DNA of 64,000 bases, from IMG/VR virus record IMGVR_UViG_3300033182_001068, positions 1 to 64,000 of that record, one strand, 5' to 3'. Positions 1 to 64,000 of the stretch are shown here, piece by piece. The position numbers and the translations under genes were made by a program. The number at the start of each line of letters is the position of its first letter. Within the stretch, counting starts at the first letter, position 1. The notes under the pieces were generated by a model that was not told where the DNA came from, did no database searches, and saw only the letters and a program-made list of their open reading frames with translations. The DNA comes from a virus.

Positions 1-67
1 CGATCGGAGAAAGGAGAAGCATTACTTTCCGCAGGAAAAATGGGTTGTTGCGGATGTAACGATTCGA

Positions 68-382
68 ATGCCGATCGACATTTCTACGTACCCGGACCCT
101 GAAGACAACACGCTGGAAGCCTGCCAAAAAACCGTCGATTACTTGTACCACGAGCATCTAGATTTTTCGGATACGTATTTGACGTTCGCTCGGTTTGCGT
201 TCTTCCTGTCCAAATGCGGACGCGGGGCTCAACGAAAACTGAAACACGCATGGAAACACGCGTATTACGGAAATTTTAAAATTAAAGTAGTTTACCCTGA
301 AGAAATGAGAGTCGACAAATCCGACCGGGCAATCTACCGAGAGTGGCTCGACACCGAATGGGAAGACTTGGTCGACCTATGA
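68..382 (+). CDS. hypothetical protein (104 aa)
   Basis: ATG ORF from the track. Its stop overlaps the next ATG (ATGA at 379-382), suggesting translational coupling. No motif recognised. Confidence 0.5.
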   Translation: MPIDISTYPDPEDNTLEACQKTVDYLYHEHLDFSDTYLTFARFAFFLSKCGRGAQRKLKHAWKHAYYGNFKIKVVYPEEMRVDKSDRAIYREWLDTEWEDLVDL

Positions 383-678
383 AAAAACGTCGTTACAGCA
401 AAAAGCAACGGGCCCGAGACGAACAAAACTGGAAGAAACAACGCGGCAACGACCGAGGAGCCCCAATCCGTGAAACCATCCGGGTATACAACACCGGATA
501 CCGTCCGCCACCAAAACATCCATGGCAATACGCCAAAGAACAAACCGGGACTTGTGCCATCTGTAAAGCACAAATCCTGATCGGCGACATGCTGATGCCC
601 CCGGCTAAAGGACAACGGAAACGCCATTACCACTGTGTCGACGCCGCCAGTGGAGGAGGAAAACATGGGACAAATTAA
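379..678 (+). CDS. hypothetical basic protein with CxxC...HxHC cluster (possible zinc finger)
   Basis: Internal ATG of ORF 343-678 that forms an ATGA overlap with the upstream stop. Lys/Arg-rich N-terminus, then CAIC and HYHC. Confidence 0.45.
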   Translation: MKKRRYSKKQRARDEQNWKKQRGNDRGAPIRETIRVYNTGYRPPPKHPWQYAKEQTGTCAICKAQILIGDMLMPPAKGQRKRHYHCVDAASGGGKHGTN

Positions 679-862
679 ACAAGTACACAAAAATCCGGAT
701 TCCCCACGATCCCCCGACGAGTCCCGGGATCTCCCATCAGACATGAAACCATCAGTATGGGTCAAACAAGTCATGCGGCAAGCACGAGCCGAAACCCGAG
801 CAGCGAACGCCGCCAAAAAGGCAGCAGCAGCAAAGAAGAAGAAGAAGCCGACGACTCGCTAG
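665..862 (+). CDS. hypothetical protein with Lys/Ala-rich C-terminus
   Basis: ATG at 665 is preceded by the strong SD-like GGAGGAGGA. It is in frame with track ORF 635-862. Confidence 0.45.
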   Translation: MGQIKQVHKNPDSPRSPDESRDLPSDMKPSVWVKQVMRQARAETRAANAAKKAAAAKKKKKPTTR

Positions 863-887
863 GTGCTTACGGTGGTGGAAAGGAACC

Positions 888-1367
888 ATGAACAAGCAAG
901 AACTTGAAGACATCGTCCGTGAAACCTACGGCATGTACAACCGAGACCTGTTCGAAGTCGACCGGCAGCACATCATGCGGGGCTGGTGGGCAGTCCTGAA
1001 AGATTTACCCGCCAACGAAGTCCGAAAAACAATCCAGAAAATATCTACCCGTGAAAAATTCCTCCCACCCGCAGGCCAGATAAGAACCGCCCACCTAGAA
1101 ACCCGAATAAAAAACCCGCCACCAACACCCCAACAATTCTGGGGACACATTTTAACCGTAAACAAAAACCTCAACACGGGAACCCGAACAGAAAGCCCGA
1201 AAAAAATAGCCGAACACCCATGCGTCAAAGCCACCATGGAAGAACTCGGCACCGCAATGCTCGGCGTCTCAACAAACGGCGACCGCACATTCGTCCTCGA
1301 AGCCTACACACGACACACAACAACCTATTTGGAACAACAAACGGTGGTGGAAAGCAATGAAACGTAA
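888..1367 (+). CDS. hypothetical early protein (159 aa)
   Basis: ORF with GGAAAGGAA upstream. Its N-terminal helical region loosely resembles phage replication-organiser/loader proteins, but I cannot support a function. Confidence 0.55.
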   Translation: MNKQELEDIVRETYGMYNRDLFEVDRQHIMRGWWAVLKDLPANEVRKTIQKISTREKFLPPAGQIRTAHLETRIKNPPPTPQQFWGHILTVNKNLNTGTRTESPKKIAEHPCVKATMEELGTAMLGVSTNGDRTFVLEAYTRHTTTYLEQQTVVESNET

Positions 1368-1527
1368 CCCCGGACGACCCCCCAAAAACCCAACCAACAA
1401 CAAAAGTTCACTCACCATGAAAGTCGACGCAGACTTCAAACGGCTGGTGATCTCGCAGTCTGATGCGTATGGGTTGACGATTACGGAGTATGTGCGGATG
1501 CTGGTGGAGCGGGATTGTGCCTCGTGA
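1357..1527 (+). CDS. ribbon-helix-helix (CopG/Arc-like) DNA-binding protein, 56 aa
   Basis: Hand-translated ORF below the track cut-off: MKRNPGRPPK...LTMKVDADFKRLVISQSDAYGLTITEYVRMLVERD. It shows the beta-strand/helix/helix pattern. The GGTGGTGGAAAG box seen before 888 recurs upstream. Confidence 0.5.
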   Translation: MKRNPGRPPKNPTNNKSSLTMKVDADFKRLVISQSDAYGLTITEYVRMLVERDCAS

Positions 1528-1864
1528 TGCTTCTCGTGCTGGTGATCCTGACGGTTTGTATAACGTTTCTGTGCGGGTGCGAGGTTCTGTTAAGAACGGG
1601 TTGTTGGATGAGGCTGACCGGTTGGGGGTTTCGCTTTCTCAGATGGTGTTGTTGGCTTGTGAGGATTTTGTGCGGGGGCGTGATGGTGTGCCTCGGCTTG
1701 TGGATGGTGTTCGTGTTCCTGATGTGGCTGATGTTCTTCGTGGCTATTTGAGTGGGGAGCGTGTGTTGTGGCCGTGTGGGAGGGTTGAGGCTGAGTGTGA
1801 GTTTGTTGAGTTGGGGGTTGGGTCGCAGGTGTTTTGTGATTCGTGTGGGGTGAGGGTGGGTTAG
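1517..1864 (+). CDS. RHH-like protein with C-terminal Cys4 zinc-ribbon-like motif
   Basis: VSVRVRGSVKNGLLDEADRLGVSLSQMVLLACEDFV fits an RHH fold. The C-terminus has CGRVEAEC...CDSC. The GTG at 1517 has GGAG 9 nt upstream; the alternative ATG is at 1490. The coding strand is unusually G+T-rich. Confidence 0.45.
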   Translation: MPRDASRAGDPDGLYNVSVRVRGSVKNGLLDEADRLGVSLSQMVLLACEDFVRGRDGVPRLVDGVRVPDVADVLRGYLSGERVLWPCGRVEAECEFVELGVGSQVFCDSCGVRVG

Positions 1865-1868
1865 TTTC

Positions 1869-2186
1869 TCAGTTTCCCCACATTTGGGAGAGGGTTGGGC
1901 GTGTGGGTTTGATGCCTCTTCGTTTTTGTTCGTTTGCGAGTTGTCTGCTGGTCATTCCTGCCCATACTCCGTGCATGTCTGCTGGGGGGTATTGGAGGGC
2001 GTAGTCGAGGCATTGTTGGGTGACGGTGCAGTGTTCGCAGATTTGGCGTGCGCCTGTGATGTAGGTGATGTCTTTGTGTTCTTTGGGGAACATTTGGTGG
2101 GTTTTGTTTTTGCAGTTTGCAAGGTCGAACCATGTTGTTTCGGGTGTATCGTCGTTTTGGTGGGGTGGGGGGTTATGTTCTGCCAT
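1869..2186 (-). CDS. whiB: WhiB-like Fe-S transcription factor
   Basis: Four Cys in WhiB spacing (ANC...ICEHCTVTQQC), followed by the GVWAG turn (G[VI]WGG motif) and a basic tail. Confidence 0.85.
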   Translation of the reverse strand: MAEHNPPPHQNDDTPETTWFDLANCKNKTHQMFPKEHKDITYITGARQICEHCTVTQQCLDYALQYPPADMHGVWAGMTSRQLANEQKRRGIKPTRPTLSQMWGN

Positions 2187-2802
2187 GTTTTTCGCCCTTT
2201 TTTGTGGGGGTTGTGTGGCAGGTGTGGGGTGGTGCGGTGTGGGGGTCGTAGGTTGACGCTGTGTTGAGGGCGTGTAGGGCGATTTGTTCGAGGCCGGTGA
2301 GGTGGGTTTCTTGTAGGTGGTGCCGGTAGGTGTGTAGGCAGCCTAGGGCGTATTGGGCTCCTGTACCGATGGCGTGTGTTCCGGTGTGTTCTCCCATTAC
2401 GGAGTAGTCTCCGTCTATACAGAAGATTTGGCCTTTGACGGCTATTAGGATCGTTGAGGAATGTTCGGCGATGTGGTTGCTTTGCTCTCTTTGGGGGAGG
2501 CTGTAGCCGTGGTCATCGAAGGTTTGTCGTAGTTCGGGGATGAGTTTGTTGATGATGTGGGGGAGTTGTTTGTCTGGGTTTTTGGGTGGGGGTGGGGGTG
2601 TGAAGGCGTGTTGGATGAGGTTGAGTGCTCTGAGGTCTCCGGATGCTCCGATGATGTAGTCACCTGTTTTGATGACTTTTGTCATGGTGTTGGGGAGTGT
2701 GTTGATTTGTGTGGCGTATCCGCTGTTGTCGATTGTGGTGATTCGGGAGTCGCCTGCTATCACTGCTCCGTATTTGTTGGAGAGTCCTACGATGGTGGTC
2801 AT
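2173..2802 (-). CDS. HslV / proteasome-beta-like Ntn-hydrolase peptidase
   Basis: Starts MTTIVGL...GAVIAGDSRIT, so Thr follows Met directly as in HslV. KVIKTGDYIIGASG carries the Lys33-like residue, and IGTGAQYALG matches the GSG region. The ATG at 2802 overlaps the upstream stop. The longer track ORF 2173-3171 is rejected. Confidence 0.8.
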   Translation of the reverse strand: MTTIVGLSNKYGAVIAGDSRITTIDNSGYATQINTLPNTMTKVIKTGDYIIGASGDLRALNLIQHAFTPPPPPKNPDKQLPHIINKLIPELRQTFDDHGYSLPQREQSNHIAEHSSTILIAVKGQIFCIDGDYSVMGEHTGTHAIGTGAQYALGCLHTYRHHLQETHLTGLEQIALHALNTASTYDPHTAPPHTCHTTPTKKGEKHGRT

Positions 2803-2912
2803 GGGGTGAGGGTGATGATGGTTGCGCCGATGGTGGTGAGGGTTGCCCAAATGAGGACGGTTTTTGCGAATCGGCGTGTGGTGTTGTCGTTTTGGTTGGG
2901 AAAGGTCACCAT
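2799..2912 (-). CDS. small membrane protein (37 aa)
   Basis: Hand-translated: MVTFPNQNDNTTRRFAKTVLIWATLTTIGATIITLTP. It has one hydrophobic helix, and its stop overlaps the HslV-like ATG (ATGA). Confidence 0.4.
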   Translation of the reverse strand: MVTFPNQNDNTTRRFAKTVLIWATLTTIGATIITLTP

Positions 2913-2933
2913 TTTTTAGGGTTCCTGTTAGAT

Positions 2934-4169
2934 TTACAGAAGGTGGAGGTTGTTCCAGCCGTCTGCATCTACGGTGAAGTTGAGTGTCCCTGCACGTGTC
3001 TTGACCCCGTAGGCGTCTTGGAAGTATTCCCCTACCGAGGTGAGGCTTGGACAGATGAGGACTGCCCTTCCTTCTTGTTCCTTGACGTTGAGATGGTGGT
3101 AGTGGCCTGTGACGAGGATGTCTGCATCTGCGACGCCTTCGTGTGCCCTTCCCATGGCTTGGTCTTTCCACCAGTTCCAGACTGCTTGCCCGGCGTTTGC
3201 TCCTGCTTTGGAGAGGTGGCCGTGCGTAAACGCAACTACTTTCCCTGATAGATTTATCGAAAGTGAGAGTTTTTCGAGCGGGAGTTTGAAACCGACGTGC
3301 CCGTACACGTCAGGGTTCATTGCGAAAGTTTCCGCCAACTGCTCAAAGATGGCGACATCGTCGTTGTCCCCGGTCGTAGTGAAGGCCTTTCCCTGTAGAC
3401 CACGGTTCTCACCGTGGTTTCCCCCGATCGCGAGTACCGTGACCTTGTCCACGATGGGGCTGACGGCCATGATGATGTCTCGGATTCCGCGTCGTACCAG
3501 TTTGACTTGTTCTCGCCGGTCAGCCTCGATCCGATACTGCTGCCCGGGGTAGTGTCCGCATGTTCCTTCGACAAGATCGCCAAGGCCCGCAATAACCACA
3601 TGGCCAATAGGAACACCGCTCCCACGAAGACACTCGATACGAGCAGGAATCGAGTGAACCAGATCTGCAATACGTTCGGCTTGGATTTCAAGACCGCCTC
3701 CATCTCTATTTCCGGTCTGCCAGTCTGACAGTGCAACGACAAAATGGGCGTCGCCTGCAGGGGCTGCTTTCTTGGGCTTTTTGGCCTTCAGGATGTCCTG
3801 ATATACATCGACTGGAATGGCCTCTTTTTCGACGGCTGAGGTCTTCTTCCGGATCTCTGCCTTGAACGAATAACAGATGGTGCTATACGCCTCTTCGCCG
3901 GGAGCGTCACGTTTCCATCCGTCAAACGATGTCCATCGGATCGTGTCACCGACGATTTTGTACACTTCGGGGTCCAAACCCCGTGCTGCTATCAGGTCGT
4001 CCCACTCTGCGTTCGGGTCGAACGACGGGTCAGTGGTGATTTCACCTTTGTCTCCGTCCCACACAACTCCGGGCACCCACCCGTTCGGCATGTTGCGTGC
4101 CTTGGTGGAGTCCTTGTGCTCAGGTTCGTTCTCCAGAGCGGCGAGCCGTTTCCTCAATTTGTCGTTCAT
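2934..4169 (-). CDS. calcineurin-like metallophosphoesterase
   Basis: Motifs GDLVEG, GGNHGE, THGH and GHYHH are present. The ATG at 4169 forms an ATGA overlap with the upstream stop. The track start at 4214 is possible but would overlap by 49 nt. Confidence 0.85.
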   Translation of the reverse strand: MNDKLRKRLAALENEPEHKDSTKARNMPNGWVPGVVWDGDKGEITTDPSFDPNAEWDDLIAARGLDPEVYKIVGDTIRWTSFDGWKRDAPGEEAYSTICYSFKAEIRKKTSAVEKEAIPVDVYQDILKAKKPKKAAPAGDAHFVVALSDWQTGNRDGGGLEIQAERIADLVHSIPARIECLRGSGVPIGHVVIAGLGDLVEGTCGHYPGQQYRIEADRREQVKLVRRGIRDIIMAVSPIVDKVTVLAIGGNHGENRGLQGKAFTTTGDNDDVAIFEQLAETFAMNPDVYGHVGFKLPLEKLSLSINLSGKVVAFTHGHLSKAGANAGQAVWNWWKDQAMGRAHEGVADADILVTGHYHHLNVKEQEGRAVLICPSLTSVGEYFQDAYGVKTRAGTLNFTVDADGWNNLHLL

Positions 4170-4423
4170 ACCAGAGAGTCCCAATCGCACGAGCAGTTTT
4201 CGGTTTTCATGCACTGCCGCTGGTCGCTCAGGCCGGTGCGGTCAATTCGGATTCCTTCGCTGCGGAGAGCAAGGTGGATCTTCCGAGTCGAGATGTTCGG
4301 GTTCAACATCACATCGATGAACGTCGATCGGTCTTCCCCTTCCAACTTTTTGGCTTCCTCGAACAGTCGGCAATCCCCCGTCCCTGATTTTTGTGGCAAT
4401 GAAGCCAGCGTTTCTCTCAGCAT
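4166..4423 (-). CDS. small helix-turn-helix DNA-binding protein
   Basis: 85-aa ORF with GGAGG 8 nt upstream. ISTRKIHLALRSEGIRIDRTGLSD looks like an HTH. It is the first gene of the minus operon and diverges from the wHTH gene. Confidence 0.55.
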   Translation of the reverse strand: MLRETLASLPQKSGTGDCRLFEEAKKLEGEDRSTFIDVMLNPNISTRKIHLALRSEGIRIDRTGLSDQRQCMKTENCSCDWDSLV

Positions 4424-4460
4424 TCTGGTAACCTCCGCAGGTGTGACTACTGTTACCCAG

Positions 4461-4484
4461 ACACTACACCATGTTGTGTAGTGT
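4461..4484. promoter_or_regulatory. perfect 9-6-9 inverted repeat (candidate operator) between divergent regulator genes
   Basis: ACACTACAC-catgtt-GTGTAGTGT. Each arm contains TAGTGT (a TANNNT -10-like hexamer) on its own strand. Confidence 0.55.
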
Positions 4485-4500
4485 GTGTGTGGATACGACT

Positions 4501-4971
4501 ATGAGCGAAGATTTGACTGCAGCCAGCATCCGTGAAGCCTTAGCAGAGGCAATCGGCAATGATCCGAATTCGCCAGCCGTTGAGGAACTTATGCGCGCCC
4601 TTGACCGGAAGAAACTGTTTCGGTATCACAACGACGAGGGCGTCAACTTGTTGTCGACTGCTGGCAGGGTACTCATGGCAATCATGCAGGACCCGACGAT
4701 GACACAGCGGGCGATCTCGGTGTATTTGGGCTGCTCGGAAACCCTCGTCGACAAAACCGTGAAAACTCTTGTGGAATCAGGGCTGATTACAAAGACAAAA
4801 GTCCAACGACGAAACGTCTACAGAATCAACCCGATTTTGATCGATGGGCACAGTGATATACAGCATCTGCGTGATGCCATCAAACTGTTGGATTCGGTAA
4901 ACCGCAAGGAAGTTCCGGAGAAAAAACCGGCAATCTCAAGAGTTATCCACAACCAGAACGATCCGTTCTAA
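4501..4971 (+). CDS. winged-helix (MarR/PadR-like) transcriptional regulator
   Basis: TQRAISVYLGCSETLVDKTVKTLVESGLITKTKVQRRNVYRINP fits a wHTH recognition helix plus wing. I prefer the ATG at 4501 because the track ATG at 4471 lies inside the palindrome. Confidence 0.6.
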   Translation: MSEDLTAASIREALAEAIGNDPNSPAVEELMRALDRKKLFRYHNDEGVNLLSTAGRVLMAIMQDPTMTQRAISVYLGCSETLVDKTVKTLVESGLITKTKVQRRNVYRINPILIDGHSDIQHLRDAIKLLDSVNRKEVPEKKPAISRVIHNQNDPF

Positions 4972-4990
4972 CTTCCGGTAGCCTGACCTG

Positions 4991-5275
4991 ATGGCTGGCA
5001 AAAGACCGAAAGTTGGAAGGCTTCCGTTCGTTCACAACTCTCGAACGCATCACATTCTGCTGTTGGCCGCAAGCAGGTCGAACGCCAAGAAGCCGATGAC
5101 ATTTGCCGACGTGAAGAGTGTTCTGAAACCATCGCCAAGGACGAACAGGGATCACGATGCGCTTCGCCATCTGGTGGATAATCGCCTGTTGGCAAGATTG
5201 GGTCCTGACCAGTGGGCCATCACCCGGACAGGGATGGCCTCATTGGGTGAGTCAGCGAATCGCAAAACGTATTAG
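4991..5275 (+). CDS. possible winged-helix protein (94 aa)
   Basis: ALRHLVDNRLLARLGPDQWAITRTGMASLGE resembles the C-terminal helix and wing of wHTH proteins. Weak call. Confidence 0.4.
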   Translation: MAGKRPKVGRLPFVHNSRTHHILLLAASRSNAKKPMTFADVKSVLKPSPRTNRDHDALRHLVDNRLLARLGPDQWAITRTGMASLGESANRKTY

Positions 5276-5610
5276 GTCCGTGACGTCATCCATGCGTAGA
5301 AGACGGCATCGTTGACTGGCACAAACCACACTTGGCCCTCGTCAGGCAAGTAACGGTCGCCAACGAACGACCAACAGATTTCGAGGTGTTCCTCGGGGTG
5401 GCACGCTCCGATGTTGCACTCGAAACCGTAGAGTTTGATGAAACGCGTAACGAGGCAGCCGTGGGATTCGTCCCATCCGCACTTGGCGTCCTCGTTCTCA
5501 GGGCATTTGATCTGCAGGATCTTTAGTTCGCTTTTTTCGATCTGCAACCAGAGTGAATGCCCGTCGTTGTGCCACTCCATGGTTTGCTCGCCTGTTGCGT
5601 TCATATCCAC
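5272..5610 (-). CDS. hypothetical Cys-rich protein (112 aa)
   Basis: ORF with its own upstream intergenic region (5611-5722). It converges on 4991-5275 with overlapping stops. No motif recognised. Confidence 0.55.
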   Translation of the reverse strand: MDMNATGEQTMEWHNDGHSLWLQIEKSELKILQIKCPENEDAKCGWDESHGCLVTRFIKLYGFECNIGACHPEEHLEICWSFVGDRYLPDEGQVWFVPVNDAVFYAWMTSRT

Positions 5611-5722
5611 ATCTTAGTCGCAGATAGATTTACGATCAACAGGTCCTTTTTCGCAGGCGACGCTGTTCGGTCGCTACCCTTATTTTACACTACCTACAGG
5701 GTGTAATGGGTAGATGCTCGGT

Positions 5723-5941
5723 TTAGTCTTTGCTGCCTTTGGCTCCGAAATAGCCGCCGATGATGCCGATCACGCCACCAAGAGCGGTCTGCACAAGCGT
5801 CATCACATCCGACGAAACGTCAACTGGCTCACCAGTCTCAAAAGTCTCAAAAGACGCAACGACATAATCTCCGATGATTGCGACAAGAATGCATCCCATC
5901 ACACCAGCGGAGAGAACGTACATAATCTTTTCTTTCATCAC
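5723..5941 (-). CDS. holin-like membrane protein (2 TM segments)
   Basis: 72 aa with two hydrophobic helices and a charged C-terminus. ATGA overlap with the upstream gene. Last gene of the lysis cassette. Confidence 0.55.
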   Translation of the reverse strand: MMKEKIMYVLSAGVMGCILVAIIGDYVVASFETFETGEPVDVSSDVMTLVQTALGGVIGIIGGYFGAKGSKD

Positions 5942-6192
5942 TTAGCCCCCGACTTCTTCGTAGGCGCAGCATTAAACACAGCATTGACTTCGTCTTCATC
6001 AAGTTCGCCGTCATTCAAAAATGCGCGCGCAAGACCCTCAACGACAGTTGCTACACCTGCAAGACCGGCTACTGCCATTGACTGCATAATTGAGATTCCG
6101 GCAATTGCGCCAGCGCCAATCACACTTAGGGCAGAAGCCACAAACACTGCAATGATTCTCAAAACAAGGTTTTTAAGAAAATCAATTGTCAT
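5938..6192 (-). CDS. holin, LL-H/r1t-like family
   Basis: 84 aa: LRIIAVFVASALSVIGAGAIAG...AVAGLAGVATVVEGLARAF. The pattern resembles the r1t/LL-H holin family and the second copy at 37349-37564. Confidence 0.55.
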   Translation of the reverse strand: MTIDFLKNLVLRIIAVFVASALSVIGAGAIAGISIMQSMAVAGLAGVATVVEGLARAFLNDGELDEDEVNAVFNAAPTKKSGAK

Positions 6193-6226
6193 ATCGATCC
6201 CCCCAGATCGACTTTATGAAAAAGTC

Positions 6227-6457
6227 TTAATCGAATGAACCCTTTGCATGCTCATTAATGTGATTGTCTAGTTTTTCTTCCGTGCGATGCACAGACTCTT
6301 CGACTCGGTCGATTGATTTGCCGAGACTTTTGCCCATCATGTCGAGTTTTGCGGAGACGACACCGTGGTCTCGCTTGTTCTCACGTCGTCCTTTTTCGAC
6401 TAAAGCCACAATGATTGCCGATACGGCTACGACCACCGCTCCGATAACTTCGACCAT
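6227..6457 (-). CDS. N-terminally membrane-anchored lysis-cassette protein
   Basis: 76 aa with one N-terminal TM helix followed by a charged helical region. It lies between the endolysin and holin genes. Confidence 0.5.
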   Translation of the reverse strand: MVEVIGAVVVAVSAIIVALVEKGRRENKRDHGVVSAKLDMMGKSLGKSIDRVEESVHRTEEKLDNHINEHAKGSFD

Positions 6458-6466
6458 GGCTGCTTC

Positions 6467-7192
6467 CTAACTTGTGAGAGCAGCCCACGTGTTGGGACCG
6501 CAGATACCATCCTGTACGAGGTTTTCGTCCTTCTGGAACTGACGAACTGCCCCAGTAGTCATTTTCCCATAAACACCATCGATCCCGGCGTTCCTACGCG
6601 GCTTTTTCGTCAACTTATAACCGTTTTTATCAAGAAGTTTCTGAAGGAGTTCGACCGCAGGACCCCGATCACCTTGCCGCACAACAGTTTTCACTGCGGC
6701 AGCAATAAACTCAAGGGCCTTCTGCTGATCAGATTTAATAGAAACGGCTTTCGGGATGGCCGTCTGAGTCGTGGGGAACCACACCATTTTGCCGTTCTGC
6801 ACACGAGATGCCTGATGGTGCCACCACTCGGAGCGCACCGTTTTCACCAGACCGTACTCTTCAGCAATCCGGTTCACGTCACGAGTCGAAATCCGGTTAC
6901 CCAAAATCCGGAAATCGACAGCGTACCCATAATTGTCAAACGCTGGCTGACCCATATGATACGAACCCTGAAAACCGTTGGAAAGTTTACGGTCCGGGTT
7001 GGCAGCGAGATTCCCTCGCCCAGCCTTGTACTTCGCATACAGGGCCTTCTGTTGCTGGTAGGAGCGGACGCCGCTAATCACGGTGACTTTGCCTGCGATC
7101 CGAGGATCAGCAAAGAACGCTGCGAGTCGAGCCCGCAGTTTCGGGTGCAGGTCTTTGACGTTGACGCCGCCATGGGCAACAGGGATATGCAT
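6467..7192 (-). CDS. endolysin: VanY/M15-type LAS zinc peptidase + C-terminal PG_binding_1 domain
   Basis: LAS motifs SGVRSYQQQKALY, SYHMGQPAFDNYGYAVD and EWWHH. The C-terminus has GDRGPAVELLQKLL...DGVYGKMTTGAVRQFQ...DGICGPNTWAAL. Confidence 0.85.
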   Translation of the reverse strand: MHIPVAHGGVNVKDLHPKLRARLAAFFADPRIAGKVTVISGVRSYQQQKALYAKYKAGRGNLAANPDRKLSNGFQGSYHMGQPAFDNYGYAVDFRILGNRISTRDVNRIAEEYGLVKTVRSEWWHHQASRVQNGKMVWFPTTQTAIPKAVSIKSDQQKALEFIAAAVKTVVRQGDRGPAVELLQKLLDKNGYKLTKKPRRNAGIDGVYGKMTTGAVRQFQKDENLVQDGICGPNTWAALTS

Positions 7193-7282
7193 GGGTTTTA
7201 CTCCGGATAGAGGAACGAGAAGGCGCGGAACCCGAACGGACTCAACGCGCTTCCGTCATTTTACTACACGGAGCAAAGCGTT

Positions 7283-8260
7283 TTAGCCAAACATGCACTT
7301 CCACGTCTTGGGTCCGACAACACCATCGCTTGGGCCACAGCAGGCAGCATTGAGTTTCTGCCACGCCTTCACTCGGCGTTCCGTGGCAGGACCAAAGTCG
7401 CCGTCTTGCTTGGCATGGACGATGGTTTGGACCAACTTCACGGAGTCTCCCTTTGAGCCCTTCTTCAGCGGGCTGCCGGGATACTCGTTTGCAGGCTGGT
7501 TGTCAGTGTCTGCGTTGTCATCAGTTGTTGGCTCCTTGCCGTCAAGGCTTTTGGCGTGCTTCTCGCAGCCCGGACCCCAGATGCCATCGACGTGAAGGTC
7601 GTGTTTTGCTTGCCACTCTCGGAGAGCGGCAGCCGTTTTGGGGCCGAAATCTCCGTCTGCGGTCGCACCGATGATCTTTTGCATTTCTTTGACTTCGTCA
7701 CCCTTGGAACCTTGCGTCAACCAAGGCGACTTTCCGGCAGGAGCCTTCGGAGCGGGCTGAGAAGCGGAGGCTTTGACTTCCTTCGGGGGATCACCAAGGA
7801 GCGCTTTCATGGTGTCAATGTAGAACTGGCCATCGTCCGCCTTAGCATTGCTGACCTCGATATGGACCCAATCGCCGCCGGGAACGCCAGAAAACGCTTT
7901 TCTTGAATACACCATCCAAGCGTCACGATCGCATTTGTATCCACGACCGTAAGGTGCGGGGTAGTAGTCGAAAACGGCTTCGATGTGAAGGGCATCTGCG
8001 TTGGCGACCAAGAAGTCCATCATTTTGACAGCGTCGTCGTAGTTGCCGGTTCCACGGTAAGGGGCGCCACGCCAAGAAAGATCGGCCCCACGCCCTGTAG
8101 CATGTACGCTATAAGAGGACTTGCCCCTCTTCTTCCTTACAGCAAACGTTCCGTTGTTCCAAAGACCGAAGTACGCCTCAAGGAGATCGACGAGCGTTTC
8201 GAGGCCTGCTCGTTTTCCGCCTGCGATTGCATCAAATCCCGTGTATGGACGTTTCGACAT
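7283..8260 (-). CDS. endolysin: N-terminal LAS-type zinc peptidase + two PG_binding_1 repeats
   Basis: HATGRGAD (Hx6D) and DWVHIEV motifs. Two repeats of GSKGD.VK..Q.I....DGDFGP.T......WQ. Confidence 0.8.
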   Translation of the reverse strand: MSKRPYTGFDAIAGGKRAGLETLVDLLEAYFGLWNNGTFAVRKKRGKSSYSVHATGRGADLSWRGAPYRGTGNYDDAVKMMDFLVANADALHIEAVFDYYPAPYGRGYKCDRDAWMVYSRKAFSGVPGGDWVHIEVSNAKADDGQFYIDTMKALLGDPPKEVKASASQPAPKAPAGKSPWLTQGSKGDEVKEMQKIIGATADGDFGPKTAAALREWQAKHDLHVDGIWGPGCEKHAKSLDGKEPTTDDNADTDNQPANEYPGSPLKKGSKGDSVKLVQTIVHAKQDGDFGPATERRVKAWQKLNAACCGPSDGVVGPKTWKCMFG

Positions 8261-8287
8261 GACGTACCTCGTTGTTCGTTGACTTGC

Positions 8288-8306
8288 AATGTAAGCCTAC
8301 ATTATA
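8288..8306 (-). promoter_or_regulatory. candidate lysis-cassette promoter: perfect TATAAT overlapped by a 6-4-6 palindrome
   Basis: Minus strand reads CGGTATAATGTAGGCTTACATT. The -10 hexamer is at 8301-8306. The palindrome AATGTA-ggct-TACATT (+ strand: AATGTA-agcc-TACATT) is at 8288-8303. It lies about 40 nt upstream of the ATG at 8260. Confidence 0.4.
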
Positions 8307-8311
8307 CCGTA

Positions 8312-8509
8312 TTAGTCATCTGGCTTAAAAAGTAGCGCGCCCAGTAGGTGGAAAAACAGGGATGCGCCGCTAATCCACAGACCCCACCTGAGAGTTTCAC
8401 CACTTAGCGTGATAAGTACAAGCCCTGTACCACCCAGCGTCCACGAAAGCGCCAAAAGTTCATTCCTCAGATTTCTGAGAATTTTCGCGAAATTCTTTAG
8501 GATTGCCAT
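8312..8509 (-). CDS. small membrane protein (2 TM)
   Basis: 65 aa with two hydrophobic segments and GGGGGAA upstream. Confidence 0.5.
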   Translation of the reverse strand: MAILKNFAKILRNLRNELLALSWTLGGTGLVLITLSGETLRWGLWISGASLFFHLLGALLFKPDD

Positions 8510-8529
8510 TCTTCCCCCAATTTGACGAT

Positions 8530-10860
8530 TCAGTCGTCCTTACCTGATCCTCCGGACCCACCAGATGACCCGCCGGAAGATCCCCCTCCCGAAGGACCTC
8601 CCCCTGAAGGTCCTCCCGAACCTCCGGCTGGCCCACTTGGTGCAGGCGGAGCCGGTGGTGCTGGCGGAACAGGCCGTGGAGCCGGAACCGGAATAGGAAC
8701 AGTCATCGCAACAACTGTCGCCGCAACAATTATACGGCGTTCTGACACTGTGATATTGGAACCAGAGGGCACATATTCCTCTGTCGCCCCATCAAAAATG
8801 TCTACCTCTTCCTCAAATACCTCTTTCACTTCATCAGATTCATCAGACAAAGCATCGGCGATAACCCCTATCTGATCATCAGTAAGCGTGTCGAAATTGT
8901 CGTCGCTGACAAGACTTTCGATGTCTTCTACTGTGACTTCTTCTTCGGCAATGACCTTGAACACTTCTCCCGCAAGTTCGTCGTCTTCAATTTTCTCTGT
9001 AATTGCAATGGCTTCTGCAATTTTCTCTTCATTTTCGCTGACGATTTCTGGTTGACGTACCGGGTTGGTTGTGGTCGTGGTGGGGGTGTGGACGGTTGTT
9101 GTTGATGCAACTATGGCCTCCGTTGTGGTCGTCGGTGGAACAGTGGTTGTGGAAGTAGTTGTCGTTGTCGGTGGGGCGCTAGTCGTCGTTGACGTTGTTG
9201 TCGTTGGTGGAGCGGTAGTCGTCGTCGACGTTGTCGTGGTTGGTGGCACCGTCGTCGTTGTTGACGTAGTAGTCGTAGTTGTCGAGGTAGTCGTAATTGG
9301 GGGCACCGTAGACGTCGTGGGGGGCGGCGGCGGTGATGTGGTGGTTGTCGTGGTAGTGCTTGTAGTTGTTGATGGCGGTGCCTCCGTTGTCGTGGTCGGC
9401 GGCAACGTCGTTGTTGTCGTCGACGTGGTTGTTGTTGTAGGAGAAGTTGTCGTGGTTGGAGGGGTCGGCTCCTCAACGGTCAAGGTCACTTGTGTGGACC
9501 AACCGGAGTACAAGCCAAGAGTGTCGTTGTCTGAGCGCACATCGAAGACGTATTCTTCGCCAAGCCCACCGGTGCTCTCAAACGTGCTGAACGCTATTGT
9601 GTATTCGGTACTAAGGGCGTTTTCGTCGCCAACATTTCCAGTTGCCAGACCCCAGCCTGCGTTGGGTGGAATTCTAAAAGAAATGGCGTAACGCTCTGGG
9701 TCGACATTTCCTGTATTTGGTGCATCCCAGTCGAGAAAGACTCCATTTGCGGTGATTTCACCAGTCAGGTTCATTGGCGGGCCAATGGTTTGCGGAATCG
9801 TGGTCGTTGTAGTTGTCGTCGTAGTCGTCGTTGTGGTCGTAGGGGCAGCCGTCGTCGTAGTCGTCGTGGTTACCGGGGTAGCCCACGTCCATTCATTGAC
9901 AACAAAGCCGCACAAGGTGGCAGAGTGAAGCCCTTGGCACGTATCCCAAGAGGCATTAGATGACCAGCCATTAGGTGCAGAGTTGCTGTTGATCGAGTTG
10001 AAATACGGGTTGGTCAGCAGACTGGTGAGGTCTGTCCACTCGGCGCTCCCGTCGAGTTTTGCCTTGAAGGACACTTCTTTGACCTGCGTGCCGTAGTTGC
10101 CGCCCCAGCCTTCGCCGTCTTTGGCCCAGATGCGGATTTTGACGGTGTCCCAGTTTGTCGAGTCTTGTACGCTTGTCGAGATGGACGCTTGGAACCAGCC
10201 AGACCCGACCTCAGTCCAAGAAGTAGGCGCAGAAGATGTGATGTTGCCTTGAAGAAGGCCGCCTGATGCGTCGTATGCGGCGTACTGCGCTCTGACGTAG
10301 TCGTTTACATCGTAAGTCCGTCTTACGAGCGGAGTGACAATGATGGAGTCGATCTCGCCCGCATACGAAGAAACGTCAATCGTCTGCTCGATGTATCTGG
10401 GGCTGTAAGTGAACTTGACGCCGTTCCAAGTGTTGAAGTCGGTAGCCAGAGTTTGATCGGTGACAAGTGTGTACTCACCACCGTCGTAACCGTTCCCTCT
10501 TTGCGTACAACAGTACCCAGCGTGGATACGGTAGACGCCAGCGTCTAGCGTCGTATCGATCTTTGATGAAACACATTGCGTGTCACCATCGTGGTTACCG
10601 TCGTCATTTGATGCGAGTTCTGTACCAGACAAGTCGTACAGCCACAAATGTGGGTCAGACGCTACTTGTGTGCAGGAACTGTTCGAGTTGCCGTAAATGA
10701 CAACATTGGTGTCGTCTTCCGAAACTTCGAAATACCAGTCGGATTCTTCAGTAACCGTATAAGTTGCCGCCGCTGCGGGGACTGCTGGAGTTAAAACCGC
10801 AAATAATGCAGTAATCGCAAAGATCCACGCCCCCCTGCGCGTTCGCATCCCCCAGCGCAT
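8530..10860 (-). CDS. secreted, C-terminally membrane-anchored multidomain protein
   Basis: Order of elements: signal peptide (..AVPAAAA|TY), PPC-type domain (DPHLWLYDLSGTELASNDDG...GVYRIHAG), a roughly 230-aa beta-rich domain, a poly-Thr linker, an FN3-like domain (PPMNLTGEITANGVFLDWDAP...), a roughly 140-aa Thr/Pro block, an acidic region, a TM helix (IIVAATVVAMTV) and a Pro/Gly/Ser tail. Confidence 0.75.
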   Translation of the reverse strand: MRWGMRTRRGAWIFAITALFAVLTPAVPAAAATYTVTEESDWYFEVSEDDTNVVIYGNSNSSCTQVASDPHLWLYDLSGTELASNDDGNHDGDTQCVSSKIDTTLDAGVYRIHAGYCCTQRGNGYDGGEYTLVTDQTLATDFNTWNGVKFTYSPRYIEQTIDVSSYAGEIDSIIVTPLVRRTYDVNDYVRAQYAAYDASGGLLQGNITSSAPTSWTEVGSGWFQASISTSVQDSTNWDTVKIRIWAKDGEGWGGNYGTQVKEVSFKAKLDGSAEWTDLTSLLTNPYFNSINSNSAPNGWSSNASWDTCQGLHSATLCGFVVNEWTWATPVTTTTTTTAAPTTTTTTTTTTTTTTIPQTIGPPMNLTGEITANGVFLDWDAPNTGNVDPERYAISFRIPPNAGWGLATGNVGDENALSTEYTIAFSTFESTGGLGEEYVFDVRSDNDTLGLYSGWSTQVTLTVEEPTPPTTTTSPTTTTTSTTTTTLPPTTTTEAPPSTTTSTTTTTTTSPPPPPTTSTVPPITTTSTTTTTTSTTTTVPPTTTTSTTTTAPPTTTTSTTTSAPPTTTTTSTTTVPPTTTTEAIVASTTTVHTPTTTTTNPVRQPEIVSENEEKIAEAIAITEKIEDDELAGEVFKVIAEEEVTVEDIESLVSDDNFDTLTDDQIGVIADALSDESDEVKEVFEEEVDIFDGATEEYVPSGSNITVSERRIIVAATVVAMTVPIPVPAPRPVPPAPPAPPAPSGPAGGSGGPSGGGPSGGGSSGGSSGGSGGSGKDD
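9056..9475 (-). repeat. Thr/Pro-rich low-complexity coding repeat
   Basis: Encodes ...PPTTTTSPTTTTTSTTTTTLPPTTTT...VPPTTTTSTTTTAPPTTTT... It generates the spurious poly-Val (+) and Arg/Gln (-) ORFs in the track. Confidence 0.85.
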
Positions 10861-11145
10861 TTACACGATTCTGTTTGGACCTTCGAGTTTGTCAATAACG
10901 AGAGCCAGCCTGTCGGCCAGATGGCCAAGTTTCAAATAGACGGGCCAGTCGGGGTCGTTAGCAGCAACAGTCGGAAGATCGGTCTCGGGGTCGTGCCACA
11001 GATTTCCGATCTGCGTAATGTCATCCAGCGAATCAACGTCAAGGCCAAGCGCAGCCGACATTGAATAAATGTTGGTTTCCAGATCACGACGCGCACTTTC
11101 TAGCGCGTGGCGTCTTTGTTCAGGAGTGAGTTGCAAATTAGCCAT
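10861..11145 (-). CDS. small helical protein, distal member of the 21.5-22.2 kb small-protein family
   Basis: LTPEQRRHALESARRDLETNIYSMSAALGLDVDSLDD aligns by eye with ORFs 21704-21922 and 21938-22150. Confidence 0.55.
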   Translation of the reverse strand: MANLQLTPEQRRHALESARRDLETNIYSMSAALGLDVDSLDDITQIGNLWHDPETDLPTVAANDPDWPVYLKLGHLADRLALVIDKLEGPNRIV

Positions 11146-11171
11146 TGTCGATCACCATTACCTATTGTACA

Positions 11172-12746
11172 TCACACATTAAGAAGGACAGTTGCGTAGC
11201 CACCATTTGAGGTGTTGATTGAGGCAGCAATCGAGTCAGTGACGATCAAAACGCCGCCTCTTGCCCCTGTCGACCCTGTTGCGCCGGTGCCGCCCGCACC
11301 GCCAGTTCCTGCATTTCCAGCCGTACCGGGATTGCCTCGCGTGCCTGCAGAACCGCCAGCGCCCCCCGCACCGCCCGCAATTGCAGGGTAGTGAGTTGCG
11401 GAGTTGTGATTTCCGCCCGCAGTGGCATGGTTTTCTGTAGCGGCAGGGTTGTGGTCACCCGCAGTGTGGTGATGGTTCGTTGTGGCCGGGTTGTGACCAT
11501 CGACATAGTGGTGGTTGTGGTTCGGGTTGTAGTTCGGGTTGCAGTGATGGTTACCGGTCGGGTTGCCGCCACCAGTGTGCAGGTGATGGGCGTTGCTGCG
11601 ATATCCAGTGTTGTGGTAATACTGGAAGTAGCCGTCGTAGTGATAGTGGTGGTGAGAGTTGCTGCGCTGGTGATGCTGATAGGTGGGGTTTGTGTCCGCC
11701 TTGCAGTCGTGGTTTGCGACAGTCGCTCCACCGTGGGCTTGGGCATGGTTTTCTGTAGATGGGGTGTGTGACGACGTGTGATGATGGTTTTGTGTCGCTG
11801 CAGGGTTATGCCCGCTCACATAATGGTTGATCGGGTTCTGCGTGGCTGCGGTATGCGTTGCAGGGTAAGTGTGGCCTTGGTTTCCTGCATTTCCTGCGTT
11901 TCCGGGGTTGCCAAAAGAACCTGCGGTTCCGGGGTTGCCGTCTGCGCCGGTTGCGCCAGTGGTTCCGGCGTAACCGACCCGTCCGACTGACTCGATGATG
12001 GGGTTCACGACCCCGTTAGAGTTATCGAAAACGATGTTTTTAGCAACGACAAGAACAAGCCCGCCGCCTTCGCCGCCGTCACCACCAGTGCCAGTCGCCC
12101 CTTGGGCGCCTTGGTTTCCGGGGTTTCCGTCAGTTCCGGGATTTCCTGCGTTTCCGGGGTTGCCCGGATTGCCAGCCCCAGACATTCCCCACTCTCGATA
12201 AACGCCGACTTCGCCAGTGGCACCTGCCCCACCTGCACCGCCTGCTCCACCGGCACCGCCTGCCCCACCGGGGTTGCCGGGCGACCCGGCAACATCGGCA
12301 CCCACGGCGCCTTCCGCTCCACCTTCGACTCTCTTGAACCCGTCGGTGATGTCGTAGCGCCAACCACGCAAAGCAAAATTGAGGTCTTTTCGAACGTCTG
12401 CTGGGACTTGCGTACCTGACGAATCACCAATCACGTACGTCTTGGTGATGCCGGGAACGTTGTCATCGGCACGCCCGATGAGAGTTCCAAACGTGTTCAC
12501 GTTATCGACGCTCGACGGCATCCCTAGTTTTGAACCGGAATGCATTGTTAGCGTTTCAGCAACAAACACCCTGTAACCATTAGTAAAGAGGGTTGAGTTG
12601 GCGTTAATCGTAAGATTGTTGAAGTAGTAGTCGCGGTTCATGATGAAAGTGCCGCTAATAACGGTCGTCCCATCGGGCCCCAAACCGTAAACACTGTCGT
12701 TCCCCAGACGCTGGTCGGGTTTTACCTTGACTCGCCGAATACCCAT
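11172..12746 (-). CDS. tail fibre protein with collagen-like Gly-X-Y tracts and a His-rich core
   Basis: Runs such as GNPGNPGNAGNPGTDGNPGNQGAQGATG. The N-terminus is paralogous to 12746-13426. A His/Asn-rich block sits between collagen-like tracts. Confidence 0.75.
   Translation of the reverse strand: MGIRRVKVKPDQRLGNDSVYGLGPDGTTVISGTFIMNRDYYFNNLTINANSTLFTNGYRVFVAETLTMHSGSKLGMPSSVDNVNTFGTLIGRADDNVPGITKTYVIGDSSGTQVPADVRKDLNFALRGWRYDITDGFKRVEGGAEGAVGADVAGSPGNPGGAGGAGGAGGAGGAGATGEVGVYREWGMSGAGNPGNPGNAGNPGTDGNPGNQGAQGATGTGGDGGEGGGLVLVVAKNIVFDNSNGVVNPIIESVGRVGYAGTTGATGADGNPGTAGSFGNPGNAGNAGNQGHTYPATHTAATQNPINHYVSGHNPAATQNHHHTSSHTPSTENHAQAHGGATVANHDCKADTNPTYQHHQRSNSHHHYHYDGYFQYYHNTGYRSNAHHLHTGGGNPTGNHHCNPNYNPNHNHHYVDGHNPATTNHHHTAGDHNPAATENHATAGGNHNSATHYPAIAGGAGGAGGSAGTRGNPGTAGNAGTGGAGGTGATGSTGARGGVLIVTDSIAASINTSNGGYATVLLNV
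11382..11873 (-). repeat. His/Asn-rich low-complexity block (34 His in 164 aa by manual count)
   Basis: Contains repeated GHNPA(A/T)T(Q/N/E)NHH-type units and HxH/HHH clusters (NHHHTS, SHHHYHY, NHNHHY, NHHHTA). Confidence 0.8.
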
Positions 12747-13426
12747 CAGTCGACCTCTAGGTAAATAGCCGTACCCTCCGCAGCGCCGCCCTGACCATCC
12801 ACATTGAGAACCAGTCCGGCTGGAGCCACTGAAGGCGTGCTGACAAGCATCACAACACCGCCCCCAGCGTCGGTTCCGCCAGTTGCGGCGATTTGCGCTG
12901 TGCCGTCGATCGAAATGTACCGAGCGGCGACGATCACAACACCGCCACCGCTATCAGTGGTTGAACCCGCACCACCCTTGAGATATACAGGACCTCCGGA
13001 GGATGCTGTAATCTGATACCCAAGAATCGCCTGCGAGGGATACTGGTAGTACTGTGATCCGCCATTTGCTGCGGTTGGAGCCGTTGCGGTTTCCCCAGTA
13101 CCGGAGTTCCCACCCAAACTGTTCGTTACTGATGCGCCAGCAGCGCCACCGCCAGACACGGACCCTTCCCCAGAGAAACCTCCGGGCAAACCAACGACAG
13201 CATTGTTGTTGAGAACAAGGTTGTTCTTGACAAACAGCCGGTAACCGTTCGTGTTCAACGTTACGCCACTATCGATAGTGAGGTTGAGGTAGTACATGTC
13301 CGCAGACATGGTCGTGTTGGCAGTGATGGTTGCGTCCCCATCGACTCCCGTTCCGTAAATTTCATCTGCTGAATTTACGTACTCTTCAAGGGGATCTGGG
13401 GCGTTCAGCCTTACGATCCCCCCCAT
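12746..13426 (-). CDS. Gly-rich tail fibre protein (paralog of the 11172-12746 N-terminal domain)
   Basis: Shared pattern YYLNLTIDSGVTLNTNGYRLFV vs YYFNNLTINANSTLFTNGYRVFV. Gly/Ala/Ser-rich C-terminal part. 1-nt start/stop overlaps on both sides. Confidence 0.7.
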   Translation of the reverse strand: MGGIVRLNAPDPLEEYVNSADEIYGTGVDGDATITANTTMSADMYYLNLTIDSGVTLNTNGYRLFVKNNLVLNNNAVVGLPGGFSGEGSVSGGGAAGASVTNSLGGNSGTGETATAPTAANGGSQYYQYPSQAILGYQITASSGGPVYLKGGAGSTTDSGGGVVIVAARYISIDGTAQIAATGGTDAGGGVVMLVSTPSVAPAGLVLNVDGQGGAAEGTAIYLEVD

Positions 13427-13797
13427 TAGGAACCGTCCTCGACGACAGCGTTAACGGTCAGGTTAACCGAACTGGCAGCGCTGGCTCGCGCGTAAATCTG
13501 ATCGCCCGTTCCGCCGCTTTCTTCAAGTACAAGAGATAGGTTGATCATCGTTGTTTCGTTAGCCTGCATGGTCAAATCGTGAAAAACGATGTGCTGGTTT
13601 CCTGCAGTAGCGCCATAAGGAACAACCCACATCGTCACAGTTTTTACAGATGAAGTCAGGTTTGACAGAATGATCTGCTTGACAATGGCGGTTTCACCGG
13701 CAGGAACAACGTATGAAGAAGATCCGGGCAGAGTCGTGCTGTTGGCAGTCGTGCCCAAAGTAACAGGCCCGACAATTCTCTTCTGGTTAAAGGCCAT
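13426..13797 (-). CDS. hypothetical fibre-module protein (123 aa)
   Basis: ORF preceded by GAGAGGA and overlapping the next gene by 1 nt. No motif recognised. Confidence 0.6.
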   Translation of the reverse strand: MAFNQKRIVGPVTLGTTANSTTLPGSSSYVVPAGETAIVKQIILSNLTSSVKTVTMWVVPYGATAGNQHIVFHDLTMQANETTMINLSLVLEESGGTGDQIYARASAASSVNLTVNAVVEDGS

Positions 13798-13842
13798 CGC
13801 TAATCCTCTCAGGCAGAACGTTCTTGTTACATGTTACCAGCA

Positions 13843-14688
13843 TTAAGGGGTCCGAAACAGACGGAAAAGCCTGTCTCTGAACCTCTTTTTGGCTGGCTGT
13901 GAACCGTGAAATACGGGGCAAACTTCGTCCTGTTTCCGCTGTTGCATCCGGTACTTCCGGTTCCGATTCTCGTCGTAGCCGACAAACACTTCCCCCATGC
14001 CTCGTGGGAAAATCAACTCATGGACATTTTGATCACCGTAAATGACCTTGTAGTCAACCGTTCGAGGAAATGTGATGATATGGGCGATCTTGGTACCCAT
14101 CGGAATGACAAACTCGTCCTCGTCGGTAAAAATGTTCAGAACCCAGTTCATATGGTGATAAAAATCCGTATGAACAACACCCGGTACAAGACTCCATCGG
14201 CGGTCCTGCTCCCACAGAACCGGCAAAATCATTGAGGACCAGCCGGGCGCTGTCTTGATCTCCCAAGGGTTAAGGATCTTGATCCAGTTTCCAGTCTCTA
14301 CAGCGCGCCCATTTGTTGCAGGGATTGGGCCAGTCTGCTCGTACCCAAAACTTTCAACTCCCAAACCCTGAATCTCTTCTTGAGTGTCATACCTTGCCTC
14401 CCACCCGGTCGAAAACGCATTTTTTCGGATGCGTACGTCGCATGGGAGCCGTAGAGTCATGCCCGTGTTCAGGAAATCCTGTGTGCCTTGGCATCGTTTC
14501 AAGGTTTGCTGTTCAGCATTCAGTTTCTTGAACCAGTCGGGGAAATGCAGGAAGTTGTCAATCGGGTCGATTCTCTGGTCGTAAAGACGGTTAGTGAGTG
14601 GGGCAACGAGGATTTGGCCCGGCTGAATCTCCGGAATGTCCCCAAAAGTCTTGGCAGAAACAAGGTCTTCGCTTTTGCGTTCAGGCAT
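13843..14688 (-). CDS. cupin-like protein, paralog of 28071-28793
   Basis: By-eye alignment with 28071-28793: KRCQGTQDFLNTGMTLRLPCDVRI vs YKCLPLTEANVNGWELVLQQDVVI; NPWEIKTAPGW vs TGWSFSTPPGI; MNWVL...IPMGTKIAHIITF vs MNWKI...FPAGSPFMFFQF. It may belong to an uncharacterised phage/bacterial DUF family (unverified). Confidence 0.55.
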   Translation of the reverse strand: MPERKSEDLVSAKTFGDIPEIQPGQILVAPLTNRLYDQRIDPIDNFLHFPDWFKKLNAEQQTLKRCQGTQDFLNTGMTLRLPCDVRIRKNAFSTGWEARYDTQEEIQGLGVESFGYEQTGPIPATNGRAVETGNWIKILNPWEIKTAPGWSSMILPVLWEQDRRWSLVPGVVHTDFYHHMNWVLNIFTDEDEFVIPMGTKIAHIITFPRTVDYKVIYGDQNVHELIFPRGMGEVFVGYDENRNRKYRMQQRKQDEVCPVFHGSQPAKKRFRDRLFRLFRTP

Positions 14689-14706
14689 GCTTACACCCTA
14701 CACCAG

Positions 14707-15420
14707 TCAGACTTTGGTAATAAGTGAAAGCCCCAAGGAGATAGGAATGTGGGAAACACGGACATCGTCTCGTGCCGCAAGGTCGGTAAACATCGGCCAG
14801 AAGTCGTGCGCTTCCCCGAGCCGAACGAGGTTGCCCTGATCGAGGGAAATGCCCAAGATGACTGTTCCGCCATCGGCACAGTTGTTGATAGCAGCCTCAA
14901 GCATCTCTGGGTTGGCGCTTGCGTCGGCAGCCTCAATGATCGAAATATCGAACTTTTGTGGGAACACTCCAGAACGAGCGTCGGCATGGGTTACAACGGT
15001 GTATTCCAAGTCATTTGGCAGCCCGAAGTGGCGTTCGACGTAATCGAGGTGAATGGAGTTCTCGACGAAAAGGTCGGCTTCGATGCCTGCTGTCATCATG
15101 AATTTCAAGACCGTGCTGTCCGAAAGGTACAACGATGCCGGTTTTGCGGCCCGAACAACACCTTCCACGATTGAGCAGTAAGCAGCAAAAGTGGTGTTGA
15201 AGTTGAACGACCCTGTCGCAATCAGGTCGTAGTTGACGATTTCGGTAGCAAATCCAATGGAGTTGCGATCTTGGGGTGCTCCGAGAGCGATTTCTTCTTG
15301 TTTGACTGCTTGACCAAACGATGTTCTGCGTTCGAGTGTGTAGTTCTCGCGGTGCGCGGTGTTCGAGATTGACTCGGTCATCGAAAACAACTGGGGCGCT
15401 GTCACGTCAATGCTGTCCAT
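14707..15420 (-). CDS. hypothetical protein, possible Rossmann/class-I methyltransferase-like fold
   Basis: YDLIATGSFNF...LYLSD...FDISIIEAAD...LEAAINNCADGGTVILGIS has the beta-strand/acidic-residue spacing of SAM-MTases, but no clean GxGxG. It shares an (A/I)(T/S)GSF motif with 22705-23478. Confidence 0.4.
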   Translation of the reverse strand: MDSIDVTAPQLFSMTESISNTAHRENYTLERRTSFGQAVKQEEIALGAPQDRNSIGFATEIVNYDLIATGSFNFNTTFAAYCSIVEGVVRAAKPASLYLSDSTVLKFMMTAGIEADLFVENSIHLDYVERHFGLPNDLEYTVVTHADARSGVFPQKFDISIIEAADASANPEMLEAAINNCADGGTVILGISLDQGNLVRLGEAHDFWPMFTDLAARDDVRVSHIPISLGLSLITKV

Positions 15421-15421
15421 T

Positions 15422-15700
15422 TCAGGCCATCCTTGCTTTCAAAACGTCCCTGTAATAACAGTGACGGCGAGCATCCTGCTTGGTGCGAGTAAAAACCCGG
15501 TACATCTGCCGCTGAGCAGTAGTTGTCAGAGTTGATTTATCGACAATGCCGTCAGGGTAGTAGTGCCCGGCAAGAAGCCCCATCAGTTCATCGACAGTGA
15601 TGTCAGCGGCGCGAGTTTCGTCTTCGCCACACAGCGCGATAAGGGATGCCACGGCAACAATCCGGTAGTCGTAATCATCTTGGATGTTGTATTGACCCAT
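15422..15700 (-). CDS. hypothetical protein (92 aa)
   Basis: Track ORF. Its ATG overlaps the upstream stop by 1 nt. Confidence 0.55.
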   Translation of the reverse strand: MGQYNIQDDYDYRIVAVASLIALCGEDETRAADITVDELMGLLAGHYYPDGIVDKSTLTTTAQRQMYRVFTRTKQDARRHCYYRDVLKARMA

Positions 15701-15837
15701 TACTCGGACTCTTCTTCCATATCGAAGGGAACGTTTTCGATGACGAAGCAGGAAACGATGTTGTCCTCGGCATCATCATCCCGAATGAATCGCTGGACAT
15801 CAGGGTCCCAGCCTTCAGGGACGTAAGTGTCACTCAT
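15700..15837 (-). CDS. small acidic protein (45 aa) ending ...DMEEESE
   Basis: Hand-translated: MSDTYVPEGWDPDVQRFIRDDDAEDNIVSCFVIENVPFDMEEESE. It fills the gap between two genes, and TAATG couples it to the next. Confidence 0.45.
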   Translation of the reverse strand: MSDTYVPEGWDPDVQRFIRDDDAEDNIVSCFVIENVPFDMEEESE

Positions 15838-15868
15838 CACTACCTCCTACACCTTACAGTTTACACCA

Positions 15869-16591
15869 TCAACTATTTTCAGAAGTGGCGTCAGACTCCT
15901 CAGATTCTTCCTTTTGGTCCGAGTAAAAGGGCGGCTCGATAGGCTCTTCGTGCTGGTTCTGGGTACAAACCATGAACGTACTGATCATCCACTTATCCTC
16001 CGACAGAGGCGTTTGCCCCATGTGAGGGTGCGTCCAAGAGGTCGGGAAAAGGGAAATTGAACCCGCTTTTGCCGGAACATGGAGGTCGTGCTCAGGAAAG
16101 TATGTGCTCCCCCCAACCTTTACATCGTTGAGGTAGATGACCGCACCCAGAACTCGCGGCCCGTACCCGGGGATTGGGTCCCATGCGGCTCCGTCAATGT
16201 GCGTCCTGTAAAACCCAACGTTTCGGAAATAACGCTGCAGCCTATATCCGGTGTCAGAAGGGTTTGGCCATTTCCAAAGTTCTTCATACTGCTGGATGTA
16301 GTGGCCAACTGCCGAGTACAAGCCGACACTGACCTCGTTCTCGTAAAACGCAAAATTGGATGAATCAACACCCCTGCTCTCAATGAACGAGCGAGAAAAG
16401 TTCATGTCGCTTGAGTTCTTCACCATCGGGTTTAGGCCCCCGAGGGTTACCCCGGGCTGAAAGAGCCGGTCAAAGTATCTGTTGCATTCGTCAACGAGCC
16501 CGCTCGCAACTTTTCTGGAAAACGCATTTTCAGCGACCATGATGTGTCGCTGCTTTCCTGCGGGGAACTTAAACGAAATGGTTTTAGACAC
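15869..16591 (-). CDS. 2OG-Fe(II) oxygenase (prolyl-4-hydroxylase-like)
   Basis: YRTHIDG (HxD), VIYLNDVKVGGSTYFP and WTHPHMG (distal His). Acidic Ser/Glu-rich C-terminal tail. Confidence 0.75.
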   Translation of the reverse strand: MSKTISFKFPAGKQRHIMVAENAFSRKVASGLVDECNRYFDRLFQPGVTLGGLNPMVKNSSDMNFSRSFIESRGVDSSNFAFYENEVSVGLYSAVGHYIQQYEELWKWPNPSDTGYRLQRYFRNVGFYRTHIDGAAWDPIPGYGPRVLGAVIYLNDVKVGGSTYFPEHDLHVPAKAGSISLFPTSWTHPHMGQTPLSEDKWMISTFMVCTQNQHEEPIEPPFYSDQKEESEESDATSENS

Positions 16592-18065
16592 CCGATAGTC
16601 CTTTCATGAGTGCATCTTTATGAGGTATGAAGTTTCCTGCCTTGTTCTGCTGGACGATGGTTCCAATTTCTTGTTGCAAAAACGTTTTTGTCCCACGCAA
16701 AGCAATGTTTTGTTCGCAGCCGTCAAATGCTACGAGGCCTTGCCCTTGCGCCACGTGCCAAAAATGAAACACCCGGAACAGTTCGTATCCGGCGACCGGC
16801 ACATCATGCTCCTCCAGCCCACGAATCGACATAATGTCCATAAGATGGTTAAGGAGATCAGGGCGTGGACGGTGCTTTTGCTCCAACCACATATCTGTGT
16901 CTTCCCTGTCTGACACATAATGCATTGCGATCATTGCCAGCAAGTTTCCCATCATCGAATCAATGATACGCAGATACTCGCTTCTCAGTTTGTCTTTGCG
17001 AGGCGAGTACACGGGCAAGTAACTCGTCAAAAGCATCGACTGGTTAATGCTTGCCGCAATCGATGTGGCCTCCAAAGGTTCTACAAACCCTGATGACAGC
17101 CCGATCGCAACGCAGTTCTTGACCCAACTGTTTTTCAGGTAGCCGGGCTCAAAGCGGATAAACCGATGTTCATCCCCAATTGTGTGCCCAGCCTGTTGTT
17201 CTGCTTCCTTCAGGGCGTCTTCGTCAGAAATGTGAGACGACGAGAAGACGTACCCGTTGCCCCTTCTGCTTTGTGTCGGGATTTCCCACATCCACCCTGC
17301 CGACATTGCCTGCGCCAAGGTGTAAGGCTTGATTCCGTCAACGGGATCTTCTGGGGTTGGGAACACGACAGCGCTGTCGGTTGGCAGATAGTCCGAATAG
17401 GAACACCAGTTCGGTTTTTCCAACTTGGAAATGACAGCCTTTCTAAAACCGGAAGCATCGACGACGAAATCGGTTTCGATAAGCCTCCCATCTTCAAGCA
17501 TTAGGGTTTCAATATCGCCGGTCTCTGGGGAGACACCAATGTCGATAACCTCGCCTTCAGTGAACATCACATTTGCGTCACTGCACTCAAGTCGCAGAAA
17601 GTCGTTGAGTTTGTGGGTATCGAAATGGAACTGATTTGTCTGCCCCAGAATGTCGTCGCCTTTGTCTGCAACAAGATTTCTTGTGAGCGAGGGAAGCCCA
17701 AACGCTGGGGTCAGTTGCCGCCCGTCGATATGAGCGGCGTTGTAAGTGCCGATAAACGTCGAGTGGACGGACTGTCCTCCGCTGATGCTGTGAAAGTAGT
17801 CGGGAGTATGGTTGGTCCAGTCTCTGAAGCGAATACCAAATTTGAAAGTCGCTTCCGTCGCTTCAACCATTTTTGTTCGATTGATGTTGGCGAGTTTCTC
17901 GAATGTTGACCAATGCTCTGTTGATCCTTCGCCAACTCCAACAATGCCGATTGAATCGGAAGAAATAACCTCAACATCAAGGTTGACAAAAATACGCTTC
18001 ATGATCAACGCGTTAATTAGCCCGGCTGTGCCAGAGCCAACGACAGTAAGTTTTTTTACAGTCAT
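16584..18065 (-). CDS. flavin-dependent (tryptophan-type) halogenase
   Basis: N-terminal VVGSGTAGL (GxGxxG), GVGEGS, ATFKFGIRFRDW (conserved Lys) and the hallmark WxWxIP motif as WMWEIP. At 493 aa the size is typical. Confidence 0.8.
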   Translation of the reverse strand: MTVKKLTVVGSGTAGLINALIMKRIFVNLDVEVISSDSIGIVGVGEGSTEHWSTFEKLANINRTKMVEATEATFKFGIRFRDWTNHTPDYFHSISGGQSVHSTFIGTYNAAHIDGRQLTPAFGLPSLTRNLVADKGDDILGQTNQFHFDTHKLNDFLRLECSDANVMFTEGEVIDIGVSPETGDIETLMLEDGRLIETDFVVDASGFRKAVISKLEKPNWCSYSDYLPTDSAVVFPTPEDPVDGIKPYTLAQAMSAGWMWEIPTQSRRGNGYVFSSSHISDEDALKEAEQQAGHTIGDEHRFIRFEPGYLKNSWVKNCVAIGLSSGFVEPLEATSIAASINQSMLLTSYLPVYSPRKDKLRSEYLRIIDSMMGNLLAMIAMHYVSDREDTDMWLEQKHRPRPDLLNHLMDIMSIRGLEEHDVPVAGYELFRVFHFWHVAQGQGLVAFDGCEQNIALRGTKTFLQQEIGTIVQQNKAGNFIPHKDALMKGLSGV

Positions 18066-18068
18066 GAT

Positions 18069-18647
18069 TTACCGATACTGTCGTTTGAGCAGAATGTTGC
18101 TTTCTTCCGTGTAGATGGAGTGGGCAAAGGGGAATCCGCCGGGAGCGAACATGATGTCCCCTTGATTTAATTTGACTGTCAAATCGAGAGACGGGAACTC
18201 GATGTGCATTGGGCTGGGAGAAAGCGAAGCGATTTCGACGACTATTCCTTCTTCCAGATGATTGGAGAGAACAACAGATCTGCCCTGCTCGCCGTGCTTA
18301 GAAAACCTGAGAAGGTCATAGATCATCGACCCGTAATCACCAATGTCGACAGAATTGAAATAGTCCTTTGACAGTTCAAGCCCGGTATCAGAGATTGATG
18401 TGATGCGCTCTCGAAGAAAATCAAGAAACTCGTCTTTTACGTCAGTGGTGAGGGCGAAGAGAGAAGCGCTTTCTGATTTGCAATGGTCGTCCGCCCCAGC
18501 AGCAACAGTCGTAAATGTCACGAAAGACCAGTCACTAGAAGCCCCACGTTCAAGAATCGGAAGGAATTCGTCATCGACGCAAAAGGAGTGTTCGTAGACG
18601 TAGACATTGTCGTGATGTTCGGTAGGAAACATGGTCACCCCAACCAA
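18069..18647 (-). CDS. divergent double-stranded beta-helix (2OG oxygenase-like) protein with an HxE variant
   Basis: SNHLEEGIVVEIASLS...PMHIEFP...GDIMFAPGGFPFAHS parallels the HxD...GG..F.P...G....F....H layout of its neighbours. Confidence 0.5.
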   Translation of the reverse strand: MVGVTMFPTEHHDNVYVYEHSFCVDDEFLPILERGASSDWSFVTFTTVAAGADDHCKSESASLFALTTDVKDEFLDFLRERITSISDTGLELSKDYFNSVDIGDYGSMIYDLLRFSKHGEQGRSVVLSNHLEEGIVVEIASLSPSPMHIEFPSLDLTVKLNQGDIMFAPGGFPFAHSIYTEESNILLKRQYR

Positions 18648-19204
18648 CTGACGAGAGAGTACTTAACGCCGGATACGACAGGCATCGACGCATGACCGAA
18701 AGGGTAGGAGGAGGGGAACACCACAATGTTCCCGGCCTTAGCGGCGACTGACACTTTCCGCTGAGGGAATACAAGATCCCCACCTGTTTCAACGTCGTTG
18801 AGCATCAAAACGACACTGACGCTTCGTGATTCGAGCGGAGACCAGTCGAAGTGCGTAACGTATTCCGCTCCCTCCAAGTACCGGTTAACGGCCCACCCGT
18901 TGTCGAACCGAAGCGGGATCTGGTGCGATTCCTTGTACTTGTTGACAACGTCATCTACTTGCAAGTGCAGTTCTTTGAAAGCCAGAGTGACCGGATGGCT
19001 TGCGTAGCCGTCTGCGATCAGGACAGCGTTCAGATCGAACGAGTAGTTCGACCGTTTGTCCGTGATTTGCCCGGTGCCAACGGTGGCCCGTTTCCAGTGT
19101 GACGGGAAGTCTGGGATCTGCGCCCAATCTTCGAGGAGTTTCAGGAACGGCAAGTAGTCGTAGTCGAGCGTTTCTGTATGGATGAAACTGTCCATAGGTT
19201 TCAT
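18635..19204 (-). CDS. 2OG-Fe(II) oxygenase (prolyl-4-hydroxylase-like)
   Basis: YVTHFDW (HxD), VVLMLNDVETGGDLVFP, AGNIVVFPSSYPFGHAS...GVKYSLVSW. Confidence 0.75.
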   Translation of the reverse strand: MKPMDSFIHTETLDYDYLPFLKLLEDWAQIPDFPSHWKRATVGTGQITDKRSNYSFDLNAVLIADGYASHPVTLAFKELHLQVDDVVNKYKESHQIPLRFDNGWAVNRYLEGAEYVTHFDWSPLESRSVSVVLMLNDVETGGDLVFPQRKVSVAAKAGNIVVFPSSYPFGHASMPVVSGVKYSLVSWLG

Positions 19205-19656
19205 GCCCGAACCTCAAATTCGAATGTCGCCACAGTTCCGCTGTCGTCGAAGAGAGACCCGGTGTGGGCTCCGATGACTGTGGGGCGAATCTTGAACCTC
19301 ACCGACTTTTTGTCGACGCTTACATCGGAATCGAGGGAGGTTTTGTTGCCGAAGGAATCTTCGACCTCTGCGCTGATGGCATCCACTGGATCAAAGTCGT
19401 CGGCGTACTCGATCTTCACGATTTTCCCCAACTGGAGAAATTGTGGGTGGACTCGTAGGCTTTGAACCGTTGGGACGTCCAGCACTTGGACAGAATCCCT
19501 GTCAAATGTCAGGTCTTCGGTTTTGCTGTTGTCGCCTACAATGATGGGCAAGCCGTTTTCGTTGGCAAGGGCGGATGCTTCATCCAAACGATCATCGCTA
19601 GGGCAATAAATAACTCGCTCCACGTCACTCCGACTCTTCTTCTTCCGGAGGAGCAA
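19201..19656 (-). CDS. hypothetical protein (about 140-151 aa)
   Basis: Track ORF. An alternative GTG start at 19623 lies 2 nt after the upstream small-ORF stop. No motif recognised. Confidence 0.5.
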   Translation of the reverse strand: MLLRKKKSRSDVERVIYCPSDDRLDEASALANENGLPIIVGDNSKTEDLTFDRDSVQVLDVPTVQSLRVHPQFLQLGKIVKIEYADDFDPVDAISAEVEDSFGNKTSLDSDVSVDKKSVRFKIRPTVIGAHTGSLFDDSGTVATFEFEVRA

Positions 19657-19774
19657 TTGATGCCTGTTGGAGTTGTTTGATCATTGCTCTCAGGATGCTG
19701 TTGTTTAGGGACAATTGTTTTACCTGATCTGAAAGATCCAAGATGACGTCGTTGGCGTTATAAGGGGTATCCAT
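19625..19774 (-). CDS. small helical protein (49 aa) ending ...PPEEEESE
   Basis: Hand-translated: MDTPYNANDVILDLSDQVKQLSLNNSILRAMIKQLQQASIAPPEEEESE. It starts 10 nt after the upstream stop. Confidence 0.45.
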   Translation of the reverse strand: MDTPYNANDVILDLSDQVKQLSLNNSILRAMIKQLQQASIAPPEEEESE

Positions 19775-19783
19775 GTCCCCACC

Positions 19784-20743
19784 CTACCCTGTCGTGGCTT
19801 CCTGTTTGGGAATCTCGGCAAGTCGAGGCGATGGGGCTTCGGGGACGCCGAACTCGTGCAGCCAGTACCCCTGAAATGTTCGCTGGCCTGCAGAGTACCC
19901 TGCTCGAACACTATGAGCCATTCGGAACAGGTCGACGATCATTAGGTCGCCTTCGTCCCAAAGGTACCACTCTTGACGTTCTTCGTTTTCGCAGATTTCC
20001 CACCTGACCTTGTCCATCAGTTCTGCGAATGTGTGGCGATGCGAGTCTGTGGCGGGTTGTCCGTCGAAAAGCAGGAGATGTTCTTGCAGTCCGTACATGT
20101 TGTGACATGGGCATGTGCGCAAAGTTGGTTTTTTTGTCGCCGGATGGGGAGACACGGCTGGTCTGCTGTGCGAGGCCACGTAGCCGTCGCCGTCTTTGCT
20201 GTAGATGACTTTTGACCCGGACCGAACATCAGCGCTGAATTGTTCGGACATTTCGGGGGATGGGGGGATGGTCCAGTTGCAGAAGTGGATGATCTCCGCC
20301 CTGTTAAAGAAATCCTGCTCGTCCTCGTCAAGGTCGGCGTACAACTGGCACATGTCAACGAAACCAGTTGAGCCTGTTCCCTTTGGGGCCTTGAAGTTAA
20401 ACATGTTCCATGCGCCGCCGTACTGCGGATACTTCATAGAAACGCCCTCAAGGTGCCATTCAATTAGGGCGGCATCGGCTTCGTTTCGCCCTTCTGACGT
20501 TACGTCATTGATTCGTTTGTCGTGGTCTTGGAGGTATGGCCAAGCCATCGTCTGCTGATCTTGGGTCGTATGAGTCCATCCAAGGTGCGGTGATAGTGCC
20601 GAGCAAATCTGGGCGATATCACTTTCCTCGGCCTTGATCTCCTTGAAGACAACTGCTCCGTTGGATTTATATGACTCGACGTACGGCTGAGGGTTGTTTG
20701 CAACATCGTTCGGCCTGACGCCGACGAAACAAGAAATGGTCAT
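19784..20743 (-). CDS. TauD/TfdA-family 2OG-dependent dioxygenase-like protein
   Basis: EWHLEG (HxE in the WHxD position), GSTGFVDMCQLYADL and WDEGDLMIVDLFRMAHS (W..GD...DN....H pattern). Confidence 0.65.
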   Translation of the reverse strand: MTISCFVGVRPNDVANNPQPYVESYKSNGAVVFKEIKAEESDIAQICSALSPHLGWTHTTQDQQTMAWPYLQDHDKRINDVTSEGRNEADAALIEWHLEGVSMKYPQYGGAWNMFNFKAPKGTGSTGFVDMCQLYADLDEDEQDFFNRAEIIHFCNWTIPPSPEMSEQFSADVRSGSKVIYSKDGDGYVASHSRPAVSPHPATKKPTLRTCPCHNMYGLQEHLLLFDGQPATDSHRHTFAELMDKVRWEICENEERQEWYLWDEGDLMIVDLFRMAHSVRAGYSAGQRTFQGYWLHEFGVPEAPSPRLAEIPKQEATTG

Positions 20744-21387
20744 TTCTCTTCAGACAGGAAGTACTCAATAGCCCCACGAATCCGCCTCAAGGCTTCTTTC
20801 GGGTCATAATCGTCATAACCGGTTTCGAAGTTCGCAGGAAGCAGTGAACCATTGGTGAATCGAACGCGCCGCTTTCCGTCGCGCGAAACAACCCACTTTT
20901 CGAAGTTTCCACGGATTGGCCCGTCCAGCACTCCGAGACGCTGATAAAGAGGGTGTGGATATTGGTCGGGTTCGTCTTCGTAATTCAATCGCGATGCCAC
21001 AAGTTCAGTAAAATCCATACGAACTCGATAGTTGTAGAAGGCATACTTGTGGCACTCTTCGGCAGTGGACTTGGAGTCTTTGAAATCCCCATACCCGTAC
21101 TCGCAGTAGTCATTAGTGGGGACGCAAATGATCTTGAATCCCTGATCGGCGTAGTCGTACTCAAGAACTTGCAGCATCGGGTACTGCATCGAGTTGCCGC
21201 ATTCTCCCGTCACGTTGACAATCATTGTCACCTCGCCGTGACGATCTGCCAGCAGGTTCGAGGTAGATCCGTCTACCGATTTGATGGCAATGTCGTAGAC
21301 ACTTTCGCCGTCTGCGGTCGGCCCAAAATGATGCTCTTTTTCGAGGATTTCGAGCATTGATGTGGTTTCGTTTGCAGTGATTGACAT
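20740..21387 (-). CDS. glutathione-peroxidase-family (thioredoxin-fold) protein
   Basis: IVNVTGECGNS (NVASxCG-like, Cys), FKIICVPTNDY (FPCNQF region) and GNFEKWVVSRDGK (WNFxKFL.). I prefer the ATG at 21387 over the track TTG at 21417. Confidence 0.7.
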   Translation of the reverse strand: MSITANETTSMLEILEKEHHFGPTADGESVYDIAIKSVDGSTSNLLADRHGEVTMIVNVTGECGNSMQYPMLQVLEYDYADQGFKIICVPTNDYCEYGYGDFKDSKSTAEECHKYAFYNYRVRMDFTELVASRLNYEDEPDQYPHPLYQRLGVLDGPIRGNFEKWVVSRDGKRRVRFTNGSLLPANFETGYDDYDPKEALRRIRGAIEYFLSEEK

Positions 21388-21393
21388 GACCCG

Positions 21394-21402
21394 ATGATAC
21401 CA
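21394..21402 (-). promoter_or_regulatory. extended -10-like box TGGTATCAT, 6 nt upstream of the ATG at 21387 (possible leaderless transcript)
   Basis: Minus strand reads CGTGGTATCATCGGGTCATG. No SD fits between the box and the ATG. Confidence 0.35.
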
Positions 21403-21421
21403 CGACCCCCTTATCAAAACG

Positions 21422-21430
21422 TGATATCAT
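21422..21430 (+). promoter_or_regulatory. extended -10-like box TGATATCAT for the plus-strand operon
   Basis: gTGATATCAT lies about 39 nt upstream of the ATG at 21469. GGAGAG SD at 21456-21461. It mirrors the divergent box at 21394-21402. Confidence 0.35.
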
Positions 21431-21468
21431 CTATAGCAAGCAGCAGATCATCGTCCGGAGAGAAAATC

Positions 21469-21702
21469 ATGGTAGCACTTAACAGAATTTCCGCTGACGC
21501 TAAACGGCAGCACCTTGCCAACATCCTGAAAGAGCACGAAAAACTGATACTCGCAGATGCCCTGCGTGCGGGAGAAGACCCCGACGCCATCGACCCCGCG
21601 ACCCATCCGTCACCCGATGACTGTGAGGGCGTGCTGCAAATCTCACTCGCAACCCGTGTTGTTGCTTACAACAGCCTGAAGGCATCACTGGAGAGCATCT
21701 GA
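21469..21702 (+). CDS. small helical protein (77 aa), family member A
   Basis: ATG preceded by GGAGAG. First gene of the plus operon. Loosely similar in layout to the next two ORFs. Confidence 0.5.
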   Translation: MVALNRISADAKRQHLANILKEHEKLILADALRAGEDPDAIDPATHPSPDDCEGVLQISLATRVVAYNSLKASLESI

Positions 21703-21703
21703 C

Positions 21704-21922
21704 ATGGACTACACTCTGAGTAACGCTGAAAAAATCGAAGCATGTGAGATCGCTCTCGCTGCTATCGAAGAAGATGTCCTGATTGCGTGCCTCGGGCTGG
21801 GAATTGATGCTGCGGACGTTCCGGACGACTACACCTCCGACGACCCAAGTCATGGAGAACTGGTCGATTCGCTCGGTCGCCTCAACGCTGCCAAGGCATA
21901 CATGGCGGGCTTGTCAGCCTGA
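21704..21922 (+). CDS. small helical protein (72 aa), family member B
   Basis: LSNAEKIEACEIALAAIEEDVLIACLGLGIDAADVPDD aligns with 10861-11145. Confidence 0.55.
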   Translation: MDYTLSNAEKIEACEIALAAIEEDVLIACLGLGIDAADVPDDYTSDDPSHGELVDSLGRLNAAKAYMAGLSA

Positions 21923-21937
21923 TAACGAGGAGAAAAA

Positions 21938-22150
21938 ATGGCACTGCCGGAAGCCATCGTCAACCAAGCAAAAGAAGAGGCTCGGGATTTCCTTGAGTAC
22001 TCGATTTATGTTCTCTGCACGTTCCTCGAAGTAGATATCGAGACAGTGACTTCCGCAATCGAAATCCCGGTCGCTGAAGGCGACCCGGACTACTACAACT
22101 ATGTGTCACTCAAGCGTCAGTTGTCAGCATTCGAGGCCTTGACGTCATGA
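21938..22150 (+). CDS. small helical protein (70 aa), family member C
   Basis: GAGGAG SD upstream. AKEEARDFLEYSIYVLCTFLEVDIETV aligns with ETNIYSMSAALGLDVDS of 10861-11145. Confidence 0.55.
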   Translation: MALPEAIVNQAKEEARDFLEYSIYVLCTFLEVDIETVTSAIEIPVAEGDPDYYNYVSLKRQLSAFEALTS

Positions 22151-22377
22151 AGTTTTCGTCACCTCATCTACGTGCTGTAGTTGACGGAGATGACCGTCAC
22201 CCACGAGAAATTGCTGCTGCGTCAGGCAAATCGCTTCCCGAAGAGGACCCCAGCGAAACGACGCCGTTCGACGATCGCATGGAAAAGACAATTGTGTTCA
22301 ACCCCGCTGTTGGGGCCCTTGAGTTTACCGAAGAAGGTGCCGTCCTTCTTTGTGAGAAGATCAAAGAAGACACCTGA
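22147..22377 (+). CDS. hypothetical acidic protein (76 aa)
   Basis: ATGA overlap with the upstream gene. No motif recognised. Confidence 0.5.
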   Translation: MKFSSPHLRAVVDGDDRHPREIAAASGKSLPEEDPSETTPFDDRMEKTIVFNPAVGALEFTEEGAVLLCEKIKEDT

Positions 22378-22712
22378 TGGCCATTAGGAAGACGAGCCCA
22401 ACATCCGGAAAAGTTTATAGCCCTCAAGCCGAACTTGACTGGGTAAACACCCACCTGCTGTCATCGTTTTTTATTCTCGGCCTTACCGAAGCGGACATGG
22501 AGACCTACACGATCGACGAACTTATCGATCGTTGCGAGTGGATGTTCGAACCACACCCCACGTTGCCGCTCGTGATGGTGGGCGAGAAGCAACGATCGTC
22601 TAACTCCGGCTTCGCTTTCGGCAGAAAACAGAAAAGTTGGATGATGCTGCTGGTCCGCAGATTCTGGCGTCGACGCCAAATCTCGTCATTTGAGGTATCC
22701 CGGAATGTCTAG
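22377..22712 (+). CDS. hypothetical protein (111 aa)
   Basis: 1-nt overlap with the upstream stop. The C-terminal 30 aa are Arg/Trp-rich and may not all be genuine. Confidence 0.45.
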   Translation: MAIRKTSPTSGKVYSPQAELDWVNTHLLSSFFILGLTEADMETYTIDELIDRCEWMFEPHPTLPLVMVGEKQRSSNSGFAFGRKQKSWMMLLVRRFWRRRQISSFEVSRNV

Positions 22713-23478
22713 CAATATCTTTCACAAAGGCGTTGTCGCAAGAAGCCTTTCCACCGATCAGACCGGAACAACGTGGGATGATGAACTAAGCATTGTTCGA
22801 GACTACTCCCGTCTAGCAGATGCTGCGATTCTTGAGGCCAACGTTGACATGCGGCAGGCGGCGATGGGTAGGGACTGGTATTTCTGGAAATACACCACGT
22901 GGCTTGGCGAACAGGACAACACTTGGCTTGAATACGCATGGCGCAACTACGTAGCCGTAAAGTCCCTTTATGGGGTATTGAAGCCAGTAGACAGTGTGAC
23001 GCCGGAGAAAATTCTGATTTCTGGTTCGTTCCCAATCCAAATGCACACCGCCCACATGCAGGCAGCGACGAAGGATTATTACTGGATCAATACATTCGAA
23101 ACACGAATGATGGAAGACACTCTTGACGAAAATGGGACAATCCCCAATCAGTCAGAATGTACGTACAACGTCATTGACCTCCAAGACTTTGAGCAGGGAA
23201 CAGTTGTTGACTACTTCGACTCTGCTCGCCTGCACACCCACGACTTCCTGACTCCAAACCTAAATCTGGTCGACGGTCTTCTTGATTCAATCCGAGTTGG
23301 CGGGATCATGATGATCTACGACCTTTCCGACTTTGGCGCTTTGTACGAGGACGGCTTGTGCGCACACGAAGAGCGCATGCATAGAATCAACCGCCGGGTC
23401 GCTCAGCGTGGCGACTTCGAGGTTTACCACTTGGCGCATGATGAGATTGGCACCATCCTCGCCTACAAGACCGAGTAA
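22705..23478 (+). CDS. hypothetical protein, possible Rossmann/methyltransferase-like fold
   Basis: ATG at 22705 with GAGG 9 nt upstream; the track start 22690 is a TTG. KILISGSFP...VGGIMMIYDL layout. Shares the (A/I)(T/S)GSF motif with 14707-15420. Confidence 0.4.
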   Translation: MSSNIFHKGVVARSLSTDQTGTTWDDELSIVRDYSRLADAAILEANVDMRQAAMGRDWYFWKYTTWLGEQDNTWLEYAWRNYVAVKSLYGVLKPVDSVTPEKILISGSFPIQMHTAHMQAATKDYYWINTFETRMMEDTLDENGTIPNQSECTYNVIDLQDFEQGTVVDYFDSARLHTHDFLTPNLNLVDGLLDSIRVGGIMMIYDLSDFGALYEDGLCAHEERMHRINRRVAQRGDFEVYHLAHDEIGTILAYKTE

Positions 23479-23488
23479 TATGTAAACC

Positions 23489-24487
23489 ATGCCACAACAT
23501 TTCGGGCCACCCACACGAGACAAATACGCCTTCTACAGCCTAGACGAGGCTGACTGCGAGCGAATTGGCGGAATTGAGTACACCCACCATGTCGGCGGTG
23601 TCACACACTTCCACAACGCTTTCCAGATCGATCAAAGTGTCGTTCTTCCCTACATCGACGAAATGGCCTACGTGCCGTCCTGTGGCCTAGAGATCATCAA
23701 AGACGATGAAGGTAACATGATTCGAGGGGAGACCTTCGATGGCAAAGTGGTCGACATCAAAGACCTGCTAGCCCTACCGATGCGTGTTGGTGGAATGGGA
23801 ATGCCGGAACCAGTTCATCCCGGAACCCCTCACGAAGTTCGAGAATTCTTCGAAGGTGTCGAAAGAGCCTTTTACGACTCTCTTATCCGCTACTGTGATC
23901 TGTACCCACTCATCGTCAACTCGATCTGGTGGCGAATGCGAGGCCACTGTCTCAAATATCTGCGGGGCGCCAACCTCGGGCTACACAATGATAACGACAC
24001 GAACACATTTGTGATCGACGGCCAGCGCTACTACAGCGGACGAGAAATTGCGATGTATCAGGTCGTCAACGGTCTCGCCTACTTCAATGACGACTACGAG
24101 GGCGGAGAGATGCATTTCCCCTACCTCGACCTTACGATCAAGCCGAAAACCGGTGACATCATCCTTTTCCCAGCCAACTACGTCGGAGCGCACGGTGTCG
24201 CACAGGTCACGGGAGATATTCCGCGCTACACGTACTTAACGCAGTTCGGTCATGGCGGTGAACACAAATACGAGGTTCTTGAGCCACAGGAAAGCGACAT
24301 GTGGCTGGCACCTGTATACGTTCCGTTTCTTTATCAGGACCACGTCAAGTTCGCCCACTCAGGGCACTCACATCTGGACACATCGAAGGACGTCGCGTTG
24401 GGTTTCCACGCCTCCACCATCGAGACGCAGGAACGTTCAAAGGAAGGCGCTCCTGTCGGTACGGTTATTCCGTATGACGAGGTGTGA
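23489..24487 (+). CDS. 2OG-Fe(II) oxygenase with N-terminal extension
   Basis: SIWWRMRGH...LGLHNDND (HxD), AYFNDDYEGGEMHFP, GDIILFPANYVGAHGV. Paralog of 24465-25133 and 25680-26516. Confidence 0.75.
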   Translation: MPQHFGPPTRDKYAFYSLDEADCERIGGIEYTHHVGGVTHFHNAFQIDQSVVLPYIDEMAYVPSCGLEIIKDDEGNMIRGETFDGKVVDIKDLLALPMRVGGMGMPEPVHPGTPHEVREFFEGVERAFYDSLIRYCDLYPLIVNSIWWRMRGHCLKYLRGANLGLHNDNDTNTFVIDGQRYYSGREIAMYQVVNGLAYFNDDYEGGEMHFPYLDLTIKPKTGDIILFPANYVGAHGVAQVTGDIPRYTYLTQFGHGGEHKYEVLEPQESDMWLAPVYVPFLYQDHVKFAHSGHSHLDTSKDVALGFHASTIETQERSKEGAPVGTVIPYDEV

Positions 24488-25133
24488 ACGGAATCGTTCC
24501 AATAAGCGTTCCGTGTCCAAAAAATTCTAAGTAGGACACTCGTTCTCCTGAGGTGACTGGGACAACCTCGTGAGCCCCAAGGAATCCCGCCGGGTATACA
24601 AAAGCCGACCCAGTTTTTGGTTTGAAGTGCTTATCAATGTACTTGAAACCCAGATCTCCACCTTCACATTCGTCTTTAAGGATCAGCGAACCTGTCAAAA
24701 CGCTGTAGATGGCTTTTTCGCTTTCGGAACCATCTCCGACAAGATTGTCGTGGTGGTACCCCATGTAACCACCTACTCGATAAGTGGCAACATGAGGAAC
24801 TGCCCGCCACCAGATACTGTGCCGAGCCTCAGGGAAAAAATCGAAATACTTTGAGACGCATAGCGTCATCGTGTTTTCTAGCGCTTCAGCAAATGCCAAG
24901 TCCTCTTCGTTGGCATTAACTTTGAGTTGAAGTAGACGGCCCGGAGACGCATTTACCTGCTCTTCGGTGAAAATGTATCCACCACGATTCATGTAGGTTC
25001 CATCGCCTACCGGCTCGTAGTCACGTGGTTCTTGAGTTCTGCGCCGTTCCAGCCACGCTTCAAAAAACTCAGAATCGAAGTTAATGGCGTCGACGTACTC
25101 GACGATTCCAAAACCGTGATGAATCGCTTCCAT
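24465..25133 (-). CDS. 2OG-Fe(II) oxygenase
   Basis: SIWWRAVPH...GYHHDN (HxD), LILKDECEGGDLGF, GSAFVYPAGFLGAHEV. Its 3' end overlaps the convergent 23489-24487 gene by 23 nt. Confidence 0.75.
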   Translation of the reverse strand: MEAIHHGFGIVEYVDAINFDSEFFEAWLERRRTQEPRDYEPVGDGTYMNRGGYIFTEEQVNASPGRLLQLKVNANEEDLAFAEALENTMTLCVSKYFDFFPEARHSIWWRAVPHVATYRVGGYMGYHHDNLVGDGSESEKAIYSVLTGSLILKDECEGGDLGFKYIDKHFKPKTGSAFVYPAGFLGAHEVVPVTSGERVSYLEFFGHGTLIGTIPFTPRHTE

Positions 25134-25711
25134 TACTCGTCAGGGAACTCTGTTCCACGTTCCCGATCGTTGCGAAGTCGCTTTACTTCTTTTGCTGATG
25201 TCTCATGAACTTCTGCAGTCCAATACCCATCAGTGAAAAGATCGGAAATTTCTTGCGCCTTGGCGCCGGAGAGATAGATCGTGTGCTCATCTGTGTAGCC
25301 CTCACGACCGGGGTATGGCCAACCGTAAAGACCAGCCTCGACGTATTCGATGCCAGCCTCAGTAATGATCGACGCAAATTCTTTCTCCGACTCTTCACCC
25401 CAGAGTCCGTTTGCATCGACATAGATCCCGTCGAAACCAACCTTTGCGACATGCTTGGCGATTTCAAGTGGTGCTCCACCAAAAGCAATGCAGAAGAACA
25501 CATCTACCTTCTGCAGCATGATGTCCAAAGTTACGTAGTCAGAAAGTTCGAATTCTTCTGCTCGTGCTGCAGTTGTTTCCGATCGACCTTCTGAAGCCCA
25601 ATACACGTCGTGTCCACTACGGGTCAGGGCATACGCAAGCGTTCCACCCATCTTTCCGGGGTGAGCGATCCCGATGCTTTTAGCCGACCGGGGGGAGGAT
25701 TGAGTAGCCAT
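25133..25711 (-). CDS. NAD(P)-binding Rossmann-fold oxidoreductase-like protein
   Basis: N-terminal SIGIAHPGKMGGTLAYAL (GxGxxG-like) followed by an acidic residue after beta-2. I prefer the ATG at 25711 (MATQSS...). Confidence 0.55.
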   Translation of the reverse strand: MATQSSPRSAKSIGIAHPGKMGGTLAYALTRSGHDVYWASEGRSETTAARAEEFELSDYVTLDIMLQKVDVFFCIAFGGAPLEIAKHVAKVGFDGIYVDANGLWGEESEKEFASIITEAGIEYVEAGLYGWPYPGREGYTDEHTIYLSGAKAQEISDLFTDGYWTAEVHETSAKEVKRLRNDRERGTEFPDE

Positions 25712-26516
25712 TTTCCATGTACACATTCGTTGAGATTTTCGCAAGTTCCGGATTCTCGCGAGGGTCTACGACATTTTCACACACGTCCGGATTCGGTGTG
25801 CCTTGACAATACCATCCCAAATAGGAGTAGCGCCACCCCCCTATTACTGGCTGAACCTCATGGGCTGCCACGTAGTTCGAGGGAAAGAAGAGCATGTCGC
25901 CCTTTTTGATGTTTTTGTGGTTGATATCCAGATACGCAAAATTATGAGCGCCACCAGTGAAGTTGGTGCCGTCCAATTCTTCTTCGGACTCGACGGAGTC
26001 GTTCAGATAGGCGACCACGGAAACACTGTTTCGTGTTGCCAGTTGGTCTCGTGGGTGTGGTTTCCCGTATTCGTAATCCGTGCTCACATCCGCGTGCATT
26101 CCAAGGAATCCGCCGACCGGATAGGCAACAATGTGGCTTTTGATTTTCCACCAAATGCATTTTCCCGCGATAGGGAACATTTCCAAGTAAGCAAGTAGAC
26201 AGGCGTCACGACGCTCCTCGATGTAGTCAAGGGTGTCAATAACTTCTTGACGACTGTCCTGATGAACGAAACTTCCACGCCAAGGCATTTCATCAAGCGA
26301 GTCCTTCTTAAAGAAGTAGCCGCTTCGGTTGATGTATCCATCCTCGCCGGTAATGGGATCTTTCCCGGGGGTATACATGGTGTCGCGTTCTTGCTGCAAA
26401 ACTGTTTTGCAGTAATCGCGCATCCATGCCCAATCGAGGTCGAACACCTGTTCGAAAAGAACAACTCCTCCACCGAGATGCTTGCCAACCGGAAAATCTT
26501 TATCGCTCGAACTCAT
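25680..26516 (-). CDS. 2OG-Fe(II) oxygenase
   Basis: CIWWKIKSH...LGMHADV (HxD), AYLNDS...GGAHNF, GDMLFFPSNYVAAHEV. I prefer the ATG at 26516 (MSSSDKDF). Confidence 0.75.
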   Translation of the reverse strand: MSSSDKDFPVGKHLGGGVVLFEQVFDLDWAWMRDYCKTVLQQERDTMYTPGKDPITGEDGYINRSGYFFKKDSLDEMPWRGSFVHQDSRQEVIDTLDYIEERRDACLLAYLEMFPIAGKCIWWKIKSHIVAYPVGGFLGMHADVSTDYEYGKPHPRDQLATRNSVSVVAYLNDSVESEEELDGTNFTGGAHNFAYLDINHKNIKKGDMLFFPSNYVAAHEVQPVIGGWRYSYLGWYCQGTPNPDVCENVVDPRENPELAKISTNVYMENGYSILPPVG

Positions 26517-28074
26517 ATTCGTCCAACTCCAGCATGTATGAGATGTAATCGTTGATACGTTCAATGATTCTACGACGTTCGTCATTGTCTTTCAGGTGAT
26601 TGAAGCACCCATAGATAGAGTCAATGGCAAACTGCACAAGGAAATCTTCAGGGGGATTCTTCCCGTTGAAGCCCTCATAGGTCATGAACGACAGGTTGTG
26701 GAAGTCCCAAGGCCTGAATTGCAAAGGCTGATGTGGAAACCAGTCTGGATAATGCCAAGCATGGCCAGCGTGGCGCATGTCTGGATGCCAGCGAAGATAT
26801 GCTCGCACCTTCTCGATGGGAGTCAGCAAACCATCTTCATTGGACTTTGTTTGCATCAGGTCTTGACGCGCAGGCATTGACCCACCATGGGTGTCGCCAT
26901 TCCGAGAGAACAGGAACATCTGACCCTCGACTGGGTCTTCAACATTGTGGTGCTTGCTGTAGCGCATCAAATTGACGAAAACTCGGTTATTTTCGTCAAT
27001 CGGAACTCCGACGACATGGAAGTCATCAGACAGTTCGTCTGTCTCATCTATAAAATCCTTGAATTCTTGGACTTTCTGCGGAACGGAGCCATCCTCCGAA
27101 AACACGAACAATGTCACCTTTTGGAAAAGGTGTTCGAGCCCTCTCAGGGCGTAGATGCCTTTTGTGAAAACAAGCGGGATGTGATCAGGGTTCGGACCTT
27201 TTGAGCGGTCTTTTGCTACGCCTTTGTACTCGTTCGTGTCGCCGAAAGCCGGATCTAGGTTGCCCTCATGATTCACGTCATAGAACGGTGCCTCGTTGCC
27301 TACCTCTACACGCTGGAAGATTCGCTCCGATCGATCCCACCCGTTGTAGAAGCCGTGCATTACAGCCCGATTGTCCCAAATGATTACATCACCCTCTGAC
27401 CATGTCCACTTGAATCGGTTGGCTTCGTTGGCGCAGTAGTCAGTGACCCACTCGTAAAGTTCATCAAACCACGGAGTGTTGCCACCGGCCAGTGCTGTGC
27501 CCGGGCCAGTCCAATAAAGCATTGTCTCGCCGGTGTCTGGGTGAGTGCGAAGTGCTGGGTGCGTGGACACATCTTGATCGATCGCTCCTGTCTGGCATAC
27601 AAAGTGGGCGGTTTCGAGATGCTCTTTGATGTGGTCAGGACAATCGTTGTAGAGGTTTGCAAGACTCACGAAAAAGGTGTGTCCGTAATCCGGGTCCACC
27701 TTGTACGTCGTCATATGGATGGAAACCAGACATGGTGGTTCGGGCATGAAGGGGTTATCGACGTGCCAGTTGCGCTTCAAAAAACCCTCTGGATCAGTCT
27801 TGTCCTCAACGTTCAGTACGGTTTCATGTCGCTGTCCTGCCAACAATCCGCCGCTGAAGTCTTCATCGCGGACTCCTCGATACAAACAGTCCACCAACTG
27901 CATGTGCTCCAAGTCGGTAGGTCGCATGCCAATGAAGCCGATGACCTTGTTGCGCTTAAATATCTCCTTGAAGTACGAGGGATCGTCGAACACCTGTTCG
28001 GCTTTTACTCCTTTGATCTTGAATCCAAGATTGCCGAGTTTGAGACCGAGGGCGATTCCGCCAAATTTCTTCAT
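26500..28074 (-). CDS. TauD/TfdA-family 2OG dioxygenase with an uncharacterised C-terminal domain of about 250 aa
   Basis: NWHVDNPF (WHxD), GHTFFVSLANLY and WSEGDVIIWDNRAVMHG. The ATG at 28074 forms an ATGA overlap with the upstream stop. Confidence 0.75.
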   Translation of the reverse strand: MKKFGGIALGLKLGNLGFKIKGVKAEQVFDDPSYFKEIFKRNKVIGFIGMRPTDLEHMQLVDCLYRGVRDEDFSGGLLAGQRHETVLNVEDKTDPEGFLKRNWHVDNPFMPEPPCLVSIHMTTYKVDPDYGHTFFVSLANLYNDCPDHIKEHLETAHFVCQTGAIDQDVSTHPALRTHPDTGETMLYWTGPGTALAGGNTPWFDELYEWVTDYCANEANRFKWTWSEGDVIIWDNRAVMHGFYNGWDRSERIFQRVEVGNEAPFYDVNHEGNLDPAFGDTNEYKGVAKDRSKGPNPDHIPLVFTKGIYALRGLEHLFQKVTLFVFSEDGSVPQKVQEFKDFIDETDELSDDFHVVGVPIDENNRVFVNLMRYSKHHNVEDPVEGQMFLFSRNGDTHGGSMPARQDLMQTKSNEDGLLTPIEKVRAYLRWHPDMRHAGHAWHYPDWFPHQPLQFRPWDFHNLSFMTYEGFNGKNPPEDFLVQFAIDSIYGCFNHLKDNDERRRIIERINDYISYMLELDEYEFER

Positions 28075-28793
28075 TTTGGTTCTTTCAGTTGCGGGTGGCC
28101 GTCGAAGCGTGGACCGATCTGATTGCCGTTCTCGTCCAGTCCTGTGCGGATTCCGCCCATCCATGTCCAAGGCTGCTCTTGCAGTTTTTTCATTTTCGCA
28201 TCCCCGTAAGACTGCCGGGCAGCGGAAAGTTCTGGCTTATCCCAGTAGTTCTCAACATTGAACTCAACGCTGGGCATTAGAGATGTGTCGTAAAACTGGA
28301 AAAACATGAATGGTGATCCCGCCGGGAAAACGACAGGCTCGCCAATCTTGGTGATTTTCCAGTTCATGTTGAACTCGTCTGGCCACCACTCGGATGGGAT
28401 GTGAGCGGTCAATGGAACCGCTCCGTCTACGAAGTAGTTGGGTGAGCCAGAGATCCATGTACCGATACCCGGAGGTGTAGAGAATGACCAGCCAGTTGTG
28501 AATGACATGATGCCGATGATGCTGGGCATAACGATGTCTCGCTCATAGGTCTGACCATTTGTCTCAAACGTCATTTTTTCGCCGCTCAAAACACGTGGGA
28601 CAGTGAGTCCTCCATCCCATTGAATAACGACGTCTTGCTGAAGGACCAGTTCCCAGCCGTTGACGTTTGCTTCGGTAAGAGGCAGGCACTTGTATGCGTG
28701 CTTCTTGTACGTCTCGTCCATCCAGTCCCTTCGGACTTCGGCCTGCCTGATTTGAGGAGGGTTCTGGTGGGTGCGTGTAACGGTGACTTGCAT
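28071..28793 (-). CDS. cupin-like protein, paralog of 13843-14688
   Basis: See 13843-14688. The ATG at 28793 overlaps the upstream TGA by 1 nt. The longer track ORF (to 29213) is Arg-rich off-frame sequence and is rejected. Confidence 0.55.
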   Translation of the reverse strand: MQVTVTRTHQNPPQIRQAEVRRDWMDETYKKHAYKCLPLTEANVNGWELVLQQDVVIQWDGGLTVPRVLSGEKMTFETNGQTYERDIVMPSIIGIMSFTTGWSFSTPPGIGTWISGSPNYFVDGAVPLTAHIPSEWWPDEFNMNWKITKIGEPVVFPAGSPFMFFQFYDTSLMPSVEFNVENYWDKPELSAARQSYGDAKMKKLQEQPWTWMGGIRTGLDENGNQIGPRFDGHPQLKEPK

Positions 28794-29494
28794 CAGGACA
28801 GGGTTGACGTCTGGTTGCTTACGACAGGAATACCAGACATTGCAACAGTTGGTTCTGGCGCTTGTGTAGCCGAGTGTTGCTGATGGTTTCGGTCGTTGTA
28901 GTCGTACATTGTGACTGCTGAGTACTTGACGCCTTCGTTGACCGGCTGGGAGGCATGTGCGTAGATGAAATCGCTTGGGTGAACGATGACGTCGCCAGCC
29001 TCGGGAACGAACTTGAGGTTCTTGAATGGCATGACATATTCGCCGCCGGTGTAGTCGTCGTTGATATATCCGATTGTCGATACGGCACAGGAGTAAGAGA
29101 ACCCTGAGTCGGGGTGAACGGCGAAGTGTTGTCCAACGCCGTACTTCACGAAATTGGTTGCTTCTTCGTAGTCGAGTTGAAGGTTGTAGAGGCTTGAGTA
29201 GTGACGCACACACTCACGTACACCGCCGATGACTTCTTCGTACACTTTGCCGAGATCGGCAAACTCTTCGGGGACGGGAAGATCGAACTGTCGTAGTTTG
29301 AAGTCGAAGCAGTCTCGGTAGTCCCTCATGACTTCGTAGTCGCCAACTGTGGCCTGTTTCCAACTGAAGTATTCGTGGGTGCTTCCTTCCAGACCACGTT
29401 CGAGTCTGCCAACAAAATCGGAGCCTTCGGGCCAAACGTCTTTGTAGAGGAGGATTCCGTCACTGGGGTTTCCCAGATAACCACCGATACGCAT
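28793..29494 (-). CDS. 2OG-Fe(II) oxygenase (prolyl-4-hydroxylase-like)
   Basis: FAVHPDSG (HxD), GYINDDYTGGEYVMPF, GDVIVHPSDFIYAHAS...GVKYSAV. Confidence 0.75.
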   Translation of the reverse strand: MRIGGYLGNPSDGILLYKDVWPEGSDFVGRLERGLEGSTHEYFSWKQATVGDYEVMRDYRDCFDFKLRQFDLPVPEEFADLGKVYEEVIGGVRECVRHYSSLYNLQLDYEEATNFVKYGVGQHFAVHPDSGFSYSCAVSTIGYINDDYTGGEYVMPFKNLKFVPEAGDVIVHPSDFIYAHASQPVNEGVKYSAVTMYDYNDRNHQQHSATQAPEPTVAMSGIPVVSNQTSTLS

Positions 29495-29498
29495 GTTG

Positions 29499-30128
29499 TT
29501 ACCTCAGTTCAGTAATTGTGTAGAAAGATGGGGTTGTCCAGCGTTCACCAGACACCATTGGTTTTACCCCGTGCAGGTAGTGTACGTCGCCGGGGTGAGC
29601 GACCGCCATGCCTGCTTTGATTGGCAGGTGGATATCAAACTCGGGGTAGTAGAAGTCTCCACCCTCGAAGTTGTCGTTCCAGTAAATGATCGAATTGATG
29701 TCGTATGTTGGGAACGGGTTCGGTGTTCCGTCGTTCAGTTGCTTGTCGGCGTGCGGTTGCTGTTCGTTTCCTTCAAGCCACCTGATCAAGACCGGTGGTC
29801 GTTTGTACAGTGAAACGTTGAACTTCTGTTCGAGTACGTTCTGCATCTTGTCGATGTACTTGTCGATGAGCGCATGCATGTCTGGGGCAATCCTCTGAAG
29901 GATTGTTCCACTACACATGCGATCCCACCAGTATGAGGCATCGTAAATACAGGTTCCATCTTCGTTGAACTCGTCCCCCAAGGGGTTTTCCCACTCTGAG
30001 ATCGTCGGGAAAAACTCCTGCAACACTTTCAGGTCGTCTGGGTCGACAAAATCTTCGATGATTGTGATGTTGTCGGCAGATGTTCCAAAGTGGCCGGGTT
30101 CGACTAGAGAGACTTCATCGTCAGCCAT
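29499..30128 (-). CDS. 2OG-Fe(II) oxygenase (prolyl-4-hydroxylase-like)
   Basis: QPHADKQ (HxD), IIYWNDNFEGGDFYYPEF, AGMAVAHPGDVHYLHGV...GERW. Confidence 0.75.
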   Translation of the reverse strand: MADDEVSLVEPGHFGTSADNITIIEDFVDPDDLKVLQEFFPTISEWENPLGDEFNEDGTCIYDASYWWDRMCSGTILQRIAPDMHALIDKYIDKMQNVLEQKFNVSLYKRPPVLIRWLEGNEQQPHADKQLNDGTPNPFPTYDINSIIYWNDNFEGGDFYYPEFDIHLPIKAGMAVAHPGDVHYLHGVKPMVSGERWTTPSFYTITELR

Positions 30129-30150
30129 GCGGCCAGACTAGCACGATCAG

Positions 30151-30426
30151 TTACTTGGCGTGCAGGATCTTCCGTACCTTCGCCTCGAACAGTAAATGGA
30201 AAGTCAGCCACACCCAGACAACTCGCAGTGTTGGCCCGGCAATGCTTTGTTCTGCTGAGCGCCAAAAATAGCGAGACAGGGTTTCGATCCGTCTAGTCTT
30301 TATTGCAAACACATCGTAAGCAATAATAACCAAGATGAGACCGACCCACCCGTATGCGCCAGATGCGCGACTATCTCGCGTCAAGTCAATTGGACCCAAA
30401 TACCATCCAATAAACCGCTTGAGCAT
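30151..30426 (-). CDS. small membrane protein (2-3 TM)
   Basis: 91 aa with hydrophobic segments GWVGLILVIIAYDVFAI and VVWVWLTFHLLF. Confidence 0.55.
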   Translation of the reverse strand: MLKRFIGWYLGPIDLTRDSRASGAYGWVGLILVIIAYDVFAIKTRRIETLSRYFWRSAEQSIAGPTLRVVWVWLTFHLLFEAKVRKILHAK

Positions 30427-30435
30427 CTGCAGTCT

Positions 30436-31011
30436 CTATTTGAAACCCGGCGGGAAGAACGGCGGGAAGTGAGGCGGGAAATGCGGAGGGAACCACGGAG
30501 GGAAATGTGGAGGGAAGAAAGGTGGGAAGTGTGGTGGGAAGTGTGGTGGAAAGAACGGTGGGAAGTGTGGTGGGAAGTGAGGTGGGAAGAACGGAGGAAA
30601 GTGGGGAGGGAAATGTGGAGGGAAGAACGGCGGGAAATGCGGCGGGAAATGTGGAGGGAAATGCGGCGGGAAATGTGGAGGGAAGAACGGAGGAAAGTGG
30701 GGCGGAAAGTGAGGTGGGAAGAACGGAGGAAAGTGGGGCGGAAAGTGCGGCGGGAAAAACGGGCCGATTGCGCGAACCGAAATCACCACACCAATCGGAA
30801 GTTCGAACGAAGTGGTGTCCGTGTACGTGACGCCATCAACAACGATCTCGTGGGCCTTTCCAACATCTCCAGCAACGGACGTGTCTGACGTGTCGGCAGC
30901 CTCAGAGACAATCGAAAACCCCAACCCCTGAAGGGTCGTTACAAGGTCGCCCGCATCTTCCCCATCAGTGTAAGTAAATGCGCCTTTCGGGGTATCGCTT
31001 CTTCCAGCCAT
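30436..31011 (-). CDS. (H/F)FPP tetrapeptide-repeat protein (84-aa N-terminal domain + 26 tandem xFPP units)
   Basis: Direct translation: ...AIGP-FFPP-HFPP-HFPP-FFPP-...-WFPP-HFPP-HFPP-FFPP-GFK. It lies immediately downstream of the 1132-aa fibre gene. Confidence 0.8.
   Translation of the reverse strand: MAGRSDTPKGAFTYTDGEDAGDLVTTLQGLGFSIVSEAADTSDTSVAGDVGKAHEIVVDGVTYTDTTSFELPIGVVISVRAIGPFFPPHFPPHFPPFFPPHFPPHFPPFFPPHFPPHFPPHFPPHFPPFFPPHFPPHFPPFFPPHFPPHFPPFFPPHFPPHFPPFFPPHFPPWFPPHFPPHFPPFFPPGFK
30448..30759 (-). repeat. 12-nt-period coding tandem repeat (26 units) with a partial 36-nt super-period
   Basis: Units use mixed synonymous codons: Pro CCA/CCG/CCT/CCC, Phe TTC/TTT, His CAC/CAT. The common super-unit is FFPP-HFPP-HFPP. 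Confidence 0.9.
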
Positions 31012-31026
31012 TTCACTACAACCCTA

Positions 31027-34000
31027 TCACGTCTTGGTGTCGCCGTAGACGAGCCACGAATCGGAGGAACGTCGCTTGCAGATAATAACCGAATACCGTT
31101 CACGACACTTAAAGCCATTCGCCCCATTGATGGTCACGCCGGACCCGCCAGCAACAGTCACCTGACCAGTATCCACCTGCGTAACCTCGAACCAGTCGCC
31201 GTCAGACCAAGACCCGGAAGATTGCGGCGCAATCGTAAATGTAACAGCGTTCGTACTGTCGTTATACATCATCTGGCCTGCATAGGTGCCGGTCACGGTC
31301 GTTGTGATGTTCTGGTGATACCAGTTTTGACGAACGACCGTCCCAGTCGGCAACGTCACTGTTCCGGTGAAAGTCGGCGAAGCAAGAGGGGCCTTCAGGG
31401 CCAACGAGTTCGTGACCGTCGTCGAGAAGTTCGCATCATCACCAAGAGCAGCCGCCAACTCGTTCAACGTGTCAAGCGTCCCCGGAGCGGAATCAACTAG
31501 GTTCGCAACAGCGGTTGACACGAACTCGGTTGTAGCGATCTGGGTCGTGTTGGTGCCTGCCGTTGCAGTTGGCGCAGTCGGTGTTCCGGTGAGTGGGGTG
31601 TCAACGAGAATGTCGGTGTTGACCCACGCAGAATCAGAAACACTCCACCGAAGCACCTGCCCCCCTGAGGGGGAGCCGCTGATACTGACATCTCCAATGT
31701 CAGCCACCGAGTTGATCGTCGGAATAGAAGCGTTCACCCAGTTCGAGGTGCCGTTATCCCACTTTAGGAACTGGCCGTCGGAGACGCTCGTGATGGTTAC
31801 ATTTGTGACGTTTTCCAACGTATGAGCAGTGTTTACATAGTTGGTTCCGTTGTAGAGCAGGATGTCGCCAGATGATTCGGCAGACGTTGACACTCCGGAA
31901 GCGCCCTGAATAGTCCAAGGTTCCGCAACCCAGTTGGTGCCGTCAAAGTAGGCGATGTCACCCTGACTTGGGGCAACGGTTGTCATGTCGACGTCACTCA
32001 AACCACCAATGCTGTGATTCGAGATGCCAGAAACTGTTCCGGTTACATCGCCGGTCAAGTCCCCAGTTACATTTCCGGTCAGGTTGGCGGTGACCGTGCC
32101 GAACGTGACGTTTGCACCAGAAGCAACATCCTGACCGATGGCAATGGTTGCTGTCGATCCTTCACCGGGAGTGTGGGTGACCGTAACTCCGGTTCCACCT
32201 GAAACGTCGGTCATAAAGTTTCCGGTAGTGTCGGTTCCGAGGGCGACCGAGTTCGCTGCAATCGTCACAGCCAGAGAAGCATTAGCGGTTCCATCAAACG
32301 ACGCGGAACCGGTCACGTCGCCGGTGAGTTCAATTGTGCGTGACGTAGCGAGTGCTGTAGCGGTGCTGGCGTTCCCAGTTAGGCTCGCCGTGACACTATT
32401 GAATGTGACATCAGAAGTCGTCAGAAGGTTCTGCCCGGCGTTGGATGTCTCGATCGACGTGACGCGACCGTAAGCATCTGTAGTTACGGCAGAAACAAAA
32501 TCTGAAGTATCTGAACCAGTTGTGCTTCCGACTGTTACCGTGCCAAGGTCGATGTTGTCGGCGTTGACAACAATCCGGCCAGAATCTGCCGTCACGATGT
32601 CGATTGTGTTCCCGGTCTTGGTCAGGCCACCACCGGCGGAGAAAGCCTGCGTTCCAGTGAACTGCGTAAAGGTGATGGAATCGGTGCCAATGGTGTGCGG
32701 GTCATTTGTTGAAGTGACAACAAAGCCCTGATTCGAGTTTGTGGACCCAGCGAGAACAAACACGGCTTCGCCGGGCTGAACCCCTCCGGGCTGAGTTCCG
32801 TCAAAATCTTCCGCGCGAGTAAGTACCCATGCCGCAGATCCGGCGGCACCTTGATTGGTGACGTCGTAGATGCCGTTTTCATAACCGTTTGACTGGTTCT
32901 TGACGAGGACACGGTCGCCGGTGTTGGCATTTGCGCCATCAATGAGGAGTCGTGCTTGACTCCCGGCGGTGAGCGTTGCGCCGTCTCCCGATGTGCCGTT
33001 GCTGTAGGTCGGCGTGTCCGGCAAGGCCGCAGCAGTCGCAAGACGAGCAGCCTCGTGCCAGTCGATTCCAGCAGCAAGATTGTCGACATACGACTTTGTT
33101 GCTGCGTGAGTCGCCTGCGTTGGAGCCGCTCCAAGAGTGACGGTGTTGAATGCGACGTTCGCGCTTGTTGCTACATCCTGACCGATCGAAATTGTCGGCT
33201 GGGCGCTCTCGCCAGAGTTGTTGGCAAGAGTAATGCCGGTGCCGTTGACGAGATTAGCGACGTAGTCTCCAGTCGTGTCGGTTCCCAGCGCAATGCTGTT
33301 GGCTTGAATCGTGGCAGCAATATCGACGTTGGCGCTACCGTCAAAACTGACAGAACCGGCGACGTCTCCAGAAAGTGAAATGGTTCTTGCGGTAGCGAGA
33401 GTTGTGGCCGTATCTGCGTTGCCCGTAACATCCCCGGTGACGTTGCCGGTCACATCGCCGGTCAAGTCGCCAGTGACGTTACCTGTCACGTTCCCAGTGA
33501 CATCACCCGTTAGATCAGCGGTAACGGTGTTGAAGGTGACGTTGTCAGTGGTGCTGACAGCCTGACCGATGGCAACAGTAGGCGTGTTTCCTTCTCCGGT
33601 TCCTCCGGTGACGGTAACACCTGTTCCGCCAGTAACACTTTCTGTGTAGTTTCCTGTTGTGTCGGTTCCCAGCGCAACAGAGTCTGGCTGGATTGTGACA
33701 GCGATATTGATGTCACCTGAACCGTCAAAACTTGCAGAACCAGATGCGTCGCCAGAGATCTGGATCGTGCGAGCAGTTTCCAAAGCACTCGCAGTATCGG
33801 CATTACCTGTTAAGTCACCAGTAAGGCCACTTGTGGTTGAAAGTGACGGGATCGAGACCGTGCTGCCATCGCTTGTGATCTCAACGCCACCCAAGTCAAT
33901 GGTTGTGCCAGAGAGGTACAGGTCGCGGAATCGGTTATCCGTTGAACCAAGGTCGTAGGTGACGTCAGTGTCAGGAACGATATGGCCACCAACAGTGATT

Positions 34001-34425
34001 CCGGCATCCGTGGTAAGAGTATTGAACGTTACGTTGTCAGTCGTTCCGACAGCCTGCCCAATAGCAACCGTCGGGGTGGCGCCCTCACCCGTGTTGTTCG
34101 TAAGAGAGACACCAGTTCCAGCGACAAGGCTTTCCACGTAATCACCAACAGAGTCGGTGCCAAGGTTGACGGCATCGTTAATCCATGCGGAGCCATTCCA
34201 GCGAAGGAAGTCGCCGTCAGCAGCCGAAGTGATCGTTACATCACTTATATCGTTTAGGCCAGCAGCGTTGTAGTAATAATCAAGAGAGGTCCACGCGGTT
34301 GAGCCGTCACCAATCTTGATCTTTCCAGTGTCGGTTTCGTAACCTAGTTCACCCTGCGCGAGAGTCGGGTTGGCCGAAGTCCAGTTTGATGCCGTATCGC
34401 GACGGAGTTGAATTTGTGCTGCCAT
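31027..34425 (-). CDS. large tail fibre protein (1132 aa) with internal repeats
   Basis: N-terminal QLRRDTASNW...GELGYETDTGKIKIGDGSTAW fibre motif. Three to four copies of a roughly 130-aa unit (GNADTA..L..ARTI.LSGD..GS.SFDGS...ALGTDTTGNY...GEG.TPTVAIGQ.V...NVTFNTVTA). C-terminal GTPTAPTATAGTNTTQIATTEFV collar-like motif. Confidence 0.85.
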   Translation of the reverse strand: MAAQIQLRRDTASNWTSANPTLAQGELGYETDTGKIKIGDGSTAWTSLDYYYNAAGLNDISDVTITSAADGDFLRWNGSAWINDAVNLGTDSVGDYVESLVAGTGVSLTNNTGEGATPTVAIGQAVGTTDNVTFNTLTTDAGITVGGHIVPDTDVTYDLGSTDNRFRDLYLSGTTIDLGGVEITSDGSTVSIPSLSTTSGLTGDLTGNADTASALETARTIQISGDASGSASFDGSGDINIAVTIQPDSVALGTDTTGNYTESVTGGTGVTVTGGTGEGNTPTVAIGQAVSTTDNVTFNTVTADLTGDVTGNVTGNVTGDLTGDVTGNVTGDVTGNADTATTLATARTISLSGDVAGSVSFDGSANVDIAATIQANSIALGTDTTGDYVANLVNGTGITLANNSGESAQPTISIGQDVATSANVAFNTVTLGAAPTQATHAATKSYVDNLAAGIDWHEAARLATAAALPDTPTYSNGTSGDGATLTAGSQARLLIDGANANTGDRVLVKNQSNGYENGIYDVTNQGAAGSAAWVLTRAEDFDGTQPGGVQPGEAVFVLAGSTNSNQGFVVTSTNDPHTIGTDSITFTQFTGTQAFSAGGGLTKTGNTIDIVTADSGRIVVNADNIDLGTVTVGSTTGSDTSDFVSAVTTDAYGRVTSIETSNAGQNLLTTSDVTFNSVTASLTGNASTATALATSRTIELTGDVTGSASFDGTANASLAVTIAANSVALGTDTTGNFMTDVSGGTGVTVTHTPGEGSTATIAIGQDVASGANVTFGTVTANLTGNVTGDLTGDVTGTVSGISNHSIGGLSDVDMTTVAPSQGDIAYFDGTNWVAEPWTIQGASGVSTSAESSGDILLYNGTNYVNTAHTLENVTNVTITSVSDGQFLKWDNGTSNWVNASIPTINSVADIGDVSISGSPSGGQVLRWSVSDSAWVNTDILVDTPLTGTPTAPTATAGTNTTQIATTEFVSTAVANLVDSAPGTLDTLNELAAALGDDANFSTTVTNSLALKAPLASPTFTGTVTLPTGTVVRQNWYHQNITTTVTGTYAGQMMYNDSTNAVTFTIAPQSSGSWSDGDWFEVTQVDTGQVTVAGGSGVTINGANGFKCRERYSVIICKRRSSDSWLVYGDTKT
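33418..33513 (-). repeat. eight tandem (L/V)TG(D/N) tetrapeptide units (12-nt period) inside the fibre gene
   Basis: Translates LTGD VTGN VTGN VTGD LTGD VTGN VTGD VTGN. Confidence 0.85.
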
Positions 34426-35159
34426 TAGGCTGTTCCTCCATTAACCGAGGGAATTCCTCCATAGTTGGAGTTAGATGCTCCGCCATCAAGGTTGGCAGAT
34501 CCGCCTGCATCGGCCCATTGAACGTTGTAATCTGTAGAGTCTACTTTCGATAGTACTTGACCAGTAGAGCCACCTGTTGGAAGCGCATAAAAAGCGGCGC
34601 TAACCCACTCGCCGCTAGCCGAGTCGTACTGCAATACGTCGCCGTCATTCGGCGCGGTGGCATTTACATCGAAAAGGTCGTCAAGAGTTGTCGAAGCGGT
34701 GACAGACACCCACGAACTCGACGAATAGACAGAAAGCACACCATCATCGGTATCGAACCACATGTCGCCTTCGTCGACACCCGTGGGAGCCGTCGTGGCC
34801 AACTCGACAACAGCACTTCCGGCTTTCACCCAAGCATTGTTTGAGCGGAGATACAGGCGATCCTCGTTGGTGTCGATAGCAATTGCGCCATCGGGCAGGC
34901 TGGCGGTTGGGGCGCCTGTAGTGGTGAGGGTGATGATCCCGTTAGCCGCATACAGGCTGTCATCGGTTTTGAGTTGGTTTGCATCGCCTCGATAAAGCGT
35001 TACATCACCCGACCCAGTTCCGTCACCCCAAGTGAGTCGACCGCCAGCGTCGATACGAAGTCTCGCAGCAGAATCGCCGCTAACACGACCAGAAAAAGCC
35101 TCGTCGCCAGCATTCGCGAATTCAACACCCCTTAGGGGCGTCCCTACAAAACGTGTCAT
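34425..35159 (-). CDS. tail fibre / fibre-associated protein (244 aa)
   Basis: Contains GDVLQYDSASGEWV, matching the G(D/Q)xLx(W/Y)(D/N)...W(V/I) motif repeated in 31027-34425. 1-nt overlap with the next gene. Confidence 0.65.
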   Translation of the reverse strand: MTRFVGTPLRGVEFANAGDEAFSGRVSGDSAARLRIDAGGRLTWGDGTGSGDVTLYRGDANQLKTDDSLYAANGIITLTTTGAPTASLPDGAIAIDTNEDRLYLRSNNAWVKAGSAVVELATTAPTGVDEGDMWFDTDDGVLSVYSSSSWVSVTASTTLDDLFDVNATAPNDGDVLQYDSASGEWVSAAFYALPTGGSTGQVLSKVDSTDYNVQWADAGGSANLDGGASNSNYGGIPSVNGGTA

Positions 35160-35210
35160 ATCAAACCAGCCTCAACTGCTTCTTGTTTGGTCGCCCCTCA
35201 AGGCGAAGTT

Positions 35211-36569
35211 TTATCCAGTGACAACCACTCGATATGCGCCAGAGGCTGGAGCGACCGAGAAGGAAACGTCAACTTGGTTAACATTTGTGCGCACGACGTC
35301 AGTAATCACGGTGTCATATGTTGCTGAGTCATAAACCTGCACCAAAACGTCGCGAGTACCAAAGTTGTGAACGATTGAGAACGTTGTATCAGTCGCATTG
35401 CCGACAGTCTGCGCTGAGACACGAGAAAGCGTCGGGGTGCTCGTGGTGAGGCCGGTCGCTGGGGTGGCAGCAAGGTTGTCACGGGCATCAGCCTCGGTAG
35501 TGGCATTTGTACCACCATTGGCGATAGGGAGTTCTCCACTAACACCACTACCGGTGACACTTTCGAGGTCGATCGTGTCAACCGAAAGCACACCATTTGT
35601 AAACGTAAGTTGCGTGCCAGCAACGTCAGAGTGAAGAGCAAGACCGTCCGCCGTGGTAGCCAAGCCGCTGTAGTTAGAGTCAATCTTGATCTGGAGATCG
35701 TCAGAAACAATCTCGATGCCGCCAGCAGCCGCCACGTTGACGTCAAGAACGTCGCCGGTCTTCGAAAGACCATCACCGGCAAGAATATTGCCAGCGACAG
35801 AGAAGAGTGCAAACTCAAGAGCGGTCGAACCAAGGGTGACCGTGCCATTGTTGGTCATCACCCAGCCAGAGTCGGCGTTTACGGTACCTTCCTCAACGAA
35901 GGTGAACATGCCGGGCGTGACTTCGGCAGATCCATCAGCGTCGGTCGCGCGAACAGCAGCACCGGAAGCCTGAACAACGTAAATGCCGTTTTCAGAACCA
36001 GTCGTCTGGTTCTTGACAAGGACGCGGTCTCCGGTGGCGAGAGTGACTCCGTCAACGGTGTCACCGTCTTCAAGGTCGGTTGTGATACTGAGGTTTGCGG
36101 TAGTGGCGACTCGGACTGATGCTTTAACGTCAAGACCGGTGCGGGCGGCATCCACGTACGACTTGTTTGCCGCATCGAGGTCGTTAACTGGGGCGGAAAC
36201 CTGCAAACGACCACCAGAATCGCGAATGGCGATTGTTGAAGCCGTATTGGTGGAGGTTTTATTGTCAAGTGCCTGCTTGTCGGTGCCGTTGAGGAGACCA
36301 GAGGCGCCGGAGGCGACTGCATCTGCAATGGAGAAAGTGACAGAACCGTTTGATTCGCTAATTACGAGAGCGGTTGTTGACGAGGAGAGGGCGTGAATGG
36401 CTTTGCGCCAGCCAGTGCCGTCATAAACTTTCAGTACCTTTTCGGTACTGTTGTAGATCAGTCGGCCTTCAAAGTTGCTCGTTGCGGGGTCGGTGGCAAG
36501 CGCCTCGAATCGCCCATTAAGCAACTGATTTTGGTTGAGATCAAGATTTGTAACGAATTTTTGCGCCAT
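35211..36569 (-). CDS. tail fibre protein (452 aa)
   Basis: N-terminal FVTNLDLNQNQLLNGRFE...GRLIYNSTEKVLKVYDGTGW is a typical fibre start. The C-terminal domain TFSIVHNFGTRDVLVQVYD... is shared with 36585-36899. Confidence 0.75.
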   Translation of the reverse strand: MAQKFVTNLDLNQNQLLNGRFEALATDPATSNFEGRLIYNSTEKVLKVYDGTGWRKAIHALSSSTTALVISESNGSVTFSIADAVASGASGLLNGTDKQALDNKTSTNTASTIAIRDSGGRLQVSAPVNDLDAANKSYVDAARTGLDVKASVRVATTANLSITTDLEDGDTVDGVTLATGDRVLVKNQTTGSENGIYVVQASGAAVRATDADGSAEVTPGMFTFVEEGTVNADSGWVMTNNGTVTLGSTALEFALFSVAGNILAGDGLSKTGDVLDVNVAAAGGIEIVSDDLQIKIDSNYSGLATTADGLALHSDVAGTQLTFTNGVLSVDTIDLESVTGSGVSGELPIANGGTNATTEADARDNLAATPATGLTTSTPTLSRVSAQTVGNATDTTFSIVHNFGTRDVLVQVYDSATYDTVITDVVRTNVNQVDVSFSVAPASGAYRVVVTG

Positions 36570-36584
36570 GGATGCGGACCCCTA

Positions 36585-36899
36585 CTACGTGAGGTAAACG
36601 TACCCGGCAAACGCCGCCGTAAAGTCTACCCTGATTTCGTTGTTACTTATATATGTTACCTCACCGAAGACGACTGTATCAGCAGTATCCACAACCATTA
36701 CTGAGGGCTTCCCGCCCAAAGTATGCGTAATTGTCCAACTGGACGCAGGGGAAGATTGAGTATGAATGTGACGCCTCGTGTTGCTCGACGAAGCACCGCT
36801 CAGACGCACCTCAATAACGGTGGGAGCGTCCTCCTCAACGATTACCCGATTCGGAGAGTCCTGATGGACGTAGACCTGATTCGGCACAGCGCTACTCAC
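36585..36899 (-). CDS. small fibre-domain protein (104 aa)
   Basis: SWTITHTLGGKPSVMVVDTADTVVFGEVTYISNNEIRVDF parallels the C-terminus of 35211-36569. Confidence 0.6.
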   Translation of the reverse strand: MSSAVPNQVYVHQDSPNRVIVEEDAPTVIEVRLSGASSSNTRRHIHTQSSPASSWTITHTLGGKPSVMVVDTADTVVFGEVTYISNNEIRVDFTAAFAGYVYLT

Positions 36900-37273
36900 C
36901 TCGTGACCTCCAAGGAAAGCGTAAAGGTTCCTTGAATTACACGACTAACGACACCGGTCGCCGACACGATCTCAAGGTCGTAAACGCCGTCTGAAGTCAA
37001 GGCAGCAGTGGTTGCATCGTCCATATACAGACGAATTAGCCCTGTTGCGCCAGCAGGTTCGATCTCAATACGTCCGTTTTCCGTCGTCAACTCCACCTGA
37101 GGGGTAGTTGACGACTGGGTTCGACGCACCTGCATCCGAGCGGTGTAGTTCTGCAAATCAAAATCGAGATAAGTAGAACCAGTAGGATCTGCGGGGTCTG
37201 GCTCTTTGAGTTTGATGATGCGAGTAAAGGTCGTTCCCTGCTCGCATGTCATGTTATATGTGCCTGCGATCAT
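36896..37273 (-). CDS. hypothetical structural protein (125 aa)
   Basis: ORF with GAGGAAGAGG upstream and a beta-rich sequence. ATGA-type overlap with the next gene. Confidence 0.55.
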   Translation of the reverse strand: MIAGTYNMTCEQGTTFTRIIKLKEPDPADPTGSTYLDFDLQNYTARMQVRRTQSSTTPQVELTTENGRIEIEPAGATGLIRLYMDDATTAALTSDGVYDLEIVSATGVVSRVIQGTFTLSLEVTR

Positions 37274-37318
37274 CGACGCCTCTTCCTCGCTCAGAACTAC
37301 TACTTATTGTAGATCAGA

Positions 37319-37340
37319 GCCCCCCTTTGTCGGGGGTGGT
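37319..37340 (-). terminator. GC hairpin downstream of the holin-like gene
   Basis: + strand reads gagCCCCCCtttgtcGGGGGtgg. The core is a 5-bp G:C stem with a 6-nt loop. No clear U-tract, so terminator function is uncertain. Confidence 0.3.
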
Positions 37341-37348
37341 TAAGCGCC

Positions 37349-37564
37349 TCAGACGACAGAAGCGGAGTTTTTGTTCGGTCCGACCTTCTTCAGGCCCATG
37401 CTCATGGCGATCGAAAGGGCTACAGCGACAACGCCAGCCTTCAGGTTGTCGCTGCTGGCGAGACCGTCGAAGTCGGCTCCGGTGGCCATCCAGACGCCAA
37501 GGTACGCCTGCACGAACGTCTTGACAGCGCGCTCAACAGCATCTTTGATAAAGGAAGTGTCCAT
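37349..37564 (-). CDS. LL-H/r1t-type holin-like membrane protein inside the tail module
   Basis: MDTSFIKDAVERAVKTFVQAYLGVWMATG...AGVVAVALSIAMSMGL fits the r1t-holin family pattern. GGAGGA SD 6 nt upstream. Confidence 0.6.
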   Translation of the reverse strand: MDTSFIKDAVERAVKTFVQAYLGVWMATGADFDGLASSDNLKAGVVAVALSIAMSMGLKKVGPNKNSASVV

Positions 37565-37600
37565 TTTGTCCTCCGTTGGGGGGTTCTATCGGAACATAAC

Positions 37601-37609
37601 CATTATACC
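37601..37609 (-). promoter_or_regulatory. extended -10 promoter candidate TGGTATAAT
   Basis: Minus strand reads TTGTTTGGTATAATGGTTATG, 37 nt upstream of the ATG at 37564. Confidence 0.4.
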
Positions 37610-37619
37610 AAACAAGGTG

Positions 37620-37925
37620 CTAGTTGATCACTTCCATGTACAAAAGGACCTGACCAGTACGGTTCTCCTGAGCATCAACCTCAGCCTTTGTCGCCAACCG
37701 ATTCCACGAAGCCCCATCATAGAAATGCGGCCTATTCAAAGCGTTTCCGCCCGAATCTTCAAGGAAAAAACCCATCATGCCAGCGGCACGGTTTGCCCCA
37801 AGTTGACCATCAAGAGTACCAACATTGGTTGCCAACATCACAGCCTGATCCATCAGATACCCATTCACCTGAGTCGCCGTAAGAATCGATTCCGGCTGAA
37901 ACTCGTAATACCCCTGACCTGCCAT
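37620..37925 (-). CDS. hypothetical tail-module protein (101 aa)
   Basis: Track ORF between the large baseplate-associated gene and the holin-like gene. No motif recognised. Confidence 0.55.
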   Translation of the reverse strand: MAGQGYYEFQPESILTATQVNGYLMDQAVMLATNVGTLDGQLGANRAAGMMGFFLEDSGGNALNRPHFYDGASWNRLATKAEVDAQENRTGQVLLYMEVIN

Positions 37926-37937
37926 TGCAATCTCCTA

Positions 37938-40900
37938 CTAACCAAGCACGGACACGTCGAGGCGCCCGATGCCGATGTTGTTCAATGTAAAGAACAGTTT
38001 ATCAACTGTTTCGTGAGTAAAATAAAAGCCCGTTGGAGTCGTCGGCGCAGCAGCGTTAAGCACAGCGAGAGATTCGTTGGTTACCGAGTCAACGTTCGAT
38101 GTTTCGGCGGTAATAGTCCGCAAATGAATCCGGTGCGTCAAACCGCTGTAGTTCGGGGAAACAGCAACGACTTTGTCGCCGGTCAACACCTGCCTGACAG
38201 CCTCAATCATCGACTCGCGAGAACCAGATTTGTGGCCGTAATACGCGTTTTGGATCTGCCAGTTGATGAAACCTGTTTCTTGTGCTGTGGTAAAGAAATT
38301 GGTGATAGTTGAGGCCGTCAAGAAGTGCAACGTCTGCCCGATTTCGCCGTCCCACTCGGTGCCACGTGATGCCGGAGAACCTTGGAACGTTGTGGCGGTG
38401 GGTGTTCCGTCACCTGTTCCTGAAACGATTTCGAGACGCCCCTCGTAGGGGATGAGGTGAACTTGATGACCTGCACTGTCGTTGTACTTTGCAGGGTACT
38501 GCTCGTAGTTGGCGCTAGTTGCATACAAGGGTTTAGACCAGCCCCCGGCGTAACGCATCCGATAAATCTTGTTATTAGCGTCTTCGATGTAGATGTAATC
38601 CCCGCGACTCATCGAGTTCAAGGTGGCTTCGAAAGCGTCAAGGTTCGTTCCGGAGGATGCTCCCCAGTTGACAGCCAAAGCACGCATGCCGGTCTGGTAA
38701 TTGGTTCCACTGAAACGCAGGTTGTGGTTTTTGATGACGTCGAACCATTCGTCGTCAACAATTGGCGATGCGGCTTTAGCGACCGTTGCTCGATCATGGA
38801 AAACGGCATTTTCGTCGTTGTCCATCGCTACTGATCTGTTGTAAGAGTTGGTTTTCGAGTTCCAGAACCAGACAACATGTCCGGGGATATTTGTACCCTC
38901 TCGCGTAGAGTAAGACGAGACAACGACTTTGCCATTGTCGCTCAAGTCGAGGGTTGAACCAACATAACTATCAACAGTTGACGCCAGCAAATCATCACTG
39001 TGGAAGTCGTCTTTGGCTGTGAGTTCGGCACGCAACACCCAAATCAGTTCGCCTACGCCGTTGTCGATCAGGTCATACACGTACACTGCGCCAAGGTAAT
39101 TTTGGGTGCCGTGCCCTTCGGGGAACCAGCCATACGCACCGATCGCGCATACGGTTCCTGTCTGATCAAGCGCCGAGCGGGCCCCATAAAAATGATTCCA
39201 CCCACTGGCAGTTGCGTCACTATCATTATGAACGTCAGTGGAACCGAGCCCGAAAATTTCCGTCCACGAGACGCTATCCCACCTGAAAGACCGAACTTTA
39301 ATTGTCGTATTATCAGAAGCGTCAGTTTTGTAACTGAGAATGATGGTGTTTCCATCAGCGGACATCGTTCCCCACAAATACTGGGCTGACTCGCTCGTGT
39401 CTGGCATGGCTCTAGCGTTCCAAGAGGTTCCATCCCAGTCGTAAATTTTCGAGGCCGATGCTTGACCGCCGTAAACGAAAAACGCTGTTCCATCTCGTTT
39501 AAGGCACGGAGACCAGTTTGTAACACCAGTGTCGACGATGTCACCGATCCGAGTAACTGACTGACCGTCCCAGTCGATTGAGCAAACGGAAACCTCATTA
39601 GAAGTTTCGTCCTGCACAAGCAACGTTGTGCCGTCATATGAAATCCGAGGCTCCTTGCCGATCTGCGCCAATCCGACATTGGCCGTTGAAACCGTCCACT
39701 CAGGGGTGTTGTCTGATGGGTGAATCCGCTTGCCGTCCGTGGTGGCCAACTTTACGTAGCCTGCGTTGACCCCATTTGTATCCCACACGCCAAGTGCAAA
39801 CTTGTGCCCAGTCGCATCCGTATCAACGCCGGTAGCGTCGTAAAGAGTGCTGTTGATTGAACCGAACATGTTGAGATTGATGTCGCCAGCGTCAAGATCA
39901 CCATCCGGCGAGTAGCGGTTTGTTGATGCTGTGTAACGATCACCAGTAGTGTCAATCTTTTGACCAACCATTTTGGCGTGCTTGCGCTGTCCTGACGACT
40001 GAATTCCCTGAGGGGTAAGGATTGTCACCTCGCCACTCAAGTTCTCCAACTCGGTCGCCTTCGACTCGTCCCACCACAAATCCAACTGAACAGAAGGAGC
40101 ATTAGCCCGGTCTGAAGCAGTGCGACGCTGGCTCAACGTCAATTCACCGCCAAAGTTCGTGTATTTCTTCAACGCTGGGTCGTACAAATCGATGTTGATT
40201 GTTCGCGCGTTGTAATTTGTATTAGCCGTCGTGTAGTCCGTGCCAATGTAGTTAAAATCGATGCTGGTCAGGTAATGCATCGGAATGCCGCTGTTGGCCA
40301 AGGCACTCGGGCTGTGTGTAGACGGCGTCACAATCTTGCCGAGACCACCCGGATAAACCGGATCTTTCCAGTCTTCAAGAATGTCCTGCTCGATAGCGGT
40401 TATCTGGCTTGCATCAATCAACTCCTGCAGAGTGTCGAAACCGCCATCCTCAACCATGAACCCCCACAACTGATCGTCAGTCACGGTGTCGGTGGTTCGC
40501 TCATAACTGTCGTAGGTGCGTGCGACCGAGTCAATGTTGGAACGCAGGCGCGCCCCAGTGAACTGCGCCAACCAGTCCCTATTGTCGTTCGACACCCAAT
40601 ACGGATTTACAAGAGTGCTTTTTGTAAACGTGTCGTCCACGTCTGACGGCAAACGGTCATCTTCTTCGTGTTCAAAAAAGTCGATGTACGAAAGACCCGT
40701 CTGGTTCGCTTCTGATGTGAAAATGTCGAACACTCGATAGAACGGGTAACTCGGGTTTTCTTGCTGCCCATCAATATCCCAGTAGTAGGTGGGAATATAG
40801 TTCCGCCCGTTAAGCACAAAGTTGTTTCGCTTGAACCCGTCAGTGTCGTAAAACACGGGCATCGTAAAATAAATCGGGTTGCCCCCATGCCCGGTAATAA

Positions 40901-41345
40901 GCGCTTGAAACTTGACAGCCGAAAACGAAGGGTTTGACGGAATCTCAAGTAGGTTAGATCGCGCGTTCGTCCACTTGTTTTGTTCGATGACAGTGGTGCG
41001 ACCATCTGGGATTTGCAGAGACTGCTCGCCGATTCGCATCGTCACAGAAATATCTGATTCGCAGTAAAACATCCCGTGGAACCCAGCAACAATTTTGCGG
41101 CCAACAGATGGGACCGCAATGTTGTTGAGGTACACAAGAACAGCGTCAGTTGTGTTTGAAGGCGTCAGGTGCAGTGAGAAATAGTCGGGGACGTAACGCT
41201 GCTCGAAAACGTCGCTTGTGGACAGCGAACCGCCAGTGATTTGCCAAGCAGGGCTAATGCTCGACAACGTTTTCAGTTTGTTGTCGTCTGTGGTCGCAGC
41301 CAGAGAGTTGTTGGCATCAAAAAAATTGGCGTCATGTGCAAGCAT
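37938..41345 (-). CDS. large baseplate-associated structural protein (1135 aa) with beta-propeller-like repeats
   Basis: It follows the J-like gene. The central part carries repeated (S)xDG(x)T / WDGxSW segments: ISYDGTTLLV, LKRDGTAFFV, MSADGNTIIL, LSDNGKVVVS, IDWDGQSV, YDWDGTSW. Confidence 0.65.
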   Translation of the reverse strand: MLAHDANFFDANNSLAATTDDNKLKTLSSISPAWQITGGSLSTSDVFEQRYVPDYFSLHLTPSNTTDAVLVYLNNIAVPSVGRKIVAGFHGMFYCESDISVTMRIGEQSLQIPDGRTTVIEQNKWTNARSNLLEIPSNPSFSAVKFQALITGHGGNPIYFTMPVFYDTDGFKRNNFVLNGRNYIPTYYWDIDGQQENPSYPFYRVFDIFTSEANQTGLSYIDFFEHEEDDRLPSDVDDTFTKSTLVNPYWVSNDNRDWLAQFTGARLRSNIDSVARTYDSYERTTDTVTDDQLWGFMVEDGGFDTLQELIDASQITAIEQDILEDWKDPVYPGGLGKIVTPSTHSPSALANSGIPMHYLTSIDFNYIGTDYTTANTNYNARTINIDLYDPALKKYTNFGGELTLSQRRTASDRANAPSVQLDLWWDESKATELENLSGEVTILTPQGIQSSGQRKHAKMVGQKIDTTGDRYTASTNRYSPDGDLDAGDINLNMFGSINSTLYDATGVDTDATGHKFALGVWDTNGVNAGYVKLATTDGKRIHPSDNTPEWTVSTANVGLAQIGKEPRISYDGTTLLVQDETSNEVSVCSIDWDGQSVTRIGDIVDTGVTNWSPCLKRDGTAFFVYGGQASASKIYDWDGTSWNARAMPDTSESAQYLWGTMSADGNTIILSYKTDASDNTTIKVRSFRWDSVSWTEIFGLGSTDVHNDSDATASGWNHFYGARSALDQTGTVCAIGAYGWFPEGHGTQNYLGAVYVYDLIDNGVGELIWVLRAELTAKDDFHSDDLLASTVDSYVGSTLDLSDNGKVVVSSYSTREGTNIPGHVVWFWNSKTNSYNRSVAMDNDENAVFHDRATVAKAASPIVDDEWFDVIKNHNLRFSGTNYQTGMRALAVNWGASSGTNLDAFEATLNSMSRGDYIYIEDANNKIYRMRYAGGWSKPLYATSANYEQYPAKYNDSAGHQVHLIPYEGRLEIVSGTGDGTPTATTFQGSPASRGTEWDGEIGQTLHFLTASTITNFFTTAQETGFINWQIQNAYYGHKSGSRESMIEAVRQVLTGDKVVAVSPNYSGLTHRIHLRTITAETSNVDSVTNESLAVLNAAAPTTPTGFYFTHETVDKLFFTLNNIGIGRLDVSVLG

Positions 41346-41347
41346 AA

Positions 41348-42583
41348 TTACACCGCTACTGTCGTGACATTGATATCCAACTCGTTAGCAGAAGGCAAAA
41401 TGCCTTTGTTCAAAAACACAATGTCTGACGATCCTCCGCCGCTAATGATCGGATTGGCTGCGCCAAGGAGATTGTCAGGGTCCTGAAGCGTCGTTGAGAT
41501 CACATATTCGACACCTTCAGTAGCCGCAATCACACTTTGCAGTTCCGTGATTTTGATGGCTTCTGCTTTGCTGGTAAAACCGTTGGGGGAGAGGAAGTTG
41601 GCAATCGCGGTTTCAACCGCGCTAGAAACCTCTGTTTCCTGATAAGCCGAGTCTCGGGCGACGCTAACAGTAACCCCAACATTGATCACATTAAAGTTGT
41701 TAGCAGAGAACTGAATACCTGCAGTCGACTTGTTGGAAACACCGATCAGCACGTCGTAAAGTTGAGCGTTCGACAGGGCGGCTTCGACGCCATAAAGAAA
41801 GATCGCAGCATGGCCGGGAGCGGCCGGACCAGCGGACGAAAAGTCAGTCAGATAATCGGTCTGGTCGTAGACTTTGCAACGGTCAACAGATTCGAAGGTC
41901 GACAAAATGTATGCTTGGATTTGGTCTGCTGTGGCCAAGTTGGACGACAGGCCTTGGAGATATGTGGTTGCCCGGTCAAGAAAAATGCCGTCTTCTTCCG
42001 GGTACGAGCCGTTTACAAAATCATTGTTGGCTCTCACTGACGAAATTTCAGGAAGCACTGTCTCAATCTGCAAAGAATCACCCGTGCCAACAAACGAGTT
42101 GAGACCCGTGAACGTGGAGGTAAGTGTGATTGTTCCAGTTGGGAATGGGGCGGGGTCGCCATTGCCGTCAACTTCCGAGACGGCCGCAATGGTAAACGGC
42201 TCAGCGTTTTCGTATGTGGTTGAAATTTCGCCAGCGGCCGTCAAGGACGTATGGGTGAAGACTGTTCCGGCAGGAAGTTCAATCCCATCATAGTCGTTAA
42301 GGGCAACCGTGGCCGTGAATGTCGCTTTGGTTCCTCCGTCACGAGTTACGCCCATCATGGCGCAAAGGCCCTGCATCAAACGGTTTGGAAGACGATTGAT
42401 AGCCCCAACATTTAGCGCTGTCATGTACGAAAAGGCTTGCAACATGGCGTCATCGGGAGTACCTTGCCGGATCTCAAACTCTGGCAAAACAATGCGACCA
42501 AGTTGGATCGCACCGAGGTAAACGTCTGTCGGGGACAGATCGTGAGGGGTCAGGTCGACGTATTCGCTGTAATCTGCTGGCAT
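41348..42583 (-). CDS. baseplate J-like wedge protein
   Basis: Size, position after the W-like gene, and an N-terminal pattern (...TPDDAMLQAFSYMTALNVGAINRLPNRL...GVTRDGGTKATFTATV) typical of the Baseplate_J family. Confidence 0.7.
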   Translation of the reverse strand: MPADYSEYVDLTPHDLSPTDVYLGAIQLGRIVLPEFEIRQGTPDDAMLQAFSYMTALNVGAINRLPNRLMQGLCAMMGVTRDGGTKATFTATVALNDYDGIELPAGTVFTHTSLTAAGEISTTYENAEPFTIAAVSEVDGNGDPAPFPTGTITLTSTFTGLNSFVGTGDSLQIETVLPEISSVRANNDFVNGSYPEEDGIFLDRATTYLQGLSSNLATADQIQAYILSTFESVDRCKVYDQTDYLTDFSSAGPAAPGHAAIFLYGVEAALSNAQLYDVLIGVSNKSTAGIQFSANNFNVINVGVTVSVARDSAYQETEVSSAVETAIANFLSPNGFTSKAEAIKITELQSVIAATEGVEYVISTTLQDPDNLLGAANPIISGGGSSDIVFLNKGILPSANELDINVTTVAV

Positions 42584-42585
42584 TA

Positions 42586-42900
42586 TTAACTCCGAATCCG
42601 GAATGAGAACGAAACGCTGTTTTCCCCTTCGTCGTTGATATCGACGTTGATTTGTTCGATTTCAACTTCTGGCACGTAACGTGCGGCCTGCAAAATAAAC
42701 TGGCCTCGCTCAACGGTGTTGAATGTTGGGTCCCAGATGCCGAAGTCGGGGGTGATTGGTTGTGAATGTGGTTCCGTGATTGTGCATAATGCCAGCAGTT
42801 GCTTGTAAAAGCCGTTGGTGCCGTCTTCCAGACGGGTTATACCATTTGTGTCAAATTTTACGGGAAACTGAATGGCATCCATGGAAACTCCTCGGTACAC
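42586..42900 (-). CDS. GPW/gp25-like baseplate wedge protein
   Basis: 104 aa. IQFPVKFDTNG...YKQLLALCTITEPHSQPITPDFG fits the gp25/W pattern. It lies between the V-like and J-like genes. Confidence 0.65.
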   Translation of the reverse strand: MYRGVSMDAIQFPVKFDTNGITRLEDGTNGFYKQLLALCTITEPHSQPITPDFGIWDPTFNTVERGQFILQAARYVPEVEIEQINVDINDEGENSVSFSFRIRS

Positions 42901-42923
42901 CTACAGTTTACACCCCACACCCT

Positions 42924-43328
42924 TTAGTGGTTGTGAGTTGCGTTCGCTTTAGTAGCAACAACTGCGGTCAACGCATCAATCTGATCCTGCAGGCTCTCGA
43001 CAGTTGTTTCGAGCGTCTCGATACGTTCAATGGCAGCCAAATACTGAGCGTAGGTAGGGAAAACCGTATTTCGATGGTTTACCCGTCCAAGAACAACCAA
43101 CTCCTGCTTGCCGTGATCGAGGAACATCACAACGACCCGTTCCCCTGTCGTGTAGGGGTCGTTCCGATACGAATTCATGAAATTGCACGGCTGGCTAACG
43201 AAGCCCAGCATCGGCACGTTTACTAATGGTTTTCCGTTACGGAAGCCGGAAATTGTCCCGTAATACGCCCCACCCCCGGGCTCGGGGTTTCTGGAGCCTC
43301 CAACGTTAGTGCGAAATTTCGGGTCCAT
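42924..43328 (-). CDS. baseplate spike / gpV-like protein
   Basis: OB-fold-like GTISGFRNGKPLVNVPMLGFVS...GERVVVMFLDHGKQELVVLGRV, followed by a C-terminal coiled coil. Confidence 0.55.
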   Translation of the reverse strand: MDPKFRTNVGGSRNPEPGGGAYYGTISGFRNGKPLVNVPMLGFVSQPCNFMNSYRNDPYTTGERVVVMFLDHGKQELVVLGRVNHRNTVFPTYAQYLAAIERIETLETTVESLQDQIDALTAVVATKANATHNH

Positions 43329-43329
43329 G

Positions 43330-44385
43330 TCAGTAGCCTCGGTCTTGGAAGACTTGCTGGGCGGTAGCCCCCACTTCGTAATTCTTGATGTCCTTCTCTT
43401 CTCGCTCAGGACTGCGGAACTGAATGCGAACAGGCCCAGATTGCAAAAGGTCGTAGTCGACTTGGCTGATCAGGTACATCGCATCGAACGTTGGTATCCC
43501 AGACAGGTAGATCGTCATTCCGGGCCGAAGCGTCACGCCTGAACTGCGATCCAACGTTGCCGACCCTTGAACGGCGAGCGGGTCATTGTCTGATCGTCGG
43601 ACATCAGGCATTGACAACAGTTTGAACTCGTCCTTGGGTTTCGGTGGCCAAGCCATTCGAACAGCGTTATACGCAGACTTTTCTGCGGCACCCGAACGCA
43701 AAATAACATCTTTGGAGACGTCCTCAGCATAACCGGAACCCCACAAACCCAACATGTATTTCTGCGATGCAAACATCAAAAAACCCTGAGTTTCAAAAGT
43801 CACAAACTTTGCTTCACTTGCCAAACTTTTGATGACATCCCACGTGGAGTCAGCCGCACGATCATTTGATGCTTTGTTGATTTTCCGATTTTTTGATGTG
43901 GTTTCCGCAAGGCATGCCATCTCGTATTTCTTGGCTGCATTGATTACCCAGTTCTGGCCTGATCCCGTGATTGAACTTGGGTTTTTGTCTCGGCGCATTT
44001 GCTGGATGGCTTTGTTGCGGCATTCAAGCGTCCACACAGGAGAACTGCCTTTGCCTTGCGAAACTGCAGCAGCAGCAATTTCGAGCCTTAGCCAATTGAA
44101 GTCCCCCAATACGGCCGCAGTTGACGAATTCACGGTTTCTGTAGCCAACGAATTCAAAGTTGTGCGGACATACACATCTCGCGTGATCTGGAAATAGTTG
44201 TTTTTAGTCATCCGCCAATCGGGGTCAATGACTTGCAGCGTCACCTGCGTTGCAAGATCCATGCCGGAACTAAACTTTGCCGACAACAAAGACTCGTACA
44301 TGTCAGTTTCGGCACCCAAAAGAGAAGGATCATCAAAAACGATGTCCTTCCTTCGGTCAATTGGGGTGTCTGCGTCTTCAGCCAC
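43330..44385 (-). CDS. baseplate hub protein (P2 gpD / Mu gp44 position)
   Basis: 351 aa. Its position between the post-TMP gene and the spike fits. C-terminal LRPGMTIYLSGIPTFDAMYLISQVDY resembles gpD-family ends. Confidence 0.5.
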   Translation of the reverse strand: MAEDADTPIDRRKDIVFDDPSLLGAETDMYESLLSAKFSSGMDLATQVTLQVIDPDWRMTKNNYFQITRDVYVRTTLNSLATETVNSSTAAVLGDFNWLRLEIAAAAVSQGKGSSPVWTLECRNKAIQQMRRDKNPSSITGSGQNWVINAAKKYEMACLAETTSKNRKINKASNDRAADSTWDVIKSLASEAKFVTFETQGFLMFASQKYMLGLWGSGYAEDVSKDVILRSGAAEKSAYNAVRMAWPPKPKDEFKLLSMPDVRRSDNDPLAVQGSATLDRSSGVTLRPGMTIYLSGIPTFDAMYLISQVDYDLLQSGPVRIQFRSPEREEKDIKNYEVGATAQQVFQDRGY

Positions 44386-44397
44386 TGCTACATGCCA

Positions 44398-46035
44398 TTA
44401 CTTTGTATACCTGAGGCCGTTACTGAACAGTGAGTCCGAAGGCGGCTCATCGCCGGGAGTGGACCTAGCGGGGATGATCGGAGTGCTCATAATTGGAGGC
44501 GACATTTTTACAAGATTTACTTTTTCGATGGGAATCTCTTGCAACGTGAGTTTCACGCTGGCAGCAGTAATCTCTTTTTCGACGCTGTCAATTGAACGTC
44601 GCGTAGAAGTGAACGACAGATCAGCGATAACGAACTGGAGCGCTTTGCCTGTTTCTTGCGCTCGTTTAACTTGAACACGAAACAAGTCGTCCAGATTAAA
44701 CACGGAGACTGCCGCCTGCCGTTGAGACATGCGACGCAAAGTGTTCAGCCGGTCTTGCACGCTCACGAACAGTCCATCAGGAACTTGGGTTGTGCCTTCG
44801 GTGCGATCCTCCGCAACCAGAAATTCCATTTCGCATCGCATCAAGTCCCATGACGACCATTCAACGATAGGAAAGTTTCCTGTCCGGTCAATATTGTTCC
44901 ATTTCGAACCGAGACCAGAGTAGGAGATGTTGTTTGGGGTGTACGGGAAAACAAAGATGTCTTGACCTTTGACTTCCTTTATTCCCTCGGGAGCGCTGCT
45001 GTCTTTGACGTACGTTGTGTAGTTTTGAACAATTTGCGGCCTGTTGTCGGGCGCTTTTGCTGCTGGTTTAGCAAATCCGTAGGGTGCGCGCACCACAACT
45101 TTTGTGACAGCGGGAGTAGGCGCGACAGGGGGCTTGGGCGGGTTGTTGACGGGGTTGGAATGTCCGCCACCTCCGCCAGTAGTGCCACCGCCCCTGACCG
45201 ATGTGGACGTATTGATTTTGACGCCTTTAGATACAAGGAACGCGGTAATTTGGCTTTGTGGCCAACCTTTTGCTGAAAGAGTTTCTTGAACCAGTTCGCG
45301 CAGAGCAGCAAAGTTAGGCATGCCGTTTGGAAGCCGGTTTGGCACCATGTTGCGCGCCTTTCTCCAATCTGGGTCGGCGTCCAACGTTCTTTGCATTGCG
45401 GCAAAAATAGCGTCGGCTTGAGCAGATAGCGCGGCTGGGTTCAGCGCGGTAGAATATATCATTGGAATGTCAGCGCCATCCCCATGCTCAACAGTATTTT
45501 TCCATGATGCAGCAGCGCTTTGAATTTTGGTGGCGTAAGTCTCACGATAAACGTAAAAGTGACCCCCAAAGTCGCGATAATACTTCGCCGAGTAGTCCGG
45601 AACTGGATACGTCCTAGTAACCTTAAACGGCTCATACAGTTTTTGTTTGCTACAGTACAAACCTTGAGTGTCCGAAATGGGTTTCCCATTTACTGTCGCG
45701 CCATACATGTTGGGAAGATGCCCTTGAGCAACTCGCCTAAAACCGTCTTTGCTGCAGCCCGGCCCATACACGTCTATATGGTTGCCATTCTGGTCTTTAA
45801 CTGGGTTGTAAGAGTTGTAAGTACTGGGCTGCAACTTGTACCACAACTGGACAACCTTGTAACTAGTGCCATTCACAACCAGACCCCAACGTGCGGTTGC
45901 CGTGTACTTAGAGCGGCCGGTCCTTCCCGGGTGGCGCCCACTTCCCGGCGCTTTTTGTGTCGTCCCCGCCGACACGGCGGCGTCCATGGTGACGTCGTTT
46001 TTAGAACCATACAAATCAGTTGGCCATGACGTCAT
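44398..46035 (-). CDS. tail/baseplate protein immediately downstream of the tape measure
   Basis: 545 aa in two domains joined by a Gly/Pro linker (GGGTTGGGGGHSNPVNNPPKPPVAPTP). The C-terminal FVFPYTPNNISYSG...FPIVEWSSW resembles tube-initiator/hub proteins. Confidence 0.55.
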   Translation of the reverse strand: MTSWPTDLYGSKNDVTMDAAVSAGTTQKAPGSGRHPGRTGRSKYTATARWGLVVNGTSYKVVQLWYKLQPSTYNSYNPVKDQNGNHIDVYGPGCSKDGFRRVAQGHLPNMYGATVNGKPISDTQGLYCSKQKLYEPFKVTRTYPVPDYSAKYYRDFGGHFYVYRETYATKIQSAAASWKNTVEHGDGADIPMIYSTALNPAALSAQADAIFAAMQRTLDADPDWRKARNMVPNRLPNGMPNFAALRELVQETLSAKGWPQSQITAFLVSKGVKINTSTSVRGGGTTGGGGGHSNPVNNPPKPPVAPTPAVTKVVVRAPYGFAKPAAKAPDNRPQIVQNYTTYVKDSSAPEGIKEVKGQDIFVFPYTPNNISYSGLGSKWNNIDRTGNFPIVEWSSWDLMRCEMEFLVAEDRTEGTTQVPDGLFVSVQDRLNTLRRMSQRQAAVSVFNLDDLFRVQVKRAQETGKALQFVIADLSFTSTRRSIDSVEKEITAASVKLTLQEIPIEKVNLVKMSPPIMSTPIIPARSTPGDEPPSDSLFSNGLRYTK

Positions 46036-46037
46036 AA

Positions 46038-49000
46038 CTACCTGCGCTCTCCGTCAGAAATAGCGAGCCGGTCGAGTTCGACCATCACCATGTCTGCGAT
46101 TTCTTGAGGCGAATGATCCGCCCCATTGACATTAATAGTGTAGTTGTTATAAGACGTACTACCTGCAGCACCGGTCATCATCGAACCAACAGGACTGCTT
46201 GCATCACCAACTGCACCTGACGTGTTCGGCACAACATGCAAATGTCGAGAACCGCCACTTCCGTGGAACTCGGCGAAACCACCAGAAGCATCAATAAGCG
46301 ACTTGTACTGGCCAAGGTTCTGACCAGTCAAGTCATACGCTCGACCCATGACGTGATCGGAACTCGGGCTGCCCAAATTGAAGTTGCGCCAACCAGAAGT
46401 GATCGTCCTCTTGCCGGTCAACATTGAATCAAACTGACTGTGGGCAGTCATCGTGCGGCTAAAACGAGACGACAACGTGTCGCCACGTGGAGTTCTCGTA
46501 TCACCGGGGTCGTTAAGTTGCTGGATGGCCAGATTCAATTCGTCACTCATAAGGTTCAAAGCGTCAATAAACGCTTGGGCCGCCCCTTCAAGGTTTTTGG
46601 TCTTGTCCTCAACTTGCGTGACCGAGAAATCGAAATTCGGGAACGTTTCGGTAAGCAATCTTGTCAAGGCGCCGCCCGCAAGGTCTTCGTCCGACATGCC
46701 AAACATTGACTCGGAAAAACCGAGAAACGCTTGCGGGTTAGTCATAAGCAAGTTCTGTACAGCATCTTGACTTAAATCAGTTTCACGACCGATAGACAGA
46801 TAACGAGCCTGAATCCCCTCAAGGGCCGCTGCCGCAGCGCCAGCCGTCATCTGCGGGATAAATTCGGCTCCTATCGATTGCAGCAGTGCTTGACCTTCAG
46901 CATCCAAGCCCGACAGAGTGTTGCCGCTTTGGAACGCAATTCCCGAAGGGCCAAATTGGTCAATAAAGTTTGCGGTAGCCAATTCAACATCGCCCTCAAA
47001 GTAGGCGAGCAAGCCCCTATAGATATCTTCGAACCCAGTGGCAACATCTGCGCCTGTAAGAGCGCCTTCTCTGTTCAAGTCGAGAAGGTTTTGAGCAGCC
47101 TCATCCATGACCGCTGGCGCTTGTTCTCTTTCTCTAATTGTCCGAAGCGAGTCAAATGCGCCTGCAGCAACATCCAAAATAGCGTATTCGTACTGTTCTC
47201 GCATAAAGACCAAACCCTTCACCATGCTAGTGATCATTTCGTCGGTGCTCTGCAAGGCATCAAACAGATTTGTTCCGGTGCTTTGCGCGAGACGAATAAC
47301 TTCATCCTCTGTCATGTTGAGGGCGGAAGTCAATAACTCCAGATTGTCAATATAGTGATCAGTCACAGTCGCATTGGCACGGGCGAGGTAGCCCGCTTGA
47401 CCTTCCAATTCCTCCAAAAATTCATGAGGCTTATCTCTGGCATCTCGATACTGATCGTGAGACATTTCAATGCCCAACTCTTTACGATTACGGTAAATGT
47501 AATCGACAAGTTCTTGGCGCTGCTTGTGAGTTTTGTCGCCTTCATCTTTCTGGAAAGCAACCGAATCGATAGCCAACTGCGTAAGTGCGTCCGTCTTAGC
47601 GAGTTTTTTAATGTTTTCCGCGTAGAACTTCTCGATGTTGCCCTCTTTAGACGCTTCCCGGATGCCTTCACTCATTGCTTCGAGAAGTTGTTCGGAAGCG
47701 TCTTTGGCAACTGCGCGGGCTTCGTCTTTGCGTGCGTTGTTGGCGTTAATCCCTGCCTTGATACCGCCAATAGCGGCACCGATGATAGCGCCTGCAGCGG
47801 TACCGAAACCGGGAGCAATCATTGAGCCCAAAGCCGCGCCACCAGCAGCACCGCCACCAATACCGATGGTAGCGTTCTGCGAAGTCAGCGCCGTGCCAAG
47901 ACCAGCAACACCCAAACCAATAAGCGGATTGTACGCGCCGATAGCAGAACCCAAAGCCATCGCTCCTTGGGTTTCCTCAGGCATAAATTGGGAAGCCAGA
48001 CCGAGACCCGCCATCGCGCCCATGCGTGCAGTGCCGGTACGGTTCATCCTCATCATTGTTTGATACGCACGCCCTGTGGCGCCTTCACTTCGCAAGCGGC
48101 GAGGACCAAGCAGGTGGGTGGCGGAAAGTCGCTGCAAAGGTCCCGGCCCTGCTTGCCCGTTGCGGAACCGTCCGCCGCTTTTCGCCGCCGCACGAGTATT
48201 TGCCTGAGTTATTTGTGAAGGAGTCAGGCCCATCTGCGCCCCCTGAGCAGCAGTCAAAGGCGCGCCTTGGTTGGCGGCAATGTTCGCTGCGTTCACAATC
48301 TGGCGCTGAGAACTCATCCCAGCACCGCCACCCCTGAGATGAGGAACATAACCTCCCGGCATGCCCGTCATTCCTTGAGCACCGGCTGCACCCGGATACA
48401 TCTGACCACCAGCGGTCGCTCCAGTCACGACCACCGTTCCAGCGTTCACGTTCATGTTGCCAACGGAACGCTGAACAAAACCACCTTTCGTCTGCTGCAT
48501 CTGACGTCCAATAACACCGATGCCCATCAGCACGCCGAACGCTCCGAACCCGCCACCAGCACCACCGAACAGGTTGCCAAGATTCTCCAGAACGTTACCC
48601 AACAGTTCAGCGACCTGACGGATACCGTTGGCCAACTTCGTCAAGAACGGCAGAGACTGGAAGAACAGGTCACGGATCGTGTCTGTGATCCTGCTGAACG
48701 AAACCAGCATTTCACCCAAGGCAGTACCAAACTCATTCAGGTTGCTCTGGTTCGATTGCAATTGACGGTTAAAAGCGCCGAACTTGTCTGTAATTCGATC
48801 CCAGATCGGCCCAAAGATTTTCCCAAGGAACTCCAGCAGAACTTTTGCGCCCTCCCGCAAAGGCCGGAGACCTTCGATAAGCCTATTCCAACCCCTAGAG
48901 AAGTCGTCCCACCGGTCTCTGATGCGATCCATCATGCCCTTGACATTGGGAAGGTATTCACGGACAAGATGAACGAAAAGGTCGTTCAGTTTCTCAACAG

Positions 49001-50096
49001 CACCAACCAGACCATCAATAAAAGTGCCCGTACCGAACTTCTGCAAAGACCCATACGTCCGCATGAACGTGCGCCGGAAAATGTTGATGATTTCGTCAGT
49101 TGCCTCTTTCAATGGCTTCAGGAACGGCTGACCCAAATCGGCAAACATTGAACGGATCTGGTTGAAACCACCCCGCATAACACTCAGCAGCGTGCTGTTC
49201 ACGGCATCGAACTGTCCCTCGACGCCACCCATAGCGGCAAGAGTGCCATCGTTGATCGCCCGTCGAAGTTCCTCTGCCGTATTGATGCCTTCCTTCTTGG
49301 CTTCCTCCATCGCCTTCTTCATCGAGGGACCAAGCGCCTCGGCAGCCTTAGAAATCTCACCAAACGACGCTTTGGGGTCCTGTAGAACACCAATCAGGTC
49401 ACCTGCGGCCTTAACGCCTTGGTCCAAAGGCTGTCCAGCAGAAGCGAAATCCATCAGGCCTCGGAGAAGCGTCTGAGATCCACGCGTGAAGGTGGACCGT
49501 GACGAGACAGCCGCATAAGCGGCGTTCAAGTTCTCAACGGTGAGGGTTGCAAGGCGCGTGTCGCGCTCCATGCCGCGCATCACGACTCGCACCTGATTCA
49601 GGTTGTTGCCGAACTGCCTGTAAGAACCGTCCGCTTTGTAGGCGAACATGGCCGCATTGTTTTCGCGCATTGCTGCGGCCACAGATGCGAGAGCGACTGC
49701 TGCGCTTGCAGCAGCACCCGCCAAAACGTTCATAGTGCCCGTGTAGGCTTTCGCCAACAGGTTGCCTGCAGCAAACAAGCCGTGAACGGTAATCATTGAC
49801 AGGCCCATGAGGCCGAACTCGGCTGTCGTCGCCTTGATCGCTAGACTGAGACCCTTAGACAGCAAACGTCCAGTCGCCTTGACCATGCTGTCGAGTTCGT
49901 CAAAGTGACGTTTGTAACTCTTCGACATCTCGTCAAGACGTCTGTTCATTTGAGTTGTGTAGGAAGTTCCGAACGCTTTCAGAGAAGCGCTCGCCGCAGT
50001 TGCTGAAACGCTGATCCTGTCAAGATCTCTACGGATTTGTTTTAGTTTCCGCTCACCGACCGCTGATACCCTGACTACAAGACTTGCATCAGCCAT
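46038..50096 (-). CDS. tail tape measure protein with a C-terminal LAS-type peptidase motif
   Basis: 1352 aa, helical and Gly/Ala-rich, located after the chaperone genes. The C-terminus has TSGWRNFNLGSPSSDHVMGRAYD...SRHLHV (SxHxxGxAxD + HxH). Confidence 0.85.
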   Translation of the reverse strand: MADASLVVRVSAVGERKLKQIRRDLDRISVSATAASASLKAFGTSYTTQMNRRLDEMSKSYKRHFDELDSMVKATGRLLSKGLSLAIKATTAEFGLMGLSMITVHGLFAAGNLLAKAYTGTMNVLAGAAASAAVALASVAAAMRENNAAMFAYKADGSYRQFGNNLNQVRVVMRGMERDTRLATLTVENLNAAYAAVSSRSTFTRGSQTLLRGLMDFASAGQPLDQGVKAAGDLIGVLQDPKASFGEISKAAEALGPSMKKAMEEAKKEGINTAEELRRAINDGTLAAMGGVEGQFDAVNSTLLSVMRGGFNQIRSMFADLGQPFLKPLKEATDEIINIFRRTFMRTYGSLQKFGTGTFIDGLVGAVEKLNDLFVHLVREYLPNVKGMMDRIRDRWDDFSRGWNRLIEGLRPLREGAKVLLEFLGKIFGPIWDRITDKFGAFNRQLQSNQSNLNEFGTALGEMLVSFSRITDTIRDLFFQSLPFLTKLANGIRQVAELLGNVLENLGNLFGGAGGGFGAFGVLMGIGVIGRQMQQTKGGFVQRSVGNMNVNAGTVVVTGATAGGQMYPGAAGAQGMTGMPGGYVPHLRGGGAGMSSQRQIVNAANIAANQGAPLTAAQGAQMGLTPSQITQANTRAAAKSGGRFRNGQAGPGPLQRLSATHLLGPRRLRSEGATGRAYQTMMRMNRTGTARMGAMAGLGLASQFMPEETQGAMALGSAIGAYNPLIGLGVAGLGTALTSQNATIGIGGGAAGGAALGSMIAPGFGTAAGAIIGAAIGGIKAGINANNARKDEARAVAKDASEQLLEAMSEGIREASKEGNIEKFYAENIKKLAKTDALTQLAIDSVAFQKDEGDKTHKQRQELVDYIYRNRKELGIEMSHDQYRDARDKPHEFLEELEGQAGYLARANATVTDHYIDNLELLTSALNMTEDEVIRLAQSTGTNLFDALQSTDEMITSMVKGLVFMREQYEYAILDVAAGAFDSLRTIREREQAPAVMDEAAQNLLDLNREGALTGADVATGFEDIYRGLLAYFEGDVELATANFIDQFGPSGIAFQSGNTLSGLDAEGQALLQSIGAEFIPQMTAGAAAAALEGIQARYLSIGRETDLSQDAVQNLLMTNPQAFLGFSESMFGMSDEDLAGGALTRLLTETFPNFDFSVTQVEDKTKNLEGAAQAFIDALNLMSDELNLAIQQLNDPGDTRTPRGDTLSSRFSRTMTAHSQFDSMLTGKRTITSGWRNFNLGSPSSDHVMGRAYDLTGQNLGQYKSLIDASGGFAEFHGSGGSRHLHVVPNTSGAVGDASSPVGSMMTGAAGSTSYNNYTINVNGADHSPQEIADMVMVELDRLAISDGERR

Positions 50097-50115
50097 AGGG
50101 GACCGGTCCTTTTAT

Positions 50116-50825
50116 TTAGCGGGTTTGCTGTCGTCTTTTGCGCTCGGATTCCTCACGATCCTGCTCTATAACTTTAGCACAGGCAAGCAATATCAACCAT
50201 TCATCATCGTCTACAGATAACAAGGTAATAGGGCTTGTGCCCCACAGTTCGGCTAGACGAGCCGCACTTTTGACGTAGTTGTCCTCGACGAGATCGTCTA
50301 GGACTCCTTCGTAGGGTCCACCGTATCAACGACGTCTCCGTACCCTGCGGCCTCCAAGATCGCGAGAGCACCACCCTCGACATGCGGATCAAGGTTGAAA
50401 AACGCCAAAACAGCATCAGGAACAGGTCGAGAAGCACCCGTCGACTCAAGAATGTCCTTCGAAGCAAAGTTCAGCGAATTGCCGTCTTCGTCAAAGACTT
50501 CAGAGCCATCCATCTCAATACCGACAGTGGTATGGCCGATCACATATGCGGCGAACTTGGTCGGGTCCATGCCCTTCTTCGTTTCGTCACCAGCATTGCG
50601 ACGCCACGCCTTCATCTGCTTCTGGGTGATATTGGGGCTAATCCGAAGATACACGCCCTCTCGGTCCGGAACCTCAAGAAGGATAACTGGACGCTCCACC
50701 TTCTTCGAGATCGTCTCCTTCAGGCGACCCAGCGGCGACTCGCTGCTGGACTCCGAGGCGACACTGTCAATGGGGGACGTCGCCGGAGTTTCGTCCGACT
50801 CGTCGATGTAAAGGCTGTCACTCAT
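50116..50825 (-). CDS. tail assembly chaperone, -1 frameshift fusion product (G-T type)
   Basis: The -1 frame is open from 50325 to the TAA at 50116-50118. It encodes protein-like sequence (..DDLVEDNYVKSAARLAELWGTSPITLLSVDDDEWLILLACAKVIEQDREESERKRRQQTR) with no in-frame start codon. The total length of 710 nt fits one -1 shift. Confidence 0.55.
50298..50825 (-). CDS. tail assembly chaperone (G-type, unshifted product)
   Basis: 175-aa acidic protein between the tube and tape measure genes. Confidence 0.75.
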   Translation of the reverse strand: MSDSLYIDESDETPATSPIDSVASESSSESPLGRLKETISKKVERPVILLEVPDREGVYLRISPNITQKQMKAWRRNAGDETKKGMDPTKFAAYVIGHTTVGIEMDGSEVFDEDGNSLNFASKDILESTGASRPVPDAVLAFFNLDPHVEGGALAILEAAGYGDVVDTVDPTKES

Positions 50826-50874
50826 ATGCGGTTAACCTACCACACCAAACAGGGTTTCATGTGTAAATGACAAC

Positions 50875-50898
50875 GGCCCACCCCATCAAGGGTGAGCC
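50875..50898 (-). terminator. stem-loop downstream of the tube gene
   Basis: GGCCCACCC-catcaa-GGGTGAGCC, with 8 of 9 bp paired. On the minus strand it is followed by GTTGTCATTT. It could attenuate transcription after the abundant sheath and tube genes. Confidence 0.4.
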
Positions 50899-50934
50899 GC
50901 CATCAAAGGGTTGTGTTTGTTAGATCGGGTTCGA

Positions 50935-51402
50935 TCAGCCAGTAGACGAGTTGACGCTCTGGATCGCAAACGTGAGGGCAAAGGTGGCCGGAGCGCCTGA
51001 CGAGGAGTCGCCCTCAGGCTCAGTGATACCGACGAGCAGAGCGTTGGAGTACACCCGGTCCGTGCCGATCACCTCAATGTCGCAATCGTACGTCTTCACG
51101 TTGATGTTGTAGTAGGACTGTCCGACGAGAGGACGGAGAGCAGCGAGTTTGATCGCAAGACCAGTCGCCCCATCGCTCGCCGTGTAATCGTCATCAAAGT
51201 GCGCAGTCAGAGTGATGTCGCCAATCTCGAACGGCGCGCATAGCACCGACGGGAACTTGGCCCCACCCTCATAAATCTTCTCGACCGAAGCCGTGATTTC
51301 GCCACCAGACACCTGAGCGAACCGGAAACCCTCCCATTTGGGATGGTTAGGGTTCACCGGCGCAATGTCGGCGAGAATCTGTCGCTGTGAAGTCTTGGCC
51401 AT
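50935..51402 (-). CDS. tail tube protein
   Basis: 155 aa, beta-rich, and directly downstream of the sheath gene, as in contractile-tail modules. Confidence 0.7.
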   Translation of the reverse strand: MAKTSQRQILADIAPVNPNHPKWEGFRFAQVSGGEITASVEKIYEGGAKFPSVLCAPFEIGDITLTAHFDDDYTASDGATGLAIKLAALRPLVGQSYYNINVKTYDCDIEVIGTDRVYSNALLVGITEPEGDSSSGAPATFALTFAIQSVNSSTG

Positions 51403-51417
51403 CTGTTACTCCTCCGA

Positions 51418-52917
51418 TCAGACAACCGATGCGGTTAGGTTGCTCTTAACGATGTCAACCTCGATCTTGTCCCCGACGCTAGACACGCGGACACCGACCT
51501 TGGCTTTGACGAGACCATCAGCCAACTGCGTAACCGGGTTGAGCGACGCGTCACACTTAACCGTGTAACCGTAGTCAATCCGCTTGCCGTTGGAGTCAAA
51601 CGCCTCGTACAGTGCGCCAGCGAGCCGCAGCGGCTCAAGAATGGCGATCATCTTCGCCTCAACGCTGGCAAAAATGTTGTTGCGTCCGTCGATCGTGCTG
51701 AACAGCAGGTCTTCGAGCGCACGGTTGGCCTCAACGACCACGTGGTTCACGACATCCTGTCCAGTGATGTAACGGAAGTTGCTGGTGTCGGCAGACAAGG
51801 TGCGGGCACCATAAATCCGAATCGCATTGTTGATCCGGCGAAGAGCCACGACCCGGGCGTCGTCGAGACGGTCACCCTGCGTCTTGTTGATGTTGTACTC
51901 AAGGCCAGTGACGTACCGGGCGCTTGAAATGATGCCTGCACCAACCTGCTGTGGGCCGATCTGGTTATGGGCCCGGGCACGAGCGCCAGCGGCGTAACCA
52001 ACCGGAGGGCAAAGGCGAGTCACGCCTGCCGTGGCAGTGGGCTTGTACACCCAAGGGAAGATCAACTGAGCGTGCTCGGTGTTCTCACGAGCAGCAGTGA
52101 TTGCGCGAGCCTTATCGGTGATGTCGTCAACCACAGTGCTCTCCATGAGCGTGCCGGACGCCTCAAAGAGATACGCAATACGGTTGTTCGCATTGGCGTG
52201 ATCGATGAGAGCGAACTTCACCGCATCCGCCGAACTCTCCGGGTTCGCAACGACGCCAGCCCCCAACGAATCGAGGAAGAGGTTGAGCGCAGCGTTGTGC
52301 TCCGTCGTGGTGACGTTTGCCTGATCGTCATTACCGGCCGACAAAGCAACCGGCGTCGCGGGAGAGGTCACCTCAGGAAGGTTGTCGCCGATGGCCTCAG
52401 CGGTGACGTAGTTCGACGCAATCGCATCGCTGTTGATCTTGCCCGCCATGGCGGCAGGAGTCGCAACATCACCCGTCGAATAAATGACGTCGCCATCGTT
52501 GTAGATGAGCATCGTTCGGGTTCCTGCGGTGATGCCCGCAGTAACAAGAACAGTGATGTTGGTGCTCCACGAGCCAGCGCCATTTGCCGTGATCGTGATC
52601 GAATCAAGAGCGCCATTGCCCTGAGGGTCGTCGTCCTGAATGGTCAGCGAACCGGTGGTCGCGCCCGGACCGACAACACGAGCGATGTAGCACTGGGTGC
52701 CGCCCTCTTCGAAGAAGGTCTGCACCGTGTCGTGCAGGTAGCCGTAGGAGACGTAGCCACCGTACTGTGACTCGTACTCTTCTTGGCTGTTGATCTTGAC
52801 GGCTTCGTCAGTCGGACCACGCTGGGCGAGGCCTACGAAGAACGCCTGTGAAGTTTCGCGAACGGTGTTCCCAGTGGGACCCGTGCGAACTGCTGTGCTG
52901 ATTACGACTCCCGGCAT
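51418..52917 (-). CDS. contractile tail sheath protein
   Basis: N-terminal MPGVVISTAV...SQAFFVGLAQRGPTDEAVKINSQEEYESQYGG. The C-terminal domain has GIISSARYVTGLEY...VVALRRINNAIRIYGARTLS...FRYITGQDVVNHV, typical of the sheath family. Confidence 0.85.
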   Translation of the reverse strand: MPGVVISTAVRTGPTGNTVRETSQAFFVGLAQRGPTDEAVKINSQEEYESQYGGYVSYGYLHDTVQTFFEEGGTQCYIARVVGPGATTGSLTIQDDDPQGNGALDSITITANGAGSWSTNITVLVTAGITAGTRTMLIYNDGDVIYSTGDVATPAAMAGKINSDAIASNYVTAEAIGDNLPEVTSPATPVALSAGNDDQANVTTTEHNAALNLFLDSLGAGVVANPESSADAVKFALIDHANANNRIAYLFEASGTLMESTVVDDITDKARAITAARENTEHAQLIFPWVYKPTATAGVTRLCPPVGYAAGARARAHNQIGPQQVGAGIISSARYVTGLEYNINKTQGDRLDDARVVALRRINNAIRIYGARTLSADTSNFRYITGQDVVNHVVVEANRALEDLLFSTIDGRNNIFASVEAKMIAILEPLRLAGALYEAFDSNGKRIDYGYTVKCDASLNPVTQLADGLVKAKVGVRVSSVGDKIEVDIVKSNLTASVV

Positions 52918-53003
52918 AGGACTTCCTTCTTCCTCGGCTTACTTGTGATTTGGGTCGGTTCTGTAATTTTACCGAACTTTGCCGCTGTCACTAGCAACTG
53001 TCT

Positions 53004-53009
53004 ATTATA
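53004..53009 (-). promoter_or_regulatory. perfect TATAAT hexamer upstream of the sheath gene
   Basis: Minus strand reads GTCTGATAATCTATAATAGAC, about 85 nt upstream of the ATG at 52917. AAGGAAG SD is near the start. No convincing -35. Confidence 0.3.
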
Positions 53010-53014
53010 GATTA

Positions 53015-53359
53015 TCAGACCTCATCAGGTTCTGATGCTACTTCCGGCTCCGCCTCAACGACTTCCTGTTCAACGACCGGCTCTTCCCTTGGCTCTTCGG
53101 CAGCCTGAGCGGCCTTGGAGCGCGATTTGGTGGTCTTCGGCGCTTTCGGGTCAGCGACGGAAAGAACGCCTCGTTCCACCAGACCTTCGATAATCGGGTT
53201 GATTTTGTCAATGATTGCGCAACCGCGCGGCGGGATGAAGTGGGCGTCTTCGTCGACTTCAACCTTGTTTCCGGTCAAGTTGCAAAGACCGTACTTTCCG
53301 TCGCCGGGCGCAGCGGTGCATTCGGCGGGCGTTGCGTGAGAAAAGAACTTTGTAGCCAT
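53015..53359 (-). CDS. hypothetical protein with acidic Glu/Pro/Val-rich tail (114 aa)
   Basis: Track ORF. No motif recognised. Confidence 0.55.
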   Translation of the reverse strand: MATKFFSHATPAECTAAPGDGKYGLCNLTGNKVEVDEDAHFIPPRGCAIIDKINPIIEGLVERGVLSVADPKAPKTTKSRSKAAQAAEEPREEPVVEQEVVEAEPEVASEPDEV

Positions 53360-53376
53360 GTGCGTATTGTACCTTA

Positions 53377-53631
53377 TTAAGACTTCAGCAATTGCTGCTT
53401 AGCACCAAATCTCGCTAAAACCTTGATTTTAGAGTTTCCCGAAAGCGGCGTCCCCTCGTACAGATCCTTGCTAATAAGCCAAGTTTGCTGCGGATTCATG
53501 CGGCACCCATCTTGGCAGAGATCGTGATTGTCCGGACTGTTATTAGAAACAACGACGGTGTTCGTCCGCTCATAACCGAAGCCGTACACGTCAGAAACAC
53601 CGTTTTTCAATTTTTTACAGCCGCAACTCAT
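53377..53631 (-). CDS. hypothetical small Cys-containing protein (84 aa)
   Basis: Track ORF starting MSCGCKK... ATGA-type overlap with the upstream gene. Confidence 0.5.
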   Translation of the reverse strand: MSCGCKKLKNGVSDVYGFGYERTNTVVVSNNSPDNHDLCQDGCRMNPQQTWLISKDLYEGTPLSGNSKIKVLARFGAKQQLLKS

Positions 53632-54227
53632 AGCGCAATACTCCCTCCATTAGGGCCACGGACAACTTCCGTGACCTCGATCTCGGACACTGTGCCAATA
53701 TCTTCACGAGCCGAAATCTCGTTGATATGCATCTCGTAAGAAAGGAACGCACCGGCCAAAACCCGATCGCCCTTCAGCAAAGTCAAATCCGAGTATTCCT
53801 CTCGAAGCGTCGCCTCATCGACAACCGCCTCAAACGTTTGGCGAGGATCTGTCGCTTTCAAACAAGGACGATCAAGCAAAGCCGACCGAACAACCGTGGT
53901 CAAACGATCTCGCATCAGCGTCGCCTCATCCGAACCTTCTTCCCGAACCCAAACGTACGTACGCATGTTGTACCGCACCCGATACTCCGGATGGTTCTGA
54001 TACCACCCGTTCCTCTCCATCCCCATCATTGAAATGGCAACAGTGATAATGGTGGGCCACTCATCCAGAGCAATCGGCTCATACGACAAATACTTGGTTG
54101 GAGACGGCAGGCTCTCCGAATCAAGATTCCAGCCATTCCTGTAACTGACCAGCCGTTGCGGCAGATCGTTTTCCAAATACGTGGTCACGTATGACTTCGC
54201 AAAATGCGAACCGTGCATTAGATACAT
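53628..54227 (-). CDS. neck / tail-terminator-region structural protein (199 aa)
   Basis: The ATG at 54227 overlaps the upstream TGA by 1 nt. The call rests on position, between the tail-completion and sheath genes. Confidence 0.5.
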   Translation of the reverse strand: MYLMHGSHFAKSYVTTYLENDLPQRLVSYRNGWNLDSESLPSPTKYLSYEPIALDEWPTIITVAISMMGMERNGWYQNHPEYRVRYNMRTYVWVREEGSDEATLMRDRLTTVVRSALLDRPCLKATDPRQTFEAVVDEATLREEYSDLTLLKGDRVLAGAFLSYEMHINEISAREDIGTVSEIEVTEVVRGPNGGSIAL

Positions 54228-54694
54228 CAGATACCGTCCGCTCCATCGCGAATGTATCTCGCGATCTTCTCTCCCCACTCATCTTGGAAATCGGTGGGTT
54301 CGTAAATCACTTCACGCTTCGGCATTTTGGTAGTGCCGTACTGGTGGAACTTTGCGTACTTGATCTTGGTCCCAAACGTCGCCGATTTCCTGTCAATCTC
54401 GTTACCCGGCCCACGCAGGTTGCGCAGACTGGCAAACAAAGAACCAGAAGCAATCATGGGTGGTTGTCCGGGATAGTTGCGTGACTTCCATGCGGCATAC
54501 TCTGCGTCGAGAGGAGCCCAACCACCTACCCTGAGGCCATTCGTCAGGAAGTTTTCTCCCCAGTTTTCCTCAAAGTACTCACGCATCCGCACGAACACAG
54601 GGCGAAAGTTATTCGTCCTGTCATCCATGTCGGTGACCTCATCGCGCATCTCCGTTGCATCCCAGTCAACGTCGACGGTAAGGAACCCGGCCAT
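54227..54694 (-). CDS. virion morphogenesis / tail completion protein (Mu gpG / P2 gpS-like)
   Basis: GGWAPLDAEYAAWKSRNYPGQPPMIASGSLFASL...FGTKIKYAKFHQYGT matches the virion-morphogenesis family pattern. Confidence 0.6.
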   Translation of the reverse strand: MAGFLTVDVDWDATEMRDEVTDMDDRTNNFRPVFVRMREYFEENWGENFLTNGLRVGGWAPLDAEYAAWKSRNYPGQPPMIASGSLFASLRNLRGPGNEIDRKSATFGTKIKYAKFHQYGTTKMPKREVIYEPTDFQDEWGEKIARYIRDGADGI

Positions 54695-55323
54695 CAGGCG
54701 ACTCTGACTCGTCGATACCTCTTGACGGCCAGCAGTTCCTTGTCAAGGAACCCGGTTTCCATTGGCGCAACATTTCGAGGTTCAAGATCCTTGACGCCGA
54801 CCACATCATCATGCATGTTTTGCATTTCCCGAGTGGCAGCACGCAGGATCATAAGTTTAAAAACTTTGATGTTTGCCCCATCAAGACCGCCGTTGTAGGT
54901 GATCTCCACAATGTCGTTGGCAAACCCACGGTAAAGGTCGATACCGTAACGACGAACGGTGTAATCGCGCTCGTTCGTGAGCACGGTGTAGTCGTTACTC
55001 AGATTCGGCTTCAACCGAACCTGTGTAACCGACGCAATCGGCGTGTTCGCCAAATAGACCGTCGACGGAGGCATCGTAAACCCGATGTGCTGCATCGTCG
55101 TGTCTAGAGACGTGTTGTAGAAGAACGAGTCCATCGGCACGCCAATGTGGTTGCTGTCCAGCGTGTGGTTTTCTACGAACGCTTCTTGTTCTACTGGTCG
55201 ACGAAGATACGCCTCCAGTTCGCTTTGCAGACCTTCTAGGACGAAGTCCGCCGCATCCTGCTGGCGCAACGAAAACTTGACGTCCATGTACGTCGAAAGA
55301 TCGGAAACCGATACGAGAGCCAT
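54694..55323 (-). CDS. head-tail connector (gp6-like adaptor) protein
   Basis: N-terminal VSDLSTYMDVKFSLRQQDAADFVLEGLQSELEAYLRRPV is the typical gp6-like connector start. Confidence 0.6.
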   Translation of the reverse strand: MALVSVSDLSTYMDVKFSLRQQDAADFVLEGLQSELEAYLRRPVEQEAFVENHTLDSNHIGVPMDSFFYNTSLDTTMQHIGFTMPPSTVYLANTPIASVTQVRLKPNLSNDYTVLTNERDYTVRRYGIDLYRGFANDIVEITYNGGLDGANIKVFKLMILRAATREMQNMHDDVVGVKDLEPRNVAPMETGFLDKELLAVKRYRRVRVA

Positions 55324-55337
55324 GTCAGCCCCCTATT

Positions 55338-55496
55338 TCAGCGACGGCGACGGCGGATGATGTCGCGAATTCGTTCGTCTCGTTCCCGTGAACGGCCAAC
55401 AAGCCGACCAAGACCCTGTCCAACTGAACGTGCTGCACGACGAAGTCGCCCTGCACGGCGGAGAGCCTCGTCTCCACCTCTACCTGTACCCGGCAT
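55338..55496 (-). CDS. questionable small Arg-rich ORF (52 aa); reading frame ambiguous
   Basis: ATG with AGGGAGA SD 6 nt upstream, but the product is about 40% Arg. An overlapping frame (GTG 55477 to TGA 55325) gives a more protein-like 50-aa product but has a poor RBS. Confidence 0.3.
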   Translation of the reverse strand: MPGTGRGGDEALRRAGRLRRAARSVGQGLGRLVGRSRERDERIRDIIRRRRR

Positions 55497-55568
55497 AAGT
55501 ATCTCCCTCGTGCGGAACTTGCTGTCCCTTAAGTGTAGCACCAAACAAATGGCTACTTGAGGGTCGTT

Positions 55569-56120
55569 TTACCGATCTGCGTTAGGAGGTGACTCGGTTT
55601 TCATGGCGCCCTGTGCCTCGACTGTTCCCGGAGGAGCCTCAACGGGAACCCACGCACGAGAATAACTATGATTCTTGACGTTTCGATGTTTCAGGATCGT
55701 GCCGTCGAGCATCAATTCCAACTCGTCGCCCTTCATGGCGAACTTGCGAGCAAAGTCATCGACGCTGAACGCACGACTTTTCTTCAACTTCCGGATGATG
55801 GCGGACAGGCTCTTCGCCACAACCGAACCCCTACCTCGATTTAACTGAACATGCAGGGCCATGGCTTGAAGATTGGAAACGTCCTTGTACACGACCGGAA
55901 CTTCGGGAAACATCTCCGCCAAGTGGCGGTTACCCATTACAAGCCGCAAACGCTGCGTTCCATCAATCACGTCATTCGTTCCACGCTGCACAACCAGCGG
56001 CGAAACAAAACCCTCCGATGCCAACGAATCAGCAAGAACCAACAAGTCCGGACGAAGAATGTAAGTAGCATGCCACTCAGGAACGTTCAGTTCCGTGACG
56101 GCAACCATCTCAATTTGCAT
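55569..56120 (-). CDS. ParB-like nuclease-domain protein (IbrB/DndB-like partner of the PAPS reductase)
   Basis: VSPLVVQRGTNDVIDGTQRLRL fits the ParB N-terminal domain pattern. The ATG at 56120 overlaps the upstream gene by 11 nt. Confidence 0.6.
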   Translation of the reverse strand: MQIEMVAVTELNVPEWHATYILRPDLLVLADSLASEGFVSPLVVQRGTNDVIDGTQRLRLVMGNRHLAEMFPEVPVVYKDVSNLQAMALHVQLNRGRGSVVAKSLSAIIRKLKKSRAFSVDDFARKFAMKGDELELMLDGTILKHRNVKNHSYSRAWVPVEAPPGTVEAQGAMKTESPPNADR

Positions 56121-57258
56121 CAATCTGCTCCTCTGCAAGTTTCTCCAACGCCTTGCGTCGAAGCGTGTCAGCACGTGTCTTGGGTCCAACTGGTGCGGCA
56201 GCCGCAACAGTCAATTCGTTCAACAAAAGGTTACGGATCAGCCAGTTAAGCGGATACGAGTACGGGTCAGCATTGTGCTTGCGTCGGAAATCAGCAGAAA
56301 ACGCTTTCGCCCTACCCTGCTTAGTTGGTCCGATCATGAAAGTGTCAATAACTTCCTTTACGCCGTCCCACCCCTTATTGGCATAGTTCTCAATGACTGA
56401 CTCAATGTCGTAATCCGGCCACCAACGACGTTGAGCGTCAATGTACGGGAAGCATTCGTAGAGCCGGTCGTAAAACTCGGGCTCGGTTGCCACAAGATCA
56501 CCGATCCGACGAATCGCCACCGAGTGAAGGGGAATTCCAACACGAGTGTTCGAGCCGGTCAACGCAGCCAAGTCGTAGTATTCGCAGTACGGAGCGTTGT
56601 GCTCTTCGCTGATGAACTTCAGTACATCGTCGACGTTCCAGTCGTAGATGATCTTGGCGAACTTCAACGGGATACCACTCTTTAGACGGTACGGCTTGTT
56701 GATGTAGTTCTCGTGCAGTTTCTGAACGACTGAGCGGTAGCGAACCATTGACTCTGCCGCACGCACACCGGTGATGAAAGCGGTGGAGCCAACTTTGCCC
56801 TGCATCGTGTAGTAGTCAACTGATTCGGGTAGAGCCTCCGAGTGGTCAACGCCGAAGTGGTAGCCGGTGATTGCGCCTTCGGGGAAGTCTCGAACAAGGC
56901 GTCCTTGCTTGCGGCGTTCTTCGCCCCACAAGATAACTGACTGGCGTCGGCCAAGAACCCAAACTTCTGCTCCGTAGGGGAGGCAGTACCACTCCATGTC
57001 AACCCAATCAAGGTTCTTGATGTAGTTGACGTAGTCGAGGACCAAGGGTGAAACCATTTCCTCGTCACGGAAAATGACTTTCACAGGGCCGAGTCCACGT
57101 TCTTCGTGGATCTCTTTGGCTAGGTGGAGAACAGCGGTTGAGTCTTTGCCTCCAGAAAACTGGACGCACACTGTGTCGAAGGTGTCGTATACGTGGCGTA
57201 TACGTTCACGAGCCGCCTCGACGACATCGATGTCGAGGAACATTCGTTGGCGAGTCAT
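56110..57258 (-). CDS. PAPS-reductase-family (PP-loop ATPase) protein, IbrA/DndC-like
   Basis: VQFSGGKDSTAVLHL PP-loop (SGGKDS). 382 aa with a long C-terminal extension. Confidence 0.8.
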   Translation of the reverse strand: MTRQRMFLDIDVVEAARERIRHVYDTFDTVCVQFSGGKDSTAVLHLAKEIHEERGLGPVKVIFRDEEMVSPLVLDYVNYIKNLDWVDMEWYCLPYGAEVWVLGRRQSVILWGEERRKQGRLVRDFPEGAITGYHFGVDHSEALPESVDYYTMQGKVGSTAFITGVRAAESMVRYRSVVQKLHENYINKPYRLKSGIPLKFAKIIYDWNVDDVLKFISEEHNAPYCEYYDLAALTGSNTRVGIPLHSVAIRRIGDLVATEPEFYDRLYECFPYIDAQRRWWPDYDIESVIENYANKGWDGVKEVIDTFMIGPTKQGRAKAFSADFRRKHNADPYSYPLNWLIRNLLLNELTVAAAAPVGPKTRADTLRRKALEKLAEEQIDAN

Positions 57259-57920
57259 GGTGCGACTCTACCGTTTTGCTCCCAGAAGTCAAACGTTATT
57301 GGCATTCTGTCTTTGAAGCAGTCAGCCACAACAAACGCATAATCACGAATCTCCCGCTGAGCAGTCTCATCCATGCGCAGCGACAAAAAGTTCATGAGAG
57401 CACGAGCATTGACCGTCCAGTAAAACTCCGTAAACGTAGCCACAGGCAGCACCACACGCGCAACCTCTTTAGCAACACCACGCTCAAGCAGATAGTTGTA
57501 CGTCCGGAAAGCCGCTTTGTTGTGAATATCAATAACTCGACTGGCCTCATCGGCAACGTCATCAGACATCTGCTCAAAAGTGTAAGCGCCGGGCTTACCC
57601 ACCTGAGTCCTCACATAGTCGCCCTTCGGCACATACGAAGCATTTTCAAGAACTGTGTACCGGCCAGAGATCTCATTGAACGAACCAATGCGATGCCGGA
57701 ACCACTCCCGGGCAACAAAAATCGGACACTTCACGTGAAATCTAAACGAGTTGTGTTCGAACGGAGTCCCATGGCGTTCTCGCATCAAAAAGCCAATCAG
57801 GCCTTTGTCGCTGTCGTCCATCTCCGTCTTGCGCGCACCAAAAGAAACCCGGGCCGCATTCACCACGGAAATGTCATCGGCCATGCAGCCATCTAGTAAA
57901 ACAAATCCATGTTCATGCAC
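57255..57920 (-). CDS. thyX: flavin-dependent thymidylate synthase
   Basis: ThyX signature RHRxxSxxxxSxR is present as FRHRIGSFNEISGRY. The GTG at 57920 starts 8 nt after the ParB stop; an ATG at 57884 is the alternative. The long track ORF to 58331 is rejected. Confidence 0.85.
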   Translation of the reverse strand: MHEHGFVLLDGCMADDISVVNAARVSFGARKTEMDDSDKGLIGFLMRERHGTPFEHNSFRFHVKCPIFVAREWFRHRIGSFNEISGRYTVLENASYVPKGDYVRTQVGKPGAYTFEQMSDDVADEASRVIDIHNKAAFRTYNYLLERGVAKEVARVVLPVATFTEFYWTVNARALMNFLSLRMDETAQREIRDYAFVVADCFKDRMPITFDFWEQNGRVAP

Positions 57921-57927
57921 GGCTTCT

Positions 57928-58704
57928 TCACACCTCCGAGTGGGCGTCGATAAACGAAACGATCTTCTGCGCTGTAGTGTCCCCGTCATATCCGGGGTCG
58001 TTGCGCAACCATCGAATGAAGTCGTACCACCGGCGCTGCTGTTCGGCGTCATCAAAGACCAACGTGTATTGGACAACAGCCTGTGGAGCGGCCCCCGGAA
58101 CAGCAACCGTGCTGCCTTGAACAGCCACCGCTTTGTGGTCGACCTCGTCGCCCGCCACAATGCGAGACCCTCCGTCTTCTTCGGAACGGTGCTCGACCTG
58201 CAGTTCGACAGGGTTTGGGTTTGTGATGGCTGGGGGAGTGAACTCTGTCGAGGACGCGCCAACGCCGGAACTGAGATACGAGGATTCTTCCAGCGATGCC
58301 ACTTCGAGTTCGTCCCACTCAAGACCGTCAAACAAATCTTTGTAGTCGTTGTTGATGGTTTGCATCAACTCGAATACGTCCGACGAGTCGCTGTAGCCCA
58401 GTTCGGTAGTCCTGTTGTCAGCGAGAGCGAACGCAACCGCTTTTGACTCGTCGACCAGCATTTGGACCGCAGCAATGTTGCCCCAACCCAATCGGCGAGC
58501 CGCTTCGACTTGGTGGTTACCAGCGATAACAGTGTACGTCGAGTTGTCGTTGGGACGAACAACGATCGGCTTCACCTGCCCGAATTCCCGGTAGGACGCA
58601 ACGATCGCATCAATGTTCCCTCGTCGTGGGTTGCCTTCAAGGGGGACTAGGTCGTCGAGGGGCAACAAGAGGTCTTTGAGTGATTTGTCGATCTTTTCGT
58701 TCAT
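57928..58704 (-). CDS. ParB-like nuclease-domain protein
   Basis: LVPLEGNPRRGNIDAIVASYREFGQVKPIVV...IAGNHQVEAARRLGW. Confidence 0.75.
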   Translation of the reverse strand: MNEKIDKSLKDLLLPLDDLVPLEGNPRRGNIDAIVASYREFGQVKPIVVRPNDNSTYTVIAGNHQVEAARRLGWGNIAAVQMLVDESKAVAFALADNRTTELGYSDSSDVFELMQTINNDYKDLFDGLEWDELEVASLEESSYLSSGVGASSTEFTPPAITNPNPVELQVEHRSEEDGGSRIVAGDEVDHKAVAVQGSTVAVPGAAPQAVVQYTLVFDDAEQQRRWYDFIRWLRNDPGYDGDTTAQKIVSFIDAHSEV

Positions 58705-58753
58705 CAGTAGATCCTTCCGGGCGGCTCAGTCAGCACCGACTCTAGTCGAACTG

Positions 58754-59215
58754 TTACGCGACATCGCCAACTTCGACAACCTCGACACCAGCCGACTGCA
58801 GTAGAGCCAACGACTTGCCCCAGTCGGCGTAGGAAGTGTTCCTGCGGCAAACAACCCTGACGATCCCTGAAGACGCGATCTGCTTTGCACAACCGTAGCA
58901 AGGTGGGCCATTTACGATCAGGGTTGCGCCAATCCGCTTGCTTGGATCTGACCACAGAAGGGCGTTCGCTTCAGCGTGTTGGGCAACGCAGTTGTCGTAG
59001 ACGCTTCCAGCCGGTGACTGCTCTTGTGCCCGTGGGCAAAACCCATCGACACAGTGGCCCATGCCCGGAGGGGAACCGTTGTACCCAACACCAGCGACCC
59101 GTCCGTTCGGCATGAGAACCACCGAAAAGTACTGTGCCTTACTGCATGTAGAGAACAGAGGCGCAAGCATGTCGCACGCTTTAAGCCATTTGCGTTCCCT
59201 GCTGGAAGTGCTCAC
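58754..59215 (-). CDS. dCMP (deoxycytidylate) deaminase
   Basis: Zinc motifs HAEANAL and PCYGCAKQI. Confidence 0.85.
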   Translation of the reverse strand: MSTSSRERKWLKACDMLAPLFSTCSKAQYFSVVLMPNGRVAGVGYNGSPPGMGHCVDGFCPRAQEQSPAGSVYDNCVAQHAEANALLWSDPSKRIGATLIVNGPPCYGCAKQIASSGIVRVVCRRNTSYADWGKSLALLQSAGVEVVEVGDVA

Positions 59216-59595
59216 GGCATAACCTGAGCACGCACGTTGGCGTTCAGGGTGCGCATCGCATCAATAGATGTCCGCAAAGAAAGCAACTTCTCACGCTTTG
59301 ACTTCATAAGCGCTTCAGCAATCTTGAAGTCATACTGCTCATCGGCCATCTTGTAGTCGGCCCATGACTCCCTCTCTTTGATGGAGCCCTTGGCGCTCAA
59401 ATACTCTTTAGCCCAATTCGCTTTGTAGATCGCTTCTTTCTTCGCCGAGTCTTCTGACAGAACTTCAAACGCTTCCGTTTCTTCCTCCAACTCGGAGATC
59501 AGGTCAAGCAGGTTGTTCTCAATATCAACTTGGCTAATAGGTTCAGTTCGGCGGTTCATTGCCCCTCTATCAAAATGGTAGTAGTGACCAGTCAA
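59212..59595 (-). CDS. hypothetical helical protein (115-127 aa)
   Basis: Track ORF. An alternative ATG at 59559 avoids a 26-nt overlap with the RuvC-like gene. Confidence 0.5.
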   Translation of the reverse strand: MTGHYYHFDRGAMNRRTEPISQVDIENNLLDLISELEEETEAFEVLSEDSAKKEAIYKANWAKEYLSAKGSIKERESWADYKMADEQYDFKIAEALMKSKREKLLSLRTSIDAMRTLNANVRAQVMP

Positions 59596-60082
59596 CTGTC
59601 TCTAACGCTGACAGATTTGCTTTAGGCCACTCGTAGACTGATCTGCCACGAGACGCCCATGTCATTTCCCTCAGAAGCCAAGCGTCGCACATATCGTCTG
59701 CGCCCTTGCCTTCGAAGACTTTTCCTGTTCGTGCCGACACGGCACTAACAACTTCTGATTTGCTTGCGTTGCCTCGCCCTGTAGCGAACTTCGCTCTGAC
59801 GGTAGGCGGCACATCAATAGTTAGCAGTTGACGCTCGTGCGCCGCAACCCTAAGAACGCCGCCCAGTTCACCTAAAGCGTGCGCATGGCTATTGCGTGCT
59901 GAGAAGGCATAGCCCTCGATCACGACCACATCAACTATGTACTTGTCAACAAGTCCGAGAAACACATCACGTATTTCAATCAGACGCTCTGGGCCTTTCA
60001 GTTTCGACGCATGTGCAAACACCTGATCCTCAACAGAGAACCCGCATGACGTAAGCGACGGATCAAGGCCCAGTGGAATCAT
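59570..60082 (-). CDS. RuvC-like Holliday junction resolvase
   Basis: MIPLGLDPSLTSCG..., VVVIEGYAF and DDMCDAW acidic motifs. The ATG at 60082 forms an ATGA overlap with the HNH stop. Confidence 0.75.
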   Translation of the reverse strand: MIPLGLDPSLTSCGFSVEDQVFAHASKLKGPERLIEIRDVFLGLVDKYIVDVVVIEGYAFSARNSHAHALGELGGVLRVAAHERQLLTIDVPPTVRAKFATGRGNASKSEVVSAVSARTGKVFEGKGADDMCDAWLLREMTWASRGRSVYEWPKANLSALETVDWSLLPF

Positions 60083-60453
60083 CGTTCCCATCCATGCTTG
60101 GCAAGACCAAGATAGTAAGCAAGTTCTGGATTCTCGCCGATGCGCCGATGGCACTGCCTACACACAGCCATGCAGTTGCTTTCATCAACGATTGAACCGC
60201 CTTGGCTTCGACGAACAATCTCATGAATGTCGACACTGCCACGACGAACGTAAGTCACGTTGCCATCATATTGAGCAAAGACCGGACAGGCGTCGCAAAA
60301 CGGATGCTCTTGCAACATCCGAGCAACCAATTTCCGACGCTCGACGTACAGTTCTTCCTGTTTCTTGCTTCGATGCTTTAGACGACCGGAACGCTTCAGT
60401 GGCTTGCCGCCTTTCAGTGGCTTGTTTCGTCTAAGTGGCCCACCGCGCTTCAT
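60079..60453 (-). CDS. HNH endonuclease
   Basis: CDACPV...DIHEIVRRSQGGSIVDESNCMAVCRQCHRRI. Confidence 0.8.
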   Translation of the reverse strand: MKRGGPLRRNKPLKGGKPLKRSGRLKHRSKKQEELYVERRKLVARMLQEHPFCDACPVFAQYDGNVTYVRRGSVDIHEIVRRSQGGSIVDESNCMAVCRQCHRRIGENPELAYYLGLAKHGWER

Positions 60454-60962
60454 AGTGTTGACACGTCGATTGAGTCAAACTCCCACTTTCCATCAAGCAC
60501 GCCCCAAAGAGCGCGATCAATGGAAGTGGATTCCATGTCGTACTCCTCCAGCAATTCCTTGTGCTTTGAGATTGCGGTCCGGTACTTCGCTACAGTTTCT
60601 TCATCCTCAGGTGCCACCCCATCAGCAATCATCGACTCAACTTGATTCAGTCGACTTTCAACATGGAACTTAAACCTATTGATTTTCTGTAGTTTCTGTT
60701 CGTAAGCACGCTGTGCCGTTTTGGCGAGAGTTACCCCGTCCTGCCCGAGCGCCTTATAACGAATTGCGTCAGCCTTTGCATCTACTTCCAAGTCGGCAAT
60801 TTGCTCATTAAGGTTCTCGCAAAGGGCGTAAAGAGCACGCCGCCAACGATCCCAATTCTCTTCTTTAAGCAGTTCCTGCCGCCGACTGGGGACGAGTTTG
60901 TTCTTCACCTCCTCGGCAACCATCTGAGCAAAAATGTCGTCAGTAATCACACTTACCTCCAT
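60450..60962 (-). CDS. hypothetical coiled-coil protein
   Basis: Track ORF 60450-60989. I prefer the ATG at 60962 (MEVSVITDD). No motif recognised. Confidence 0.5.
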   Translation of the reverse strand: MEVSVITDDIFAQMVAEEVKNKLVPSRRQELLKEENWDRWRRALYALCENLNEQIADLEVDAKADAIRYKALGQDGVTLAKTAQRAYEQKLQKINRFKFHVESRLNQVESMIADGVAPEDEETVAKYRTAISKHKELLEEYDMESTSIDRALWGVLDGKWEFDSIDVSTL

Positions 60963-61720
60963 GCAGGACACATGGTCTTGTATGAGCACCAGTTACACAG
61001 AATCGACTTGCGTGTTTCAAACTCATGAGTCTCACACGCTTTGTCGATCTCTGCTTTGGTGTTCGTTACGTACACAACTGTTTCTTCGTAATCCTCGTCA
61101 GTAAACTCGTGACGGAAAAGAGTTCCGTCTTTCAGGTAGAGGAGTTCCAGATAATCTGGCTCAGCGATACCCAGTTCTTTAGACAAAGACCCATAGATCT
61201 TCAACTGTAAAAACTTGTCGTCGACCCACTGTTTGCGAGGCGTCTTGCCCGTCTTGTAGTCGCTGATAACAACGCTGTCACCAACAGTGAAACGGTCAAT
61301 AAACCCCTTCAATGTTACTCCAGCAAGTTCACCATTTAGTTCGTACTCAATGTGAGTTGCATCAACGGACTCTGGATTCTCGACTTTGAAGATGTTTTCA
61401 AGACACCACCACGAGTTCCAGCGAAACATCCGAATTGCGTCTAGACCACGCACCCAAGGTTCGATGCGTTCCAGCCATTCGCTTTGCTCCCAAGTAGACA
61501 TGGCAAGGCGTTTCAGGTTGGCGATGTTTCGGTCTTCGTGGGGCAGTGCGTAGAAGTACTCCAACGTTTCGTGAACGAAGTTTCCCATAAGGGTTGCTTC
61601 AGTCGGATCGTCGGGGATCTTGTCGATTTTGCTGTAGCGGAATTTTTGGGGGCACTGGTTAAAGGTGCCCATCGAAGACGGCGACAGGTGCGGTGGCTGA
61701 ACCAGTGGTTCAGTTGGCAT
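60953..61720 (-). CDS. Cas4/RecB-like PD-(D/E)XK exonuclease with a Cys cluster
   Basis: KGFIDRF...VISDYKTGK core (D...D/ExK). C-terminal CNWCSYKTMC (Cx2Cx5C) plus an N-terminal Cys, as in the Cas4 family. ATG at 61720. Confidence 0.75.
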   Translation of the reverse strand: MPTEPLVQPPHLSPSSMGTFNQCPQKFRYSKIDKIPDDPTEATLMGNFVHETLEYFYALPHEDRNIANLKRLAMSTWEQSEWLERIEPWVRGLDAIRMFRWNSWWCLENIFKVENPESVDATHIEYELNGELAGVTLKGFIDRFTVGDSVVISDYKTGKTPRKQWVDDKFLQLKIYGSLSKELGIAEPDYLELLYLKDGTLFRHEFTDEDYEETVVYVTNTKAEIDKACETHEFETRKSILCNWCSYKTMCPAWR

Positions 61721-62378
61721 CTTCTGTCTCCACCCATTCGCCTCCGAGCGAAATACGCATGGCTTCACCAATGAGGAACTCAAGGTCTTCGGCCTTGGCG
61801 GTTTCGAGCGTGGGCTTGGGTGCGCCGTCGGCGTACTCGTTCCAGACCTCGGTCAACTCAGACTTCTGATCCTCGTCAAGAGTCTTTGCAACGGACACGA
61901 AGTTGCCCCACAACTCGACGATCGCTTCGTCAATCGGAGGCTTCGATTCCTCCTCCTCAATGGCCAACGACTCGTCGGTGCGGGCGAGGTACAGGCCGAC
62001 ACCAAGTTGCTGTGCGGCTTTCTTCAGTGCGTCGGACACGGCTCCCTTGAACTCGTCGCCAAGGTCAACGATGTCGCCGTTCTTGGTGCGCTTAATCTTT
62101 TGACCGCCGAAGCCATCTTTGGCGACCATCTGCTGAAGACCGTCTTCGCCTTCAAACGTGACGATGAGGCGAACGTGCGCCACGATGAAATCAGGGTCCA
62201 GCGAGTCACGTTCACAACGGACGATTTCTGAGGTCCACTTGTCGACGCCGAGCACTTTGTTCAGGCGAGAGACGACTTCCGAAACAGGGATGTACGTCAG
62301 AGTCGTACCGCCCTTTTTCAGTTGACGTTCCACTTCTGGGGGGAACGGCTCAGAAAGTTGTGTAAGCAGGTTTGTCAT
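61710..62378 (-). CDS. Rad52/Sak-like single-strand annealing protein
   Basis: LSEPFPPEVERQLKKGGTTLTYIPVSEVVSRLNKVLG..W and FKGAVSDALKKAAQQLGVGLYL. Confidence 0.7.
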   Translation of the reverse strand: MTNLLTQLSEPFPPEVERQLKKGGTTLTYIPVSEVVSRLNKVLGVDKWTSEIVRCERDSLDPDFIVAHVRLIVTFEGEDGLQQMVAKDGFGGQKIKRTKNGDIVDLGDEFKGAVSDALKKAAQQLGVGLYLARTDESLAIEEEESKPPIDEAIVELWGNFVSVAKTLDEDQKSELTEVWNEYADGAPKPTLETAKAEDLEFLIGEAMRISLGGEWVETEDAN

Positions 62379-62875
62379 TGTGCATTTCCCTTCCGGACGA
62401 CAAGATTGGTCTTGACTTCCGATTCGCAGTAGTTGTCAGGGTTAATACCAATCTCGTTGAGTTTGGTGGCGCGCCAGTACGACGGCTGGACGTAGTCCAA
62501 CATTTTTTCGGCGACTTCTTGCGGGTTCAGGACGATTTCGCCTGTGTCCATATCGACGGACGACTGAACAATTCGATCAGCGACCGCTGTAGCAAGATCC
62601 TTGTGCTGCCACTTCGTGCGAGTGGCACCAGTTTTGCGTTCAATCTCTGCCCCATCACGCAAGGTGGTCATGTCTTCGTCGAGCAGCGAGATCATCTTGC
62701 GTTCGATCGTTCCGTACACGAACGAAAGATCACGTTTTGCCAGATTGAGTTCAAGGAACACATCGGCGGCTTCTGTCGGATCGGGCAGAGTGCTCAGGTA
62801 GGCATCAAGTTGCTCGTCAAGAGCCATGATGAGTTTGCGGAGAGTCCGGACGTCGTCCAGAGTCGTAGTAGTCAT
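62375..62875 (-). CDS. hypothetical protein (166 aa)
   Basis: Track ORF with GGGAGA SD upstream and an ATGA-type overlap with the annealase gene. Confidence 0.55.
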   Translation of the reverse strand: MTTTTLDDVRTLRKLIMALDEQLDAYLSTLPDPTEAADVFLELNLAKRDLSFVYGTIERKMISLLDEDMTTLRDGAEIERKTGATRTKWQHKDLATAVADRIVQSSVDMDTGEIVLNPQEVAEKMLDYVQPSYWRATKLNEIGINPDNYCESEVKTNLVVRKGNAQ

Positions 62876-62910
62876 TTGGTCTCCCAGTAGTAGCGGGCGG
62901 TAGTAATTGT

Positions 62911-64000
62911 CTAGACGACGATAGCAATCCGTTTCCGTTGTGGCAACCCCAAACCGGTCAAATGGGTGAAGGCTCCGACAGCAGAGTCGACTTGGTCATC
63001 GTGCGTCTTGGCTTCAGGGAAGGCGGCTAGTTCATCAAGCCAATCCGTCAGCCATGGAGATCTTACCGCCCTGACGTTCCCGTTCGCAACCGCAGCAGCA
63101 AACGGCCTTGCTCTCGTGACCTTGTCTCCCGTAGACCTTATACCTTGAAAGTCATAACCGGGAATAACGTATCGTGCATACTGATCACACAAGGCCTTGC
63201 CAGACGAACCGGGCTCTTGCTCCATCCGGATCGCAACACTGTGCCCGTCCTCGTAGGCCGTCTGGGCAACAAGTTGCTCGACCTTCTCCCCCTTCACACG
63301 CGCCTTACGTACATCAAGGACGTAAGCGATGCCTTGGTCGAACAACATCAACGTCCCCACGGTCCAGTCAGGATCAGGGTTTGACTGTGATGGTTCGGTA
63401 GCGGCCAAGTCCCAAAACCTTACGGCTCTCGCCGAAGATGTGATTTGCGGCACCTCGACAGGATCAATGACAATCACGTTCTCCCTGTCAAACAATGAAC
63501 CGAGAGAGGTTGACCACCAGTCGCCCTCTTCAAGCCGCAAACGTTCAACCGGGTCAAGCGCCTGCAGTGCTTGACGGTATGACTCGGCGTCGATGCCCGG
63601 GTTGTCTATCAACTTTGACGGAACGAAGATCCGTCCGTGCTCTTTGCCCTCAACGATGAAGTGCTGCCGCACCCAGTTGGGCGCAGGGTTCGAGGCTGAC
63701 CGCATCCTCAAAGGAACTTTGGCCAGCGGACCACTCGCCGGTCGACGTAAACGAGAGAACAGATACCGGTAGTCGGATTGCCTGATTTCCGTGACCTCAT
63801 CCATCCCAATGAACTGGAACTCAGCGCCCTTGTAGCGCAAGTAATCCTGCTGATTGTTGAGATAGCCGAAGGAAATGCGCGCCCCAGACGGGAAAACGGC
63901 GGTGTAGTTGTTTGCGTTCCACCGGATGTCTTCTTGACCCGCGATCCATGACTGGAAACGGTCCATGATGGCTCCGGGCAGGGCAAGGTCAGCGTAAGTT
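62911..64000 (-). CDS. terL: terminase large subunit (5'-truncated by the window edge)
   Basis: Walker-B-like FIGMDEV. Nuclease-domain motifs RFWDLAAT...DWTVG and THDDQVDSAVGA. The frame stays open upstream of the track ATG at 63966 to the window end. Confidence 0.85.
   Translation of the reverse strand, partial: TYADLALPGAIMDRFQSWIAGQEDIRWNANNYTAVFPSGARISFGYLNNQQDYLRYKGAEFQFIGMDEVTEIRQSDYRYLFSRLRRPASGPLAKVPLRMRSASNPAPNWVRQHFIVEGKEHGRIFVPSKLIDNPGIDAESYRQALQALDPVERLRLEEGDWWSTSLGSLFDRENVIVIDPVEVPQITSSARAVRFWDLAATEPSQSNPDPDWTVGTLMLFDQGIAYVLDVRKARVKGEKVEQLVAQTAYEDGHSVAIRMEQEPGSSGKALCDQYARYVIPGYDFQGIRSTGDKVTRARPFAAAVANGNVRAVRSPWLTDWLDELAAFPEAKTHDDQVDSAVGAFTHLTGLGLPQRKRIAIVV

What the first reader, a model, noticed from the sequence alone, without database searches (positions are those of the whole stretch)
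30436..31011. Protein with 26 tandem (H/F)FPP tetrapeptides next to a bank of prolyl-hydroxylase-like genes
After an 84-aa N-terminal domain, the ORF encodes FFPP-HFPP-HFPP-FFPP-... for 26 units: 17 HFPP, 8 FFPP and 1 WFPP. It ends in GFK.

The DNA repeat has a 12-nt period. Synonymous codons vary between units (Pro CCA/CCG/CCT/CCC, Phe TTC/TTT, His CAC/CAT). This argues for selection on the peptide rather than recent slippage or an assembly artefact.

Half of the repeat residues are Pro, which predicts a polyproline-II-like rod. Regularly spaced His and aromatic residues could bind metal or respond to pH.

The gene sits between the 1132-aa fibre gene and the oxygenase island. Viral and bacterial P4Hs are known to hydroxylate Pro-rich repeats; for example, the PBCV-1 P4H acts on (Pro-Ala-Pro-Lys)n. 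A substrate-enzyme relationship is therefore plausible. I do not recognise this repeat from any described protein family.
Basis: partly seen in the sequence, partly recalled or inferred. Interest (0 to 1): 0.8.

Follow-up and report, generated by a model that had tools for sequence, protein, structure and literature searches.

The report
Aromatic-proline rod protein beside phage hydroxylases
An uncultured phage of actinobacteria encodes a small head domain on a long rod of 26 (His/Phe)-Phe-Pro-Pro units; it belongs to a large undescribed family of phage tail-region proteins whose genes almost always sit beside a bank of prolyl-hydroxylase-like enzymes, which makes it a testable candidate substrate for those unexplained phage enzymes.

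Summary
ORF 30436-31011 (-) encodes an 84-aa N-domain, 26 xFPP units (17 H, 8 F, 1 W) and GFK. It is coding: in the F-P-P codons all 36 deviations from the column majority are at third positions, none at first or second.

The repeat is not unique. It defines an undescribed phage family (158 protein clusters; more than 600 IMG/VR stretches; no Pfam, PHROG, NCBIfam or literature match). The same array carries interchangeable modules (PASTA, 1 to ~7 fn3, Cys-rich tails, Hint domains) or links domains inside 1000-1500-aa tail proteins. It therefore behaves as a modular stalk or spacer. Array length is labile (9 vs 26 units in close orthologs), and the array is a mosaic junction.

The host is actinobacterial (WhiB; sheath closest to actinophages).

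The neighbouring oxygenases are P4H-type (B. anthracis P4H 1e-13; PBCV-1 P4H 7e-12). The linkage is strong but not universal:
- 35/37 DUF6065-anchored banks have an upstream xFPP gene; the other two have a collagen-like protein in that slot.
- 36/45 pattern-sampled xFPP genes have an oxygenase within 3 kb.
- A sipho-like lineage mostly lacks one.

Hydroxylation is inferred, not shown. His-based metal binding is not a family trait.

The parts
30436..31011 (-). xFPP stalk-protein gene (191 aa): N-domain, 26 xFPP units, GFK, stop
   Evidence: Homologs. No Pfam, PHROG or NCBIfam hit.
30760..31011 (-). N-terminal 84-aa globular domain. Predicted order is beta-alpha-beta-beta-beta at low confidence. 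It is specific to a small subgroup (P0001, P0002, L007, L011).
   Evidence: AF2. dN/dS 0.17 against L001. Homology to the PASTA-type N-domains of the family is not demonstrated (hhalign probability 2.6%). Only one homolog was found by word search.
30448..30759 (-). Array of 26 x-F-P-P units (312 nt, 104 aa). As polyproline-II it would be about 32 nm long (inference).
30439..30447 (-). Conserved x-F-K C-terminus (GFK). Family members that end right after the array use the same kind of ending (SFK, AFK, RFK, GFK).
30570..30585 (.). Approximate mosaic breakpoint inside the array. Downstream of about 30577 the window is collinear for 12.5 kb (87% nt identity) with contig L114. Upstream of it, L114 encodes an unrelated multi-fn3 N-terminal part.
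31027..34425 (-). 1132-aa tail fibre with Mtd_N N-terminal motif, 15 nt upstream of the xFPP gene
30151..30426 (-). 91-aa DUF7427 protein with a strong hydrophobic segment and a weaker second one. It is conserved directly after the xFPP gene in close relatives.
29499..30128 (-). oxyA: 2OG-Fe(II) oxygenase of P4H type. This orthogroup is present in 100 of 102 oxygenase-bearing loci.
28793..29494 (-). oxyB: 2OG-Fe(II) oxygenase of P4H type, always abutting DUF6065. This orthogroup is present in 99 of 102 loci.
28071..28793 (-). DUF6065 protein (240 aa), the signature partner of the bank; function unknown
26500..28170 (-). TauD-family 2OG oxygenase. The true start is probably near 28074, by comparison with the 524-aa ortholog in L114.
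25680..26585 (-). oxyC: 2OG-FeII_Oxy_3 paralog (start uncertain)
24465..25133 (-). oxyD: 2OG-FeII_Oxy_3 paralog
23489..24487 (+). oxyE: 2OG-FeII_Oxy_3 paralog on the opposite strand
15869..21417 (-). Distal part of the oxidative island: oxyG (15869-16591), tryptophan halogenase (16584-18065), oxyF (18635-19204), a second TauD (19784-20743) and a glutathione-peroxidase-like gene (20740-21417)
11172..12746 (-). 524-aa fibre-like protein with collagen-like G-N-P/G-X-Y runs and an extremely His-rich centre; an alternative or additional candidate substrate for the hydroxylases

Best explanation
The ORF encodes a tail-fibre-module stalk protein of an uncultured actinobacteriophage with a contractile tail. 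It has three parts: a small globular N-terminal head (84 aa), a semi-rigid rod of 26 aromatic-Phe-Pro-Pro units, and a conserved x-F-K end. The rod is about 32 nm long if it is polyproline-II.

It is a member of a large, previously undescribed phage protein family. In that family the xFPP array is a modular spacer that links interchangeable surface or binding modules: PASTA, fn3 arrays, Cys-rich knots and Hint domains. Rod length changes quickly by gain or loss of units. Because the array is a repeat, it also serves as a recombination joint where heads are swapped.

The gene sits in one tight co-directional string with the fibre gene and a conserved bank of P4H-type 2OG/Fe(II) oxygenases plus DUF6065. 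The most likely role of that bank is post-translational hydroxylation of the prolines of this rod, and of collagen-like fibre proteins where present. This would resemble viral and plant P4Hs acting on PPII-type Pro-rich repeats.

What is shown:
- The coding frame and selection on the peptide.
- Family membership and modular architecture.
- Placement in the tail module.
- Conserved linkage to P4H-like genes.
- Array-length lability and a mosaic junction inside the array.

What is inferred:
- PPII conformation.
- Presence in the virion.
- Hydroxylation (my probability for this sub-claim is about 0.45-0.5).
For: **Coding and selection**
- 36 deviations at third codon positions against 0 at first or second positions.
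- x is restricted to F/Y/H/W in more than 98% of 1,327 units.
- N-domain dN/dS is 0.17.

**Family and modularity**
- 158 protein clusters; more than 600 IMG/VR stretches match the pattern.
- Architectures: PASTA + xFPP, fn3(1 to ~7) + xFPP, xFPP + Cys-rich tail, xFPP + Hint.
- The array is an internal linker in 1000-1500-aa tail proteins.
- The PASTA-type heads match M. tuberculosis PknB PASTA at 2e-11.

**Tail-module context**
- The gene is adjacent to Mtd_N fibres in the window and in many loci.
- In the sipho-like lineage it is the last large tail gene.
- The window's gene chain has gaps of -4 to +51 nt and no convincing terminator.

**Length lability and mosaicism**
- 9, 14, 20, 26 and 30 units in the closest orthologs, with identical terminal units.
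- The breakpoint with L114 lies inside the array.

**Enzymes**
- All paralogs keep HxD...H plus K/R.
- Profile against PDB: B. anthracis P4H 1e-13, PBCV-1 P4H 7e-12, P3H1 6e-9, Chlamydomonas P4H 2e-8, human C-P4H 5e-8, LH3 4e-7; AlkB only 0.05.

**Linkage**
- 35/37 DUF6065-anchored banks with enough flank have an upstream xFPP gene. The other two have a collagen-like GPT/GPA protein in the same slot.
- 39/45 pattern-sampled xFPP genes have an oxygenase in the locus, and 36/45 have one within 3 kb.
- Linkage survives four different gene orders and DUF6065 divergence down to about 30% identity.
- Only 8/37 banks have a collagen-like run nearby, so xFPP is the consistent partner.

**Precedent**
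- PBCV-1 P4H hydroxylates Pro-Ala-Pro-Lys repeats (PMC3634087).
Against: - There is no biochemical or proteomic evidence for expression, virion location or hydroxyproline.
- AF2 gives only a low-confidence model (pLDDT 52). The repeat has no assigned secondary structure, which is compatible with PPII but does not prove it.
- Most loci come from one broad uncultured phage clade, so conserved synteny is partly shared ancestry.
- xFPP arrays occur without a nearby oxygenase in the sipho-like lineage (L111, L112, L126 and others) and in L013 and L016.
- Seven or more oxygenase paralogs, two TauD enzymes, a halogenase and DUF6065 are more than one substrate needs. They could serve an unrelated chemistry.
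- Related oxygenases in cyanomyoviruses lie scattered among replication genes with no xFPP partner.
- Prolines flanked by bulky aromatics are not a known P4H substrate.
- The window also holds a collagen-like protein with X-Pro-Gly motifs that could be the real substrate.
Confidence: 0.55

Rival explanations
1. The protein is a structural stalk or spacer as above, but the oxygenase bank has nothing to do with it. On this reading the bank is an auxiliary or other-purpose island (metabolite, nucleotide or different protein chemistry) that happens to be inserted at the variable end of the tail-fibre module. The linkage would then reflect inherited synteny in one phage clade.
For: - xFPP arrays occur without a nearby oxygenase in several loci and in a whole sipho-like lineage.
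- The island also holds TauD enzymes, a tryptophan halogenase, a peroxidase and a Rossmann protein.
- DUF6065 shows only a weak dUTPase-like fold similarity.
- Homologous oxygenases in cyanomyoviruses are not next to any such protein.
Against: - Linkage persists through four local gene orders and down to about 30% DUF6065 identity.
- In L006 the bank is bracketed by two xFPP genes.
- In the two banks that lack xFPP, a collagen-like Pro-rich protein fills the same slot.
- The enzymes' closest solved relatives are all peptidyl-prolyl or lysyl hydroxylases.
- The bank is in one tight gene string with late structural genes.
Confidence: 0.3
2. The hydroxylases act mainly on collagen-like (G-X-Y) fibre proteins of these phages, such as window 11172-12746 with its G-N-P triplets. 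The xFPP protein would be an unmodified neighbour.
For: - X-Pro-Gly and GPT repeats are canonical or proposed P4H substrates. The top PDB relative is the B. anthracis P4H.
- Collagen-like runs occur in the window and in some loci next to the bank.
Against: - Only 8 of 37 banks have a collagen-like run within the fetched flanks, against 35 of 37 with an xFPP array.
- In the window the collagen-like gene is more than 3 kb beyond the far end of the island, whereas the xFPP gene is about 300 nt from oxyA.
Confidence: 0.1
3. The protein is not a virion component. It would be a tail-fibre assembly chaperone or adaptor, or a host-cell-wall-directed accessory protein made during infection, with its head domain binding peptidoglycan as PASTA domains do.
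For: - In the window the gene directly follows a fibre gene, which is the classic chaperone position.
- Many family heads are true PASTA domains, a peptidoglycan-sensing module of actinobacteria.
Against: - There is no similarity to any known chaperone family.
- The gene order relative to the fibre is not conserved.
- The same array is embedded in 1000-1500-aa multi-fn3 tail proteins.
- No signal peptide is visible in the N-terminal sequences (not formally predicted).
- The query's own head is not demonstrably PASTA.
Confidence: 0.04
4. The ORF is spurious: an assembly or slippage artefact, or the antisense ORFs (30469-30888 and 30507-30830, plus strand) are the real genes. A related idea is that it is a RiPP-like precursor whose repeats are cut out and tailored.
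For: - Long antisense ORFs exist across the repeat.
- Tailoring-type enzymes lie nearby.
Against: - All variation is synonymous in the xFPP frame.
- Hundreds of independent contigs conserve that frame with varied codons.
- All neighbouring genes are on the minus strand.
- No protease, cyclase or transporter was identified among the neighbouring genes that were annotated, and the array sits inside large structural proteins in other phages.
Confidence: 0.01

Closest known systems
Chlorella virus PBCV-1 prolyl 4-hydroxylase and its (Pro-Ala-Pro-Lys)n-type proline-rich viral proteins
   Same: A virus encodes a P4H-type 2OG oxygenase together with proteins that carry short tandem Pro-rich tetrapeptide repeats. 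PBCV-1 P4H (PDB 5c5t) is the second-best solved relative of the oxygenase profile (7e-12). Its action on Pro-Ala-Pro-Lys repeats is documented (PMC3634087).
   Different: PBCV-1 is a eukaryotic giant virus with a single enzyme and a basic, non-aromatic repeat. Here a bacteriophage has a bank of 7 or more paralogs plus DUF6065, an aromatic x-F-P-P repeat, tight gene linkage and a modular head-on-rod architecture. Hydroxylation is not demonstrated.
Hydroxyproline-rich glycoproteins of plants and green algae (extensins, Chlamydomonas GP1, Volvox pherophorins)
   Same: Globular domains are carried on long PPII rods of short Pro-rich repeats that P4Hs hydroxylate (own knowledge). Chlamydomonas P4H-1 (2jig) matches the oxygenase profile at 2e-8.
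   Different: There is no sequence relationship. The HRGP repeats are Ser-Pro(n), not aromatic-Phe-Pro-Pro. They are secreted, glycosylated wall proteins. No glycosyltransferase was found in the part of the window examined.
Collagen-like proteins with dedicated hydroxylases in microbes and viruses (B. anthracis BclA with its P4H; mimivirus collagens with L230)
   Same: These are Pro-rich PPII-forming repeat fibres on a particle surface, encoded with a P4H- or LH-type enzyme. B. anthracis P4H is the best PDB match (1e-13), and a 235-residue viral-type procollagen lysyl hydroxylase/glycosyltransferase (6ax6; mimivirus L230 by my recollection) also matches. In two related loci a collagen-like GPT/GPA protein replaces xFPP in the same slot.
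   Different: xFPP has no Gly every third residue, so it cannot form a collagen triple helix.
Rigid proline-rich spacers such as TonB (Glu-Pro/Lys-Pro), the streptococcal antigen I/II P-region, trypanosome procyclins and maize gamma-zein (VHLPPP)8
   Same: These are tandem short Pro-rich units that act as extended PPII spacers between functional ends. Gamma-zein also combines His, hydrophobic residues and Pro (own knowledge).
   Different: They are unrelated in sequence, are not phage proteins, have no linked hydroxylases and lack the invariant Phe-Pro-Pro core.
Ig-like and fn3 decoration domains on phage virions, and PASTA domains of actinobacterial PknB and PBPs
   Same: The heads of most family members are fn3 or true PASTA domains, which are modules typical of surface-exposed, ligand-binding parts.
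   Different: Pfam does not recognise the query's own 84-aa head, and it is not significantly similar to the PASTA-type heads.

Membership tests
xFPP-repeat phage stalk proteins (family defined here; not in Pfam, PHROGs or NCBIfam) | At least 4 in-register tandem [F/Y/H/W]-F-P-P units | tested here: met
   26 units.
xFPP-repeat phage stalk proteins (family defined here; not in Pfam, PHROGs or NCBIfam) | Globular module N-terminal to the array, and an x-F-K end when nothing follows the array | tested here: met
   An 84-aa N-domain under purifying selection. The protein ends in GFK, as other members end in SFK, AFK or RFK.
xFPP-repeat phage stalk proteins (family defined here; not in Pfam, PHROGs or NCBIfam) | Gene in the tail or tail-fibre module of a phage | tested here: met
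   The gene is 15 nt after the Mtd_N fibre gene, and sheath, tape measure and baseplate genes are in the same window.
Substrates of P4H-type hydroxylases (HRGP, PBCV-1-like or collagen-like) | Pro-rich tandem repeat able to adopt PPII | tested here: inconclusive
   The array is 50% Pro with Pro-Pro in every unit. AF2 gives no helix or strand at pLDDT 55-66.
Substrates of P4H-type hydroxylases (HRGP, PBCV-1-like or collagen-like) | A P4H-type enzyme encoded in the same genome and conserved with the substrate gene | tested here: met
   Profile hits to P4Hs at 1e-13 to 5e-8 with an intact HxD...H...K/R motif. Linkage is 35/37 and 36/45.
Substrates of P4H-type hydroxylases (HRGP, PBCV-1-like or collagen-like) | Hydroxyproline actually present in the mature protein | not testable with these tools
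   This needs mass spectrometry or amino-acid analysis.
Collagen-like proteins (PF01391) | Gly at every third residue (G-X-Y)n | tested here: not met
   There is no Gly in the array and no Pfam Collagen hit.
PASTA domain proteins (PF03793) | N-domain matches the PASTA profile or PASTA-type relatives | tested here: not met
   No Pfam hit at E <= 0.01. hhalign against the family's PASTA-type heads gives probability 2.6%, E 0.018. The predicted beta-alpha-beta-beta-beta order is compatible but of low confidence. Other family members are true PASTA domains.
Tail-fibre assembly chaperones and adhesin tips (Tfa, gp38-like) | Sequence membership in a known chaperone or adhesin family, and a fixed position after the fibre gene | tested here: not met
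   No Pfam, PHROG or NCBIfam hit. The order relative to the fibre varies between loci.
Prolyl 4-hydroxylase-type 2OG/Fe(II) oxygenases (the neighbouring genes) | HxD...H iron triad, a basic 2OG-binding residue, and closest solved relatives being P4Hs | tested here: met
   Single sequences give only weak hits. Catalytic activity and substrate were not tested.
RiPP precursor peptides | Leader plus core repeats, with a dedicated protease, cyclase or exporter | tested here: not met
   No such genes were found among the annotated neighbours. The array also occurs inside 1000-1500-aa structural proteins.

The most novel reading that the evidence does not exclude
Uncultured aquatic actinophages build hydroxyproline-rich, extensin-like rods. 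A dedicated, co-transcribed bank of P4H-type oxygenases (the conserved oxyA/oxyB pair plus DUF6065) would post-translationally hydroxylate the aromatic-Pro-Pro stalk, and collagen-like fibres where present, on the virion's host-recognition apparatus. This would be the first enzyme-substrate pair of this kind in a bacteriophage. It would also give a concrete function to at least part of the long-unexplained multi-copy 2OG-Fe(II) oxygenases of aquatic phages. The repeat array would double as a length-tunable spacer and as a recombination joint for swapping receptor-binding heads.
Probability: 0.35. Interest if true: 0.85.

Novelty: new variant of a known kind. Interest (0 to 1): 0.68.

Why it matters
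- Multi-copy 2OG-Fe(II) oxygenases are among the most common unexplained genes of aquatic phages. This module offers a specific candidate substrate encoded next door, which can be tested with a synthetic peptide or by co-expression.
- It adds a new, abundant repeat family to the list of phage structural building blocks. The x-F-P-P rod is absent from Pfam, PHROGs and NCBIfam and was not found in the searchable literature.
- It shows how a repeat can act both as a length-tunable spacer and as a junction for exchanging host-binding modules. That bears on host-range evolution in phages of freshwater actinobacteria, hosts that are mostly uncultured.
- An aromatic-proline rod of defined length could also interest protein designers, if it proves to be a stable PPII structure.

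Tried and rejected
- **Cultured-phage relatives.** Megablast of the 12-kb neighbourhood against cultured phages found no match. tblastn of the ORF gave only a chance hit, because the low-complexity filter masks the repeat. DUF6065 is absent from cultured phages.
- **Curated families.** Pfam, PHROGs and NCBIfam give nothing for the ORF. PHROGs give nothing meaningful for larger family members.
- **Literature.** 'FPPFFPP' and 'DUF6065' return 0 papers. Searches combining prolyl hydroxylase, phage, proline-rich and PPII terms found nothing relevant.
- **Structure of the query.** AF2 gave pLDDT 52, too low for a fold search.
- **N-domain.** A word-based homology search found only P0001. Profile comparison with the PASTA-type heads was not significant.
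- **DUF6065.** No PDB sequence relative. A confident AF2 model (pLDDT 86) gave only weak, partial dUTPase-barrel similarity (TM 0.38 over the query, rmsd about 6 Å), so no function was assigned.
- **Cellular genomes.** Only phage contigs binned into MAGs were true hits. The Subtercola hit has no xFPP ORF.
- **Three-unit super-period as evidence for a three-fold PPII assembly.** It is real but modest family-wide (x identity 0.63 at lag 3 against 0.45-0.55 at other lags; clear in 28 of 55 arrays). There is also a faint signal at synonymous sites, so it is not used as evidence.
- **His-mediated metal binding as the family function.** Rejected, because x is interchangeably F, Y or H.
- **Exhaustive representative search.** Multi-PASTA proteins that match the heads dominated the results, so it does not size the xFPP family cleanly.
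Full report
**1. The observation**

The minus-strand ORF 30436-31011 is 191 aa. It has 84 non-repetitive residues, then exactly 26 in-register tetrapeptides (17 HFPP, 8 FFPP, 1 WFPP; window 30448-30759), then GFK and the stop codon. Tandem Repeats Finder reports period 12, 25.8 copies and 73% identity.

The 26 units comprise 17 different 12-nt sequences. In the Phe-Pro-Pro codons, 36 deviations from the column majority fall at third positions and none at first or second positions. That pattern is expected only if the xFPP frame is translated and under strong purifying selection. It also disposes of the long antisense ORFs (30469-30888, 30507-30830), which are a by-product of the composition.

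A 3-unit super-period (FFPP-HFPP-HFPP) is visible. Identical unit haplotypes at several positions show that the array grew partly by duplication.

**2. The phage**

- The window is the late region of a phage with a contractile tail: sheath, tape measure, baseplate wedge, several fibres and terminase.
- It has no close cultured relative. Its sheath is closest (about 39%) to those of Gordonia, Arthrobacter and Brevibacterium phages.
- It encodes a WhiB-family regulator (1869-2186, Pfam 1e-13). The host is therefore almost certainly an actinobacterium.

**3. The repeat defines a family**

A search of 5.8 billion proteins found 158 clusters, all unnamed. More than 600 stretches in IMG/VR match FPP-x-FPP-x. 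No Pfam, PHROG or NCBIfam model and no paper in the searchable library covers the repeat.

Across 1,327 units, x is F (764), Y (301) or H (244), and almost nothing else. The second residue is Phe throughout the arrays inspected. So an aromatic ring at x is what selection keeps, not histidine as such. The query subgroup is simply the His-rich end of the family.

The architecture is modular:
- **N-terminal to the array:** an 80-88-aa PASTA domain, one to about seven fn3 domains, or the query-type 84-aa domain. A profile of the PASTA-type heads hits M. tuberculosis PknB PASTA at 2e-11.
- **C-terminal to the array:** nothing but x-F-K, a Cys-rich tail, an acidic or Lys-rich tail, or a Hint/intein-like domain.

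In a separate low-GC lineage with a giant tape measure and DnaB/DnaG/PolIIIα genes, the same array is an internal linker in the last, 1000-1500-aa tail protein. There it lies between fn3-rich or Cys-rich N-terminal parts and a C-terminal fn3-like domain.

The simplest reading of all these contexts is that the array is a portable spacer or stalk joining surface-type modules.

**4. The query's own head**

Its closest orthologs (P0001/L001, P0002/L002, L007, L011) share the 84-aa domain. dN/dS is 0.17 between the window and L001. AF2 predicts a β-α-β-β-β order at low confidence (pLDDT 52).

Pfam does not call it PASTA, and a profile comparison with the PASTA-type heads is not significant (probability 2.6%). 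I therefore leave its fold open.

**5. Length lability and mosaicism**

Close orthologs carry 9, 14, 20, 26 and 30 units. Between the window and L001 the first units and the last five units plus GFK match unit for unit, the last five identically at DNA level. The difference is therefore an internal expansion or contraction.

Contig L114 has an oxygenase island collinear with the window for 12.5 kb at 87% nucleotide identity. It shares the last five units and GFK but attaches them to a multi-fn3 protein. The homology begins inside the array at about window position 30577. So the array is a recombination junction at which heads, and the fibre genes upstream, are exchanged.

**6. The neighbours**

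From 37273 down to 24465, all genes are on the minus strand with gaps of -4 to +51 nt and no convincing terminator. After the xFPP gene come:
- a 91-aa DUF7427 membrane-type protein;
- two 2OG-FeII_Oxy_3 genes (oxyA, oxyB);
- DUF6065;
- a TauD-family enzyme;
- further 2OG paralogs and a Rossmann protein;
- further on, a glutathione-peroxidase-like gene, a second TauD, a tryptophan halogenase and two more 2OG paralogs.

All aligned paralogs keep the HxD...H triad and a basic residue about ten positions after the distal His.

Single sequences hit P4Hs only weakly. A profile of 15 paralogs is clearer:

| Solved relative | E-value |
|---|---|
| B. anthracis P4H | 1e-13 |
| PBCV-1 P4H | 7e-12 |
| PKHD hydroxylase | 9e-12 |
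| P3H1 | 6e-9 |
| Chlamydomonas P4H | 2e-8 |
| human C-P4H | 5e-8 |
| LH3 | 4e-7 |
| AlkB | 0.05 |

DUF6065 remains unknown. It has no PDB sequence relative. A confident model (pLDDT 86) has only weak, partial resemblance to the dUTPase barrel.

**7. Is the linkage more than coincidence?**

Three samples bear on this.

(a) *Contexts of diverse family members.* In the PASTA + Cys-rich, fn3 and Hint types, a fibre, an xFPP gene and the bank all lie within a few kb. Many phages carry two xFPP genes. In L006 the bank lies between them.

(b) *Anchoring on DUF6065 instead.* There are at least 584 IMG/VR loci, and 80 were fetched.
- Of the 37 with at least 6 kb of upstream flank, 35 have an xFPP array upstream on the same strand.
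- The two without it (L059, L066) have a 272-276-aa collagen-like GPT/GPA protein in exactly that slot.
- Every one of the 37 banks is therefore preceded by a gene for a Pro-rich, PPII-type repeat protein.
- Collagen-like runs are present near only 8 of the 37.

(c) *A pattern-based sample not filtered by similarity to my query*. Of 45 xFPP genes with at least 5 kb downstream, 39 have a P4H-like gene in the locus and 36 have one within 3 kb.

The local order varies: fibre-xFPP-bank, xFPP-fibre-bank, xFPP-bank, and xFPP-bank-xFPP. DUF6065 identity falls to about 30% and GC ranges from about 33% to 53%, yet the linkage holds.

Against this:
- Most loci belong to one broad clade.
- The sipho-like lineage usually lacks a nearby oxygenase. 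One of the three loci examined in detail has a solitary 2OG gene 1.3 kb downstream.
- L013 and L016 also lack one.
- Distantly related oxygenases of cyanomyoviruses are scattered among replication genes.

**8. Mechanism**

I commit to the following.

*Shown:* the gene is real, selected, modular, tail-associated, length-variable and a mosaic junction. It is genetically coupled to P4H-type enzymes in this clade.

*Inferred:*
- The array forms an extended PPII-type rod (half the residues are Pro, in Pro-Pro pairs; 104 residues × about 3.1 Å ≈ 32 nm).
- The rod holds a binding head away from the virion's fibre apparatus.
- The co-transcribed hydroxylases convert some of its prolines to hydroxyproline, which would stiffen or solubilise a very hydrophobic rod. 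Precedents are PBCV-1 P4H on Pro-Ala-Pro-Lys repeats (PMC3634087) and plant and algal P4Hs on HRGP rods (own knowledge).

I put about 0.7 on the structural-stalk part and about 0.45-0.5 on hydroxylation.

The main rival keeps the stalk but treats the bank as an unrelated island. A second rival makes the collagen-like proteins the true substrates, including the window's 524-aa G-N-P and His-rich ORF. Chaperone, RiPP and artefact readings are poorly supported.

**9. Comparison with what is known, and novelty**

The system works like the PBCV-1, mimivirus, BclA and HRGP systems: a Pro-rich repeat fibre plus a dedicated hydroxylase. It is not a member of any of those families:
- It has no Gly periodicity, so it is not collagen.
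- It has no sequence relation to extensin or PAPK repeats.
- The repeat itself is undescribed.

I know of no such pairing reported for a bacteriophage, and found none in the searchable literature. I class it as a new variant of a known kind.

Its main value is to turn the old question of what phage 2OG-Fe(II) oxygenases do into a bench-testable one for this clade.

Noticed in passing
L006:1709-3037 and L006:10001-10963; also P0046, P0066, P0081, P0085, P0181, P0182: In some phages the xFPP array is followed by a Hint/intein-like domain (Pfam Intein_splicing, sub-threshold). It starts with Cys right after the array (…FPA|C(V/L)D), has a TxxH block (…FTETHPIFV…) and ends …THNK. It could cleave itself off and leave an activated (thioester) C-terminus on the rod, which hints at covalent attachment of the rod's C-terminal end.
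   Followed up: partly
window ~30577 vs L114:584 (L114 = ENA ERZ28574307 scaffold_717): The window and L114 are collinear for 12.5 kb (87% nt identity) from inside the repeat array through the oxygenase island, but are unrelated upstream. The array is a mosaic junction at which N-terminal modules are swapped.
   Followed up: yes
L059:~6551 and L066:~6516: In the only two DUF6065 banks without an upstream xFPP gene, a 272-276-aa collagen-like (GPT/GPA) protein occupies the same slot just upstream of the oxygenases.
   Followed up: partly
window 11172-12746 (-): A 524-aa fibre-like ORF has Gly-rich ends and collagen-like G-N-P triplets (the X-Pro-Gly motif). Its centre is extraordinarily rich in His, Asn and Thr (runs such as NHHHTSSH, HHHYHYDGY, NHNHHY). 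It could bind metal or be another hydroxylase substrate.
   Followed up: partly
window 1869-2186 (-): A WhiB-family transcription factor (Pfam 1.3e-13), a hallmark of actinobacteria and their phages. With the actinophage-like sheath it points to an actinobacterial host.
   Followed up: yes
window 8530-10860 (-): A 776-aa ORF with an N-terminal signal-peptide-like segment containing RR, very long Thr/Pro-rich linkers, a hydrophobic segment near the C-terminus and a Gly/Ser/Pro tail. It has no family hit. It looks like a secreted or anchored actinobacterial-style protein carried by the phage.
   Followed up: no
window 15869-21417 and 23489-30128: The oxidative island is unusually large: seven 2OG-FeII_Oxy_3 paralogs, two TauD-family enzymes, a tryptophan (flavin) halogenase, a glutathione-peroxidase-like protein, a Rossmann-fold protein and DUF6065. 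A halogenase next to an aromatic-rich repeat protein is suggestive, but it was not examined.
   Followed up: partly
window 28071-28793 (-) and alignment A6: DUF6065 is widespread in viral contigs (at least 584 IMG/VR loci; 382 protein clusters) but absent from cultured phages. It models confidently (pLDDT 86) as a mostly beta protein with a long C-terminal helix. Only weak dUTPase-barrel similarity was found. Its invariant residues include His32, Cys36 and several Trp.
   Followed up: partly
window 30151-30426 (-); L002:10451-10726; L114:~730-1005: A 91-aa DUF7427 protein, with one strong hydrophobic segment and a weaker second one, is conserved directly between the xFPP gene and the first oxygenase in the close relatives. 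Its role is unknown.
   Followed up: no
L110, L111, L112 (P0171, P0254, P0195); also P0135, P0151: A second, low-GC (~36%) phage lineage has a 4095-aa tape measure and DnaB/DnaG/PolIIIα genes. It uses the same xFPP array as an internal linker in its last 1000-1500-aa tail protein. L110 has a solitary 2OG oxygenase inserted 1.3 kb downstream that its two relatives lack.
   Followed up: partly
P0008, P0013, P0014, P0021, P0034, P0057, P0059, P0077; L016:5274-6932: Many family members end in Cys-rich tails of 40-70 aa (6-14 Cys) that look like small disulfide-knotted modules. L016/P0127 alternates xFPP-like PFFPPTFQS repeats with Cys-containing domains.
   Followed up: no
window 56110-57258 (-): An ORF with a PAPS-reductase-family domain (Pfam 6e-10) lies in the structural/packaging part of the window.
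   Followed up: no
L107 (Cyclobacteriaceae MAG contig, 106 kb) and L108 (Verrucomicrobiales MAG contig): Contigs carrying the full xFPP + oxygenase + DUF6065 module are binned into bacterial MAGs of unrelated phyla. They are almost certainly phage contigs mis-binned, or host-associated, and are not evidence for those hosts.
   Followed up: partly
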